NCBI GenBank assembly: GCA_038087875.1
Contig: JAXLNO010003381.1
Coordinates: 1 to 64,000, forward strand
Reading direction: 5' to 3'
Source of the DNA: Malacoraja senta
Taxonomy: Eukaryota
Length of the DNA stretch: 64,000 nucleotides
Of the stretch, positions 1-64,000 are shown in pieces. A model generated the notes under the pieces. It searched no databases and was not told where the DNA came from. It saw only the letters and a list, made by a program, of their open reading frames with translations. Each line of letters opens with the position of its first letter. Positions within the stretch are counted from its first letter, which is position 1. A program made the translations under genes and the position numbers.

Positions 1-489
1 GCACTGGATCAACTAAAGTGCCTGTCCCACTGCGGGGACCTAATTTGCGAGTTTAGAAGCGTTTGCACTCGACTCAAACTTGCAGCATGGTCGACACATG
101 GTCCTAGGAGGTCTATGTAACTCTCCTTCATGCTCGAGAGAAGTTCGAGCAAGAATTTCATTGTCTCTCTTGAATCTTGATTAGATTATAGCTATTGACA
201 GTTCCCAAACCCAATCACAAAATTCACCATTACATTGTTTCTACAGAAAGTTCTAGCAGGAAGACAGTTTACAAAAGAATAGAAACATTTCTCCAGGTAG
301 AATAAACAATTTGAACAAAGCTTCACACTTCACAAGATAACAGCACAAACACTGCAACATAAGTAACAGTACTTTACAACATCCCGCTATCTGATCTAAT
401 CATGCATAGGCAACACCTCTTAGCTCTTCTACAAAACCCTCATACATATAAACAAAAGGAGAGACATTTGGACCTCGCATTATCCTCAA

Positions 490-1482
490 CTTCCGCTCCC
501 AGGATGAGGCGTTCCACACCAGGGCATCTGAAATGTCCTCATTCTTCAGGGAACGGGGGTTCCCCTCCTCCACCATAGATGAGGCTCGCACCAGGGTCTC
601 TGCCATACCCCGCAACACTGCTCTCTCTCCCCATCCCCCCACTCACAACAAAGGCAGAGTCCCCCTAGTCCTCACCTTTCACCCCACCAGCCGTCACATA
701 CAACAAGTGATCCTCCGTCAGTTTCGCCACCTCCAACGTGACCCCACCACTCGCCACATCTTCCCATCTCCCCCTATGTCTGCCTTCCGCAAAGACCGCT
801 CCCTCCGTAACTCCCTTGTCAATTCTTCCCTTCCCTCCCATACCACCCCCTCCCCTGGTACTTTCCCTTGCAACCGCAAGAGATGCAACACTTGTCCCTT
901 CACTTCCCCCCTCCACTCCATTCCAGGACCCAAGCAGTCGTTCCAGGTGCGACAGAGGTTCACCTGCATCTCCTCCAACCTCATCTATTGCATTCGCTGC
1001 TCTAGATGCCAGCTGATCTACATCGGTGAGACCAAGCGGAGGCTTGGCGATCGTTTCGCCGAACACCTCCGGTCGGTCCGCAATAACCAACCTGAACTCC
1101 CGGTGGCTCAGCACTTCAACTCCCCCTCCCATTCCGTATCTGACCTCTCTGTCCTGGGTCTCCTCCATGGCCACAGCGAGCAACACCGTAAATTGGAGGA
1201 AATGCACCTCATATTCCGCTTGGGTAGTCTACACCCTGGTGGCCTGAACGTTGAATTCTCCCAATTCTGCTAGCCCTGGCTGTCCCCTCCCCTTCATCAG
1301 CCATCTGGTTGTCTCCTCCCCTCCCCCAACCCTCGGGCTCCTCCTCCTCCTTTTCCTTTTTTCCTTTCTTCTCCCCACCCCCTATCAGTCTGAAGAAGGG
1401 TTTCGGCCCGAAACGTTACCTATTTCCTTCGCTCCATAGATGCTGCTGCACCCGCTGAGTTTCTCCAGCATTTTTGTGTACC
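490..1482 (+). mobile_element. 5'-truncated Penelope-like element: GIY-YIG endonuclease ORF (533-1273) + 3' pLTR with hammerhead-like motif
   Basis: Cys-rich linker C-x4-C-x2-C, then [21 protein letters not shown] and the HFN..H and GLN motifs of PLE endonucleases. No RT core present. Confidence 0.88.
1390..1417 (+). ncRNA. Minimal type-I hammerhead ribozyme-like motif (PLE pLTR)
   Basis: CUGAAGA-A-GGGU[UUCG]GCCC-GAAA-CGUU: core boxes, stem II with a UUCG loop, palindromic ACGU stem III. Confidence 0.7.
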
Positions 1483-2004
1483 TAGGGTCCAGACTCCTTG
1501 GAGCGTGACTCACAGCTTGCAACCGTCCACAGAATGTGGACAAACAGGCTTTGCAAATACAGAGATTCTCCATTTTGTGACATATTTTATTTGGCCAATA
1601 TTATCATTAACAGGACTTAAGACATGACATGTATTCAAAAAATATTTTACTGATAGGCTGCATATATGTGAAGTTTTCACAATTCTTGTAAGAACTCATG
1701 ATATAGAATCATAAGACGTTTGTTTTTTACTGCACCAAGAAGATCTTCCAACTCCATCTTCTGCCTAGCTTCCACAGCAGCAACCACATCAAATTATATT
1801 ATAAATATGCTGCAAAAAGAGTCACAAACATTGGAATTCATATTTTTCAGTATTGTTATCAAGGCAAAGAAAGCAGTTCGAATTGTTTGATATTATTCAT
1901 GAGGAAAAAATATAATAGCTCTAAAACCTACCTCAATTTTACAATCTCATTAAAGATATTCCCCCTTTCCCTCACATCCTCCCCTCTTTCTGTCGGGGGG
2001 GGGG

Positions 2005-2896
2005 AGCGAAGATGAAGGTGGCGTGGGCCCAGCGGGGTGGGGGGGAGATAGAGATGAAGGTGGCGTGGGTCCAGCGGGGGGGGGGGAGAGATGAAGTGGC
2101 GTGGGTCCAGCGGGGGGGGGAGAGATGAAGGTGGCGTGGGTCTAGCGGGGGGGGGAGAGATGAAGGTGGCGTGTGTCTAGCGGGGGGGGGGGGGGGAGAG
2201 ATGAAGGTGGCGTGGGTCTAGGGGGGGGGGAGGGAGAGATGAAGGTGGCGTGGGTCCAGGGGGGGGGAGAGATGAAGGTGGCGTGGGTCTAGCGGGAGGG
2301 GGGGAGGGAGAGATGAAGGTGGCGTGGGTCCAGCGGGGGGGGGGGGGGGGAGAGATGAAGGTGGCGTCGGTCCAGCGGGGAGGGGGAGGGAGAGATGAAG
2401 GTAGCGTGGGTCCAGCGGGGAGGGGGGGGGAGAGAGATGAAGGTGGCGTGGGTCCAGCGGGGGGGGGGGCGGGGGGGGGAGAGAGATGAAGGTGGCGTGG
2501 GTCTAGCGGGGGGGGGGGGAGAGATGAAGGTGGCGTCGGTCCAGCGGGGAGGGGGAGGGAGAGATGAAGGTAGCGTGGGTCCAGCGGGGAGGGGGGGGGG
2601 AGAGAGATGAAGGTGGCGTGGGTCCAGCGGGGGGAGGGGGGGCGAAGAGATGAAGGTGGCGTGGGTCTAGCGGGGGGGGGGGGGGAGAGATGAAGGTGGC
2701 GTGGGTCCAGCGGGGGGGGGAGGGAGATATGAAGGTGGCGTGGGTCCAGCGGGGGGGGGGGGGGAGGGAGAGATGAAGGTGGCGTGGGTCCAGCGGGGGG
2801 GGGGGGGCGGGGGGGGAGAGAGATGAAGGTGGCGTGGGTCTAGCGGGGGGTGGGGAAGAGATGAAGGTGGCGTGGGTCCAGCGGGGGTGGCGTGGG
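2005..2896. repeat. G-rich minisatellite, about 22 units of AGATGAAGGTGGCGTGGGTC(C/T)AGC + variable poly-G
   Basis: Counted ATGAAG starts; units are about 35-50 bp. A 3-unit block recurs near 2355 and 2524. Confidence 0.95.
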
Positions 2897-3422
2897 CGGA
2901 AGATGGCTTGGGCCCCGGCGGCGGGGGGAGGCGAGGGCAGCGGGCCCCGCCGCAGCGGCGTCTGGTGTTGGGGTTACAGCCGCTCCCGCCCGGCGACGGG
3001 AGGACGGTCTCCTGGTCGCATTAACTGACCGTTGGCGAGGCTCCGACGCCGCGGATGGAAACGCTGGACCGGGCGGGGACCCACCGCACCACGCACCCAC
3101 CCCACCCCCACTACCTACCTGGAGTAGACGCGAGGCATCGAGCTCAATGGGTGAAACACAAATGGCAGTCTGCTCCGCCCGGGCCCACTGCGCACGCGCG
3201 GAGAGACGGCGTCATTTTCCTTCGCTTCCCCAACTGCGCAGGCGCGGATGGGCGCATTTCTTTCTCCCCCAGTGGCCGGAACCAGAATTTCGGGCGATTT
3301 TCCACAATGCTGATTGTGCTCCGATTTTTAAAAAAAAATCAGGGGATCTTTTCCTTACTCTGGGGAAAATAAGGGGGACGCGGTCGCACCCCGCGCACCC
3401 TCCCCCCTTCGGACGGCCATGC

Positions 3423-6400
3423 ATTGGTTCAATGATTGGGTTGGTTACTAAGGTTTTAGTAACCTACCCATTTGGCCTTTTCCAACAATCTATCAAATAA
3501 CCCCCTCGCCTGTGTTCACCTGTTACTGGCCCTGCTCTGTCCAACCCCTCTTTCCCAGCTTTCTTTCTTGCCCTCCCCGCAATCAGTCTGAAGAAGGGTC
3601 CCTGACCCAAAACGTCACCGATCCAAGTTCTCCAGAGTTGCTGCCTGACCTGCTGAGTTACTTCAGCACTTTGTGTCTTGAGATGGACCATCACCATTTA
3701 AGTGTTAAAGAAGGAACTGCAGATGCTGGAAAATCGAAGGTACACAAAAATGCTGGAGAAACTCAGCGGGTGCAGCAGCATCTATGGAGGGAAGGAAATA
3801 GGCAACGTTTTGGGCCGAAACCCTTCTTCAGACTGATAGGGGGTGGGGACAAGAAAGGAAAAAAGGCGGAGGAGGAGCCCGAGGGCTGGGGGAGGGGAGG
3901 AGACAACCAGAGAGCTCGTAGAACAACCAGAGAATTCTACGAATTCTCCCAATTCTGCTAGCCCTTGCTGTCCCCTCCCCTTCATCAGCCCTCTGGTTGT
4001 CTCCGCCCCTCCCCCAGCCCTCGGGCGCCTCCTCCGCCTTTTTTCCTTTCTTCTCCCCACCCCCTATCATTCTGAAAAGGCCAAATGGTTAGGAATTATA
4101 AATAGGATTGACAGATTTAATAAAATAATCTGTTGCAAATGAGATGTGAAATCAGCAGAATTTATTAAATGAAACTGTTGAATCCAGTGTTAATCACAAT
4201 GTGCCTTGCTGCAGGGCGAGTTAGCTACGCAGAACAGTGCAGGAGGCAATGGAGAGAGAGAGTTGTATTGTGCAGATAAAGGCCTTTCGGCCCAGGTCGT
4301 CCATTCCTAACATTTTAACCCTTTTTTAACTTGTTTCCTTTGGTTCTTGATTTCCCCTCCTCTGGGTGAACGACTCTCTGCATTCATCCTATCTATTCCC
4401 TTCATGATTTCATGCACCTTTATAAACTCACCCCTCAGCCTCCTGCAGTCAAAGGACCTCTCCCTACAGCCTAGGTCCTCAAGTCCCAGCAACATTCTCG
4501 TAAATCCTCTCTGCGCTCCTTCCAGCTGAGTGACATCCTGTAGCAAGGTTGACCAAAACTGAACACACTATTCCAAATGTGGCCTCACCAATGTATTGTA
4601 CAACTGTAACAAAGACTGGAACAAAGAATAAAGTGATGGTGTCTGGAAGTTCGGGACCACTGAATGGAGGTGTTCTGAAAGCCCAGGCTTGCTTCGATCT
4701 GAAGAAGGGTCCAGAACGATGCCTGTCCATACCCTCCACAGATGCTGCCTGAACCGCTGAATTCCCCCAGCATTTGTGGTTTTACTCAAAATTCCAGCAT
4801 TGCAGTTCCTTGTGTCTCACTTTCTTCGATCAGTGTTGTGTGACCCACTTGACCTTGGTAAGGAAGAAAAGCGCTGGAGTGGGGCCAGGCAGCATCTCTG
4901 CGGAACATGGATGGGCGACGATTTGGGTCGGGACCCTTCTGGGGACTTGGAACACCAAGGTGTGGGCATGGGTACAAAGGTAAGGCCTCTGCTGAGGACT
5001 GAAGGGAGAAATCGGTGTGAGTTCAGCTGAGGGACAGGGGAGGGGGATGTGGGGAGAAAGTGGAGGGGGAAATACGGGGTGTTAGAGGTTGTGTAAAATT
5101 GGAGAATTCAATGTTCATACCATTGGGTTGGAAGCTACCCATTCAGAATATGAGCAGCATTGCTGCTGGAAATTACTTTCAAGAGTGCATCGTTTGAATT
5201 GTTTGTGCTTTAAATTGTTTCCTCTATTTAATAATTCACTATTTTAAAACTATTATCACCATATATTCCTTCCTCAATGTCCTTGCTTTCTCCCCCCCTA
5301 CCCCTCCCAGCTCTCCCAAAGCCTACTTGTCTCCGCCTCTTCCTTTCTTTCCCCCCACCATCTCCACATCAGTCTGAAGAAGGGTCTCGATCCGAAACAT
5401 CGCCTATTCCTTCGCTCCATAGGTGCTGGCCTCACTGCTGAGTTGCTCCAGCAATTATGTCTTACCTTGGATTTTTCCAGGATCTGCAGTTCTTTCTTAA
5501 ACATTCTTCCTCAATATGTCACCCATTCCTTCTCTCCAGAGGTGCTGCCTGTCTCGCTGAGTTACTTCAGCATCTTGTGTCTATCTTTGATTTAAAGCAG
5601 CATCTTCAGTTCTTTCCTGCACACTTCCTGAATCCTATCCCTTTATCATGCATGCTCTTTGTATAACTTTAGCCTATTGTTCCTGCTTCCGAGTTACAGC
5701 ATTGGGGACCATCAAGAAGCTCGGTGACTAAACTTACCTGTTGTTTTGTTTATTTCTATAAAATGTTTAAAATCACTGCTGTATAAAACTGATCACTACA
5801 AGTGTCGGAAACAAATGTTGTGTGGGAGTGAAGATAAGACACAAAAAGCGAAAGTAACTCAGCGGGTTAGGCGACATCTTTGGAGAAAAGGAATAGGTGA
5901 CGTTTTGGGTCAAGACCTTCTTCAGACTGAGAGTCAGGGAGGGAGAAATGAACGACATGAAAAGATACGTAGAACAAATCAATGAAATGTACGAAATGAC
6001 AAATCAATGCCAGCATTGATGATCAAGGAAATGTGGAGCCCACAATGATCCATTGTTGGCTGTGGAGCACGTGATAAGGAGTGAGACAGTGAAACTCTGC
6101 AGGATGACAGTTAACCAATATGGACGACTAGGGTGGGCGGAGAGGGGAAGCAAGGGTTACCTGAAGTTGGAGAAATCAATATTCATTCCGCTGGGTTGTA
6201 AGCTGCCCAAGTGATAGATGTTCCTCTAATTTGTGTGGCAGTGGAGGAGGCCCAGATCAGAATGGGAAGGGGAGGAGTGAAAGTGTTTAGCAACAGGGAG
6301 TTCACATTGTGTGTTGTTGTACATCGTGTGGTTTGCTGTAGCCAGTGCCCACAGTCCTTGAATCAATAACTTCCTGTCTGCTGTAGATCTGCCCACATGC

Positions 6401-7390
6401 GAAACCAGCATCAATATAACTGAGCTGAGCACTAGTTTTAACGAGAATTTAATGTGTTTTATTAACCACCACCGCAGTTATATAAGGGCTGGTTTGGTCT
6501 GACGATAAGAATGATTGGTCAAAGCTGTTTAACAAAAAGTGGCCACTGGACGAATTATTTAAAGTCTCATTTATCTTCATCTAATTTGGAAATTAGCTCA
6601 TTGATTTCTTCAGACTTCGAGACCTGTTATGCATATTTGATTATTTTAAAAAGTTTTTTCCCTTTTCTTTAATGGAATGTTGAAGTTAATAATGAAATTA
6701 ATCTCAAATAGATTTAAGATTAGCACAGTGGCACGGCAGGAGAGCTGGTTTGAGCCTGACCTCCGGTGCTGTCAGTGTGGAGTTTGCACGTTCTCTCTGG
6801 GTCAGTATGAGTTTTTTTTGTCTGGGTGCTCTGATTTCCTCCCACATCCCAAAGACGTGCGGGTTTGTGGGACAATTGGCCTCCGTAAATTGCACCTGGT
6901 GTACAGGGAGTGGGTGAGAAAGTGATTACGTTTTGTTCAAGAAAGAACTGCAGATGCTGGAAAAAGCGAAGGTAGACAAAAATGCTGGAGGAACTCAGCG
7001 GGCGAGGCAGCATCTATGGAGCGAAGGAATAGGCGACGTTTCGGGTCGAGCCCCTTCTTCAGACTGTAACAGAACTAGTGTTAACGGGTGATTGACGGTC
7101 GGCGCGAACTCGATTTCATGCTTTATCTCTGGACACCAAAACAAAGCCCAATGTGACGCTAAGGGGGAGAGAAATCCTCAATGATATTTAAGAGCCCTGT
7201 CCCAAATAATAAACAAGTTCAGATTTGTTACCTTTGCTTTCTCTCTGATTTATCTTGGTATGGGATTAACTGGTTTATGCCAGTCAATGTGTTAACTGCA
7301 TGGATAATGTTTCCCCATCTCTGCTAAACGCCGCACTTGAAATAACTTGCACAACTCTGAAATGGGGCCCTTCGATCTGTCACCTCCAAG
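3423..7390. repeat. Copy 1 of a ~4-kb direct segmental duplication
   Basis: Collinear with 14041-17912, including non-repeat sequence and shared TE junctions; about 90% identity by eye. Confidence 0.9.
7035..7062 (-). ncRNA. Hammerhead-like motif, intact core, GUC site
   Basis: Reverse complement CUGAAGAAGGGGCUCGACCCGAAACGUC. Confidence 0.6.
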
Positions 7391-8042
7391 CCCAATCTGT
7401 CTTCTCCATCCCATTTTCTTCATCCACCCAGGCTAATGTGTGCTATAGTTCCTGCCTGATCCCACACTGGAAAGGAATTCTACAACATAGACAACTTGGT
7501 TCCAGATCATTATGGATAGGAAAAGCTGAGAGTAATATGGACCAAACATGGGCAGGTGGGACTAGTGTAGATAGGGCATCTTGGTTGGCATGGGCCAGTT
7601 GGGCTGAAGGGCCTGTTCCTGTGTTGTATGACTCTATGTTCACACTGACTCTGATGATTCTGATCACACACTTACCTTTGCATCAGTGTTCTCTTGTTCA
7701 ATCTCTGGAAGAATCCTGCTTTTATCCACAATTTCTGGTGTTTTATAAATTACAATATAGGTGGGTCCTTAGCCCTGATTTAACGTAATTGTTCCAGCCC
7801 TCGTCACACCAAAATGGCTGAGATTGCAGAGTGTCATGACACCTATTTAACTTTTCGCTCGGATGTTATCGTCTCAGCGGTTATTCTGCATGAAACACAT
7901 TCACCGCAGGACAGAGCAGGAAATGAATCTGATTCTTGTGGTTAGGATGCATACTGTCATTACTGAGTAAGCCATCAGGGGGAGCTGTTTGCACATGTTT
8001 AACATGCTCCACCTTTAGTCTGCTTGTACAATTTTTAGCTTC

Positions 8043-11000
8043 CCACCATATAACCATATAACCATATAACCATAACAGCACGGAAACAGGCCATCTCGGC
8101 CCTTCAAGTCCGTGCCGAACATTAAAAAAAAAATTTAAAAATTATTTTAATTTTTTTTAATTTTTATTTTTTTTAAATTAAAAATAAATACTTCCCCCTA
8201 GTCCCATCTACCTGCACTCAGACCATAACCCTCCATTCCTTTCCCGTCCATATACCCATCCAATCTATTTTTAAAGGATAACATCGAACCTGCCTCCACC
8301 ACTTCCACTGGAAGCTCATTCCACACAGCTACCACTCTCTGAGTAAAGAAGTTCCCCCTAATGTTCCCCCTAAACTTCTGTCCCTTAATTCTCAAGTCAT
8401 GTCCCCTTGTTTGAATCTTCCCTACTCTCAATGGGAAAAGCTTATCCACGTCCACTCTGTCTAACCCGCTCATAATTTTAAAGACCTCTATCAAGTCCCC
8501 TCTTAACCTTCTGCGCTCCAAAGAATAAAGACCTAACTTGTTCAACCTTTCTCTGTAACTTAGTTGCTGAAACCCAGGCAACATTCTAGTAAATTTCCTC
8601 TGTACTCTCTCTATTTTGTTGACATCCTTCCTATAATTAGGCGACCAAAATTGTACTCCATACTCCAGAATTGGCCTCACCAATGCCTTGTACAATTTTA
8701 ACATTACATCCCAACTTCTATATTCAATGCTCTGATTTATAAAGGCCAGCACACCAAAAGCTTTCTTTACCACCCTATCTACATGAGATTCCACCTTCAG
8801 GGAACTATGCACAGTTATTCCTAGATCCCTCTGTTCAACTGCATTCCTCAATTCGCTACCATTTACCGTGTACGTCCTATTTTGATTTGTCCTGCCGAGA
8901 TGTAGCACCTCACATTTGTCAGCATTAAACTCCATCTGCCATCTTTCAGCCCACTCTTCCAAATGGCCTAAATCTCTCTGTAGACTTTGAAAATCTACTT
9001 CATTATCCACAACACCACCTATCTTAGTATCATCTGCATACTTACTAATCCAATTTTCCACACCTTCATCCAGATTATTGATGTACATGACAAACAACAG
9101 TGGACCCAACACAGACCCCTGAGGCACCCCACTAGTCATCGGCCTCCAACCTGACAAACAGCCATCCACCATTACTCTCTGGCATCTCCCATTCAGCCAC
9201 TGTTGAATCCATCTTGCTACTCCACCATTAATACCCAACAATTGAATCTTCTTAACCAACCTTCCATGAGGAACCTTGTCAAAGGCCTTACTGAAGTCCA
9301 TATAGACAACATCCACTGCTTTACCCTCATCAATTTCCCTAGTAACCTCTTCAAAAAATTCAAGAAGATTAGTCAAGCATGACCTTCCAGGCACAAATCC
9401 ATGTTGACTGTTCCTAATCAGACCCTGCTTATCCAGATGCTTATATATATTATCTTTAAGTATCCTTTCCATTAATTTGCCCACCACTGACGTCAAACTA
9501 ACAGGTCTATAATTGCTAGGTTTACTCTTCGAACACTTTTTAAACAACGGAACAACATGCGCAGTACGCCAATCCTCCGGCACTATTCCCGTTTCTAATG
9601 ACATTTGAAATATTTCTGTCATAGCCCCTGCTATTTCTACACTAACTTCCCTCAATGTCCTAGGGAATATCCTGTCAGGACCTGGAGACTTATCCATTTT
9701 CATATTTTTCAAAAGTGTCCGCACCTCCTCTTCTTTGAATCTCACAGTTTCCATTGCTACTCTGCTCGTTTCCCTTACCTCACATAATTCCATATCCTTC
9801 TCCTTCGTGAATACCGAAGAAAAGAAATTGTTCAATATCTCCCCCATCTCTTTTGGCTCTGCAGATAGCTGTCCACTCTGACTCTCTAATGGACCGATTT
9901 TATTCCTTGTTATCCTTTTGCTATTAATATAGCTGTAGAAACCCTTTGGATTTACTTTCACCTTACTTGCCAAAGCAACCTCATATCTTCTTTTAGCTTT
10001 TCTAATTTCTTTCTTAATATTCTTTTTACATTCTTTATACTGCTCAAGCACCTCATTTACTCCATGCTGCCTATAATTATTGTAGATCTCTCTCTTTTTC
10101 CGAACCAAGTGTCCAATTTCCCTTGAAAACCATGGCTCTTTCCATTTTTTACTATTTCCTTTCAACCGAACAGGGACATAAAGATTCTGTACTCTTAAAA
10201 TTTCACCCTTAAATGTCCTCCATTTTTCTTCTACATCCTTCCCATAAAACAACATGTCCCAATTCACTCCTATTAAATCCTTTCGCATCTCCTCAAAGTT
10301 AGCCTTTCTCCAAACAAAAATCTCAACCCTAGGTCCAGTTCTGACCCTCTCCATAATTATATTGAAACTAATGGTATTGTGATCACTGGACCCGAAGTGC
10401 TCCCCGACGCATAGCTCCGCCACCTGCCCTGTCTCATTTCCTAACAGGAGGTCCAGCACTGCCCCTTCTCTAGTAGGTACCTCTATGTATTGCTGCAAAA
10501 AACCATCTTGCACACATTTTACAAACTCCAAACCATCCAGCCCTTTTACAGAATGTGTTTCCCAGTCTATGCGTGGAAAATTGAAATCTCCCACAATCAC
10601 TACCTTGTGCTTACTACTAATATCTGCTATCTCCTTACATATTTGCTCTTCCAATTCTCGCTCGCCATTTGGCGGTCTATAATACACCCCTATAAGTGTT
10701 GCTACACCTTTCCCATTTCTCAGTTCCACCCAAATAGCCTCCCTAGACGAGCCCTCTAATCTATCCTGCCAAAGCACTGCTGTAATATCTTCCTTGACAA
10801 GCAATGCAACACCCCCACCTCTTGCCCCTCCAATTATATCACCCCTGAAGCAACGAAATCCTGGAATATTTAGTTTCCAATCACAGCCCTCCTGCAACCA
10901 TGTTTCACTGATTGCCACAACATCATACTTCCAGGTGTCAATCCAGGCTCTAAACTCATCCATCTTTCTTACAATGCTCCTAGCATTAAAATATACACAT

Positions 11001-11105
11001 TTAAGAAACCCACCACCACTTATTCTCTGTTTATTATCTTTTTCTTCTTTCTCGCCTACATTTTGGGTCCGAGTGCTTCCCTTCTCTGCCTCCTGCCTCC
11101 CACAT
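8043..11105 (-). mobile_element. 5'-truncated CR1/HER1-like LINE
   Basis: ORF2 above plus a 3' UTR ending in a (TTATATGG)n-type tail at about 8043-8075. Confidence 0.85.
8198..10963 (-). CDS. CR1-clade LINE ORF2: AP endonuclease + reverse transcriptase, uninterrupted
   Basis: EN motifs (ISETWL, GVYYRPP, GDFNFP, SDHN) and RT motifs (SPGPD, NYRPVSL, QHGF, GVPQGSVLGP, YADD). The frame stays open upstream (LKCVYFNARS) to about 11100. Confidence 0.92.
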   Translation of the reverse strand: MDEFRAWIDTWKYDVVAISETWLQEGCDWKLNIPGFRCFRGDIIGGARGGGVALLVKEDITAVLWQDRLEGSSREAIWVELRNGKGVATLIGVYYRPPNGERELEEQICKEIADISSKHKVVIVGDFNFPRIDWETHSVKGLDGLEFVKCVQDGFLQQYIEVPTREGAVLDLLLGNETGQVAELCVGEHFGSSDHNTISFNIIMERVRTGPRVEIFVWRKANFEEMRKDLIGVNWDMLFYGKDVEEKWRTFKGEILRVQNLYVPVRLKGNSKKWKEPWFSREIGHLVRKKREIYNNYRQHGVNEVLEQYKECKKNIKKEIRKAKRRYEVALASKVKVNPKGFYSYINSKRITRNKIGPLESQSGQLSAEPKEMGEILNNFFSSVFTKEKDMELCEVRETSRVAMETVRFKEEEVRTLLKNMKMDKSPGPDRIFPRTLREVSVEIAGAMTEIFQMSLETGIVPEDWRTAHVVPLFKKCSKSKPSNYRPVSLTSVVGKLMERILKDNIYKHLDKQGLIRNSQHGFVPGRSCLTNLLEFFEEVTREIDEGKAVDVVYMDFSKAFDKVPHGRLVKKIQLLGINGGVARWIQQWLNGRCQRVMVDGCLSGWRPMTSGVPQGSVLGPLLFVMYINNLDEGVENWISKYADDTKIGGVVDNEVDFQSLQRDLGHLEEWAERWQMEFNADKCEVLHLGRTNQNRTYTVNGSELRNAVEQRDLGITVHSSLKVESHVDRVVKKAFGVLAFINQSIEYRSWDVMLKLYKALVRPILEYGVQFWSPNYRKDVNKIERVQRKFTRMLPGFQQLSYRERLNKLGLYSLERRRLRGDLIEVFKIMSGLDRVDVDKLFPLRVGKIQTRGHDLRIKGQKFRGNIRGNFFTQRVVAVWNELPVEVVEAGSMLSFKNRLDGYMDGKGMEGYGLSAGRWD

Positions 11106-11299
11106 TTTCCATGTGTAGCCGTTACAATAATCCTGAAATCCCTGTAGGAAAGAATTTTAATGGCTTAATAATCCAGTAATTTGCAACGCTATGAGAGTGA
11201 TTTGTTCCTTGGGTTCTCATCAAAGTTATCATCTGACATTAATTCTGACATCCATTTGTCGTCTTTTTGGAAACATATGGTGCAAAACAGGTGTAAAAG

Positions 11300-11610
11300 C
11301 TAATCCGTGACTGCGGATGGTCAAGATTATAAATGATCTCCTTACTTCTATTTTCTTTTCTTCTCTTCTCTTCTTTTATTCTCTTTCTTCTATTTTCTAT
11401 GTCTCAACTTTCTTTTTTCATTCTTTTTTTTTCTTTTTCACACACTATATAACTCACACTTTTCTATTTTTCATTATCTAACTTTTTTCTTTTTCTTCTT
11501 TATTACAAAAAATAAAAAAAATAAGAAGCTGTACATAAAAGGTATTATGAAAATATGATTGTATACAATTGTACTTACTTCTAATAAAATAAAAATATTT
11601 TAAAAAATTC
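11300..11610 (+). mobile_element. Probable L1/Tx1-type 3' end (pyrimidine tract + A-rich terminus)
   Basis: Long CT-rich tract, then gtacttacttctaataaaataaaaa. Family call is from memory of such ends. Confidence 0.45.
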
Positions 11611-14040
11611 TGTCATGAAGGTGAACAGGTAATCATTCAATGCATTCCTTTAGTAAACCACCATCTGCAGGTCCTTGTGTCTCTCTCTATTCATTAAATG
11701 AGTTCAGGAAAGCTTCAAGGTGTTGACAATGAACATTCAAAATAAGATCATTGCCTCCGGGCACCACATCCTGCCTTTACTTGCATTGCATGGCACAAAT
11801 CCACTAATCGTCTGCTGTTTAATGTTTCCTTGTGGTACAGAGTTGTACAGCACGGAAACAGGCCCTTCGGCCCAACTCGTACATGCCGATCAAGATGTCC
11901 CATCTAAACCAACCCCATCTGCCTGCATTTGGGCCATGTGCCTCTTATCACACACAGCTAGCATAATAAATGTTAAAACAAGGAACTACAGGTGCTGGTT
12001 AATACACAAAAAGGCACACAGTGCTGGAGTAACTCAGCGGGTCAGGCAGCATTTGTGGAGAACGTAGATAGGTGACGTTTCGGGTTGAGACCCTTCTTTA
12101 GACTGATTGTAGGTGCGGTGGGGGGGGGGGGGGCTGGAAGAAAAAAGCTGAAAGAGGGTTTGAAGAAATTAATTTAGTTTATTGTCACGAGTACTGCAGT
12201 ACAGTGAAAAGCTTCTTTTGTTGCGTGTTATTCCAGTCAGCGAAGAGATGACATGATTAAAATCAAACCGTCCACAGTGTACAGATACAGGATAAAGGGA
12301 ATAACATTTAGTGCAAGATAAAGCCCAATTAATTATAGTTCGATGATCTCCAATGAGGTGGATGATGGGTCAGGACCGCTCTCTAGTTTTGGTGATAGGA
12401 CGGTTCAGTTGCCTGATAACAGCGAGGAAGAAACTGAATCTGGAGGTAGACATTTTCACACTTCTGTACGTACCTCTTGCCTGGTGGGAGAGGGGAGTAA
12501 AGGGAGTGACCATGGTGAGACTGGTCCTTGATTCTGCTTCTGGCCTTGCCGAGGCAGCGTGAAGGATGGGGTAATGTTTAATTGTCTTGGGTTGAAACAA
12601 TGCAAATCATTCGAGCACAAGAGAACCCTCTAATCCAAAACAATTTGTTTCTCTCCAGGTATTAGCGGGACCAGAATCCAAATGGTTGAAACCAGGACCA
12701 AGTTGTCCAAAGCCTCGATAGAAGAATGTATAGTAGGAGCAAGCCTAGCTGTTTAAATGCTCGCTAAATGTAATTGAAGAGCATTTCTGCACAGCTAGGC
12801 ACCTTATTTCTTTAACAGCCTGTCTTTTGCTTGTATTTTCTTTTCTATTCTAATTACAAATGAGTGTTTTGATTTATAATTTACTGCCGAGAGATATAAC
12901 TGTCTCACTGCATTGTGACAGTGCTGTCTTTGTGAAATCACTTGAAACTGTATGATATGATTGTTCTGTAATTTAAAATAATTATCTTTGTTTGCTTTGT
13001 TTTTTTACCTGTTAGTTTTAGTCCACAGCCTGAGCTTAAAGCTCAGTTTGGCCTCAGTTCCAAAAGATGCTCTTGATTTTAACCATGATTTAAAAAAAAA
13101 AAAAGCCTGTACCTGGTGGTCATTGGATCCTATTTGGCAATTGCCACTTTTGTCTTCTGATACTTCTGTCTTTCCCTGAATCAGCGCTGACCGTATTAAA
13201 TGACGAGTATCAAGTTTTAAACTAACCAGTCAGTACAAAAGCAGCTGTAAATATCACTGTGTTACCAAAAACAAGATGTGAAATGGTTTTGTTTGAGAAT
13301 TTCAGTTTTGCGTTTCCCTCTCCCTCTAGTGCTACCCTTGTACGCCTTAATATATCGGCACCATAAATGACTACATTTCCGATCGTGAATCGGTATCAAT
13401 CGGGCAAAGAGAACTAAAGCTTGCATCTATTAATTCGGTGGGGAAAAATAAATTTGAACGGGTCAGTCTTCGAATTCTGGTCATTTATATTTTGACAAAA
13501 TCAAACTGGGACAAGATTGTGCCATATGGAGTCCGTGGTCTCTGAATCCTTGTGGCTTCTTATTCCACAGACACCTGTTGCATACAACACGCACACAAAA
13601 CATTTCCGAGATTATGTACCGTTTGTGATGGAGCTTTTAAAAAAAAAAAACACCAGCAAAATCTTGGTGCATTTTCAGAACCTTATCCGAGCACTAGATG
13701 GTGACCTCTCAATGCTGTGGGTTTTATGTCTTTGAGGTTGGATACCCAATCGTGGGACCAGAAAGTACTTTTACTCCAGTTACATGAAAATATATATTTT
13801 AAAAAAAATAATAAAGAATTTAAAAATCATTATATAAACACAAATTGTTTTTACTCAAAAATGCCTCTGCTGTTTTATGTGCTGTGACGGAGATGAGACG
13901 AATTATGTAGAAACAAGGAACTGCAGGTACTGGTTTACCAAAAAAGACGCAGAGTGCTGGAGTAACTCAGCGGGTTCATACAAGGTCTGTGGATAACGTG
14001 GACAGGTGACGTTTTGGGTCAGGACTCTTCTTCAGACTAC

Positions 14041-17000
14041 ATTGGTTCAATTATTGGTTTGGTTACTAAGGATTTAGTAACCAACCCAATTGGCCTTTTT
14101 CCAATAATCTATCAAATAACAGTGAAATTTCACTACACCAATTGGTGTATGTGACAATAAATGGACCTTATGAAATAACCCTCTCGCCTGTGTTCACCTG
14201 TTACCGGCCATGCTCTGTCCAACCCCTCTTTCCCAGCTTTCTTTCTTGCCCTCCCCGCAATCAGTCCGAAGAAGGGTCCCTGACGCAAAACGTCACCGAT
14301 GCAAGTTCTCCAGAGATGTTGCCTGACCCGCTGAGTTACTTCAGCACTTTGTGTCTTGAGATGAACTATCAACATATGGCTACATAGTTCAAGTTCAAGT
14401 GAGTTTATTGTCATGTGTCCCTGATAGGACAATGAAATTCTTGCTTTGCTTTAGCACTACAGAACATAGTAGGTATTGACTACAAAACAGTCAATAAGCA
14501 AGAAACCTTTATTTCTGTCACTTTCTGTTCAGGTGCTGTATCTTTACTTACTCGTCCCACCTGCCTGCATTTGGCCCATATCCCTCTAAATCTTGTTAGG
14601 GAAAGGTTTTTAGGAATTATAAATAGGATTGACAGATTAAAAAAAAAATCTGTTGCAAATGAGATGTGAAATCAGCAGAATTGATTAAATGAAACTGTTG
14701 AATCCAGTGTTAATCACAATGTGCCTTGCTGCAGGGCGAGTTAGCTACGCAGAACAGTGCATGAGGCAATGGAGAGAGAGACTCATATAGTACAGATAAA
14801 GGCCTTTCGGCCCAAGTCGTCCATTCCTAACTTTTTAAACCCTTTTTAACTTGTTTCCTTTGGTTCTTGATTTTCCCTCCTCTGGGTGAACGACTCTGTG
14901 CATTCACCCTATCTATTCCCTTAATGTTTCATGCACCTTTATAAACTCACCCCTCAGCCTCCTGCAGTCAAAGGACCTCTCCCTACAGCTCAGGCCCTCA
15001 AGTCCTGGCAATATTCTCGTAAATCTTCTTTGCGCTCCTTCCAGCTGAGTGACATCCTGTAGCAAGGTTGACCAAAACTGAACACACTATTCCAAATGTG
15101 GCCTCACCAATGTATTGTACAACTGTAACAAAGACTGGAACAGAGAATAAAGTGTTGGTGTCTGGAAGTTGGGGACAACTGAATGGAGGTGTTCTGAAAG
15201 CCCAGGCTTGCATCGATCTGAATAAGGGTCCAGAACGGTGCCTGTCCACACCCTCCACAGATGCTGCCTGAACTGCTGAATTCCTCCAGCATTTGTGGTT
15301 TTACTCAAAATTCCAGCATTGCAGTTCCTTGTGTCTCACTTTCTTCGATCAGTGTTGTGTGACTTGACCTTGGTAAGGAAGAAAAGTGCTACAGTGGGTC
15401 AGTCAGCATCTCTGCGGAACATGGATGGGCGACGATTTGCGTCGGGACCCTTCTGGGGACTTGGAACATCAAGGTGTGGGCATGGGTACAAAGGTAAGGC
15501 CTCTGCTGAGGACTGAGGGGAGAAATTGGTGCGAGTTCAGCTGAGTAACAGGGGAGGAGGATGTGGGGGAGAAAGGGGAGGGGGAAGGATGGGGGTGTTA
15601 GAGGTTACATAAAATTGGAGAATTCAATGTTCATACCATTGGGTTGGAAGCTACCCATTCAGAATATGAGCAGCATTGCTGCTGGAAATTACTTTAAAGA
15701 ATGCATCATTTGAACTGTTAGCGCTTTAAATGTTTCCTCTATTATAAAACTAATATCATCATATGTAACCATTCTTGCTCAATTAGTCCTTGCTTTCTCC
15801 CTCCCTCCCTCCCCTTCCCAGCTCTCCCAAAGTCTACTGTCTCCGCCTCTTCTTTTCTTCTTCCCGCCTCCCCCCCCCCCACCTCCACATCAGTCTGAAG
15901 GAGGGTCTCGACCCGAAACGTCACCTATTCGTTCAAGGTCATTCCAGCATTGATGCTGCCTCACCCGCTGAGTTCCTCCAGCATTTTTGTCTTACCTTGG
16001 ATTTTTCCAGCATCTGCAGTTCTTTCTTAAACATTCTTCCTCAATATGTCACCCATTCCTTCTCTCCAGAGGTGCTGCATGTCTCGCTGATGTTACTTCA
16101 GCATCTTGTATCTATCTTTGATTTAAAGCAGCATCTTCAGTTCTTTCCTGCACACTTCCTGAATCCTATGCCTTTATCATGCATTCTCTTTGTGTAACTT
16201 TAGCCTATTGTTCCCTGCTTCCTAGTTACAGTATTGGGGGACCATCAAGAAGCTCGGTGACTAAACTTACCTGTTTGATTATTTCTATAAAATGTTTAAA
16301 ATCACTGCTGTATAAAAACTGATCACTACAAGTGTCGGAAACAAATGTTGTGTGGGAGTGAAGATAGACACAAAAAGCCAAAGTAACTCAGCGGGTTAGG
16401 CGACATCTCTGGAGAAAAGGAATAGGTGACATTTTGGATCGAGACCCTTCTTCAGACAGAGTCAGGGAGGGAGAAATGAGTGATATGAAAAGATACGTAG
16501 ACCAAATCAATGAAATGTACGAAATGAAAAGACAAATCAAAGCCAGCATTGATGATCAAGGAAATGTGGAGCCCACAATGATCCATTGTTGGCTGTGGAG
16601 CATGTGATAAGGAGTGAGACAGTGAAACTCTGCAGGATGACAGTTAACCAATATGACGACTAGGGTGGGCGGAGAGGGGATGCAAGGGTTACTTGAAGTT
16701 GGAGAAATCAATATTCATACCGTTGGGTTGTAAGTTGCCCAAGTGATAGATGTTTCTCTAATTTATGTGTGGCCTCACTTTGACAGTGGAGGAGGCCCAG
16801 GTCAGAATGGGAAGGGGAGTGAAAGTGTTTAGCAACAGGGAGTTCACATTGTGTGTCGTTGTACATCGTGTGGTTTGCTGCAGCCACAGTCCTTGAATCA
16901 ATAACTTCCTGTCTGCTGTAGATCTGCCCACATGCAAAACCAGCATCAATATAACTGAGCTGAGCACTAGTTTTAACCAAAGATCTTGGTTTTGACGATA

Positions 17001-17912
17001 ATTCAATGTGTTTTCGTAACCACCACCGCAGTTATATAAGGGCTGACTTGTTCTGACGATAAGAATGATTGGTCAAAGCTGTTTAACAAAAAGTTAAGTG
17101 GCCACTGGATGAATTATTTAGTCTCAATTATCTTCATTTAATTTGGTAATCTCATTGATTTCTTCAGACTTCGAGACTTCTGTTATGCATATTTGATTTT
17201 TTTTTAGTTTTTTCCCTTTTCTTTAATGGAATGCTGAAGTTAATAATGAAATTAATCTCAAATAGATTTAAGATTAGCACAGTGGCGCAGCAGGAGAGCT
17301 GCCGTCTCACAGCGCTCAGAGACCCGGGTTTGATCCTGACCACCGGTGCTGTCAGTGTGGAGTTTGCACGTTCTCTCTGGATCAGTGTGAGTTTTTTTTT
17401 CTGGGTGCTCTGATTTCCTCCCACATCCCAAAGACGTGTGGGTTTGTGGGACAATTGGCCTCTGTAAATTGCACCTGGTGTATCGGGAGTGGATGAGAAA
17501 GTGGTTAAGTTTTGTTCAAGAAAGGACTGCAGATGCTGGAAAAATCGAAGGTAGGAAAATGCTGGAGGAACTGAGCGGGTGAGGCAGCATTTATGGAGCG
17601 AAGGAATAGGCGACGTTTCGGGTCGAGCCCCTTCAGATTTCATGCTTTATCTCTGGACTCCAAAACAAAGCCCAATGTGCCGCTAAGAGGGAGAGAAATC
17701 CTCAATGATATTTTAGAGCCCTGTCTCAAATAATAAACAAGTTCAGATATGTTACCTTTGCTTTCTCTCTGATTTATCTTGGTATGGGATTAACTGGTTT
17801 ATGCCAGTCAATGTGCCAACTGCATGGATAATGTTTCCCCATCTCTGCTAAACGCCGCACTTGAAACAACTTGCACAACTCTGAAATGGGGCCCTTCGAT
17901 CTGTCACCTCCA
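14041..17912. repeat. Copy 2 of the ~4-kb direct segmental duplication
   Basis: See 3423-7390. This copy lacks the PLE hairpin insert at 3702-4077. Confidence 0.9.
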
Positions 17913-18163
17913 AGCTAAACCTTGTACTCTGATCTAGTTTGCCTGCAGTCGGTCCATTTCCGTCCGTGTTTTGCATACTTAAGGGTCTAAATATAATACA
18001 GTAAACCTTTGTTGTAACGGGGAAAATGGTGTCCGTTATAGCTGAGTGTCTGCTACAACAGAGTGTAATATGAGGCGTTTCATGTGTAGAGACCCAACAA
18101 TAACATTTAGGCTGAGCAAGGACTGCACTGACAGAGGTGCCTGTTCTTCAGTGGAAACATTAA

Positions 18164-18455
18164 AGCACGGTGGCACAGCGGTAGAGTCGCTACCTTACAG
18201 CTACAGCGCCAGAGACCCGGGTTCGATCCTGACTACGGGGTGCTGTCTCTACGGAGTTTACACCTTCTCCCCGTGACCTTGCTTCGGTTTCCTCCCACAC
18301 GTACAAGTTTGTAGGCTAATTGGATTGGTATGAATGTAAATCGTGTCTAGTGTGTGTGTAGGATAGTGTTAGTGTGCGGGGATCGCTGGTCGGTGCGGAC
18401 CCGGTGGGCCGAAGGACCTGTTTCCGTTCTGTATCTCTAAACTAACCTAAACTAA
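18164..18455 (+). mobile_element. tRNA-derived V-SINE (HE1-like), representative of about 20 copies
   Basis: A-box GGTGGCACAGCGG, B-box GGTTCGATCC, V-domain remnant GGTTTCCTCCCACA, CR1-like 3' end with (TAAAC)n tail. Confidence 0.85.
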
Positions 18456-20025
18456 GCAAAGCTCCAAGGCCGAGGAAGTGGCATGTGGTGGCGTCGGCAG
18501 CCCGGCCTGACAGTGAAGTTCGGTCGGTCTCTCCGCTATAATCGGTGCGATATAAAGAGAGGGGATCTCATAGAAACATATAAAATTCCTAAGGGAATGG
18601 AAGGCTAGATGCAGGAGAAATGTTTCCCCCCGTGTCGGGGACAGTCCAGAACCAGGGGTCACAGTTTAAGAATTAGAGAGAGATTAGAGATTCCTTTATC
18701 TGTCATTCAGACCTTTCGGTCTGAACGAAACTTCGTTGCCTGCAGTCATACATACAATAATAAATGACAAAACACACAATAAACACAAATTAACATCCAC
18801 CACAGTGAGTTCACCAGGCACCTCCTCACTGTGATGGAGGCAAAAGTCCCAAAGTCTCTGTCTCTTCCCGCTTTGTTCTCCCTCTGCGCTGAGGCGATCC
18901 AGGCTTTTGATGCTGTCGCCCCGCCGGGCGACGGTAAGCCAGTCCAGCGGCCGAATCCGTGCTCCGCGACGGGCCGACTCAAACTCCGCGGCCCGGGGTG
19001 GTCGAAGCTGCCGAAGCTGCCGCCCTCCAGTCCAGCGGACGCAGCTGTAGTTGCGGGAGCCCCAGATTTCCATTTAGGACTGAGATGAGGAAAATCTTTC
19101 TCACCCAGAGAGTTGTGAATCTGTGGAATTCTCTGCCACTGAAGGCAGTGGAGGCCAATTCACTGGATGTATTCAAGAGAGAGTTAGATATTCTTAGGGC
19201 TAACGGAATCAAGGGATATGGGGAGAAAGCAGGAACGGGAACTGATTCTGGATGATCAGCTTTGATCGTATTGAATGGTGGTGCTGGCTCGAAGGGCCGA
19301 ATGGCCTACTCCACCTATTTTCAATGTTTCTATGTTTCTATAAAGAGGTCTGTAAAAACGAGGTGTTTACTGTAATTGTATCGGACTCCACCACTCATTT
19401 ATCATTCAAGTCAGGATGTGTGAACTTGATGACCCTGTGGTCCATCAACCACTTTCTTCAAATCAAATTAGAGAACAATTTTCAGGAACTTCATAAGCTC
19501 CCCAAATTCAAAACCAAATGACACGTCAATTTTTAAAAATATTCATAAGGTCATAAGTCCAAGGAGTAGAATTAGGCCACTCGGCCCATCAAGTCTACTG
19601 TGCCATTCAATTTTGGCTGATCTATCTCTCCTTCTAACGCCATTCTCCTCCCTTCTTGCCATAACATCTGACACCTGCACCTATTCTGCAGAATCAGAGT
19701 GAACATTAACAACAGAAGAGCAGAGAACTCAGATGGTTAATTGGAAATGATGGATGAAAGGAGGTTGGTTAACTTTCGATGACGGTCTGGTAAAAAGGTA
19801 AGTTGGAATTTTTTTTTAGCACATTAACCACAATAGACTTTTTTTCTAAGAGTTCTCGAACAATTTATTTGTGGCTTTGCTGGTACATATGACAATTAAC
19901 ACACACGAGGTTAAGGTGTGATTTTATAGAGGTGTTTAAAATCATGAGGTGAATTAATGGGATGAATACACTGAGTCTTTTGCTCAGAGTAGAGGAATCA
20001 AGAACCAGCGGGCATGGGTTCAAGG

Positions 20026-20390
20026 CAAGGGTTCCCAACCTGGGGTAAATTTCGCCTAACCAGGGGGTAAATTTGTTGATTCTAGATTTGTCCATATTTT
20101 TTCTCATTGATTGACTGTGTCTGCTTCTGGTGTACCGGCATTTGCTCATCATTAGTTGTTGATAAATAAGTGAAATAACATTGTTATGTGCTATTAAAGT
20201 TGCCAGGGGGGTGGGAGATTGCAACCTTCATGTGGTCCGCCCTGTTTCAACAAATTCAATCAAGCTGGCGTGCACAATCAAATAAGATCAAATAGAACAC
20301 GTAGTCCTACAACTTTAGGCTGTGCGCGCCATACGCAAGAAGAAGAAAGTTGCCAGGGGTAAACGTGACGAAAAAGGTTGGGAACCCCTG
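20026..20390. mobile_element. hAT (Charlie-like) MITE inserted in a CR1 3' fragment
   Basis: TIRs caagggttcccaacct / aggttgggaacccctg; 8-bp TSD gttcaagg (20018-20025) / gtttaagg (20391-20398). Confidence 0.85.
20210..20345 (+). mobile_element. Short retroposon 3' end with (AAG)n tail nested in the MITE
   Basis: 14-bp TSD aaagttgccagggg at 20196-20209 and 20346-20359. Confidence 0.75.
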
Positions 20391-21826
20391 GTTTAAGGTG
20401 AGAGGGGAAAGGTTTAAAATGTACCCGAGTGGCAACTTTTTCACTCAAGGGGTGGTGGGTTACATCGAACGAGCTGCCAGAGGAGGTAGTTGAGGCGGGT
20501 ACTAAAACAACATTTAAAAGACACTTGGACAGGTACATGGAAAGAGCAGGTTTAGAGGGAAATGGACCAAACGCAGGCGAACTGGACTAGCGTCGATGGG
20601 GCCTCATGGGCAAGTTGGGTTGAAAGGCCTGTTTCTGTTCTCTAGGATTCTCGCACTCTTGAGTTGTGAGCACTCTGTTTTATCTGTTAAAAACCTAGAT
20701 TTATCGTCAGGCTGGATATAGACAACTTTTGTAGCCTCTCTATACCTCTGAATTACAACATTTTCTTCTTGTATTGCATAGATCGCTTTGATCTTTGTGG
20801 AAATCTATCATGTTTAGTCATGTAATTGAACTGATTCCTTCCTGCTGCTCCTGATATTATATTATGGTGTCAGAGTTGACCTTCCACGTGACAAATAGGG
20901 ATGACCAAGCGTGTGCTTGGCTGCCATTCTTGCATGAGTGAAAAACGAGGAAGGATTATTTCTAAGCCTTTCCCGTGGACCAGGAGTACTGCAATAGTGT
21001 GTATGAGTCAAGCGTCGAGTAGATGTCTTGGTTTATGCTCACGTGTACTGAGATACAGTGGGGGGAAACGTTGTTTCCTTCCTCATATTCCCCTCAAGTA
21101 GAAGAGTTCATAAGTTCTCGGAGCAAAATTAGTCCATTCGGCCCACCAAGTCTACTCCGCCATTCAATCAACCGAGTTCGGTTCTGACTGTGGGTACTGT
21201 CTGAACGGAGTTTACATGTTCTCCCCATGTCACACACAGCAGTCGTCATTATTTTCTTTGTATCTTCTTTTCTCCAGCATTTTAGAGCCACGAGTTATAT
21301 CGCTGTATACTGTAATATATTAAAAAAAACACTTTCTGTTTTGGTAAATCCACTTGTTTGTCAAAATTATGCCTGAGATTTAAAGCAGGAAGTGAGTTAT
21401 CCATGAGGCAATTGTTTTCATGTGGGTTTTTCCTCCGGGTGCTCCGGTTTCCCCCCTCACTCCAAAGACGTGCGGGTTTGGTTTCTGTGTAAACATTGTC
21501 CCGAGTGTGTAGCATAGAACAAGTGTCCAAAGATGATCCATGCTCGGTGTGGATTTGGTGGGCTGAAGGACCTGTTTCCACACTATATCTCAAACTAGAA
21601 AGCCAAGCAAAGATTACAATCCAGGCAAACTTCAGTGATCTCTAGATCTTGGACACGCTTCTTTATGCTTGTAATTAATTTCTTAAGAACTTTGTTGAAA
21701 TGTGAACGGGTGATTAGTGGCTGACGTGGACTCGATGGGTCAAAGGTCCTGTTTCCATGTTGCAAATGTAAATGTTTACGAGAATGGCGTTAACTTGGGA
21801 TGTTTGTGGAAGCTGGAGCAATTACA

Positions 21827-22006
21827 CTAAGACCGGAACACCAGAGCAGAATATTCCACCGATTCTGAAGAATGGATCTTGACGTCTTCATTTTGCTCTT
21901 TTAGATCCTTAAGATTGGAATAAATCGCAGGACTTGCTTCGGTCTGAGCTGACGACTGAATGGTCACGGTGGAATATGCAATCGTATCTTCAGTTTCACC
22001 TTCAGA
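21827..22006 (-). CDS. Gene A terminal ITIM exon (SEGETEDTIAYSTV...SPAIYSNL...ESVEYSALVFRS*)
   Basis: Acceptor ctctttttattccag|TCT; 60 codons to TAG. IAYSTV and VEYSAL are canonical ITIMs; AIYSNL lies between them. Confidence 0.88.
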   Translation of the reverse strand, partial: SEGETEDTIAYSTVTIQSSAQTEASPAIYSNLKDLKEQNEDVKIHSSESVEYSALVFRS

Positions 22007-25000
22007 CTGGAATAAAAAGAGTCAGTTAGATGTTTAAGTACAAACGCAAAATACTGTGGAAATCTGAGAATAGGGTGGCGCAGCGTTTGAGTTGCGGCCT
22101 CGCAGCGCCAGAGACCCTGGTTCAATCCCGACAACGGGTGCTGTCTGTACGGAGTTTGTACGTTCTCCCGGTGAGCCGCGTGGGTTTTCTCTGAGATCTT
22201 CGGTTTCCTCCCACACTCCAAAGACGTACAGGTTTGTATGTTAATTGGTTTGGTATAAATGTAAAATTGTCCCTTGTGTGTGTAGGGCCGTGTTAATGTG
22301 CAGGAATCGCTGGTCGGCACGGGCTCGGTGGGCCGAAGGGCCTGTTTCCGCGGTGTATCTCTAAACAAATAAACTAACTGCAGGAAATGTTCCCAATGTT
22401 GGGCGTGTGCAGAACCAGGGGCCACAGTCTTAGAATAAAGGGGAGGCCATTTAAGACTGAGATGAGAAAAAAACGTTTTCACGCAGACAGTTGTGAATTT
22501 GTGGCATTGAGAGAGTTGGATAGAGCTCCAGGGGCTAGTGATCTTAAGGGATATGTGGAGAAGGCAGGCACGGGTTATTGATTGGGGACGATCAGCCATG
22601 GTCGCAATGAATGGCGGTGCTGGCTCGAAGGGCCGAATGGTCTCCTCCTGCACCTATTTTCTATGTTTCTATGTGTCTATGAAATGCTCAACAGGTCAGG
22701 CAGCAAACGTGGAGAGAGAAACCGAATCAAAGGGCAGTATTGCGTTGTGATTTGTTAAAGAAAAGGACACAAAGTGCTGGATTAACTCAGCGGGTCAGGC
22801 AGCATCTCTGGAGAATATGAATCGGTCAGGACCCTGCTTCAGACTCAAAGGTCCCGACCTGAAATGTCACCTATCCATGTTCTCCAGAAATGCTGCCTGA
22901 CCGGCTGAGCTACTCCTGCACTCTGTCTTGTTCTGTAAATCAGCCTCTACAGTTCAACACGTGTAAAGAAGAGATGTATCCTGTTCAGAATTTGAAAGGA
23001 TAAATAATACAGTATGGTTTCACACAGCTCTACATTCTTACCTTGGCTGTGGTGGGAGTTTTTGAGTTTTTGCAACCATCTGCAAAACAGGTAACAGCAT
23101 GTAATTTAGAATAACAATAGTTCTCATATTTCCCCGAGTAGCAGAAAAAACATTGAACAGTACAGTACATGAAACGGGCCCTTCGGCCCACATTGTCTAT
23201 ACCCGACATGGTGCCAAGTTAAACTAATCCCCTCTGCCTTCAAGTGATCCACATCCCTCCATTCCCTGCATATCCATGTGCCTATCTAAAAGCCCCGTAA
23301 ATGTCGCTATCGTATCTGCCTCCACCACCACCCCTGGCAGCACGTTCCAGGAGTCTCCGACTCTCCCCGCATTTGTCCCGCACGTCTCCTTTAAATTTTG
23401 CCCCGCAGGTGCTGGCCACAAAGCTATGGTAGAGTTGCTGCCTAACAGTGCCAGAAACCCGAGTTCGATCCTGACTACGGTTGGTGTCTGTACGGAGTTT
23501 GTACGTTCTCCCTGTAACCATGTGGATTTTCTACGGGTGCTCCGGTTTCCACCCACACTCCAAAGATGTACAAGTTTGTAGGTTAATTGGCTCCTGTAAT
23601 ATTGTAAATTGTCCCTGGTGTGTAGGATAGTGCTGGTGTACCGGGGTGATCGCCGGTTGGCGCGGATTCAATGGGGCCCAAGGGCCTGTTTCCATGCTGT
23701 ATCTATTCCTCCCACGTTACAAAGTCGTGCAGGTTTGTCGGTGAATTGGCTTCTGTAAATCGTCCCTAATGTGTAGGATAGAACTAGTGTAAGGGTGAGT
23801 GTTGGTCGGTGTGGACTCGGTGGGCCGAGGGCCCTGTTTGCACACTGTTTCTCTTAAAAATAAATACTGTAGCTGGGGAACAAGGAGATGGTAGACTTCT
23901 TGATGGATGTGGTTGAAAGCAGGTTTGTTCCGCTTGTGATGAGGTGTCAACCGCAGCACACATCTCAGTTCCCCACTCTCTTCCGCACTCATGCTCCCCC
24001 CCCTCCCCCCTTCCCCCTCCCACTAACCAACCGAGCATTTTACCAGAAGCTGCAACCACATGTTACTTTCCGGTCTTATCAACCGAGTACCACTTCCTTT
24101 TCATACTCATACACTGAGGAGACGCTCGTGGTTGTGGGTTCAAGACCCACGACTGAAACCTGACTCTTCAGACTGCGAGTCAGGGGAGAGGGAAACGAGA
24201 TATATGAAAAAGTACATCGAATAAATGATTGAAAGGCACGTAAAAAGACGGATCAAAGCCAGCACCGATGATCAAGGAAATGTGGAGCCCACAATTGTCC
24301 ATTGTTGGCTGTGGGGAAAGTGATAATGAGAGCGGATCTTATTGAAACATATAAGATGTTTAAGGGTTTGGACACGCAAGGGCAGGAAACATGTTCCCGA
24401 TGTTGGGAGAGTCCAGAACCAGGGGCCACAGTTTAAGAATAAGGGGTAAGCCATTTCGAACAGAGATGAGGAAACATTTTTTCACGCAGAGAGTTGTGAG
24501 TCTGTGGAATTCTCTGCCTCAGAGGGCGGTGGAGGCAGGTTCCCTGGATACTTTCAAGAGAGAGCTAGATAGGGCTCTTAAAGATAGCGGAGTCAGGGGA
24601 TATGGGGAGAAGGCAGGAACGGGGTACTGATTGGGGATGATCAGCCATGATCACATTAAATGGCGGTGCTGGCTCGAAGGGCCGAATGGCCTTCTCCTGC
24701 TCCTATTGTCTATTGTCTATTGATACAAACAGTGAAACTCAGCAGGATGACAGTGAAACTAGTGCGACGACCAGATTGGGGGAGAGACGGAGAGAGAAGG
24801 AATACAAAAGTTACTTGGAGTTTGAGAAATCAATATTCACACCGCTGGGGTTGTAAGCTGCCCAAGCGAAATATGAGGCGCTGATCATCCAATTTGCATT
24901 TGGCCTCACTGTGACAGTGGAGGAGGCCAAGGACAGAAAGGTCAGTGTGGGAATGGGAAGGGGAGTTAACTAATGGCAACTGGGAGATGGCGTGGGTCAA

Positions 25001-28000
25001 GGCGGACTGAGCGAAGGTGTTCAGCGAAACGATCTCCCAGTCTGCGCTTGGTCTCGCCGATATCTTGCAGATGGGCGTACAACATCCAGTGACACTAGTC
25101 TGAAGAAGGGTTTCGGCCCGAAACGTTGCCTATTTCCTTCGCTCCATAGATGCTGCTGCACCCGCTGAGTTTCTCCAGCATTTTTGTGTACCATCCAGTG
25201 ACACTATTTGGAATAAGTCTCGGTGACCTCTGGTGTCCCGGCTTTCCATCACGGGCACGGAACATGTTTAGTTTAGTTTAGCGATACAGCGCAGAAACAA
25301 GCCCTTCGGCCCGCCGATCACCCGTACACTAATCCTACACGATGGCGCAGTGGTAGAGTCGCTGCGTCCCACGGTACGAGTTCATTCCAAGAGTTCTCCC
25401 GAGTTTGCCCTGATTCGAACTCGGAGATTACAGCCCAGAGATCCAGGTTCAATCCTGACTATGGGTGCTGTCTGTATGGAGTTTATACATTCTCCCCGTG
25501 ACCGGCGTGGGTTTCCTCTGGGAACTCCCGTTTCCTCCCACACTCCAAACACCTTCAGGTCTGTAGGTTAATAGGCTTGGTAAAATAGCAAATTGTCCCT
25601 GGTGTGTGTCGGATAGTGCTAGTGTAAGTGGGTGGCTTGTTGGTGCAGACCCAGTGGACCGTAGGGCCTGTTTCCACGCTGTATCCCTCATCTAAACTAA
25701 ACTATACCTCACACTGGGGATAATTTACAGATATGTATTGCAATTTAAGCCTCTTTGAAGTCCTTGGACATGTTTATTGGCATTTTCTCTGGCGCTGTAA
25801 CACCATATTCTTTTTTGCACCTGATGTACTCGTGTACGGAAGATAGACACAAAATGCTTGAGTAACTCAACGGGATGGGCAGCATCTCTGGAGGGAAGGA
25901 ATGGGCGACGTTTTGGGTCGAGACCCTTCTTCAGATGGGTCGAAACATCCGACTCGAAACATCACCCATTCCTTCTCTCCAGAGATGCTGCCTGTCCCGT
26001 TGAGTTACTCCAGCTTTTTGTGTCTATCTTCGGTTTAAACCAGCATCAGCACGTGTTCAGTATGATTTGACTGGGTGGCATGCAAAACAACGTTTTTTCA
26101 CTGTACGACAATAATAACTCCATACGCAGTTACTGTTCTTTCATCATTTTAACTGCAGAAGAAATATTTTGTTGGCTACTTACTTTCTTGAGGGATAGTT
26201 TCTGACTGTTTCCTCTTCTTTACAAGTAGAACTATCGGTAGTACAATCAATAGTCCCAACACGAGTGGAAGTATAATGTGCCAAATCTGCGGGGTGCCGC
26301 TATTAAAACACGATTGAGAAACATTGAATGAGACAAGGAACAATATCTCTAACACTAAATTGAGCTAGAATGAGGAAGGACACAAAGTAGCTCAGCAGGT
26401 CAGGGCTGAATCCCCGGAGAAAGTGGACAGGTGATGTTTCGGGTTGAGATCTTTCTTCGGATCAAAGAAGGGTGTCGACCCGAAACGTGAATCTGAAGAA
26501 GTGTTTTGACCTGAAAGGTCACCTTATCCATGTTCTCCAGCGATGCTGCCTGACCCGTTGAGTTACTCCAGCACTTTGTATCCCTTTCTGTATTAACCAA
26601 CTTCTGCAGTTCTTTGTGTTGACAAACTAGAATGTGGATGAAACTGGAAGCAAGATGCGAGGAACTGCAGATGCTGGTTTAGAATAAGAGACGGTGTGGC
26701 ACAATGGAGCAGCGCCAGATACCCGGGTTTGAACCTGACCTCGGGTGCTGTCTGTACGGAGTTTGTACGTTCTCCCCGCGACCGCGTTGGTTTTCTCCGA
26801 GATCTTCGTTTTCCTCCCACACTCCAAAGACGTGCATAAATGTCTTGGCTTGGTATAAATGTAAATTGTCCCTGGTATGTGTTGGATACTGTTAGTGTGG
26901 CGGGGATCGCTAGTCCGTACGGACTCGGTGGCCGAAGGGCCTGTTTCTGCGCTCTATCTCTAAACTAAACTAAACATGACGTATTGAACCAATACCAACA
27001 ACAATCAGTAAATAATTATTAGATTGAAGATGACTGCAGAAATCTTACCTTGCTTGTTGCTTGGTGCCTCTGGTTTTGTTATCGTTCCTGAGGTGGGTTG
27101 TTAAATCAACATATTATACCAATTCATATCAATTACAACACAACATAACATAATCTCAAGGAACTGAAGATGCAGCAAATTGCCCTTTAGTCTGTAAGGA
27201 GTAGATAACAAAAATCAAGTGTGAATGGATGGTTGGCATGGATTAGATGGGCCGAAGAGCCTGTTTTCATGTTGCATCTTTCAATTCAATTAATATGTAT
27301 ATTAACAAGAGGGTTCAGAAAGTTGTCTAAGAGTAATAAACATAAGTGAAATATTTGGTAATAAATTCCACAATCAGAGATTAGTAAGAAGGTAAAACTC
27401 AGGCAAATATCAGGACACGGTTTAGGGAAAGCTTTGAAGATACGAGGTTGGGGGAGATGAGAAGAATTAGAAGGCTGTGGAGGCCAAGCCAATGGATATT
27501 TTTAAGGCAGAGATTGAGAGATTCTTGATTAGTACGTGTGTCAGGGGTTACGGGGAGAAGGCAGGAGAATGGGTTGAGAGGGAAAGATAGATCAGCCATG
27601 ATTGAATGGCGGAGTAGACCTGATGGGCCGAATGGCCTAATTCTACTCCAACAACTTACGAGAATGGAGAGAGATACATGGAATATAATATCAGTAAAGA
27701 CTGTTTGCATGCTGAATTTCTACATAACTGTTGAATCACAGTAATTTTATGTTGATTTATACCTTGAAACATCACGGTTGTAACCTGTGAGATCTCAAAG
27801 TCGACTGGTGTCCTGGCCCCACACCAATATTCCCCCACATCTCTTTCATCAGTGTGCCTGATCGTGATAGCAAAGTTGTTGAATTCGTTCGCACTGATTG
27901 ACAATTTGCTGCTGTTGTAGTGTTTAGGCGTCACTATGATGCTGCAACTATTCACAGAGACGACTTTACACAAGAATTTCTCATACGCTTCAAATTGCGC

Positions 28001-31000
28001 CTTGTACCGGCAATGTATAGTGGTGGCATTGCCCATTACGCCCTTGACTGTAGTACGGTTTAGTATCCGTGAATCTGCTGTAATGGAAACAAAATGAGGG
28101 CATGAGAGATCAGAGATGCTGACTGTTGACTTTGGTAGGGAAGAGCCAAGGGATGCACAAACCTTAGTTTAGTTTAGAGATACAGCGTGGAAACAGTCCC
28201 TTCAGCTCACTGAGTCTGCACCGACCAGCGATCCCCGCACATTATCACTTTCCTACACACACTAGGGATAAGTTATAATTGTGCTGAAGCCAATTAACCT
28301 ACAAGCTTTGGAGTGTGGGAGGAAACCGGAGCTCCCGGGGAAAACCCACGAAGGTCACGGGGACAACGTACTAACTCCGTACAGACAGCACCCGTGGTCA
28401 GGATCGAGCCCGGGTCTCTGGGGCTGTAAGGCGGCAACTCTTCCGCTGTGCCCACGGGCTGGCACCCTCATTATTGGGATGCTGAAGATGGAAAGTTACC
28501 GTGAGGCCATGTGTAAATTGGTGGAACAGCACCTCATATGTTGCTGGGTTCGCTTACAACCCAGCAGTATGAATGTTGAATTCTCTAATTTTAAGAAACT
28601 TCTACTAACACTCCACTCCCCTCCCCCCTTGCCCCCTTCCACCCTAGTTCCACCAGCTCTTCTCCAGCTCCCTTCTTTCAGTCTGAGGAATTGCCCCGAC
28701 CCGGAACGGCTGGCCTTGTATACTCTGGAATTTAGAAGGATGAGAGGGAATCTTGGTGAAACATATAAGATTATTAAGGGTTTGGACACGCTCGAGGCAG
28801 GAAACATGTTCCCGATGTTGGAGGAGTCCAGAACCAGGGGCCACAGTTTAAGAATAAGGGGTAAGCCATTTAGAACGGAGATGAGGAAACACTTTTTCAC
28901 ACAGAGAGTGGTGAGTCTGTGGAATTCTCTGCCTCAGAGGGCAGAGGAGGCCGGTTCTCTGGATACGTTAAATAGCTAGAGAGGGCTCTTGAAGATAGCA
29001 GAATCAGGGGATATGGGGAGAAGGCAGGAACGGGGTACTGATTGGGGATGATCAGCCATGATCACATTGAATGGCGGTGCTGGCACGAAGGGCCGAATGG
29101 CCTACTCCTGCACCAATTGTCTATTGTCTATTGACCCAAAATGTCACCTATTCCATTTCTCCCGGGATGCATCCCGCTGAGTTACTCCAGCATTTTGTGT
29201 CTATCTTCAGTGTAAAGCAGGGTCCTTCCTACACACCTTTGTAAGTTTAACTCACTTAACATCGGTAGACGCAATGAACTGCAGATGCTGGAATCTGCGT
29301 AGAAAGTGCTGGAGTAACTCAGCGGGATGGGCAGCACCTCTCCATAACAATCAGTATGCTCATTATGGCACAGCAGTCCAAGTGTATATTATCAGTGAAG
29401 CATATTATCGGTTGTAAAATCTTCGGAAAACCTCTTACCTGTGAAAACATCCAGCATGACAATATCTGAAACATGGATTATTTTTGTCTGAATTGTTCCA
29501 CACCAGTATGTTCCTGAATCATTCTTCTGAAGTTGACTTGTTACAAAAACAGACCCATTGAGTCTTCTCATTGATATCCTTCCACTACTGTCCACTTCTT
29601 TCTCAGTCTTGACTATTACATGGCACCCCTTTCCAGAATAGGCTTTGCACCAGCTGACACGTCCTGTTTTCTCAGCGTTTGGACATTCTATAGTCACTGT
29701 TTCTCCCTCGCCAGCTCTTATCACCATCAAGGGAAGCTGTGCTAAGGAACCTGTTGGGTGAAATTTAGTGCTGGAAATTTTATAGAATCACATCAAAATA
29801 TTCCCATAACCCCCTCCCCCTGGACATAATCTCATGTTCATAAGTTACAGGAGAACATTTGGGCCATTCGGTTCATCGTCTGTCCATCCATTCAATCATG
29901 GCTGATCTATCTCTCCCTCTCAACCCAATTCTCCTGCCTTCTCCCCATAACCCCTAACACCCTATTTACTAACCAAGAATCTGAAAATCTCCGCCTTAAA
30001 AATACCCAATGACTTGGCCTCCACAGCCATCTGTGGCAACGACTTCCACAGATTTACCACCCTGTGTCAAAAGAAATTCATCCACAACTCCTTTGTACAG
30101 GTATGTCCTTTGTAACAGGTACAGGTACAGGATAGTAGCGCAGCGGTAGAGATGCTGCCTTACAGCGCCAGAGACCCGGGTACGTGTGCAGCCTGTACGG
30201 AGTTTGTACGTTCTCCCTGTGACCTGCATAGGTTTTCTCCGGGAGCTCCGGTTTCCTCCCACACTCGAAAGACGTGCAGGTTTGTCGGTTAATTGGCTTT
30301 GATAAAAATCGTTCCTAGTGTGTAGGATAGAACTAATGTGCAGAGATCGCTGGTCAGCATGGACTCGATGGGTCGAAGGGCCTGTTTCCACGCTGTATCT
30401 CCAAACTAAACTAAACGTCCTGTTATTCTGAGGCTGTGCACTCTGGTCCTAGACTCTCCCACCAGTGGAAACATCCTCTCCACATCCACTATTTCCAGGC
30501 CTTTCACTATTCATTACGTTTCAATGTCACCCTCGTCCGAAAATGGGAGGTGGGAGGGAAACTCGAGCATCCGGAAGAAACCCATACGGTGACGGGGAGA
30601 AACTCCACAAAGACAGCATCCGAGGAAGGATTGTAGCGCAAAATCTTCTCTGCTGCATCTTCACTGAAATCATAGAACAGCACAGCACAGAAACAGGCCA
30701 TTTGGTCCACAATCGCCATGCTGAACATGATTCCATGACCAACCCTTATCTGCCCTTGCCAACGACTCTTAAAAACTGATTGAGGTGGTGGGGCATTCTC
30801 CTCACCCTCTCCCCCCACCACAATCAGTCTGAAGAAGGGTCCCGGCCCAAAATATTACCTATCCATGTTCTCTAGAGATGCTGCCTGACCCGCTGAGTTA
30901 CTCCAGCACTTTGTTCTTTTTTCTCTTACATGCACGTGCCATTCCGAAAATCTCTTAAATCCTCTGCTAAATCCCATGCTCTTGGCACAGTTCGTTTTAA

Positions 31001-31347
31001 CTCTTGCTAAAATGTAAAGTTAATTGGTTCCTTTCTAGGCTCCTGGTCCTTTGGCTAAACAGCAGTATATCATCACTTATTTAAATAACAAGAGGTAATG
31101 TTCGTGTTAACATATAACTGCGCTATGGTTCCATGACCATAAGTTAATGGGGCAGATTAGGTTGTTCGGCTCATCATGTCCACTCTGCCATTCGATCATG
31201 GCTGATCTATCTCTCCCTCCTAACCCCATTCTCCTGCCTTCTCCCCATAACTCCTGGCACCCGTACTAATCAATAATCTGTCCATCTCAGCTTTAAGTGG
31301 AAAAACTTACTTGAAGTCACAGTCAGAAACAGCAGAATGTAAAACAT
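21827..31347 (-). CDS. Gene A model: CD300/pIgR-like (MDIR-like) inhibitory receptor, 2 V domains. join(complement 31311-31347, 29439-29750, 27763-28077, 27049-27087, 26184-26299, 23042-23079, 21827-22006)
   Basis: Leader, two V-set domains each with the C-x7-C second disulfide typical of CD300/pIgR, TM, and a three-Tyr tail. The simplest exon set is 1 nt out of phase before the TM exon (see findings). Confidence 0.75.
22072..22378 (+). mobile_element. V-SINE (HE1-like)
   Basis: Same tripartite structure. Confidence 0.85.
23042..23079 (-). CDS. Gene A cytoplasmic exon (NGCKNSKTPTTAK)
   Basis: Acceptor cctgttttgcag|A and donor CAAG|gtaaga; 38 nt, phase 1 to 0. Confidence 0.75.
25100..25127 (+). 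ncRNA. Hammerhead-like motif, intact core
   Basis: CTGAAGAAGGGTTTCGGCCCGAAACGTT. Confidence 0.65.
25343..25702 (+). mobile_element. V-SINE (HE1-like)
   Basis: Same structure, with an internal insertion in the head. Confidence 0.8.
26184..26299 (-). CDS. Gene A transmembrane exon (GTPQIWHIILPLVLGLLIVLPIVLLVKKRKQSETIPQE)
   Basis: Acceptor gtgttttaatag|C and donor GAAA|gtaagt; 116 nt, phase 2 to 1, the same length and phases as the gene B TM exon. Confidence 0.88.
26692..26975 (+). mobile_element. V-SINE (HE1-like)
   Basis: Same structure. Confidence 0.85.
27049..27087 (-). CDS. Gene A short stalk exon (39 nt)
   Basis: Acceptor cacctcag|G and donor CAAG|gtaaga. Open in phase 1 (GTITKPEAPSNKQ) and in phase 2 (NDNKTRGTKQQAS). 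Confidence 0.6.
27763..28077 (-). CDS. Gene A exon 3, Ig V domain V2 (..TIHCRY..FLCKVVSVNSC..DVGEYWCG..)
   Basis: Acceptor tttccattacag|CAG and donor CAAG|gtataa; an alternative in-frame extension reaches a gtaagt donor at 27660. C-x7-C and DxGxYWC motifs. Confidence 0.88.
28168..28452 (-). mobile_element. V-SINE (HE1-like)
   Basis: Reverse-complement copy starting at the tttagtttagt tail. Confidence 0.85.
29439..29750 (-). CDS. Gene A exon 2, Ig V domain V1 (..VTIECP..VSWCKAYSGKGC..DSGTYWCG..)
   Basis: Acceptor cacccaacag|GT and donor ACAG|gtaaga; 312 nt, phase 1-1; WC-x7-C and DSGTYWC motifs. Confidence 0.9.
30135..30416 (+). mobile_element. V-SINE (HE1-like)
   Basis: Same structure. Confidence 0.85.
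31311..31347 (-). CDS. Gene A exon 1, signal peptide MFYILLFLTVTS(S)
   Basis: ATG at 31347; hydrophobic; phase-1 donor TCAA|gtaagt; joins SLAQ at the start of V1. Confidence 0.8.
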
Positions 31348-31453
31348 CGTGGTTCCAGAAAGAGAGAGATCCTTGTTTTCCGATGAAGCGGTCTCCAATT
31401 TGCGCTGTGCACAACTTACTCTTGTTTGATTTAACCACTTGTTCCGTGTGCAA

Positions 31454-31461
31454 ACTTCCTC
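31454..31461 (-). promoter_or_regulatory. PU.1/ETS site GAGGAAGT, 107 bp upstream of the gene A ATG
   Basis: Exact match to the Spi/PU.1 core; position fits a myeloid promoter. Motif only. Confidence 0.4.
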
Positions 31462-33189
31462 ACAAATGAAGAAATGCTTTGCAATGTGACATAGAGTAAG
31501 GAACATTGACCCATATCCCATTTTGCAATCTGTTGCCTGCACATTGTCAACGGTTCCACTTTGGGGGATGAACTGTGGTTGGCAGAGTTTTGGGCAGAAG
31601 ACAAGCTGAACTGAAGCAGGTTTCCAGTGAGGGTATCCACAGCTTGTGTGGTCACATCCCAATCCTGTCCTCCTTAAAGATCAGTTTGGAGATGCACTTT
31701 TTATAATTAATACTTTGCAATCCAATGTAGAATAAGGAACATTGACAAAAATCCTGTTTCACAACTTGCTGAACTTACAGCGCCAGAGACCTGGGTTCAA
31801 TTGTGACTGTGGGTGCTGTCTGTACGGGGTTTGTACGTTCTCCCCATGACCGCGTGATTTTCTCCGGGTGTTCTGGTTTCCTCGCACCATCCAAAGACGT
31901 GTGGATTTGTAGGTTATCTGGCTTCGCTAAGTTGTAGATTGTCCCTAGTGTGTCGGATAGTCCTAGCGTACATGGTTGTCTCCAGAGATGCTGTCTGACC
32001 CGCTGAGTTACTCCGGCTTTTTGTGTCTACCTTCCTTCCTAAACAGTTGAAATTATTCCTTCATGGCTGGGAAGAGAGCTGAGAAGATTTATCAGGATTT
32101 TGCCTGGACTCGAAGGTCGGAGCTTCAAGGAGGATGTGTCTCACCGTGGCCACTCGCTCTTCTCCCCTCTCTCATCAGGCAAGAGGTACAGAAGTTTGAA
32201 AACGCACACTTGCAGATTCAAGGAGTTTCTTCCTTCCTTCATGTTAGCATGAAACGGAACCATCTGATTACTTACTAGAGAGTGATCCTGATCTACCATC
32301 CACCTCATTGGAGACCATTGAACCATCTTTAATTGGACTTTACTGGACTTTAACTTGCACTGAACCTACAGTATTTCCCTTTATCTGTATCTGTACACTG
32401 TGGATGGCATGATTGTAATCATGTACAGTCCCTTTGCTGGATAGCATGCAACAAAAATATATATAATTGTTCCTTGGTACATGTGACAATGATAAACTAA
32501 ACTAAATTTGGATAAACTAGGACTTTATTCCTTGGAGCACAGGAGGCTAAGGGGTGATCTTATAGAGGTGTATACAATCATGAGGAGGAATTTATAGGGT
32601 GAGTTCACAGAGTCTTTTACCCAGAGTAAAAGGGGAATCAAAATCCAGAGGACAAGTTTAAATTGAGGGGGGAGGGATTTAATAGGAACCTGAGGGGCAA
32701 ACCTTTCACTCAGAATGTGGTGGGTATATGGAATGAGCTGTCAAAGGAGGTAGCTAAGGCAGCTACTGTAACAACATTTAAAAGACAATTGGACAGGTAC
32801 ATGGATAGGAATGGTTTAGAGGGACATGGATCAAATGCGGCCAAATGGGACTACTCAGGTGGGCATTTTGGTCAGCATGATGAGTGAAGGGTCTATTTCC
32901 GTGCTATATAACTATGAGTCTATGATTCTAATTCAGTACCATGATAACCTCTCTGATGCTGCAGAGACATGCTGCACGATGGTCAGATCCTATGACTAGG
33001 AAGATGAGAGTCAATGTGATCTTGACCTCCATGGATAGAGTAGACCAGGTATGAAGGTCCTCTTGTATCTCAATGTAGACAGACGGAATATCATGAGATA
33101 TCATAATATCTTGGGGTGCAGTGGTGGAGTTGCTGCCTTACAGCACCAGAGACCCAGGTTCGATCCTAACTACGGATGCTTGTCTGTAT

Positions 33190-34435
33190 AGATACATAGA
33201 TACATAGATACATAGAAAATAGGTGCAGGAGTAGGCCATTCGGCCCTTCGAGCCTGCACCGCCATTCAATACGATCATGGCTGATCATCCAACTCAGTAT
33301 CCCGTACCTGCCTTCTCTCCATACCCCCTGATCCCTTTAGCCACAAGGGCCACATCTAATTCCTTCTTAAATATAGCCAATGAACTGGCCTCAACTACCC
33401 TCTGTGGCAGAGAGTTCCAGAGATTCACCACTCTCTGTGTGAAAAAGTTTTCCTCATCTCGGTCCTAAAGGATTTCCCCCTTATCCTTAAGCTGTGACCC
33501 CTTGTCCTGGACTTCCCCAACATCGGGAACAATCTTCCTGCATCTAGCCTGTCCAACCCCATAAGAATCTTGTACGTTTCTATAAGATCCCCTCTCAATC
33601 TCCTAAATTCTAGCGAGTATAAGCCAAGTCTATCCAGTCTTTCTTCATATGAAAGTCCTGACATCCCAGGAATCAGTCTGGTGAACCTTCTCTGCACTCC
33701 CTCTATGGCTATAATGTCCTTCCTCAGATTTGGAGACCAAAACTGTACGCAATACTCCAGGTGTGGTCTCACCAAGACCCTGTACAACTGCAGTAGAACC
33801 TCGCTGCTCCTATACTCAAATCCTCTTGCTATGAAGGCCAACATACCATTCGCTTTCTTCACTGCCTGCTGCACCTGCATGCCTACTTTCAATGACTGGT
33901 GTACCATGACACCCAGGTCTCGCTGCATCTCCCCATTTCCTAATCGGCCACCATTTAGATAATAGTCTGCCTTCCCGTTTTTGCTACCAAAGTGGATAAC
34001 CTCACATTTATCCACATTATACTGCATCTGCCAAACATTTGCCCACTCACCCAGCCTATCCAAGTCACCTTGCAGTCTCCTAGCATCCTCCTCACAGCTA
34101 ACACTGCCCCCCAGCTTAGTGTCATCCGCAAACTTGGAGATGTTGCTTTCAATTCCCTCGTCCAGATCATTAATATAAATTGTAAATAGCTGGGGTCCCA
34201 GCACTGAGCCTTGCGGTACCCCACTAGTCACTGCCTGCCATTGTGAAAAGGACCCGTTTACTCCTACTCTTTGCTTCCTGTTTGCCAGCCAGTTCTCTAT
34301 CCACATCAATACTGAACCCCCAATACCGTGTGATTTAAGTTTGTCTCTTATGTGGTACCTTGTCGAAAGCCTTCTGAAAGTCCAGATACAACACATCCAC
34401 TGGTTCTCCCCTATCCACTCTACTAGTTACATCCT
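33190..34435 (-). mobile_element. 5'-truncated CR1 LINE (RT fragment, ORF 33425-34396) inserted into a V-SINE
   Basis: GVPQGSVLGP and FADD motifs; (CTATGTAT)n tail. The SINE head at 33113-33190 resumes at 34436-34630. Confidence 0.88.
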
Positions 34436-35152
34436 AGAGTTTGTACGTCCTCCCTGTAACCTGCGTGGGTTTTCTTCGGGATCTCCAGTTTCCTCCCACA
34501 CTCCTAAGACGTGCAGGTTTGTCGGTTAATGGGCTTGGTTTAATTATAAATTGTCCCTGATGTGTAGGATGGTGTTAGTGTGCGGGGATCGCTGGTCGCC
34601 GCAGACTTGGTGGGCCGAAGGGGTTGTTTCAATAGACAATAGACAATAGGTGCATGAGTAGGCCATTCGGCCCATCGAGCCAGCACTGCCATTCAATGTG
34701 ATCATGGCTGATATTCCCCAATCAGTATCCCGTTCCCGCCTTCTCCCCATATCCCCTGACTCCGCTATCTTTAAGAGCCCTATCTAGCTCTCTCTTGAAA
34801 GTATCCAGAGAACCAGCCTCCACCCCCACTGTTCCTCTAAACTAAACCAAACTTAGTAATGCCAGTGTCAGCTGAGTGGCCTTTCAGTAATAAGGAGAGT
34901 ACTGTGCCTTGAATTTCAATGGGACAGTTTTGGTTTGGTTTGCAATTTTGAGCAATTTTTTATTGGTATGAGTAGAAATGGTGGTTGTGCAATAAATGCA
35001 ATCATTTACTGCATGTGAGCGGTGCTGGGAAAGTGTCAAGCATAGTGTGATCAGGAACGAGAGCTCCAATTGCAGAACTTTATATTGCGAACATTGTAAG
35101 CATGATTGACTCAGGGTAAGAGAGTCAAAGGTTACGAGGACCACTCGAGAAT

Positions 35153-36400
35153 GTGAAAACGAGGAATTATAGACCAGTTAGTCTTACATTGGTATTGGGG
35201 AAGAAGCTGGAATCAATTATTAAGGATGTTATAGCAGCGCATTTGGAACGCAGTGACAGGATCGGTCAAAGTCAGCATGGATTGATGAAGGGGAAATCAT
35301 GCTTGATTAATCTTTTGGAATTTGTTGAGGATGTAACAAGTAGAATGGATAAGGGAGAGCCAGTGGATGTGGAGTATCTGGACTTTCAAAAAGCCTTTGA
35401 CAAGGTCCCACACAAGAGATTAGTGTGCAAAATTAGAGCACATGGTATTGGGGGTAGGGCATTGACATGGATAAAGAACTGGTTGGCAGACAGGAAGCAA
35501 AGGGTAGGAATTAACGGGTCCTTTTCAGAATGGCAGGCAGTGACTAGAGGGGTGCCACAATGCTCGGGGCTGAGACCCCAGTTATTTACAATATATATTA
35601 TCGATTTAGACGAGGGAATTAAATATAACAATACTAAGTTTGTGGATGACACAAAGCTGGGTGGCAGTGTGAGCTGCAAGGACGATGCTAAGAGGCTGTA
35701 GGGTGACTTGGATCGGTTGGGTGAGTGGGCAGAAGAATGGCAGATGCAGTACAATGTGGATAAATGTGAGGTTATCCACCTTGGTGGCAAGAACAGGAAG
35801 GCAGATTATTATCTGAATGGTGTCAGATTAGGAGAAGAGAGGTGTAACGGGACCTGGGTGTGCTTGTACATCAGTCACTGAAAGTAAGCATGCAGGTACA
35901 GCAGGCAGTGAAGAAAGCCAATTGGTCATCATTGTGAGAGGATTTGAGTTTTGGAGCAAGGAGGTCCTACTGCAGTTGTACATGGCCTTGGTGACCACAC
36001 CTGGAGTATTGTGTCCAGTTTTGGTCTCCTAATTTGAGGAAGGACATTATTGCTAATTGAGTGAGTGCAGTGTAGGTACACCAAGTTATTTCCCGGGATG
36101 GCGGGACTGAGATATGACGAAAGAATGGTTCGACTAGAAGTTAGAAGGATGATAGGGGATCTTATGGAAACATATAAAATTCTTAGAGGATTGGACAGGT
36201 TCGATGCAGGAAAAATGTTGTCGGTGTTGGGGGAGTCCAGAACCGGGGGACATAGTTTAAAAATAAGTGGTAGGCCATTTAGGACTGAGATGAGGGGAAA
36301 CCTTTTCACCCAGGGAGTTGTGAATCTGTGGAATTCTTTGCCACAGAAGGCAGTGGAGGCCAATTCATGAAACTTAGAAATACAAAATGTAAACAGGCCC
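35153..36400 (+). mobile_element. Degenerate CR1 LINE RT fragment
   Basis: [17 protein letters not shown] and FVDD motifs, with stops and frameshifts. Confidence 0.85.
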
Positions 36401-37391
36401 TTCGGCCCACCGAGTCTACACTGACGGTTGATCACCCGTTCACATTAGTTCTCCCAGAGACACACTTTTCACCCAGAGAGTTGAGTATCTGTGGAATTCT
36501 CCACCACAGAAGGCAGTGGAGGCCAATTCACTGGATGTATTCAAGAGAGAGTTAGATTTAGCTCTTAGGGTTAAGGGAATCAGTCGATATGGGGAAAAAA
36601 CTGGAACGGGGTACTGATATCACTGTACCTTAATTGGTACATGTGACAATAAATGTGAACTTGAACTTGATTTTGGATGATCAGCCATGATCATATTGAA
36701 TGGCGGTGCTGGCTCAAAGGGCCGAATGGCCTACTCCTGCACCTATTTTCTATGTTTTGATGTTTCTATGTACTGTTCAGTACAAGTATCACTATGCATA
36801 AATATTTGGATACATCTTAGATAAGCATCTCAGATACAGTGCAAGTGTATAGCACTGGTGCATTGAGACAGTGTGCAGAGTTAGCTCCCATACATACAGG
36901 AAAACCACAGTGAGGGCATTTTGCGAAAGTGTGGCACTGATAGTGAGGGATTTTTAAAATTTCTTGAAAACATGAAAAACTGTTAAATGCAACTAAATGT
37001 GTCTGTTCTCCTTCTGTTAGACGAACAAGAGCAATGAGAATTGCCAGCAGAAATGTGTGTGTTGTTTAAATATTTAATGTTGTTTGGATGGTCAGTAATC
37101 AATAATTGCATTCAATCAACCCGCCCCCCCCTCTCCTCACCTGTATCCACCTATCACTCGCCACATTTTGTGCAGCCCCCACGTCTCTTCCAGTTTAATA
37201 ACCGGAGGCTTTTTCATGGGGCAGCACGGTGGCGCAGCGGTGGAGTTGCTGTTTGGAGGACATTGCAATTGAAACAACTTCTCTTGCCACATGCGTTGTG
37301 AAGCTCGATTGTAAACCGATGGACTTCTGATGCAGCTGACTCCTTCAGCTATTGATTTATCCCATTCCCCATCTAACATGTAATGCTGTAG

Positions 37392-37672
37392 TTTAGTTTA
37401 GTTTAGAAATACAGTGTGGAAACGGGTCCTTCGGCCCGCTGAGTCCACATCGACCAGCGATCACCCATACACTAGTTCTATCCTACACACTAGGGGCAAT
37501 TTACAGAAGGCAATTAACCTGCATGTCTTTGGAATGCGGGAGGAAGCGAGAGAAAACCCACGCGATCACAGGGAAAACGTACAAACTCCACACAGACAGC
37601 ACCCGTGGTCAGGATCGTACCTGGGTCTCCTGCGCCATGAGGCAGCAAATCTACTGCTGAGGCACTCTTTGC
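37392..37672 (-). mobile_element. V-SINE (HE1-like)
   Basis: Reverse-complement copy. Confidence 0.8.
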
Positions 37673-38010
37673 TTTAGACTTTAGAGATAGAGGCCCTTCG
37701 GCCCACTGAGGCTTTTAGATAGTATGGTATGGTACTTTATTTGTCATGTACCGAGGTACAGTGAAATTCATTTTTGTATACATCTCAGTACAAGTATAAG
37801 ATAGGCACATAGATATGCAGGGGGTGGAGGGATAGTGGACTATGTGCAGGCAGATGAGATCAGATTAACTTTGCCTCATGTTTGGCATGGACAATGTGGG
37901 CCGAAGGGCCTGTTCCTATGCTGTTCTGTGTTCTACGTCCATCCGGAAAACCACCTTCGACAAAGTCCGTAAGATCTTGGGCTCAACAGGTATTCAGAGG
38001 ACAAGTGTAC

Positions 38011-38016
38011 TTTATT
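38011..38016 (-). terminator. Candidate polyadenylation signal (AATAAA) for gene B
   Basis: tttatt on the plus strand, 1.2 kb past the stop, in a non-repeat AT-rich stretch. Confidence 0.35.
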
Positions 38017-39211
38017 GTATGCTTACAACATCTCCCATGTAGATGTTTCATTACAAAACATTTGTACATATTTACACAATCTCTCACTTGCGAATCCTGT
38101 TCCTCATACACATATTTGCAAGCCACTTCGCTTCGTGTAAACATTCACAAAATACAGGGAAATTAAAGCAATTGTCTGGAAAGCACTGGGGCCTGTTTCT
38201 GCGCTGTATGACTCTATGACTTAGCAACAATACTGTCTTTCTTGGTAAACTGGATGGTGGAAAGTCAACCAGTGAGTTTTAACAACAAGCCGGCAGTTTG
38301 TGTTCAACAGTACATATACATATTTATTTTTAAATCACAAATTAATAGCAGTTCAAAATCCACAGCTGTTCTAATTAAGGCAAAAGAAAAATGGTGGAAA
38401 ATCTCAACATGTTCGGCGACATTCGTGGAAAGCGGGAGTGATGAATCCCTGGAATAACCTGCTACTGGGAGGTTATGGAGGCTGGATCATTATGGGTATT
38501 TAAAGAGGAGTTTGAAGGGGCAGGGAGTTGAGGGCATTGAGGAACTGGCACAGGAGAGGAGATGAGGTTGGAGCAGATCAGCCATGATTGTGTTGAATGG
38601 CGGAATTGGCTTGAAGGGCTGAATGGCCTATTTCTGCTCTTATTTTCTTACGTTGAATACAAACTCTAAGAGACATACAGCACGAACCAGGTCATTTGGC
38701 CCAATTTGTCCTTGCCAACCCATCTATGATAGTCTCACCTTCCCGCTTTTGGCCCATATCCCTCTAAACCTTTCCTATCCATGTACCTGTACAAAAGTAT
38801 TTTAAATGTTGTTATAGTACCTCTGAACTAACTCCTCTAGCAGCTTGTTCCTTACACCCACCACCCTCCGAGTGAAAAAGTTGAACCTCGGGTTCCTACT
38901 AAATCTTTCCCCTCTCACCTTAAGGTCATCGTACTATCATGTTGTCTCTGTTTCTATCTCCACAGTTGCTGCTGACCTGCCGAGTGTTTTCGCATTTTTC
39001 ATTTTCAGCACGGATTATTGTGGGCCGAAGGGCCTGTTGTACTTATCTATGTTCTATCTTTATCAGATTCCCAAAATCTGTAGTTATCTTGATGACCATG
39101 CACTGTTCTTGGTGAGATCTGAACGCAAATGTCTGGATTTGTGGGTAAGCAAAGACAATTTTACCAGACTGTCCGTTTCCAATGTTTTTTTGGTGTTCTC
39201 CGGTGCTTGAA

Positions 39212-39367
39212 TTAATTATTATCAGTGAGAATTGTTGCGTACACAATTTCTGCGGCACCTTGCCTCTTGGCTTGTCCTTGTGTGTTCATATCCTGAAGGT
39301 TCATGTAAGTATTCTCCGTGCTAGCTGGAGAACGGGTTGTCACGGTGGTATAAATGACAGGGGTTTC
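39212..39367 (-). CDS. Gene B exon 8, ITIM tail ([51 protein letters not shown])
   Basis: Phase-0 acceptor ctccaag|GAA; 52 codons to TAA. Contains VIYTTV (canonical ITIM), TYMNL and IVYATI (ITIM-like). Confidence 0.85.
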   Translation of the reverse strand, partial: ETPVIYTTVTTRSPASTENTYMNLQDMNTQGQAKRQGAAEIVYATILTDNN

Positions 39368-42300
39368 CTTGGAGTCAAGTGAGAAACATAATTACTTAAA
39401 GATAGTGTCAGAAGGTAGACAAAAATGCTGGAGAAACTCAGCGGCTGAGGTAGCATCTATGGAGCGAAGGAGTAGGTGACGTTCGTGTCGAGACCCTTCT
39501 TCAGACTGATGTCAGGGGAGTGGGCGGTACAGAGATAAAATGTAGTCGGAGACAGTAAGACTGGTGGGGGAACTGGGAAGGGGGAAGGGATGGAGAGAGA
39601 GGGAAAGCAAGGGCTGCTTTGACATTTCCAACACGAAACGTCACCTATTTCCTTCAGTCCATAGATGCTGCCTCACCCACTGAGTTTCTCCAGCATTTTT
39701 GTCTACCTTCGATTTTTCCAGCATCTGCAGCTTTCTCAAATGTAGTGTCAGCAGTGTTTNNNNNNNNNNNNNNNNNNNNNNNNNNNNNNNNNNNNNNNNN
39801 NNNNNNNNNNNNNNNNNNNNNNNNNNNNNNNNNNNNNNNNNNNNNNNNNNNNNNNNNNNNNNNNNNNNNNNNNNNNNNNNNNNNNNNNNNNNNNNNNNNN
39901 NNNNNNNNNNNNNNNNNNNNNNNNNNNNNNNNNNNNNNNNNNNNNNNNNNNNNNNNNNNNNNNNNNNNNNNNNNNNNNNNNNNNNNNNNNNNNNNNNNNN
40001 NNNNNNNNNNNNNNNNNNNNNNNNNNNNNNNNNNNNNNNNNNNNNNNNNNNNNNNNNNNNNNNNNNNNNNNNNNNNNNNNNNNNNNNNNNNNNNNNNNNN
40101 NNNNNNNNNNNNNNNNNNNNNNNNNNNNNNNNNNNNNNNNNNNNNNNNNNNNNNNNNNNNNNNNNAACCAATGCCCCCAAGACTAATTAGTTTGGACCTT
40201 ATTTGAGCTTTTTGTGTTTAATAGGTGAAATAAGAGCGCGGCCAGGGTGGCAGAGGTGAAATGAGAGCGCGGCCAGGGTGATGTGGGTCTCAGATGATGC
40301 TGGCTGCCTTTTTGAGGACAGCAAACACAAAATGCTGGAGTAACCAGCGGGTCATGCAACATCTCTGGAGAAAAGGAATAGGTGGCATTTTGGGTCGAGA
40401 CCCTTCTTCAGACCTAAACATAATTACTTAGTTTAGTTTAGTTTAGAGATGCTGAATGGAAACAGGCCCCTTGATCCATCAAGTCCACGCTGACCATCGA
40501 TCACCCATTAACAGTTGTTCCATGTTGTCCCACTTTTGCATCCTACACACTGGGGGCAATTTACAGAAGCCAATTAACCTACAAACCTGCACATCATTGG
40601 AATGTGGGAGTGAACCGGATCACCCGGAGAAAACCCGGGCGGTCACAGGGAGAACGCACGAACACTGCACAGACAACATCCGAGGTCAGGATCGAACTCG
40701 GGTCTCTGGCGCTGTGAGGCAGTAACTCTACCGCTGCGCCACTGTGCTGCCCACTGACAACAGGAGTGAACTCAGTAGAGACCATTAATGGCAACAAAGG
40801 AAGTTAAAGGATGGTGGCACAGCTGGTAGATTCTACTGCCTCACAGCGACCATCGATCACCTGTTCCACCTTAGATCTATGTTATCCCACTTTCTCATCC
40901 ACTCCCTACCCACTGGGAGAAATTTATGGAGGGCTATTCACTTACAAATCCGCCCGTCTTTGGGATGTGGGAGGAAACCGGAGCATCCAGACGAAACCCA
41001 GGTGGTCACAGGAAGAAACCTGCAAACTCCACACAGACAGCACCCATGTTCAGAATGTAACCCAGATGTTGTGCTTTGAGTTTGTGCCTGGCCTCACCAA
41101 GGCAGTGGAGAAGGCCAAGGATGGGCACTCGATCATTGAGGTGCCATGTTAAGTGATCGATATGTCATGTGATGTGCAACCCTTCAGGGGTGATATCCAG
41201 TAAGGTTGTTTTATTCCCTGGGGCTACAACATGCTGCGGCATTGCCTTACCTTGAAACTTCCTGCTGGATTTATCTGACTTATAATTCTCTGTCCATTTG
41301 AGCCTGAAAAATATAATGATAATTAAATCTTATATGGACTTAATTGAAGTCAAACACGCAAAGGATAATGTTGCATTTTATCCATTGAGGTCATACTTGA
41401 TTCCCTTTCATGAAAACTTAGTTTAGAAATACAATATGTAAATAGGCCCTTCGGCCCACCAACCACTGATCACCCGTTCACATTAGTTCTCCCAGAGACA
41501 CACTTTTCACCCAGAGAGTTGTGAATCTGTGGAATCTTCACCCAGAGAGTTGTGAATCTGTGGAATTCTCTGCCACCGCGAGCAGTGGGGCAATTTATAG
41601 AGGCCAATTAACCTACTAACCGGCACGTCTTTGGGATGGGTCATACAGTGTGAAAACAGGCCCTTCGGCCCAACTTGGCCACGCCGCCCAACATGCCCCC
41701 CATCTACATGAGTCCCACCTGCCTGCATTTGGCCCCATATCCTTCTAAACCTGTCCTATCCATGTACTTGTCCCAATGTGGGATGCGGAAGGAAACCGGA
41801 GCACCTGGAGGAAACCCATGCGGTCAATAGGGAGAACATGCAAACTCCACGGCAGGCAACACCCGAGGTCAGTATTGAACTTTGGACTCTGATGCTGTGA
41901 GGTAGCAGCTCTACCAGTTGCGCCACTGCACTACCCCTTTATAAAAATTACAACGACTTGATGGAAATTACTGCATCAGTAGGTGTGAAGTAGGATATTG
42001 TATTTATGTAGCATTTTATGAAAGCTTCAGGAAGTTGCATTGGATTATGAAATACTTGCTTCATGACACAGTCTACTGTAGAACAATGTTAAATCTCATG
42101 GGAAACCTCATTATGACCTGGCAGGTAACTTATTTACCATTTCTTGGATATGGTAAAGTTTAGTTTAGTTTTGAGATACAGCGTGGAAACAGGCCTTTCG
42201 GCCCACCGAGTCCGCACCGACCAGCGATCACCGCACACTAACGCTATCCTACATTAGGGCCAATTTTTACAAGGGAAATAGAAAATAAGTGCAGGAGTAG

Positions 42301-45300
42301 GCCATTTGCCCTTTGAGCCAGCACTGCCATTCAATATGATCATGGCTGATCATCCATAATCAGTATCCCGCTCTGGGCTTTTCTCCCCATATTCCTTGAA
42401 TCCCTTAGCCCTAAGAGCTAAATCGAACTTTCTCTTGAAAACATCCAGTGAATTGGCCTCCACTGCCTTCTGTGGCAATATTCCCACAGGCTCACAACTC
42501 TCTGGGTGTTAAAGGTTTTCCTCATCTCAGTCCTAAATGGCCTACCCCTTATTCTTAAACTGCGACCCCTGGTCCTGGACTCCCCCAACATCCTGAACAT
42601 TTTTCCTGCATCTTACTTGTCCAATCCTCTAAGAATTTTATATGTTTCTATAAGATATCCTCTCATCCTTCTAAATTCCAGTGAATACAAGCCCAGTCGA
42701 CACATTCTATCATCATATGTCAGTCCCATCATCCTGGGAATTAACCTGGTGAACCTACGCTGCACTCCCTCAATAGCAATAATGTCCTTCCTCAAATAGG
42801 AGACCAAAATTGCACACAATACTCCAGGAGTGGTCTCACAAGGGCCCTGCAACAACTGCAGTAGGACTTCCTTGCTCCCAAACTCAAATCCTCTCGCAAT
42901 AAAGGCCAACATGCCATTGGCTTTCTTCACTGCCTGCTGTACCAGCATGCTTACTTTCAGTGACTGATGAACAAGCACACCCAGGTCTTGTTGCACCTCC
43001 CCTTCTCCTAATCTGACACCATTCAGATAATAATCTGTCTTCCTGTTCTTGCCACCAAAGTGGATAACCTCACATTTATCCACATTATACTCTATCTGTC
43101 ATGCTTCTGCCCACTCACCCAACCTATCCAAGTCACCCTGCAGCCTCATAGCATCCTCCTTGCTGCTCACACAACCATCCAACTTTGTGTCATCCGCAAA
43201 CTTAGAGATGTCACATTTAATTCCCTCGTCTAAATCGTAAATATATATTGTATATAACTGGGGTCCCAGCACCGAGCCTGGCGGCACCCCACTAGTCATG
43301 CCTGCCAATCTGAAAAGGACCCATTAATTCCTACTCTTTGCTTCCTGTGTGCTCTAATTTTGCACACTAATCTCTTGTGTGGGACCTTGTCAAAGGCTTT
43401 TTGAAAGTCCAGATACACCACATCCACTGGTTCTCCCTTATCCATTCTACTTGTTACATCCTCAAAAAATTCCAAAAGATTAGTAATGCAATGATTTCCT
43501 CTTCATAAATCCATGCTGACTTTGACCAATCTTGTCACTGCTTTCCAAATGCGCTGCTATAACATCTTTCATTATCAATTCCAGCATCTTCCCCACTACC
43601 GATGTAAGGCTAACTGGACTATAATTCCCCGTTTTCTCTATCCTTCGTTTCGTAAAAAGTGGAATTACATTGGCTACCCTGCAGTTCACAGGAACTGATC
43701 CAAGTGGAGAGAACATTGGAAAATTATCACCAATGTATCCACGATTTCTCGGGCCACCTCCTTGCGTACTCAGGGATGCAGACCATCAGGCCCTGGGGAT
43801 TTATATGTCCCAACAGTTTACCTAACACCATGTAAGGACTCCATCCCCCACTCCCAATTCCTCCGTCTACGCCGCATCTGCTCCCAGGATTGAGGCGTTC
43901 CACACCAGGGCATCTGAATGTCCTCATTCTTCAGGGAACGGGGGTTCCCCTCCTCCACCATAGATGAGGCTCGCACCAGGGTCTCTGCCATACCCCGCAA
44001 CACTGCTCTCTCTCCCCATCCCCCCACTCACAACAAGGGCAGAGTTTCCCTAGTCCTCACCTTTCACCCCACCAGCCGTCACATACAACATGTGATCCTC
44101 CGTCAGTTTCGCCACCTCCAACGTGACCCCACCACTCGCCACATCTTCCCATCTCCCCCCATGTCTGCCTTCCGCAAAGACCGCTCCCTCTGTAACTCCC
44201 TTGTCAATTCTTCCCTTCCCTCCCATACCTCTCCCTCCCCTGGTACTTTCCCTTGCAACCGCAAGAGACGCAACACTTGTCCCTTCACCTCCCTCCTCGA
44301 CTCCATTCAAGGACCCAAGCAGTCGTTCCAGGTGCGACAGAGGTTCACCTGCATCTCCTCCAACCTCATCTATTGCATCCGCTGCTCTAGATGCCAGCTG
44401 ATCTACATCGGTGAGACCAAGCGGAGGCTTGGCGATCGTTTCGCCGAACACCTCCGGTCGGTCCGCAATAACCAACTTGACCTCCCGGTGGCTCAGCACT
44501 TCAACTCCCCCTCCCATTCCGTATCTGACCTCTCTGTCCTGGGTCTCCTCCATGGCCACAGCGAGCAACACCGTAAATTGGAGGAAATGCACCTCATATT
44601 CCGCTTGGGCAGTCTACATCCTGGGGGCTTGAACATTGAATTCTCCCAATTCTGCTAGCCCTTGCTGTCCCCTCCCCCTCATCAGCCCTCTGGTTGTCTC
44701 CTCCCCCCCCCCCCAGCCCTCAGGCTCCTCCTCTGCCTTTTTCCTATTTTCCTTTCTTCTCCCCACACCCTATCAGTCTGAAGAAGGGTTTCGGCCCGAA
44801 ACGTTGCCTATTTCCTTCGCTCCATAGATGCTGCTACACCCGCTGAGTTTCTCCAGCATTTTTGTGTACCTACCATTTTCTGACTAATGTGGACTCCCTT
44901 CATTTCTTCCCTCCCACTAGATCCTCGGTCCCTAGTATTTCCAGGAGATTGTTTGTATCTTCCTTAGTGAAGACAAAACAAAGTACCTGTTTAACTGTTC
45001 TGTCATTCCCTTGTTTCCCATTATAAATCCACCTGTCTCTGACTGTAAGGGACCTACATTCGTCTTCATTAATCTTTTCCTTTTTACATACCTAAAGAAA
45101 CTTTTACAGTCAGTTTTTATATTCCCCGCAAGCTTTCTTTCATGCTCTCCCCCCCCCCCCCTTTGTCCCCCTCTGTTCTAAATTTCTCCCAGTCCTCTGG
45201 TTTGCCACTTCTTCTGGCCAATTTGTATGCCTCTTCCTTAGATTTAACACTATCCTTGACTTCCCCGTCAGCCACGGTTGAGCCGCCTTCCCAGTTTTAT

Positions 45301-48300
45301 TTATTTGCCAGACGGGGATGAACAATTTCTGTGTTCATCCTTGCGGTCTTTAAATCTTTGCCATTGCATCTCCACTGTCAAGTATAGTTTGCCAGTCTAT
45401 CCTAGCCAATTCAGTCTGAAGAAGGGTTTCGGCCCGAAACGTTGCCTATTTCCTTCCAGTGTTGTATGTCTCTATGACTTCATGATTCAGCAAAGTTGTC
45501 ACCAGTCATCTCTCCTGCCTTCCTCCTGCAGATCTTACATCCACAGCTCCTGGACATTTCCAATGGTTCTACTTCAAAACAGCTTTACAATTTCCGGATA
45601 ATTTCACTGCATGGAGATTCAGAGGTTTCACGTGTCATCGCTAAGCTAAATAACAGGACGTCAGTGTCTGAACCTGTTGGGAAATATGTTTGGCTCCTTC
45701 TGCATCTGAAAGATCTCAATCGTCTCCTGGCTTACTGTGGCCATCACTACCTCTGTACCATTTGCAGATGAAAACATTCTTGTTCAATCTGGATAAGACT
45801 GACACACTTCTGCATATTATTGCAGCTTCCAACCAGATGGTTTTCACAGAACCATCAGTATGGAAGCAGGCCCTTTGGCCCTTTGAGCTCATGCTGGCCC
45901 ATCAAGCATCCATTTCCATTCATCTCCACAATCCCATTTTTTTTCGCCCCTTCTTCCTATCAATTCACCACAGATTTGACCACTTTCATCACACGGATCA
46001 AACCGACAGAGGAAGTGGTAAAGGCAAGTCCAAATCCATCGTTTAAAAGATATTTGGAGAGATACATGGAGAACAAAGCTTTAAGAGTGATGTGGGACAA
46101 GCACAGGTAAGTGGGACTAGCGTAGGGAAGCACCTTGGGCGTCAGTAAGGACGAGTTGGGCTAAAGGGCCTGTCTCTCTGGTGTAAACCCATGCGCTCAC
46201 AGGGAGAACGTATAAACTCTATACAGACAGCACTCATAGTCAGGATCGAGCCCGGGTTTCTGGCGTTGTAAGTCAGCAACTCTTCTGCTTTGCCACTGTG
46301 CCGCCCTGAAATGTCACCTGTCCATGTTCTCCAGAGATGCTGCCTGACCCGCTGAGTTACACCAGCACTTGGTGTCTTTCCCTGCTGTTATACGGTAGGT
46401 GAATGGTCTGTGTTTGTGAAAAGCACCTCAGAGAGAAGTGCCAAATCTTTGTTAATCAGCAAGAGTGCCCCTTGATATTTACATACATTCAACGGAACTT
46501 ACCAGTTTTCTTTTTCTGCCTCATTTTTACACATAGGATAATGGCAGCGATGAACAGAAGAAAGACAATTGTCAAGGCAATCGGTAGAACAACTTGCCAT
46601 GAAAATGTACCTGCCTCCCTGCAAAATACAAGAAAAAACAATGACGAGCTCATGGTAATAGGACTGATTCCCTCCCCAGTAACGAACCATGCGTTTCGAT
46701 CCGGAAAGTAAAAATGTGGAAATATACTTGAATGCAGTGCAGGTTAAATTCTATAATATTATGAATAATTCTATTGGTATTTAAGGAACTATAAAGTAGT
46801 TTAGAGTTTAGAGATATGACATGGGAACAGGCCCTTTGGCCCATTGTGTCCATGCCGACCATTTAGGGTTGGCACGGTGACGCAGTGGCAGGGTTGCTCC
46901 CTCACAGCGCAGGAGACCCGGGTTCGATCCTGACTACCGGTGCTGTCTGTACAGAGTTTGTACGTTCTCCCTGTGATCGCAAGAGTTTTTTCCAGGTTCT
47001 CCGGTTTCCTCCCACATTCCAAAGACGTGCGGGTTTGTAGGCTAATTGGCTTCTGTAAATTGTCCGTAATGTGTAGAACAGAACTGGTGTATGGGGTGAT
47101 CGCTGCTCAGAGCGGACTCGGCGGGCCAAAGGGCCCATTTTCACGCTGTATATTTAAACTGAGCAGAACTGAACTTCACTAATTTGTTCTCAGGTGAGGC
47201 TGAGTTGCCTCTTCGAGTTACTAACCATTTTGAACCAGGAGCCTCAGTGGAACTTGCTTCCTTGGTGGTTGGTGTACCTTGAGGCGTGGTGGTCAGAGTG
47301 TTTGTGGTGGTGATCATGTCTGGGCGGCGTGTTTGAGACCCTTGTGGAGATAAAGAAAATTAAGTTTTTAAATATTAAATGCCTGAAAGCACGTTCTGTG
47401 CCACTTTAGTGAGGTGTGGGAGATGCTCCAGTTGGGAACGCTCTTGCTCTGTGTGGGGAGATTCTTGGTTTGAATCCCACTGCACACATTTGGGCAAAGC
47501 TCCTTCTGAGGCCACGATAGATGGACCAAGCCTCTTGATCTAGACAGGAGGCTCACTCATTAAGATGCCGCAGGATGGTCACAAGCATTCAGAGACTTCT
47601 TTCATGCCCATCAGCGTCCCACAGGCTGTGTTGTCTGCCTGCTGCTGGAGTTAGGCACGTGTCTTCTACGTTGGAGAAGAACTTGGGAGCGGGAGGATCC
47701 ATGGACTATTTGCGTTAAGCGGACTGAATTGGAAATAATGCAATTTGGTTGGAGGTATCTAACTGAAACATTAACTCTCATTCTCTCTCCACAGAAGCTG
47801 CCGATCCCGTTGAGTATCTCATCTTGCACAGTTTGTGTGACTCAGTGTAAAGTCTATATCACTCAGCTCATGCGGGTTCTTCGTTCATAAGTTATAGAGG
47901 CAGATTTAGGCCATTGGCCCATTGAGCGCCATTCAATCATGGCTGATCTATCTCTCCCTCTCAACCCCATTCTCCTGCGTTCTCCCCATATTGCTTGACA
48001 CCCGTACTAATCAATAATCTGTCAATCTCCACCTTAAAAATACCCAATGACTTGGGCCTCATTGGAAACATGGTAAAAGCTTTTTCCTGTACCTCAACGG
48101 ACAATAGACAATAGGTACAGGAGTAGGCCATTCGGCCATTCGTGCCAGTACCGCCATTCAATGTGATCATGGCTGATCATCCCCAATCAGTACCCCGTTC
48201 CTGCCTACTCCCCATATCCCCTGACTCCGCTATCGTTAAGAGCCCTATCTAGCTCTCTCTCGAAAGTATCCATTATTATATTTGTCACCTCAGTACAGGT

Positions 48301-51300
48301 GACAACAATAAACTCAGCTCATGGCTCACTAATGTTTGTGAGACACAAGGAATTGCAGGTGCTGGAATCTTGAGCAAAACAAAAAGTGCTGGAGTAACTC
48401 AGCAGGTCAGGCAGCATCTGTGGAAGGAATGAACTGACGATGTATAGGGTTGGGATCCTTCTTCAGATGTTGTGTGTGTGGTGGGTGTAACAGTGACGGG
48501 CAGGGGGAGAGGGTGAGGGGGCGCCCCCCCCCTGCCCCAGTGAGGGGCACCAGAGGAGAGGTTCTGGTCCCGGAGAGATCGTCTTTGGGGAAATGAGCCG
48601 CCAGCAGCAGAACCGCCGGTCCCCATTGATGAGCTCACCCCCCTCCCCCACACACTGCTCCTGGGACAGTGAGATCGTGGTGTGGCCCCATGCAGCGGGT
48701 CCCCCCTACCCCCCTCACCTCCCCCCAACTCCACCCCCCCCACAGACCCCCGGGGATGTCACCATCAGGACCGAGGCCGGGAATTCCCAGGCTGGAATTT
48801 TCACATCTGGGAGAGTGAGGAGAGATCATCAACGTACCTTCAGAAACCTTCAATGAGATGGAGGTCTTTTCATTGAATTTCCATCGAACCTGTATGACAC
48901 ACCAGTACCGTCCTTCATCACTCTTCTCCAGGTTGTCGATGGTTACGGAAAGTTTCTGTTGTGTTTTGTTATCAGTCATCGATGTTCTCTCATGTTGTGG
49001 GTCATCAGTAGAAACCACGGTAGAAGATGTCAAGTAATATTCACCATTACTCCATAGCTTCCTGTTGTCTCTGTAATCCTGACCATACGGACATTCCACA
49101 GTGATCGACTGCCCTAACTCTCCCCTCGCCTCCTCGGGTCCAGTTATTTCCCTTGACCCTGTTGGCACATTAATGATGAAAGATCACTCACACTGCAGCA
49201 AAACAAGCAAAGTTTTAACAATAAAAAATATGTCATTTGTGCTGTTCAGACAGGTTCATGGTTTCGCATAGATCATGTGTAGCAAGGAACTGCAGGTGCT
49301 GGTTTACACCTAAAGATAGACAGAAAGTGCTGGAGTAACTCGGCGGGTCAGGCAGAATCTCTGGAGAAATCGGATGGGTGTCCTTTTCGGGTCGGGACCC
49401 TTCTTGATCTCCCGGTTGCCAACCCTGTCCACGTCCCTTCCCATTCCCACACTGACCTTTCTGTCCAGGGCCTCCTCCATTGCCAGAGTGAGGCCACATG
49501 CAAATTGCAGGAACCGCACCTCATATTAGCTCAGGTAGTTTACAACCCAACGGTTTGAACGTTGAATTCTCTAATTGTAAGTATCTTCTACTAACCTGCC
49601 CCCTCCCCTCCCCCCTTGACCCCTTTATCCACCCTGGTGGGTGAGGGGCCGGAGTAACTCAACGGGCCAGTAAATGAGGTATCTACCAACCCCACCCCCC
49701 TCACCCCGACCCCCGGGGATGAGTCAACGAGTCACCGTCAGGACCGAGGTCGGAATTCCCAGGCTGGAATTTTCACATCTGGGAGAGTGAGGAGAAATCG
49801 TCAACGTACCTTCAGAAACCTTCAATGAGATGGAGGTCAATTCAATGGGTGAATCCTTTTCCTTTTCTATCACACACCTGTAGTATCCTTCATCACTCTT
49901 CTCCAGGTTGTCGATGGTTACTGAAACTATCCGTTGTGTTTTGTTATCAGTCATCGATGTTTTCCCTTGTTGTGGGTGATCAGTAGAAACCACGGTCACA
50001 GGTGCTGGGTAATAATCACCTTTAAGCCATCGCTTCCTGTTGTCACTGTATTCCCGATCATACTGACATTCCAAAGTGACCGACTGCCCCAACACTCCCC
50101 TCACCTCCTCGGGTTCAGTTATTCCCCTTGACCCTGTGGGCACATTAATGATGAAATATCACTCACACTGCAGCAACACAAGCTGAGGTTTAACAATAAA
50201 AAACATGTAATTTGTACTTAAGAGTTTAAGAAGGAACTGCAGATGCTGGAAAATCGAAGGTAGACAAAAGTGCTGGAGAAACTCAGCGGGTGCAGCAGCA
50301 TCTATGGAGCGAAGGAAATAGGCAACGTTTCGGGCCGAAACCCTTCTTCAGACTGTACAGACGGGTTCATGGTTTCGCATAGATCATGTGTAGCAAGGAA
50401 CTGCAGGTGCTGGTTTATAACAAAGATAGACACAAAGAGCTGGAGTGCAACAGAATCTATGGAAAAGAAGAGACACAAAATGCTGGAGTAACTCAGCGGG
50501 ACAGGCAGCATCTCTGGAGAAACCAACGGGTGATGTTTCCTCACCCATTCCTTCTCTCCAGAGATGCTGCCCGTCCCGCTGAGTTACTCCAGCATTTTGT
50601 GTCTCTTCTTTTCCATAGATTCTGTTGCACTTTAATGCTTTTCCCGCTGGTGTTAATTCCCATTTCACCGGGATTGTTCCCCAAGTTCCAGTGAAAGCAG
50701 AACTGCTCCTGAATCTATCTGGTGCCCAGATCCTCCTTCCCTGTGGGCGTGGCTTGACCTGAGTGGTGGTCATGTGACAGGAAGCCAACCTGTCACTCAC
50801 TCTGACCCACCCTGTGTTCAACCTCACTACAACCCACTTCCCCATTGAACTAGTAGAAACAAGGAACTGCAGATGCTGGTTAATACACAAAAGGACACAA
50901 AGTGCTGGAGTAACTCCACGGGTCAGGAACCATCTCTGGAGAAAGTGAAACTCTCTGGGTGAAAAGGTTTTTCCTCATCTGAGTCCAAAATGGCCTACCA
51001 CTTATTCAGGTCTCAACCCTAAACGTCACCTATCCATGTTCTCCAGAGATGCTGCCTGACCTGCTGACTTACTGGTATGGTATGGTATATGGACACACTG
51101 ATTTGTTTTGTAGTAAATACCTACTATGTTCTGTGTGCTGAAGCAAAGCAAGAATTTCATTGTCCTATCAGGGACACATTACAATAAACTCACTTGAACT
51201 TGAACTTGAACTCCAGCACTTTGTGCTTTACTAAAGCTGAATAGGCAGCTGCCTGTGATGCCTCAGCAGGTCAGGCAACATCGCTGGAGAACATGGATAT

Positions 51301-54300
51301 GTAATGTTACAGGTAGATACATGGTGGCACAGTGGCACAGGGGTAGAGTTGCTGCCTTACAGTGCCAGAGACCCATGTTTGATCCTAACCTCGGGTGCTG
51401 TCTGTACGGAGTTTGTACGTTCTCCCCGTGACGTCGTGGGCTTTCTCCGGGTGCTCCAGTTTCCTCCCACACTCCAAAGATGTGCAGGTTTGTAGGTTAA
51501 CTGGCTTTCGTTAAAAATTGTAATTTGTTCTCGTGTGTAGGATAGTGTTAGTGTGCCGGGTGATCGCTGGATGGTGTGGAATTGGTGGGCCGAAGGGCCT
51601 GTTTCCGTACTGTGTCTCTAAAGTCATTAAAGGAAAGTCACCAAGTGATTCAGCTTGACCTGCAGTGTTACTCCAGCACTTTGTGTTTTACTAAAGCTGA
51701 ATAGCCAGTTGCCTGTGGTGACTCAGCAGGTCAGGCAGCATCTCTGGAGAACATGGATAGGTGACGTTTCAAGTCAAGACCATGAGATACTGCCTGACCT
51801 ACTGAGTTACGCCAGCACTTTGTGCCCCATTGAACTAAACTTCCCGGCCTGTGGAGGAAGCTGGATCTGCCACTGATGTTTCAAACTCCACGTCCACCTG
51901 GAATGAACATGAGGTGTCGTTTTCACACAAAGTCTGGTGGGTGTATGGATGAAGCTGCCAGAGGAGGTAGTTGAGGCAGGGACTATCCCATCATTTAAGA
52001 AACAGTTGGACAGGTACATGGATAGGACAGGTTTGAAGGGACATGTACCAAACGTAGACAGGTGGGACAGGTGTTGCTGAGACATGTTGGCCATTGTGGG
52101 TAAGTTGGGCCGAAGGGCCTGTTTCCACACTGTATCACTCTATGACTCAAACACATGTGAAACTCTGCAGATTCAGGAGCTGGGGTGGAGAGACATCATC
52201 AGATCAGTCCAGGTCCGCTCACAAATGCCTCGAAGGAGAACTCAGAGGCTAGGGAAAGCACGGTGTGAAGAACAGCAGAGTCTGTTGTTAGGCAGCTGGT
52301 TTTTCTCGGGAGAGATTACCACAACTTCTCCAAATGTTAAATTGGACAGTCACTCATTTGAGATGCCCGCCTGTTCCCAATGGCTGGCATTCACAGGTTT
52401 TTTCTTTGAATGTGCTGAGGTTTAGGTTCAACATTTCCCATTGCAGTGCGTGGAGGGAGTGACGTGTGTCTTTGATCGACACTAAATGCTGGAGTAACTC
52501 AGCGGGTCAGGAGGCATCTCTGGAGAGAAGGAATGGGGGCGCCCCCCCCCCCCGCCCCAGTGAGGGCACCAGAGGTTCTGGTCCAGGAGAGATCGTCTTT
52601 GGGGAAATGAGCCGCCAGCAGCAGAACCGCCGATGCCCATTGATGAGCTCCCCCCCCCCCCACACTGCTCCTGGGACAGTGAGCTTGTAGTGTGGCCCCT
52701 TGCAGCGGGTCCCCCCTACCCCCCCTCACCTCCCCCCAACCCCTCCCCCCCCCACGGACACCCGGGGATGAGGCACAGAATCACCATCAGGACCGAGGCC
52801 GGAATTCCCAGGCTGGAATTTTCACATCTGGGAGAGTGAGGAGAAATCGTCAACGTACCTTCAGAAACCTTCAATGAGATGGAGGTCAATTCAATGGGTG
52901 AATCCTTTTCCTTTTCTATCACACACCTGTAGTATCCTTCATCACTCTTCTCCAGGTTGTCGATGGTTACTGAAACTATCCGTTGTGTTTTGTTATCAGT
53001 CATCGATGTTTTCCCTTGTCGTGGGTGATCAGTAGAAACCACGGTCACAGGTGTTGGGTAATAACCACCTTTAAGCCATCGCTTCCTGTTGTCACTGTAT
53101 TCCCGATCATACTGACATTCCAAAGTGACCGACTGCCCCAACACTCCCCTCACCTCCTCGGGTTCAGTTATTCCCCTTGACCCTGTGGGCACATTAATGA
53201 TGAAATATCACTCACACTGCAGCAACACAAGCTGAGGTTTAACAATAAAAAACATGTAATTTGTACTTAAGAGTTTAAGAAGGAACTGCAGATGCTGGAA
53301 AATCGAAGGTAGACGAAAGTGCTGGAGAAACTCAGCGGGTGCAGCAGCATCTATGGAGCGAAGGAAATAGGCAACGTTTCGGGCCGAAACCCTTCTTCAG
53401 ACTGTACAGACAGGTTCATGGTTTCGCATAGATCATGTGTAGCAAGGATCTGCAGGTGCTGGTTTATAACAAAGATAGACACAAAGAGCTGGAGTAACTC
53501 AGCGGGACAGGCAGCATCTCTGGAGAAACCAACGGGTGATGTTTCCTCACCCATTCCTTCTCTCCAGAGATGCTGCCCGTCCCGCTGAGTTACTCCAGCA
53601 TTTTGTGTCTCTTCTTTTCCATAGATTCTGTTGCACTTAATGCTTTTCCCGCTGGTGTTAATTCCCATTTCACCGGGATTGTTCCCCAAGTTCCAGTGAA
53701 AGTAGAACTGCTCCTGAATCTACCTGGCGCCCAGATCCTCCTTCCCTGTGGGCGTGGCTTGACCTGAGTGGTGGTCATGTGACAGGAAGCCAACCTGTCA
53801 CTCAATCTGACCCACCCTGTGTTCAACCTCGCTACAACCCACTTCCCCATTGAACTAGTAGAAACAAGGAACTGCAGATGCTGGTTAATACACGGAAGGA
53901 CACAAAGTGCTGGAGTAACTCAACGGGTCAGGAACTATCTCTGGAGAAAGAGGAACTCTCTGGGTGAAAAGGTTTTTCCTCATCTAAATGGCCTACCGCA
54001 TATTCAGGTCTCAACCCTAAACGTCACCTATCCATGTTCTCCAGAGATGCTGCCTGACCTGCTGACATCAGCACTTTGTGCTTTACTAAAGCTGAATAGC
54101 CTGTGATGGCTTAGCGGGTCAGGCAACATCGCTGGAGAACATGGATAGGTAATGTTACGGGTAGAGACATGGTGGCACAGTGGCACAGGGGTAGAATTGC
54201 TGCCTTACAGCGCCAGAGACCCATGTTTGATCCTGACCTCGGGTGCTGTCTGTACGAATTCTGTACGTTCTCCCCGTGACAGCGTGGGCTTTCTCCAGTT

Positions 54301-56396
54301 TCCTCCCACACTCCAAAGACGTGTAGGTTTGTAGGTTGAATGGCTTTCGTTAAAATTGTAAATTTGTTCCTCGTGTGTAGGATAGTGTTACTGTGCCGGG
54401 AGATCGCTGGATGGCGTGGACTTTGTGGGCCAAAGGGCCTGTTTCCGTGCTGTATATCTAAAATCACTAGAGGAAAGTCACCAGGAGATGCAGCTTGACC
54501 TGCAGTGTTACTCCAGCACTTTGTGTTTTACTAAAGCTGAATAGCCAGTTGCCTGTGGTGACTCAGCAGGTCAGGCAGCATATCTGGAGAACATGGAGAG
54601 GTGACGTTTCAAGTCAAGACCATGAGATACTGCCTGACCCACTGAGTTGCGCCAGCACTTTGTGCCCCATTGAACTAAACTTCCCGGCCTGAGGTGGAAG
54701 CTGGATCTGCCACTGATGTTTCAAACTCCACGTCCACCTGGAATAATCCTGAGGTGTCTTTTTCACACAAAGTCTGGTCGGTGTATGGATGAAGCTGCCA
54801 GAGGAAATAGTTGAGGCAAGGCTATCCCATCATTTAAGAAACAGTTGGACAGGTACATGGATAGGACAGGTTTGAAGGGACATGGACCAAACGTGGACAG
54901 GTGGGACTAGTGTTGCTGAGACATGTTGGCCGGTGTGGGTAAGTTGGCCCGAAGGGCCTGTTTCCACACTGTATCACTCTATGACTCTAACACATGTGAA
55001 ACTCTGCAGCTTCAGGAGCTGGGGTGGAGACACATCATCAGATCAGTCCAGGTCCGCTCACAAGCCACAAGACAAATGCCTTGAAGGAGAACTCAGAGGC
55101 TGGGGAAAGCACGGTGTGAAGAACAGCTCGAGCAGCAGAGTGTTTTGTAAGGCAGCTGTTTTTTCCCAGAAGGGAGTGATTACCACAACTTCTCGAAATG
55201 CTAAATTGGACAGTCTCTCTGGTGCTTCCTCATTTGAGATGCCCGCCTGTTCCCATTGGCTGGTTTTATCTTTGAATGTGCTAAGTTTTAGGTTCAACAT
55301 TTCCCATTGCAGTGCGTGGAGGGAGTGCCGTGTGTCTTTGATAGACACTAAATGCTGGAGTAACTCAGCGGGTGAGGCGGCATCTCTGGAGAGAAGCAAT
55401 GGGTGACGTTTCGGGTCGAGACCCTTCTTCAGACCGAGTGTCGGGGGGCGGACGTATGCAAGGGGTAAAGCGTGAAAACGCAGATCAAAGCAGATGGTGT
55501 TAAGGAAATGTAGATAGCAGAGCCGGAGAGCAGGAGGAATCACAGAGGGGAACAGCGGGGGAGGGTGTTGCAGAATTCTCGTTGGGGATTGGAGGAGAAC
55601 TTCTGTCCCAGGCTAACTGAACCACACCAAAGGCCCGCATTTACATCTAGCGAAAGGTCAGCGTGTGGCACTCTGGTTACCGAGTCAGAGAGTCGTTGGT
55701 TCAATTCCCACTCCCGAAGCTCGAGGACTGAGGGAGTGCGGTACTGAGGGAACTCGCCACTGCTGGAGGTGGTGTCACTTTGCCGAGGCATTTAGCTGAT
55801 CTGCTGTCTGCTCTCTCAAGTCACTGAGAAAGTTCACCTGTAGATAGCATGCACCAGAATAGTGGAGCGAACTATCTGTTCTGGGGCCAAGAGTTACCCC
55901 TACACCCATGATCAACAGGGCCAGCTGCGGACTTTATTTCTGAGGCTGCGGCCTCTGGTCCTACACTCTCCCACTAGTGGAAACATCCTCACCCCATCCA
56001 CTCTATCCAGGCCTTCATTATTCGGTATTAAACATTAAGCTTCACTATTCGGTAAGTTTCAATGAGGTCCACAAGGCCAGGCAATCTCTAGAAAGTTATC
56101 TCCACAGGGAGCTAGCTGGGTGCGATTTGGCTGCACACAACACGACAACCGCTGATGGAAGTCTCTACAGGAACTAACGAGTGTTGAGCAATTTATCATC
56201 AGCTCCCCACATAGTACAGAGAGGTCTGTGGTTACAAATAATTCAAGACGCTGGTAAATAATTCTGAAGAACAGAGCATTTTGTAAAACAACGATTTACC
56301 TGGTGTAAGACCAACAGCGACCAGAACCAGCAGAGCGACTGTTCCCCTGGGTCTGGGCCGTTTCTGGTGGGTGAATTCTCCCTGTCCCATCGCCAT
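39212..56396 (-). CDS. Gene B model: CD300/pIgR-like (MDIR-like) inhibitory Ig-superfamily receptor, 3 V domains, 501 aa. join(complement 56300-56396, 52859-53182, 49810-50133, 48838-49158, 47226-47340, 46503-46618, 41251-41303, 39212-39367)
   Basis: All 7 introns are GT..AG, with phases 1,1,1,1,2,1,0 consistent; total 1506 nt = 501 aa + stop. Contains a signal peptide, 3 V-set domains, a Thr-rich stalk, an uncharged TM and three Tyr motifs (VIYTTV, NTYMNL, IVYATI). Family call is from sequence motifs, not a database search. Confidence 0.85.
39760..40165. other. Assembly gap (406 N) in the last intron of gene B
   Basis: Run of N. Confidence 0.99.
40430..40752 (-). mobile_element. V-SINE (HE1-like)
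   Basis: Reverse-complement copy. Confidence 0.85.
41251..41303 (-). CDS. Gene B exon 7, cytoplasmic ([18 protein letters not shown])
   Basis: Acceptor tatatttttcag|G and donor CAAG|gtaagg; 53 nt, phase 1 to 0, open. Confidence 0.75.
43832..44871 (+). mobile_element. Second 5'-truncated Penelope-like element (ORF 43918-44658), inserted into a CR1 copy
   Basis: Near-identical to 490-1482. CR1 sequence resumes on both sides; possible 5-bp duplication accat at 43827-43831 and 44872-44876. Confidence 0.88.
44778..44805 (+). ncRNA. Hammerhead-like motif in PLE pLTR
   Basis: Identical to the 1390-1417 motif. Confidence 0.7.
45416..45443 (+). ncRNA. Hammerhead-like motif, short solo pLTR fragment
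   Basis: CTGAAGAAGGGTTTCGGCCCGAAACGTT. Confidence 0.65.
46503..46618 (-). CDS. Gene B exon 6, transmembrane ([39 protein letters not shown])
   Basis: Acceptor ttttttcttgtattttgcag|G and donor ACTG|gtaagt; 116 nt, phase 2 to 1. Uncharged hydrophobic span followed by a basic stop-transfer run. Confidence 0.9.
46866..47160 (+). mobile_element. V-SINE (HE1-like)
   Basis: Same structure. Confidence 0.85.
47226..47340 (-). CDS. Gene B exon 5, Thr/Pro-rich stalk ([37 protein letters not shown])
   Basis: Acceptor ttctttatctccacaag|G and donor AATG|gttagt; 115 nt, phase 1 to 2; mucin-like composition. Confidence 0.8.
48838..49158 (-). CDS. Gene B exon 4, Ig V-set domain Vc ([25 protein letters not shown]...[27 protein letters not shown])
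   Basis: Acceptor gccaacag|GG and donor GAAG|gtacg; 321 nt, phase 1-1; canonical V-set motifs. Confidence 0.9.
49810..50133 (-). CDS. Gene B exon 3, Ig V-set domain Vb
   Basis: Same splice sites and length as Va; 321/324 nt identical to it. Confidence 0.9.
50324..50351 (-). ncRNA. Hammerhead-like motif, sense to gene B intron 2
   Basis: aacgtttcgggccgaaacccttcttcag on the plus strand is an intact motif on the minus strand. Confidence 0.65.
51322..51622 (+). mobile_element. V-SINE (HE1-like), duplicated at 54168-54462
   Basis: Same structure. Confidence 0.85.
52859..53182 (-). CDS. Gene B exon 2, Ig V-set domain Va ([25 protein letters not shown]...[28 protein letters not shown])
   Basis: Acceptor cccacag|GG and donor GAAG|gtacg; 324 nt, phase 1-1. 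Has the B-strand Cys, C-strand Trp and D-x-G-x-Y-x-C motif. Confidence 0.9.
53373..53400 (-). ncRNA. Hammerhead-like motif, sense to gene B intron 1
   Basis: Identical to 50324-50351; duplicated with the V-exon unit. Confidence 0.65.
55405..55432 (-). ncRNA. Hammerhead-like motif, sense to gene B intron 1, GUC site
   Basis: Reverse complement CUGAAGAAGGGU[CUCG]ACCCGAAACGUC; stem II U-A replaces the U-G of the other subfamily. Confidence 0.65.
55660..55915 (+). mobile_element. Diverged DeuSINE (SacSINE1/AmnSINE-like) relic
   Basis: tRNA-like B-box ggttcaattcc followed by gagggagtgcggtactg..ggaggtggtgtcacttt..ctgctctctcaagt, resembling the Deu domain as recalled. Confidence 0.5.
56300..56396 (-). 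CDS. Gene B exon 1, signal peptide [32 protein letters not shown](G)
   Basis: ATG at 56396; basic n-region then hydrophobic h-region; phase-1 donor CCAG|gtaaat. The paralogous copy at 63557 differs by 4 synonymous and 2 non-synonymous changes. Confidence 0.8.
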
Positions 56397-58465
56397 GTCT
56401 CGGCTGCGTTGGATCGGTTTGGACCCTGCACTGCGTTTGAGTTGTCCTCTTCCTCATTCACAACAGAAGTCAAACAGTCAATTTCCGTTTACTCAGGATA
56501 CGACTTTGCAGTGGTTCGAGACTAACTTGGTGACTCACTTGCCACCTCCCCCAGCCTCCTCACCACGGACAATGCACCTATCAGGACTGCGCTGCAACGC
56601 TCTCTAGTTGCCTGAATTGGAGCATCTCCTCCAAGCTCTGCTTCATCCTGGTGACATTTGCCCACTTGACTGGTGCTCTGTCCACCACTGCAAACATTCC
56701 CTTGCCCACCCCCTCAACCCCCTCCCCTAAATGCGGGCACACTGGGTCTGAATTTCTATGGGATTAGGAGGCAGAGATCAGCCGTGTTTGAATGGCGGAG
56801 TAGACTCGATGGGCCGAATGGGCAAATTCTACCCCTGGAACGTGTGAACTTGTGATATGTTTATCCACCTCAAAATGCGCGTCACTAATTTGTCCAGCCT
56901 TCCTCAGCTTCTCATGTGTTGAAACGTTACCCAGGAGAAATAAGACAACGCCAAACGTGATCAGGTAAGTCCACTCACGTCACCAGATAAACACCAGATA
57001 GATTCTTAATTAGTACATAGAGGTCAGAGATTATGGAGAGAAGGCAGGAGAATGGGGTTGGGAGGGAGTGATAGATCAGCCATGATTGAATGGTGGAGTA
57101 GATTTGATGGGCCGAATGGCCTAATTCTACTCTCATCACAACAACCTTATGACAAAAATTCAGCATCTTTTATTACATTGGATTACTTTAATCATTATTC
57201 AGTGTGCCGGGTTTTACACAACAATTCATTTGGTAATAAAGTTAAAAGTTCACATTCTGGAGAGCCAGCTTTGAGTTCTAGTCTATGTACTGCTGTCTTT
57301 TGGGTGAATGTCAGGATGTACAGACGTGTCTTCAAACATAGTTGCAGAATTCGGCCATTTGCTCCATCGAGTCTACTTCGCCATTCAATCATGGATGATC
57401 TATCTTTCCCCCTCCATCCCATTCTCCTGCCTCCTCCCCTCAACCTTTGACACCCTGAGTAAACCTGTCAATCTCCAATTTGAAAATATCCATTGATTTG
57501 GCCTCCACAGCCGTCTGTGGCAATGAATTCCACAGATTCATCACCCTTTGGCTAAAGAAATTCCTCCTCGAGCGGTCAAGTTAGATTGGACATAAGTGGG
57601 GTGTGGTGATGCTGTAGGGTCAAGGTGATGAGATCTGTCCATCTCCAACTGGTGAACACCCTCTCTGGCCCTGAAAAGCTAAACGATGATTATTGGGCGT
57701 CATTCCATCAGAATAACAATATTGATATAACGATTACCCTCAATTTTTTAATCTTATTCTTCTACCGCGTGTCCACAGTTCAATACTTGTAATCATCTAA
57801 CTGTTTTTATGTCCCCATTGCTCAATGGTACTTTATTGTCTCGTGTACATGGGTACAGTGAAATTTCTTTTGCATAGAATTCAGTAAAAAGCTTACTTGA
57901 TATAAGCACAGCTGAAGCTAAGGATAAGAGTGTATTAATAGCAGATTATATGATACAGTACACAACAGTTGCCACTATTTTGGCAGTATTTTATATTCTT
58001 AAACACCAAATTGGTAAAAAAGCAGAGTCTTATTTTGGGTTTAAAGGCCCGCTGTCGTGGGGACGGCACTGGGTGGGAGTTGCAGGTGTTCGGCCTGGCC
58101 TGGCGATGTTGTAGGTGCCTCCACCGCCGCTCCGTGCCGCTGCAGGATGTGTCCGATCCGCCCGCTCGTCCCCGACCTCTGTGGGGCCTCCAGCGGCACC
58201 CGATCCACCGACTTCTGCAGGGCCTCCAGCAGCCCACTCGCACTCCGCCCACACCTCGACCCACCAACGCACACTTTTCCCTCGCCTCCCACGGCAGTCT
58301 CCATGCGAGGTGAGGCCCCACCCAGGCAGATCACCGGCGCTGTTCCTCTCCTCCCTCCACCGCTGCCGACCCCATCTCCAAGGTCGCGGCTGGTTTTTTC
58401 CTTGAATAACAATGAAAACACAGTTTATAATCTCTACCATCAAATTTTACCCGAGGAAACGACCC

Positions 58466-58735
58466 AGGCGGCACAGTGGCGCAGCGGTAGAGTTGCTGCC
58501 TTACAGCGCCAGAGACCCGGGTTTGATCATGACCACGGGTGCTGTCTGTAGGGAGTTTGTATGTTCTACCTGTGACAGTGTGGGTTTTCTCCGGGTGCTC
58601 CGGTTTCTTACCACAATCCAAAGACGTGTAGTTTTGTAGGTTAATTGGCCTCTGTATAATTGTAAATTGTCCCTCGTGTGTACGATAGTGTGAGTGTACG
58701 GGGTGATCATTGGTCGGCGCGGACTTGGTTGGATG
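58466..58735 (+). mobile_element. V-SINE (HE1-like), mirrored at 62385-62648 (minus)
   Basis: Same structure; part of the inverted duplication. Confidence 0.85.
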
Positions 58736-58744
58736 TAGGGTCTA

Positions 58745-60186
58745 CAGTGCCCTCCATAATGTTTGGGACAAAGACCCATAATTTATTTATTTGCCTCTGT
58801 ACTCCACAATTTGAAATTTGTAATAGAAAAAAAAAATCACATGTGGTTAAAGTGCACATTGTCAAATATTAATACAGGCCATTTTTATACATTTTGGTTT
58901 CACCATGTAAAAATTACAGCAGTGTTTATACATCGTTCCCCCATTTCAGGGCAGCACAATGTTTGGGATACAGCAATGTCATGTAAATGAAAGTGGTTAT
59001 GTTTCGTATTTTGTTGCATATCCTTTGCATGCAATGACTGCTTGAAGTATGCGATTCATGGACATCATGGTGTCTTCTCTGGTGATGCTCTGCCAGGCCT
59101 GTATTGCAGCCATCTTTAGCTTATGCTTTTTTGGGGGGCTAGACCCCCTCAGTTTTCTCTTCAGCATATAAACAGCATGCTTAATCGGCATTTAGAATGA
59201 CTTGGCCACAAAAGAATTGACCAGTTTTTAGGTTTGAAAAATTCCTTTGTTGCTTTTGCAATATGTTTGGAATCATTGTCTTCCTGTAGAATGAACTGCC
59301 GGCCTATGGGTTTTGAGGCATTTGTTTGAACTTGAGCAGATAGGATTTGTCTATACACTTCAGAATTCATTATGCTACCACCATCAGCAGTTGTATCAAC
59401 AATGAAGATAAGTGAGTCAGTACCTTCAGCAGCCATACATGCCCAGGCCATAACACCCCCACCACCGTGTTTCACAGATGAGGAGGTATGCTTTGGATCT
59501 TGGGCAATTCCTTCTGTTCTCCATACTTTGCTCTTGCCATTACTCTGATATAAGTTCATCTTCGTCTCATCTGTCCACAAGATCTTTTTGCATAACTGTG
59601 GATGCTCTTTTAGGTAGTTCTTGGCAAACTGTAACCCGACCATCCTATTTTTGTGGCTAACCAGTGGTTTGCATCTTGCAGTGTAGCCTCTGTATTTCTG
59701 TTCATGAAGGCTTCTGCGGACAGTGGTCATTGACAAATCCACACCTGACTCCTGAAGAGTGTTTCTTATCTGTCGACTGGTGTTTGGGGATTTTTCTTTA
59801 TTATAGAGAGAATTCTTCTGTTATCAGCTGTGGAGGTCTTCCTTGTCCTGCCAGTCCCTTTGCGATTAGTAAGCTCACCAGTGCTCTCTTTCTTCTTAAT
59901 GATATTCAAAACAGTTGATTTTGGCAAGCTTAACGTTTGGCTGATGTCTCTAACAGTTTTATTCTTGTTTCTCATTCTCATAATGGCTTCTTTGACTTTC
60001 ATTGGCACAACTTTGGTCCTCATGTTGATAAACAGCAATAAAAGTTTCCAAAGGTGATGGAAAGACTGGAGGAAAGACTAGGTGCTGAGAGCTTTCTTAT
60101 ACCTGCATTAAGGAGGCAATTAAACACACCTGAGCAATTACAAACACCTTTGAAGCCAGTGTCCCAAACATTATGGTGCCCTGAAA
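58745..60186 (-). mobile_element. Tc1-family DNA transposon, IR/DR type, frameshifted transposase (59161-59742, 59766-60038)
   Basis: TA followed by the CAGTGCCCTCCATAATGTTTGGGAC terminus; inner DRs near 58945 and 60161-60186. Paired-like HTH, GRPRK-like motif, WTDE, VMAW and QEDND (DD34E family). The other end lies in the gap. Confidence 0.9.
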
Positions 60187-60386
60187 NNNNNNNNNNNNNN
60201 NNNNNNNNNNNNNNNNNNNNNNNNNNNNNNNNNNNNNNNNNNNNNNNNNNNNNNNNNNNNNNNNNNNNNNNNNNNNNNNNNNNNNNNNNNNNNNNNNNNN
60301 NNNNNNNNNNNNNNNNNNNNNNNNNNNNNNNNNNNNNNNNNNNNNNNNNNNNNNNNNNNNNNNNNNNNNNNNNNNNNNNNNNNNNN
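60187..60386. other. Assembly gap (200 N) inside the spacer of the inverted duplication
   Basis: Run of N. Confidence 0.99.
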
Positions 60387-61468
60387 CGGTGTTGGGGGAG
60401 TCCAGAACCAGGGGACATAGTTTAAAAATAAGTGGTAGGCCATTTAGGACTGAGATGAGGGAAAACCTTTTCACCCAGGGAGTTGTGAATGTAGAATTAT
60501 TTGCCACGGAAGGCTGTGGAGGCCAATTCATGAAACTTAGTTTAGAAATACAAAATGTAAACAGGCCCTTCGGCCCACCGAGTCTACACTGACGGTTGAT
60601 CACCCGTTCACATTAGTTCTCCCAGAGACACACTTTTCACCCAGAGAGTTGTGTATCTGTGGAATTCTCCGCCACAGTGGAGGCCAATTCACTGGATGTA
60701 TTGAAGAGAGAGTTAGATTTAGCTCTTAGGGTTAAGGGAATCAGTCGATATGGGGAATAAACTGGAACGGGGTACTGATGTCACTGTACCTTAATTGGTG
60801 CATGTGACAATAAATGTGAACTTGAACTTGATTTTGGATGATCAGCCATGATCATATTGAATGGCGGTGCTGGCTCAAAGGGCAGAATGGCCTACTCCTG
60901 CACCTAGTGTCTATGTTTTGATGTTTCTATATACTGGTCAGTACAAGTATCACTATACATAAGCACTTGGATACATCTTAGATAAGCATCTCAGATACAG
61001 TACATAGCACTGGTACACTGAGACAGTGTGCAGTTAGCTCCCATACCTGCAGGAAAACCACAGTGAGGGCGTTTTGCAAAAGTGCTGCACTTATAGTGAG
61101 GCATTTTTTAAATTTCTTGAAAACATGAAAAACTGTTAAATGCAACTAAATGTATCTGTTCTCCTTCTGTTAGACGAACAAGAGCAATGAGAATTGCCAG
61201 CAGAAATGTGTGCGTTGTTTAAATATTTAATGTTTGGATGGTCAGTAATCAATAATTGCATTCAATCAATCCACCCCTCCCCCCCCTCTCCTCACCTGTA
61301 TCCACCTATCATTCACCACATTTTGTGCCGCCCCCAAGTCTCTTCCAGTTTAATAACCAGAGGCTTTTTCACGATGCAGTACGGTGGCGCAACGGTAGAG
61401 TTGCTGTTTGGAGGACATTGCAATTGAAAAAACTTCGCTTTCCACATGCATTGTGAAGCTCGATTGTA
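60387..61468. repeat. Direct copy of 36222-37313
   Basis: Collinear, including composite CR1/SINE junctions and non-repeat sequence; begins at the N gap. Confidence 0.85.
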
Positions 61469-61472
61469 TTCG

Positions 61473-61655
61473 TGTACATCGGGGTGATGTGGTCCCCTTT
61501 TCGGGTGCCCGTCAGGAGTCTCGCTGCGTCATTTTGGACCAGTTGCAGGGGGACAGGGAAGATTGGCTGATGCCAGTGTAAAGGGAGTTGCAGTAATCTA
61601 GGCGAGAGGAGATCAATGTGTGGATGATCTTTTCGAGGTCATCAAACTGGAGGAA
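61473..61655 (-). mobile_element. L2-clade LINE fragment
   Basis: Minus strand translates to ISSRLDYCNSLYTGISQS..LQLVQNDAARLLTGTRKGDHITP. Confidence 0.75.
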
Positions 61656-61672
61656 TTGTTTTATTTTAGCTT

Positions 61673-62379
61673 AGAAGAGAAGGAACTGCCCAAGATCCAA
61701 AGCATACCACCTCATCTGTGAAACACGGTGGTGGGGGTGTTATGGCCTGGGCATGTATGGCTACTGAAGGTACTGACTCACTTATCTTCATTGATGATAC
61801 AACTGCTGATGGTGGTAGCATAATGAATTCTGAAGTGTATAGACACATCCTATCTGCTCAAGTTCAAACAAATGCCTCAAAACTCATAGGCCGGCAGTTC
61901 ATTCTACAGCAAGACAATGATTCCAAACATATTGCAAAAGCAATTTTTCAAAGCTAAAAAATGGTAAATTCTTGAGTGGCCAAGTCATTCTGAACCCAAT
62001 TGAGCATGCCTTTTACATGCTGAAGAGAAAACTGAAGGGGACTCGCCCCCAAAACAAGCGTAAGCTAAAGATGGCTGCAACACAGGCCTGGCAGAGCATC
62101 ACCAAAGAAGACACCCAGCAACTGGTGATATCCATTAATCGCAGACTTCAAGCAGTGTTCCAAACATTATTGTGCCCTGAAATGGGGGGACTATGTATAA
62201 ACACTGCTGGAATTTCTACATGGTGAAACCAAAATGTATAAAAATGGCCTTTATTAATATTTGACAATGTGCACTTTAACCATGTGCTTTTTTTCTATTT
62301 CAAATCACAAATTGTGGAATACAGAGACAAATAAATAAATGATGGGTCTTTGTCCCAAACATTATGGAGGGTACTGTAG
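61673..62379 (+). mobile_element. Partial Tc1 copy (3' transposase fragment + TIR)
   Basis: KHGGGGVMAW..QQDNDSKH..LNPIEH; terminal TIR gtcccaaacattatggagggtactg-ta. Confidence 0.85.
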
Positions 62380-63556
62380 CCAACCAAGTCCGCGACGGCC
62401 AATGATCACCCCGTACACTCGCACTGTCCTGCACACGAGGGACAATTTACAATTATACAGAAGCCAATTAACCTACTAAACTACACATCTTTGGATTGTG
62501 GTAAGAAACCGGAGCACCCGGATAAAACCCACGCTGTCACAGGCAGAACATACAAACTCCGTACAGACAGCACCCGTAGTCATGATCAAACCCGGGTCTC
62601 TGGCGCTGTAAGGCAGCAACTCTACCGCTGCGCCACTGTGCCGCCCTGGGTCATTTCCTCGGGTAAAATTTGATGGGAGAGATTATAAACTGCGTTTTAA
62701 TTATTATTCAAGGAAAAAACAGCCGAGACCTTGAAGATGAGGTCGGCAGCGGTGGAGGGAGGAGAGGAACAGCGCCGGTGAGCTGGCTGGGTGGGGCCTC
62801 ACCTCGCATGGAGACGGCCGTGGGAGGCGAGGGGAAAAGGGTGCGTTAGTGGGTCGATGTGTGTGCGGAATGCGAGTGGGCTGCTGGAGGCCCTGCAGCA
62901 GCCGGTGGATCGGGTGCCGCTGGAGGTCCCACAGAGGTCGTGGACGAGCGCGCGGATCGGACACAGCCTGCAGCAGCGGTGGAGGCACCCACAACATCGC
63001 CAGGCCAGGCCGACCCCTGCAACTCCCACCCAGTGCCGTCCCCACGACAACAAGCCTTTAAGCCCAAAATAAGACTCTGCTTTTTTTTACCAATTTGATG
63101 TTTAAGAATATAAGATACCACCAGAAATGTGGCAACTCTTGTGTACTGTATCATATAATCTGCTATGAATACAATCTTGTCCTTAGCTTCAGCTGTGCTT
63201 ATATAAAGTAAGATTTTTACTGAATTCTATGCAAAAGAAATTTCACTGTACCCATGTACATGAGACAATAAAGTACCATTGAACCATTGAGCAATGGGGA
63301 TATAAAAACTGTTAATTATTACAAGTATTGAACTGTGGATACGCGTTAGAAGAATAAGATAAAAATTAAGGGGAATCGTTATATCAATATTTTTATTCTG
63401 ATGGAATGACGCCCAATAATCATCGTTTATGTGTGCAACCACTGCAAAGTCGTTTCCTGAGTAAACGGAAATTGACTGTTTGACTTCTGTTGTGAATGAG
63501 GAAGAGGACAACTCAAACGCAGTGCAGGGACCAAACCGATCCAACGTAGCCGAGAC

Positions 63557-63653
63557 ATGGCGGTGGGACAGGGAGAATTCACCCACCAGAAAAGGCCCAG
63601 ATCCAGGGGAACAGTCGCTCTGTTGGTTCTTGTCGCTGTTGGTCTCACACCAG
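63557..63653 (+). CDS. Gene C exon 1, signal peptide [32 protein letters not shown](G); paralogue of gene B, rest of gene beyond the window
   Basis: 91/97 nt identical to the gene B leader in inverted orientation; intact ATG and CCAG|gtaaat donor. Confidence 0.75.
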
Positions 63654-64000
63654 GTAAATCGTTGTTTTACAAAATGCTCTGTCTTTAGAATTATTTACCA
63701 GCGCCTTGAATTATTTGTAACCACAGACCTCTCTGTACTGTGTGGGGAGCTGATGATCAATTGCTCAACACTCGTTAGTTCCTGTAGAGACTTCCATCAG
63801 CGGTTGTTGTCGTGTTGTGTGCAGCGAAATCGCACACAGTTAGCTCCCTGTGGAGAAGGGAGATAACTATCTAGAGCTTGCCTGGCCTTGTGGACCTCAT
63901 TGAAACTTACCGAATAGTGAAGTTTAATGTTTAATACCGAATAATGATGGCCTGGATAGAGTGGATGGGGTGAGGATGTTTCCACTAGTGGGAGAGTCTA

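Follow-up and report, generated by a model that had tools for sequence, protein, structure and literature searches.

A predicted inhibitory receptor gene of the CD300/pIgR/TREM branch with three V-set exons in the skate Malacoraja senta

The 64,000-nucleotide stretch of Malacoraja senta contig JAXLNO010003381.1 analyzed here (the window) is likely to contain an intact rajid gene for a type I Ig receptor of the CD300/pIgR/TREM branch, of the inhibitory partner type in a paralogue cluster where activating and inhibitory receptors are paired. The receptor family is already annotated in related skates, and the gene is an ordinary member of it. The model was rebuilt from the sequence on the minus strand and consists of eight exons with 1506 nt, coding for 501 amino acids plus the stop codon. 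In order, the exons encode a leader, three V-set domains (Va, Vb, and Vc), a Thr/Pro stalk, an uncharged transmembrane segment (TM), and the tail. The initial annotation had proposed eight exons joining in phase into 501 residues. All internal junctions were found to be flanked by the canonical AG and GT, with phases 1-1-1-1-2-1-0 across the model, and the long basic n-region of the leader, the order Va-Vb-Vc, the stalk, the uncharged TM, and the three tail motifs were all recovered.

The tail comprises 77 residues. Two canonical ITIMs, VIYTTV (39358-39341, minus strand) and IVYATI (39247-39230, minus strand), lie 37 residues apart and conform to the pattern (S/I/V/L)xYxx(I/V/L), and the YxN motif NTYMNL (39313-39296, minus strand) is located between them. 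The motifs and all three tyrosines are conserved in nine relatives from skates, rays, and sharks. Together with the uncharged TM, these features argue for the inhibitory function that had been predicted for the receptor. In the pairing pattern of CD300 receptors, inhibitory members combine an uncharged TM with ITIMs, activating members have a charged TM with a short tail, and the two types share one cluster. The gene fits this pattern: TM without charge and ITIMs are found here, and a charged-TM relative, XP_055510911.1, is found in the Leucoraja erinacea cluster.

All exons are given in window coordinates on the minus strand. Exon 1 (56300-56396, 97 nt) contains the ATG and a signal peptide of 32 letters, ends in phase 1, and is followed by the donor gtaaat. 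Its n-region has 18 residues, five of them basic, ahead of a 13-letter h-region, and the leader shares 94% amino acid identity with that of the Amblyraja radiata orthologue. The V-set exons follow at 52859-53182 (exon 2, Va; 324 nt, 108 codons, phase 1-1), 49810-50133 (exon 3, Vb; 324 nt), and 48838-49158 (exon 4, Vc; 321 nt, 107 codons). Each of the three reached the Pfam V-set model with E values from 3e-15 to 3e-11 (3.4e-15 for Va and 2.9e-11 for Vc). No leader, stalk, or TM exons were found between the three V exons; one leader and one stalk/TM flank them. Exon 5 (47226-47340, 115 nt, phase 1 to 2) encodes the Thr/Pro/Ser-rich stalk and uses the donor gttagt, which the RefSeq model of A. 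radiata places identically. Another possible stalk donor, gtacac after caa g (phase 1), was set aside, since it would be out of phase with the TM exon and gttagt is the site used in A. radiata. Exon 6 (46503-46618, 116 nt, phase 2 to 1) encodes the TM, whose core of 22 letters has no charged residue, and the stop-transfer sequence KMRQKKKTG. It is 89% identical to A. radiata in amino acids, with acceptor and donor at identical places. Exon 8 (cyt2; 39212-39367, 156 nt including the stop codon TAA) encodes all three tail motifs, with amino acid identities of 96% to A. radiata and 92% to L. erinacea.

The interval from the TM exon to cyt2 contains 510 in-phase AG...GT segments, of which the short exon 7 (cyt1; 41251-41303, 53 nt, 17 letters, phase 1 to 0) was the top splice-site candidate. 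It was also the only one of the 510 that combined strong splice sites at both ends with a homologue in the orthologues; in A. radiata, L. erinacea, and R. longicauda, this homologue likewise follows the TM exon and precedes cyt2. A 50-nt exon candidate beside the assembly gap (39730-39681) was absent from every orthologue and was discarded. No activating-type TM exon was found between 46503 and 39367.

The assembly gap itself (39760-40165) is located in intron 7, between cyt1 and cyt2, and the reading frame across it is therefore not an issue. In a collinearity test, window positions 41420-40925 matched 19233-19737 of the A. radiata locus (L002), and positions 39728-38190 matched 19743-21303 of the same locus. 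The flanks meet likewise in the L. erinacea locus (L003, 57890/57896), so that in the orthologous intron of both species they map 6 nt apart. Because they adjoin in two other skates, both flanks belong to one continuous orthologous intron. The window has ~1.2 kb extra at the gap site, including a dispersed repeat at 40752-40428. From the distance of 6 nt it follows that the gap is located within a repeat insertion, specific to the window, and should hide no exon.

An end-to-end alignment (residues 1-501) with L. erinacea XP_055510917.1 (514 aa, L-V-V-V-stalk-TM-tail) gave 71% identity. As this protein was annotated independently, an eight-exon model that matches it over the full length cannot be due to chance. 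Each splice junction is also found in RefSeq models from other skates. The L. erinacea locus is compact, with the order L-V-V-V-stalk-TM-cyt1-cyt2. Collinearity with A. radiata, at about 90% nucleotide identity, begins at the promoter and reaches the following gene, the gap included; promoter and leader region are about 91% conserved. In the RefSeq model of A. radiata, use of a downstream acceptor leaves out the sequence that codes for the ITIMs, and ITIM-less isoforms may exist.

The exons for Va and Vb are part of a tandem duplication (49686-55403, minus strand) of unit A (55403-52736) and unit B (52537-49686), each composed of distal intron and a type-1 V exon. The duplicated unit measures about 2.7-2.9 kb, with a start-to-start spacing of 3.05 kb. 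Vb is a recent duplicate: its exon differs from that of Va at 3 of 324 nt, all non-synonymous, and in the V-exon tree the two are sisters with a support of 100/100. In A. radiata the unit is present as a single copy and the collinear orthologue has two V exons. Vc is orthologous to A. radiata V2, with 90% nucleotide identity and a clade support of 98/97 in the same tree. The duplication is dated to after the split from A. radiata. The inhibitory gene of L. erinacea has three contiguous V exons, which derive from a separate duplication with roughly 1.14 kb spacing. The proposal of a lineage-specific arrangement was thus borne out in part. Judged from these sequence comparisons, the Va/Vb duplication is private to the M. 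senta lineage, but the layout with three V domains is not unique, since L. erinacea has it as well.

As all V exons are in phase 1-1 and have identical splice sites, the reading frame would be kept whether an mRNA included one, two, or three of them. From these splice sites and the L. erinacea model we infer that all three V exons are probably included in one mRNA. An alternative would be that the gene is real but that only two V domains are present at the actual locus or in the predominant mRNA, either through a false tandem duplication, with two haplotypes assembled side by side, or through routine skipping, which would preserve the frame. The single unit and the two V exons in A. radiata would be in line with this, as would the small number of differences between Va and Vb. 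However, an alignment of the two units, about 2.9 kb long, shows 112 mismatches and 260 gap columns, and their longest shared exact run is 249 nt. Their identity is a mosaic: it is 92-95% across the distal intron, rises to 99% near the exon, and drops to 88% over the final 89 nt. The lower values in the distal part, next to 99% near the exon, argue against an assembly artifact. The junction of the units contains no assembly gap, and L. erinacea has acquired its three contiguous V exons independently. We therefore regard a locus or main mRNA with two V domains as improbable and retain the model with three.

Selection was estimated against the orthologues. In these crude pairwise values, which are based on few substitutions, dN/dS was 1.1-3.3 for the V exons and below 1 for tail and leader. 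The latter bears on the question of whether the gene is a young pseudogene, i.e. an unexpressed or decaying copy in a receptor cluster with fast turnover. Such decay would agree with the expansion of the TM-to-cyt1 intron by retroelement insertions to 5.2 kb, compared with about 1.9 kb in A. radiata, but eight open exons with canonical splice sites throughout, the low leader and tail values, and the conserved promoter/leader region make a pseudogene very unlikely. In the run search, RNA runs shared only 5-9% of words with positions 46400-53300, most likely repeats, and the Vc exon was found in only two sequencing runs of unspecified kind. With the Vc exon as query, no candidates were obtained among short fragments of protein, for example from transcript contigs.

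Paralogues were present within the window, and tandem arrays were found in three other skates, in agreement with the expanding chondrichthyan cluster proposed in the initial annotation. A second, inverted copy of the leader is located at 63557-63652 (plus strand). In L. erinacea, the inhibitory gene adjoins that of the activating-type protein XP_055510911.1, which shares leader and V domains with it and has the charged TM sequence ...LRWVLFG.... Remnants of the last exon of XP_055510911.1 were detected in the window at 58420-58334 and 62704-62778. As a side observation, several skate RefSeq multi-V models named "pIgR-like" are chimeras of tandem genes. A Rhinoraja protein with four V domains was considered as support for multi-V receptors and rejected, as it is a chimeric model spanning four tandem single-V genes.

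The initial annotation had also assigned the receptor to the CD300/pIgR/TREM family, and the homology searches returned no best match outside it, in sequence or in fold. Among PDB sequences, pIgR gave the best match (E 2e-27), with D5 highest, followed by teleost pIgR and CD300f/CLM-1 (E 7e-11 to 3e-13), and then by TREM-1/2 and NKp44. The fold predicted for Va (AF2, pLDDT 89.6) was closest to CD300lf, with TM scores of 0.86-0.89 at ranks 1 to 5, and also near pIgR D1, IREM-1, and TREM-1. CD300, pIgR, TREM, and NKp44 have in common a second intradomain disulfide ("WC...C", between the C and C' strands). This disulfide is absent here: the corresponding stretch is KRWLKG...PVTVV in Va and Vb and KLWSNG...STVV in Vc, and neither position is occupied by Cys. 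It is lacking in all skate members, while stingray and manta relatives retain WC...C. That the gene is the cartilaginous-fish pIgR itself, ferrying polymeric IgM across epithelia, is suggested by the top PDB scores, the tandem V domains, and the automatic RefSeq name "polymeric immunoglobulin receptor-like", but it can practically be dismissed in view of the conserved ITIM-YxN-ITIM tail instead of a sorting and transcytosis tail, the multigene paired-receptor cluster with charged-TM twins, the V domains with dN/dS above 1 and a number that varies between close species, the missing second disulfide that is typical of pIgR domains, and a 2014 survey in which no pIgR homologue was found in sharks (PMC4016189).

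For the preferred reading, an inhibitory paired receptor, a mechanism can be proposed by analogy with what is established for ITIMs. Once the V domains bind their ligand, Src-family kinases are predicted to phosphorylate the two ITIM tyrosines. SHP-1/SHP-2, through their tandem SH2 domains, or alternatively SHIP, would dock on the phosphorylated ITIMs, and the docked phosphatases would damp signals from ITAM-coupled activating receptors, including those that the neighboring charged-TM paralogues encode. Grb2 could bind the pYxN in the middle of the tail.

A wider reading, which we put forward only tentatively and consider rather doubtful, is that the skate branch forms a distinct multi-V, single-disulfide subfamily engaged in an arms race, in which the number of domains is tuned for avidity to a fast-changing and possibly pathogen-derived ligand. 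V exons may have been gained by recurrent, independent cassette duplications, and the private 2.7-2.9-kb unit may later have been homogenized by a conversion tract of ~0.95 kb. The elevated dN/dS of the V domains, the fixed ITIM tail, and the loss of the second disulfide across the skate branch may belong to the same process, and the downstream acceptor of the A. radiata model may provide an optional isoform without ITIMs.

The analysis yields a junction-verified model of an inhibitory CD300/pIgR-like receptor whose M. senta copy was absent among the proteins returned by the homologue searches, and the assembly gap was shown to leave the gene unaffected. The gene is a further example of paired innate receptors in cartilaginous fish whose ectodomains change quickly in number and sequence while the ITIM-YxN-ITIM tail is retained. 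We regard the result as a good annotation of modest evolutionary interest that opens no long-standing question.

Several known systems resemble the receptor. MDIRs are presented in PMC3031540 as a skate multigene family resembling CD300, TREM, and pIgR. MDIR1-5 come from the clearnose skate, Raja eglanteria (ABC86796.1 and others). Among the matches from the full-length homologue and representative searches, none was named MDIR. MDIRs were compared by description only, and at that level the likeness lies in the multigene organization, the variable Ig number, and the occurrence of ITIM or charged-TM forms. Cannon et al. (2006) reportedly found MDIRs with variable Ig domain number in ITIM or charged-TM forms, and MDIR domains are reported to be I- or C2-set, whereas the best score here was obtained for V-set.

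Among mammalian receptors, CD300a/CD300f (IRp60, IREM-1/CLM-1) have the V fold closest in the PDB, with about 30% identity to CD300lf. The CD300f tail combines several ITIMs with a Grb2-type YxN motif. The skate protein has such a tail too and further resembles these receptors in its type I topology, in the mucin-like stalk and the TM without charge, and in having charged-TM activating paralogues in the same gene cluster. In contrast, CD300 has one V domain with two disulfides, and each of the three V domains of the skate protein has the canonical disulfide alone. The resemblance to pIgR consists in tandem V-set domains of the same subtype and the top PDB sequence scores. The pIgR tail, however, serves sorting and transcytosis and contains no ITIM, and pIgR is a single-copy gene, unlike the multigene paired family with the ITIM-YxN-ITIM tail. 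Closest are the RefSeq relatives XP_055510917.1 ("polymeric immunoglobulin receptor-like isoform X2") and A. radiata XP_032898105.1 ("CMRF35-like molecule 3"), with 71-72% identity over the aligned length. Both share the leader, the type of V domain, the stalk, the uncharged TM, cyt1, the ITIM exon, and the exon junctions. They differ in the V exons, of which A. radiata has two and L. erinacea three from another duplication, whereas the third V domain of M. senta comes from its private unit.

The gene was rebuilt from the raw window sequence as a minus-strand model of eight exons: the leader (56396-56300), the V-set exons Va (53182-52859), Vb (50133-49810) and Vc (49158-48838), the stalk (47340-47226), the TM exon (46618-46503), cyt1 (41303-41251) and the ITIM exon cyt2 (39367-39212). 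Every internal boundary was canonical AG/GT, with phases 1, 1, 1, 1, 2, 1 and 0. The coding sequence of 1506 nt yielded 501 amino acids followed by TAA, the length that the initial annotation had proposed for eight in-phase exons. The proposed domain order was also recovered. All three large exons matched Pfam V-set (E 3e-15, 4e-15 and 3e-11 for Va, Vb and Vc). Thr, Pro and Ser were abundant in the stalk, the TM core was free of charge and followed by KMRQKKKTG, and the motifs VIYTTV, NTYMNL and IVYATI were all found in the last exon. The leader comprised 18 residues before a 13-residue h-region. Ahead of this h-region, an N-terminal GEFTHQK(R/Q)P stretch (56396-56343, minus) was kept from skates to sharks. 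A Met immediately precedes the h-region in the shark proteins (MELIALLIL); skates have no Met at this place. The extension may be translated, or it may instead be a conserved 5' element.

An N run at 39760-40165 falls between the end of exon 7 (41251) and the start of exon 8 (39367). The gap is therefore intronic and the frame across it is immaterial. To test whether the ITIM exon is part of this gene, collinearity was examined with two orthologous loci that have no gap, the Amblyraja radiata XP_032898105.1 gene (locus L002) and the Leucoraja erinacea XP_055510916/7 gene (locus L003). Window positions 41420-40925 corresponded to L002 19233-19737 and 39728-38190 to L002 19743-21303; the break between the gap flanks was at L003 57890/57896 in L. 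erinacea. In both species the flanks thus map 6 nt apart within one continuous intron, and cyt2 directly follows cyt1 as the next exon, after about 0.7 kb of noncoding sequence. The window is about 1.2 kb longer between the flanks, a surplus that includes a dispersed repeat (40752-40428). The TM-cyt1 intron (46100-41420, minus) measures 5.2 kb compared with about 1.9 kb in A. radiata and is inflated by retroelement pieces, with reverse-transcriptase-like ORFs at 42613-43716 and a 246-amino acid ORF at 43918-44658 on the opposite strand.

Independent gene models were compared with the reconstruction. L. erinacea XP_055510917.1 (514 amino acids) was 71% identical to model residues 1-501, in an alignment that takes in KMRQRKKTG followed by SNEQRIMSQQNPADSFK and ETPVIYTTV, then NTYMNL and 11 further tail residues. 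On the genome this gene is compact (12.7 kb), in the order leader, three V exons, stalk, TM, cyt1 and cyt2, with no extra leader, stalk or TM exon among its V exons. Over a stretch that starts upstream of the leader and ends in the V exon of the next gene, the A. radiata gene was collinear with the window (about 90% nucleotide identity), and its stalk donor (gttagt) and TM acceptor were identical to those of the model. Two RefSeq "pIgR-like" models that are chimeras of neighboring tandem genes were left out as support for a three-V gene. The Rhinoraja longicauda 614-amino acid multi-V model XP_078276598.1 (locus L001) spans 64 kb and joins the V exons of four tandem single-V genes, each V exon having its own leader, stalk and TM exon. 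L. erinacea isoform X1, XP_055510916.1 (622 amino acids; L003 10001-58419), begins at the leader of a neighbor. Against RNA runs, the long gene query gave repeat-level shares only, the Vc exon query was present in only two runs, of unknown kind, and short protein fragments did not match the Vc exon. Expression, with all three V exons in one mRNA, is predicted from the intact exons, the identical splice sites and the L. erinacea model.

Va differed from Vb by three non-synonymous changes in 324 nt. The two exons lie in a tandem duplication of units A (55403-52736) and B (52537-49686), whose global alignment contained 112 mismatches, 260 gap columns and a longest exact run of 249 nt. Identity was 92-95% in the distal intron, 98.5-99.5% at 53780-52825, which covers the V exon plus about 600 nt upstream, and 88% in the final 89 nt. 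Such a mosaic fits an older duplication whose exon was later covered by a conversion tract, and not a false assembly duplicate. A. radiata has one copy of the unit. A maximum likelihood tree built from 15 V exons placed Vb as sister to Va (100/100) in a "type-1" clade that also contained A. radiata V1 and L. erinacea V1/V2, and Vc clustered with A. radiata V2 and V2 of the L. erinacea gene g1 (98/97). From the tree and the single-copy A. radiata unit, we therefore conclude that the ancestral gene had two V domains and that one was added privately in the window lineage. The suggestion of a lineage-specific three-V layout accordingly holds for the Va/Vb duplication but not for the layout itself, because L. 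erinacea is also three-V, through a separate duplication spaced at 1.14 kb. The type-1 V exon region (53358-52544 versus L002 13759-14627) was only about 80% identical in nucleotides, compared with 95% for the intron just upstream (53710-53402); this greater divergence of the exon than of its intron fits diversifying selection or conversion from paralogues.

In the tail, VIYTTV and IVYATI match the ITIM consensus (S/I/V/L)xYxx(I/V/L). NTYMNL is not an ITIM, because of the N at position -2, and represents a YxN (Grb2-type) motif. The tail could be aligned with nine relatives from skates, sawfish, stingrays, electric ray and sharks, and all three tyrosines were in conserved contexts: (V/I/T)xY(T/A/S)(T/S)(V/I), (T/S)YxN(L/F/V) and VxYxx(I/V). 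Pairwise Nei-Gojobori dN/dS values against A. radiata and L. erinacea, which rest on small counts and are indicative only, exceeded 1 in the V exons (1.1-3.3) and stayed below 1 in the leader (0.24), cyt2 (0.6) and TM (0.77). Going by what is established for ITIMs, the receptor would most likely act through SHP-1/2 or SHIP, recruited upon tyrosine phosphorylation, to damp ITAM-coupled signals. A. radiata XP_032898105.1 joins cyt1 to an acceptor past the stop of the ITIM exon (L002 20349), giving the peptide AFAFRSHQEQCMVI and then a stop, a splice choice that skips all three tyrosine motifs. The window retains this acceptor (aatccag/ACATTTGCG) at about 39130 (minus), 83 nt beyond the exon 8 stop; the splice choice could reflect an ITIM-less isoform or an annotation slip.

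Some relatives combine a charged TM with the same leader and V domains (XP_055510911.1). In L. erinacea one lies just upstream of g1, the next gene, at a distance of about 43 kb upstream from the inhibitory gene; remnants of the last exon of this activating-type paralogue lie in the window at 58420-58334 (minus) and 62704-62778 (plus). A large inverted duplication (55962-59520/61673-64000, 92-97% identity) is centered on a second assembly gap at 60187-60386 and includes these two last-exon copies as mirror images, along with a second, inverted leader exon (63557-63652, plus) whose protein is identical to the A. radiata leader. It may represent a genuine head-to-head pair, or else a fold-back artifact at the gap. 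The next gene downstream (21857-29721, minus) is a two-V paralogue with V domains at 29721-29500 and 28045-27821 bearing the WC...C disulfide, a TM at 26283-26197 and a tail exon at 21991-21857 with IAYSTV and AIYSNL. The first of these V domains has its orthologue in the gene after the A. radiata orthologue (L002 30172-30378).

Placement in the CD300/pIgR/TREM family was supported by the best solved-structure sequence matches: pIgR (E 2e-27, D5 highest), teleost pIgR and CD300f/CLM-1 (E 7e-11 to 3e-13), followed by CD300a/c, TREM-1/2 and NKp44. The AlphaFold2 model of Va, built from a 55-row alignment, had a pLDDT of 89.6, and its closest PDB folds were CD300lf (TM 0.86-0.89), pIgR D1, IREM-1, TREM-1 and IRp60. 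A HMMER search with Va against 1.84 billion representatives returned 1464 relatives. The nearest were batoid proteins that RefSeq names "polymeric immunoglobulin receptor-like" or "CMRF35-like molecule". This naming suggests pIgR proper, an identity made unlikely by the character of the tail, the multigene paired context, the fast-evolving V domains of variable number and a 2014 survey in which no pIgR homologue was reported from sharks (PMC4016189).

Automatic annotations of related skates already include the family, the inhibitory tail and even a three-V form, and the MDIRs of clearnose skate were reported in 2006 as CD300/pIgR/TREM-like (PMC3031540). What this analysis adds is a gene model for the species, a resolved gap, and the date and structure of the privately acquired V-exon duplication. 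The second disulfide (WC...C), a family hallmark, was missing from all three V domains and from every skate member examined, whereas stingray and manta relatives carry it and Narcine has one of its two cysteines.

Follow-up and report, generated by a model that had tools for sequence, protein, structure and literature searches.

How do two neighbouring V exons of one gene come to be 99% identical, with every remaining difference changing an amino acid, when the introns around them have diverged far more? The question arises in Malacoraja senta, within a window of 64,000 nucleotides (the whole stretch of DNA analysed, contig JAXLNO010003381.1 of assembly GCA_038087875.1), where the exons Va and Vb differ at 3 of 324 nt, all three being non-synonymous transitions that span 46 nt. 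The original prediction had described these clustered differences, which are confirmed here, and had proposed either diversifying selection on a ligand-facing loop or gene conversion homogenising the rest of the exon. We consider that an old duplication followed by a later gene conversion of ~1.1 kb is the best explanation, with a probability of about 0.75, a reading that rests on one assembly.

The gene and its predicted product

Judged by its sequence, the minus-strand gene of M. senta is an ITIM-tailed CD300/pIgR-like (putatively MDIR-type) receptor with three V domains, apparently of the inhibitory kind. Its model is intact, comprises eight exons, all with AG/GT splice sites (Table 1), codes for 501 aa and aligns end to end with P0155 of L. 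erinacea at 71% identity. The leader peptide is 94% identical to that of the orthologue, A. radiata P0157, and joins Vb in frame, and cytoplasmic exon 2 shares 92-96% identity with the tail exons in L. erinacea and A. radiata. The predicted gene model combines a leader, an uncharged transmembrane segment and motifs of the (S/I/V/L)xYxx(I/V/L) form, which is the type I layout of ITIM-bearing inhibitory paired receptors, and the product would probably signal as an inhibitor. The gene belongs to a multigene cluster and has a head-to-head paralogue; the P0157 leader also matches positions 63557-63655 at 100%.

Both Va and Vb have an AG acceptor, a GTACGT donor, phase 1-1 boundaries and an open frame. 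The splice model would make Vb the first, membrane-distal domain, and both exons are likely to be spliced into the transcript. A search of RNA-type runs with positions 48830-50135 matched one run, at 5% of words; other possible RNA runs probably carry words derived from repeats. The 3-V and 4-V 'isoforms' of L. erinacea were considered as cases of V-exon skipping and rejected as such, the 622-aa product joining two copies of the gene that lie 36 kb from each other.

The domains have the canonical B-F disulfide and the Trp of the C strand, Cys22, Trp35 and Cys86 being invariant across 40 sequences. Va and Vb are without the second, C-C' disulfide (Cys36-Cys44 of CD300lf) and have Leu36 and Pro44 instead; both of these cysteines are absent in all rajiform members and kept in other batoids, sharks and tetrapod relatives. 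AlphaFold2 models Va with a pLDDT of 92.6, and the closest solved folds found with Foldseek are those of CD300 and pIgR D1 (6e47_G, TM 0.86; 2nms, TM 0.90; 1xed, TM 0.83).

Table 1. Coordinates of the exons, duplicated units, low-divergence tract and sequence differences, numbered along the window
Feature	Position	Strand	Description
Leader exon	56300..56396	-	ATG at 56396; 97 nt; phase-1 GT donor
Exon Vb	52859..53182	-	324 nt; V-set Ig, Pfam V-set E = 3.4e-15; AG/GT; phase 1-1
Exon Va	49810..50133	-	324 nt; V-set Ig, Pfam V-set (PF07686) E = 3.7e-15; second domain of the model
Exon Vc	48838..49158	-	321 nt; third V domain of the model; older; orthologous to A. radiata D2
Thr/Pro-rich stalk exon	47226..47340	-	in-frame 33-nt and 9-nt deletions vs A. 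radiata
Transmembrane exon	46503..46618	-	membrane span without charged residue
Cytoplasmic exon 1	41251..41303	-	
Cytoplasmic exon 2	39212..39367	-	two ITIM-like motifs, VIYTTV and IVYATI; stop codon
Duplication unit B	52544..55471	-	3' part of intron 1, Vb, ~315 nt of 3' flank
Duplication unit A	49638..52541	-	copied 3' part of intron 1, Va, 3' flank with ~200-nt deletion
Duplication junction	52537..52544	-	G-run ending the unit B 3' flank abuts the 3' half of a short interspersed repeat, with which unit A begins
Short repeat copies	55340-55434, 52474-52537, 49315-49405		
Low-divergence tract, copy A	49754..50887	-	exon plus intron on both sides (~750 nt upstream, 56 nt downstream)
Low-divergence tract, copy B	52803..53892	-	
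46-nt difference patch	49971..50016 (Va); 53020-53065 (Vb)	-	
Difference 1	50016/53065	-	GAT/GGT; D/G; exon residue 39
Difference 2	50005/53054	-	GCA/ACA; A/T; exon residue 43
Difference 3	49971/53020	-	CAA/CGA; Q/R; exon residue 54; CpG transition

An old duplication of the first V exon

A direct repeat takes in both exons, in blocks 49686-51068/52736-54066 (94.1%) and 51214-52537/54069-55403 (89.4%). The two copies are offset by 3049 nt at the exon and by 2840-2866 nt further 5'. Homology between the units extends from 55403 to 52736, and unit B is collinear with positions 11036-14627 of the A. radiata sequence L001. Three-way alignments with this single-copy sequence put the breakpoints at about 11109 (left) and 14627 (right) of L001. 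In later alignments with this part of unit A as query, positions 51435-51472 were masked as N. The deletion in the 3' flank of Va is absent from Vb.

The orthologous locus of A. radiata (thorny skate) is gap-free, collinear with the minus-strand gene and ~93% identical to it (~6.4% mismatch), and holds a single unit; both gene copies of L. erinacea are likewise single-unit at the orthologous loci. The suggested expansion in domain number is thus borne out, as an in-frame duplication of a V exon that both outgroups lack at this place. The unit of Vc was rightly taken to be older, because it is 79.5-81.6% identical to the Va and Vb units and orthologues of it occur in two further skates. The Va/Vb duplication itself had been called recent, which does not hold: outside a tract around the exon the units diverge by 6.4%, a neutral divergence that equals their divergence from the A. 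radiata orthologue and is of the order found between genera.

We propose that a head-to-tail duplication of ~2.9 kb, running from the 3' part of intron 1 through the first V exon and ~0.3 kb into intron 2, took place at about the time that this lineage split from Amblyraja and Leucoraja. Since the exon is of phase 1-1, the copy would splice in frame and add a membrane-distal V domain. The junction is non-homologous and fuses a G-run to a short interspersed repeat at a point half-way along it. Recombination between flanking repeats was rejected as the mechanism, as the third repeat copy lies 230 nt past the unit end and the junction cuts the repeat mid-way, and this favours a non-homologous or replication-based junction.

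A low-divergence tract across exon and intron

Divergence between the units is unevenly spread. Inside the tract 11 mismatches are found in 1090 nt (1.0%), against 97 in 1515 nt outside it (6.4%), and the scan statistic (likelihood ratio 55) was reached by none of 200 permutations. Non-CpG sites give the same picture (0.58% inside, 5.6% outside, p = 3e-13), and there are 2 indel openings inside and 12 outside. At the 3' edge, 220 nt without a mismatch are followed by dense mismatches from 49750 to the end of homology at ~49686. Of the six mismatches in the tract core (50697-49751), three lie in 579 nt of intron and three in the 324 nt of exon (Fisher p = 0.67), whereas the tract intron differs from the remainder at p = 3e-10. 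The statement that the introns carry many more substitutions is therefore correct away from the exon and incorrect beside it, and the contrast drawn between a conserved exon and diverged introns is not supported, the tract including ~0.75 kb of equally similar intron. Given an intron as similar as the exon, the absence of synonymous differences is to be expected (expected number 0.37).

Constraint does not explain the similarity of the intron, because the tract intron has diverged from its A. radiata orthologue by ~4.5% (25 of 642 sites changed in A. radiata only), against 0.5% between A and B. This ~4.5% is itself somewhat under the 5.9-7.2% seen outside the tract. When A and B were compared with A. 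radiata and L. erinacea, 515 sites outside the tract gave 17 A-only, 13 B-only, 10 A. radiata and 8 L. erinacea patterns and 5 that unite A and B against the other two (AB/RE), and no conflicting pattern occurred in these 515 sites; the tract intron gave 1 A, 2 B and 9 AB/RE patterns. The transition:transversion count outside the tract, 42:55, hints at alignment noise in the repeat-rich intron. Such noise would inflate the figure of 6.4%, but the cleaner four-taxon block still gives ~6%.

These observations point to a non-allelic gene conversion between the units, much later than the duplication, that would have overwritten ~1.1 kb; we infer this mechanism from the pattern of divergence. The 99% identity of the exons and their missing synonymous differences would then be due to conversion and not to selection on the exon, so that the second option of the original prediction, homogenisation, best explains the exon identity.

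Variability of the C-C' loop

The AlphaFold2 model places residues 39 and 43 in the C-C' loop and residue 54 in a short C'' strand, and the three sites do not belong to a single loop as had been thought; the question of a shared surface was judged from secondary structure and homology. The sites rank 14, 2 and 19 in variability among 107 positions. No segment of the skate family varies more than the C-C' loop (pN/pS about 3), and hypervariability is found at residues 39-45 (C-C') and 90-98 (FG). Across six independent skate V-exon pairs pN/pS reaches 2.6 in the 17-residue segment containing the three differences, an elevation that comparison of paralogues had been expected to reveal, and 3.1 in the loop, where pN is 0.248 against a pooled pS of 0.066 (p = 5e-7); the framework of the family has a pN/pS of ~1.1. 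Va and its A. radiata orthologue show a dN of 0.130 and a dS of 0.077, the non-synonymous divergence being above the intron rate (p = 0.001). This 'orthologous' dN/dS is weakened by the 90% similarity between the D1 and D2 units of A. radiata, since D1 may in part be a product of conversion too.

Diversifying selection on the C-C' loop is thus supported at the level of the skate family and only suggested for the Va/Vb pair. With the family loop under such selection, the Va/Vb differences may have been favoured too, but three sites cannot show it.

Origin of the three differences and alternative histories

The three differences could be mutations that followed the conversion, a small patch left unrepaired, or a micro-conversion from another paralogue. 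Alone they cannot show selection, and it had been cautioned that three sites are not significant. Three random sites in 324 nt would cluster within 46 nt with a probability of 0.055. By parsimony against A. radiata D1, all three states are specific to Vb.

One possible, though unlikely, account is that conversion was patchy and that the 46 nt are old sequence, spared by patchy heteroduplex repair or by selection against converted alleles, which implies that different C-C' loops were retained in the two domains. The number of differences agrees with it (46 nt at 6.4% should hold 2.9, and 3 are observed), the patch is bordered by 250 and 220 identical bases, and the loop is one under diversifying selection in the family. 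Old divergence should, however, fall on both copies and not on Vb only, an argument to which three sites give little power, the more so as CGA/CAA is CpG-hypermutable and recurs in paralogues; the clustering probability also counts against this account. Somewhat more doubtful is the related idea that Va and Vb, once homogenised, were kept different only in the ligand-cleft (C-C') loop, by selection against erasing conversions or by quick re-diversification. If true, one receptor would carry two near-identical domains of distinct binding specificity.

We regard it as improbable that a short tract from a third V exon of the gene cluster brought the three changes into Vb together, as their confinement to one copy and to 46 nt might suggest. 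Each state can be found elsewhere (Rhinoraja D1, D3 and D4 have GGT at residue 39, Vc has ACA at residue 43, and A. radiata D2 and L. erinacea have CGA at residue 54), yet none of the 14 exons examined combines all three. Vc has one of them, and the window holds no further V exon of this type.

Less probable again is an assembly artefact, in which divergent haplotypes were stitched in tandem or the 1.1-kb core was falsely homogenised by polishing. The analysis covered one assembly, the locus is rich in repeats and part of a multigene family, and a conversion tract could be mimicked if mis-mapped reads were used to polish a long-read assembly. Against this, the sequence from 40166 to 60186 contains no N gap, the breakpoint is specific with differing flanks on each side and the ~200-nt deletion confined to the Va flank, a divergence of ~6%, accompanied by many indels, would be very deep between alleles, and the six core differences that survive are half CpG transitions, as expected of real mutations.

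Very improbable, finally, is a recent duplication of the whole unit in which purifying selection keeps the exon and diversifying selection drives the three loop changes: all three are non-synonymous, two of them fall in the loop with a family pN/pS of ~3 and these two in the 8-codon C-C' loop compare with 0.095 expected at the local neutral rate (Poisson p = 0.004), but the divergence outside the tract, with its 12 indel openings, matches in depth the separation from two other genera, purifying selection leaves unexplained why 579 nt of adjoining intron are as similar as the exon, and the pN/pS of the family framework gives no reason to expect strong purifying selection on it.

Comparison with known receptors

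The skate V domains share the V-set fold of CD300lf/CLM-1 (PDB 6E47, 5FFL, 2NMS; TM 0.86-0.90, 26-31% identity, profile E = 4.5e-34), and the CD300 family likewise comprises paired inhibitory (ITIM) and activating forms. In mouse CD300lf the C-C' and FG loops form the lipid/norovirus binding cleft, of which C-C' makes up half (PMC6166816). The two hypervariable loops of the skate domains are the counterparts of these cleft-forming loops, and by analogy the skate C-C' loop may bind ligand. Unlike CD300, which has one V domain, the skate gene has three in tandem, and the C36-C44 disulfide at the floor of the CD300lf cleft is lost from its domains.

Among solved chains the best profile match is pIgR (E = 7e-75 over five domains), in which tandem CD300/pIgR-type V domains are also encoded by one phase-1 exon each. 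The skate gene differs from it in having three V domains with a mucin-like stalk, a tail of ~70 aa with ITIM-like motifs in place of a transcytosis tail, and a location in a cluster of fast-evolving paired receptors. A true pIgR orthologue, single-copy and with a long, ITIM-free sorting/transcytosis tail, is ruled out by the ~70-aa ITIM tail and the multigene cluster; the name 'pIgR-like' carried by relatives in the databases is an automatic label. The MDIRs of the clearnose skate are a multigene family of activating and inhibitory members whose V domains resemble CD300, TREM and pIgR (PMC3031540). Our gene is a candidate member of this family; it has only V domains and no C2 domain.

The closest evolutionary parallels are multi-Ig receptor genes. 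The phase 1-1 Ig exons of KIR, LILR and the teleost NITR and DICP duplicate in tandem, their exons are homogenised by non-allelic gene conversion, and their ligand-binding loops have dN equal to or above dS. The duplication of the Va/Vb exon with concerted evolution is of this kind, and differs in that one locus here reveals the unit breakpoints, the limits of the tract and an outgroup with a single copy. In related skates the same gene has been expanded by other units, which measure 1.14 kb in L. erinacea and are spaced 10-15 kb apart in Rhinoraja, and our literature search found no paper on skate exon duplications in this receptor family.

Significance

The locus is a clean but ordinary example of receptor-family evolution. 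It offers a datable duplication whose breakpoints are mapped, a tract of probable conversion with clear bounds and a single-copy outgroup. It is also a warning to scans that greater similarity in an exon than in 'the intron' is no evidence of selection unless the adjoining intron has been compared. By tying the hypervariable loops of a cartilaginous-fish receptor to the experimentally defined cleft of CD300lf, it gives a concrete place to begin a ligand search. One locus would thus show the full cycle of a change in domain number, then concerted evolution, in multi-domain innate immune receptors.

Divergence between the duplicated units

At the Va/Vb locus, a V exon of a rapidly evolving skate receptor gene of the CD300/pIgR-like kind underwent a lineage-specific tandem duplication, and gene conversion probably homogenised part of the copies afterwards. 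A six-frame scan placed the peptide of the original prediction on the minus strand, and comparison of the exons confirmed its central observation: Va and Vb belong to a genuine direct repeat and carry three differences clustered in 46 nt, each a non-synonymous transition. The two exons share the same polypyrimidine/AG acceptors and GTACGT donors as well as phase 1-1, so that each would add exactly one domain in frame.

Coordinates of the receptor gene and neighbouring features in the window
Feature	Position	Strand	Description
Unit B	55471 to 52544		holds Vb; by alignment to A. radiata
Unit A	52541 to 49638		holds Va; by alignment to A. radiata
Vb	53182-52859	minus	V-set Ig exon, 324 nt
Va	50133-49810	minus	V-set Ig exon, 324 nt
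Vc	49158-48838	minus	V-set Ig exon
Va/Vb difference 1	50016/53065		GAT/GGT, D39G
Va/Vb difference 2	50005/53054		GCA/ACA, A43T
Va/Vb difference 3	49971/53020		CAA/CGA, Q54R, CpG site
Stalk exon	47226-47340		lacks 33 nt and 9 nt of the A. radiata exon, both in frame; final split codon Trp (Arg in A. radiata)
LINE reverse-transcriptase open frames	42600-43800	minus	13-residue motif; in intron between TM exon and cytoplasmic exon 1
N run	39760-40165		inside intron separating the two cytoplasmic exons
Second N run	60187-60386
Two further V-set exons	27659-28168 and 29395-29787	minus	extra Cys pair kept (WCK...C)
Leader exon of head-to-head paralogue	63557-63655	plus	V exons past window end

Units A and B were aligned and all differences listed. 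From 50697 to 49751, about 903 bases align with 6 mismatches, three intronic (50400, 50363 and 50266) and three exonic. In a likelihood scan the best low-rate segment, hereafter the tract, runs from 50887 to 49754 in copy A, with 11/1090 mismatches inside (1.0%) against 97/1515 outside (6.4%), a likelihood ratio of 55 that none of 200 permutations matched. Non-CpG sites alone give 0.58% inside vs 5.6% outside (p = 3e-13), and 2 indel openings fall inside the tract, 12 outside. The tract intron is less diverged than the remaining intron (p = 3e-10) and, in the tract core, exon (3/324) and intron (3/579) show no difference (p = 0.67). The exon is thus no more conserved than the neighbouring intron, and the predicted excess of intronic over exonic substitutions disappears close to the exon. 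The local neutral rate predicts 0.37 synonymous and 1.3 non-synonymous exon differences; the observed 0 and 3 are unremarkable. Constraint is ruled out as the source of A-B identity, since the tract intron is about 4.5% diverged from Amblyraja radiata.

Age and mechanism of the duplication

Four-way site patterns compare units A and B with A. radiata (R) and Leucoraja erinacea (E). Outside the tract (515 sites), 17 are A-only, 13 B-only, 10 R-only and 8 E-only, 5 group A with B against R with E, and none conflicts: A and B are sisters that coalesce as deep as the three-species root. The corresponding counts in the tract intron (392 sites) are 1, 2, 6, 9, 9 and 0, and here A and B coalesce recently. 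This incongruence argues for the following order of events: (i), tandem duplication of the V-exon unit, long ago, and (ii), long afterwards, non-allelic gene conversion (or a double crossover) between the units, which would have spanned the tract. The word "recent" in the original prediction fits the conversion and not the duplication; homogenisation by conversion, which it had offered as an alternative, is upheld by the tract boundaries and the site patterns.

Breakpoints were mapped against the single-copy A. radiata sequence. The left one lies within a short interspersed repeat, of which unit A retains only the 3' half at its start, and the right one falls within intron 2, at a G-run. About 200 nt were subsequently deleted from the 3' flank of Va. 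Comparison with A. radiata revealed no long direct repeat flanking the units, which points to a non-homologous or replication-type tandem duplication. Evidence internal to the assembly speaks for the two-copy structure: a specific junction, differing flanks, deep divergence with indels, and the lack of any N gap between 40166 and 60186.

The three differences may be new mutations, all three states being Vb-specific by parsimony against the A. radiata D1 exon. They may equally well be a 46-nt patch left unconverted, in which 2.9 old differences would be expected and 3 are seen. Micro-conversion from a paralogue located beyond the window may also be their source. Vb shares ACA at residue 43 with Vc; the CGA of residue 54 is hypermutable as a CpG and recurs in paralogues.

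Selection and the putative ligand cleft

Nei-Gojobori counts among skate V exons give whole-domain dN/dS of 0.65-1.9 (Va vs its orthologue, dN 0.130 and dS 0.077; Vc vs its orthologue, 1.07). Non-synonymous divergence of Va (30/248) is higher than that of the gene's introns (512/7979, p = 0.001), and dS matches the intron rate. Pooled over six independent skate V-exon pairs, the C-C' loop (residues 38-45) has pN 0.248 vs pS 0.079 (p = 5e-7 against pooled pS), and the segment singled out originally (37-56) reaches a pN/pS of 2.6 vs 1.13 for the framework, an elevation across paralogues as anticipated. Diversifying selection thus appears to act on the C-C' loop of the family. Entropy over 18 rajiform domains, Vb left out, singles out residues 39-45 and residues 90-98 as two hypervariable segments; of 107 positions ranked by variability, the Va/Vb sites come 14th, 2nd and 19th (chance of all three in the top 19, 0.005). 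The Va/Vb loop itself holds 2 non-synonymous changes where the local neutral rate predicts 0.095 (Poisson p = 0.004, post hoc and with a rate from three intron mismatches), a hint of diversifying selection on this pair by itself.

In an AlphaFold2 model of Va (pLDDT 92.6) the C-C' loop spans 38-44 and includes residues 39 and 43, and residue 54 falls past the C'-C'' turn, in a C'' strand two residues long; contrary to what had been proposed, the three residues therefore do not share one loop. The closest solved folds are mouse CD300lf (TM 0.86), human CD300f (TM 0.90) and pIgR D1. In CD300lf, the Cys36-Cys44 disulfide forms the floor of the cleft, lined by Gln41 and Arg42 (PMC6166816). The homologous positions in the skate alignment are 36 and 44; CD300, pIgR, other batoids and sharks keep this cysteine pair, whereas rajiform members have lost both. 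By homology to CD300lf, two of the three differing sites would lie in the ligand-contacting loop and the two hypervariable segments would form the two walls of the cleft. A ligand-facing loop is thus supported for the family; for Va/Vb alone it is a hint.

The receptor gene and its relatives

Guided by skate proteins retrieved with the Va domain, we built an eight-exon model (leader, Vb, Va, Vc, stalk, TM and two cytoplasmic exons) of 1506 nt and 501 aa, in a single open frame with AG/GT at all introns; L. erinacea P0155 aligns over its full length at 71% identity. The uncharged TM segment and the tail motifs VIYTTV and IVYATI suggest an inhibitory member of a paired receptor family. Databases have automatically named its relatives "polymeric immunoglobulin receptor-like" or "CMRF35-like". 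In the skate literature, CD300/TREM/pIgR-like receptors of this sort go by the name MDIR (PMC3031540), a family to which the gene may belong. An interspersed repeat of ~60-90 nt is dispersed across all its introns. The two further V-set exons probably belong to another, downstream pIgR/CD300-like gene, and the plus-strand leader encodes a 33-aa peptide identical to that of A. radiata P0157.

A search for contigs encoding relatives' proteins returned three loci: L001 (A. radiata, P0157), L002 (Rhinoraja longicauda, P0154) and L003 (L. erinacea, P0175). L001 is collinear with the window gene from leader to tail, mismatches outside the V exons amounting to about 6.4%, and is therefore its orthologue in another genus. 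It holds one Va/Vb-type unit and the Vc orthologue with no gap, and no second unit was found there. Its D1 and D2 units (13756-15546) are 90% alike vs 80-82% for Va/Vb against Vc, which suggests that they too underwent conversion; such concerted evolution may blur orthology there. L001 also has an intact ITIM exon (20108-20263); the annotated A. radiata product terminates in another exon.

In L003 (2001-50419) the intron-1 segment is present once in each of the two gene copies. Copy 2 reached three V exons via a different, 1.14-kb unit, in a tandem array of its own with neighbours 94% identical. The 622-aa "isoform X1" fuses the copy-1 leader and first V exon to copy-2 V exons ~36 kb downstream and appears to be a chimeric model. 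The four V exons of Rhinoraja lie at spacings of 10-15 kb. In the electric ray Narcine bancroftii, the five- to six-domain relatives P0001/P0151 repeat V-domain pairs with identical amino-acid sequence, which points to very recent two-exon duplication or conversion. The single unit in L001 and L003, the 1.14-kb unit, the spaced Rhinoraja exons and the Narcine repeats argue that domain number in this receptor family has changed repeatedly and independently. As such cases go, the Va/Vb locus is ordinary but well resolved.
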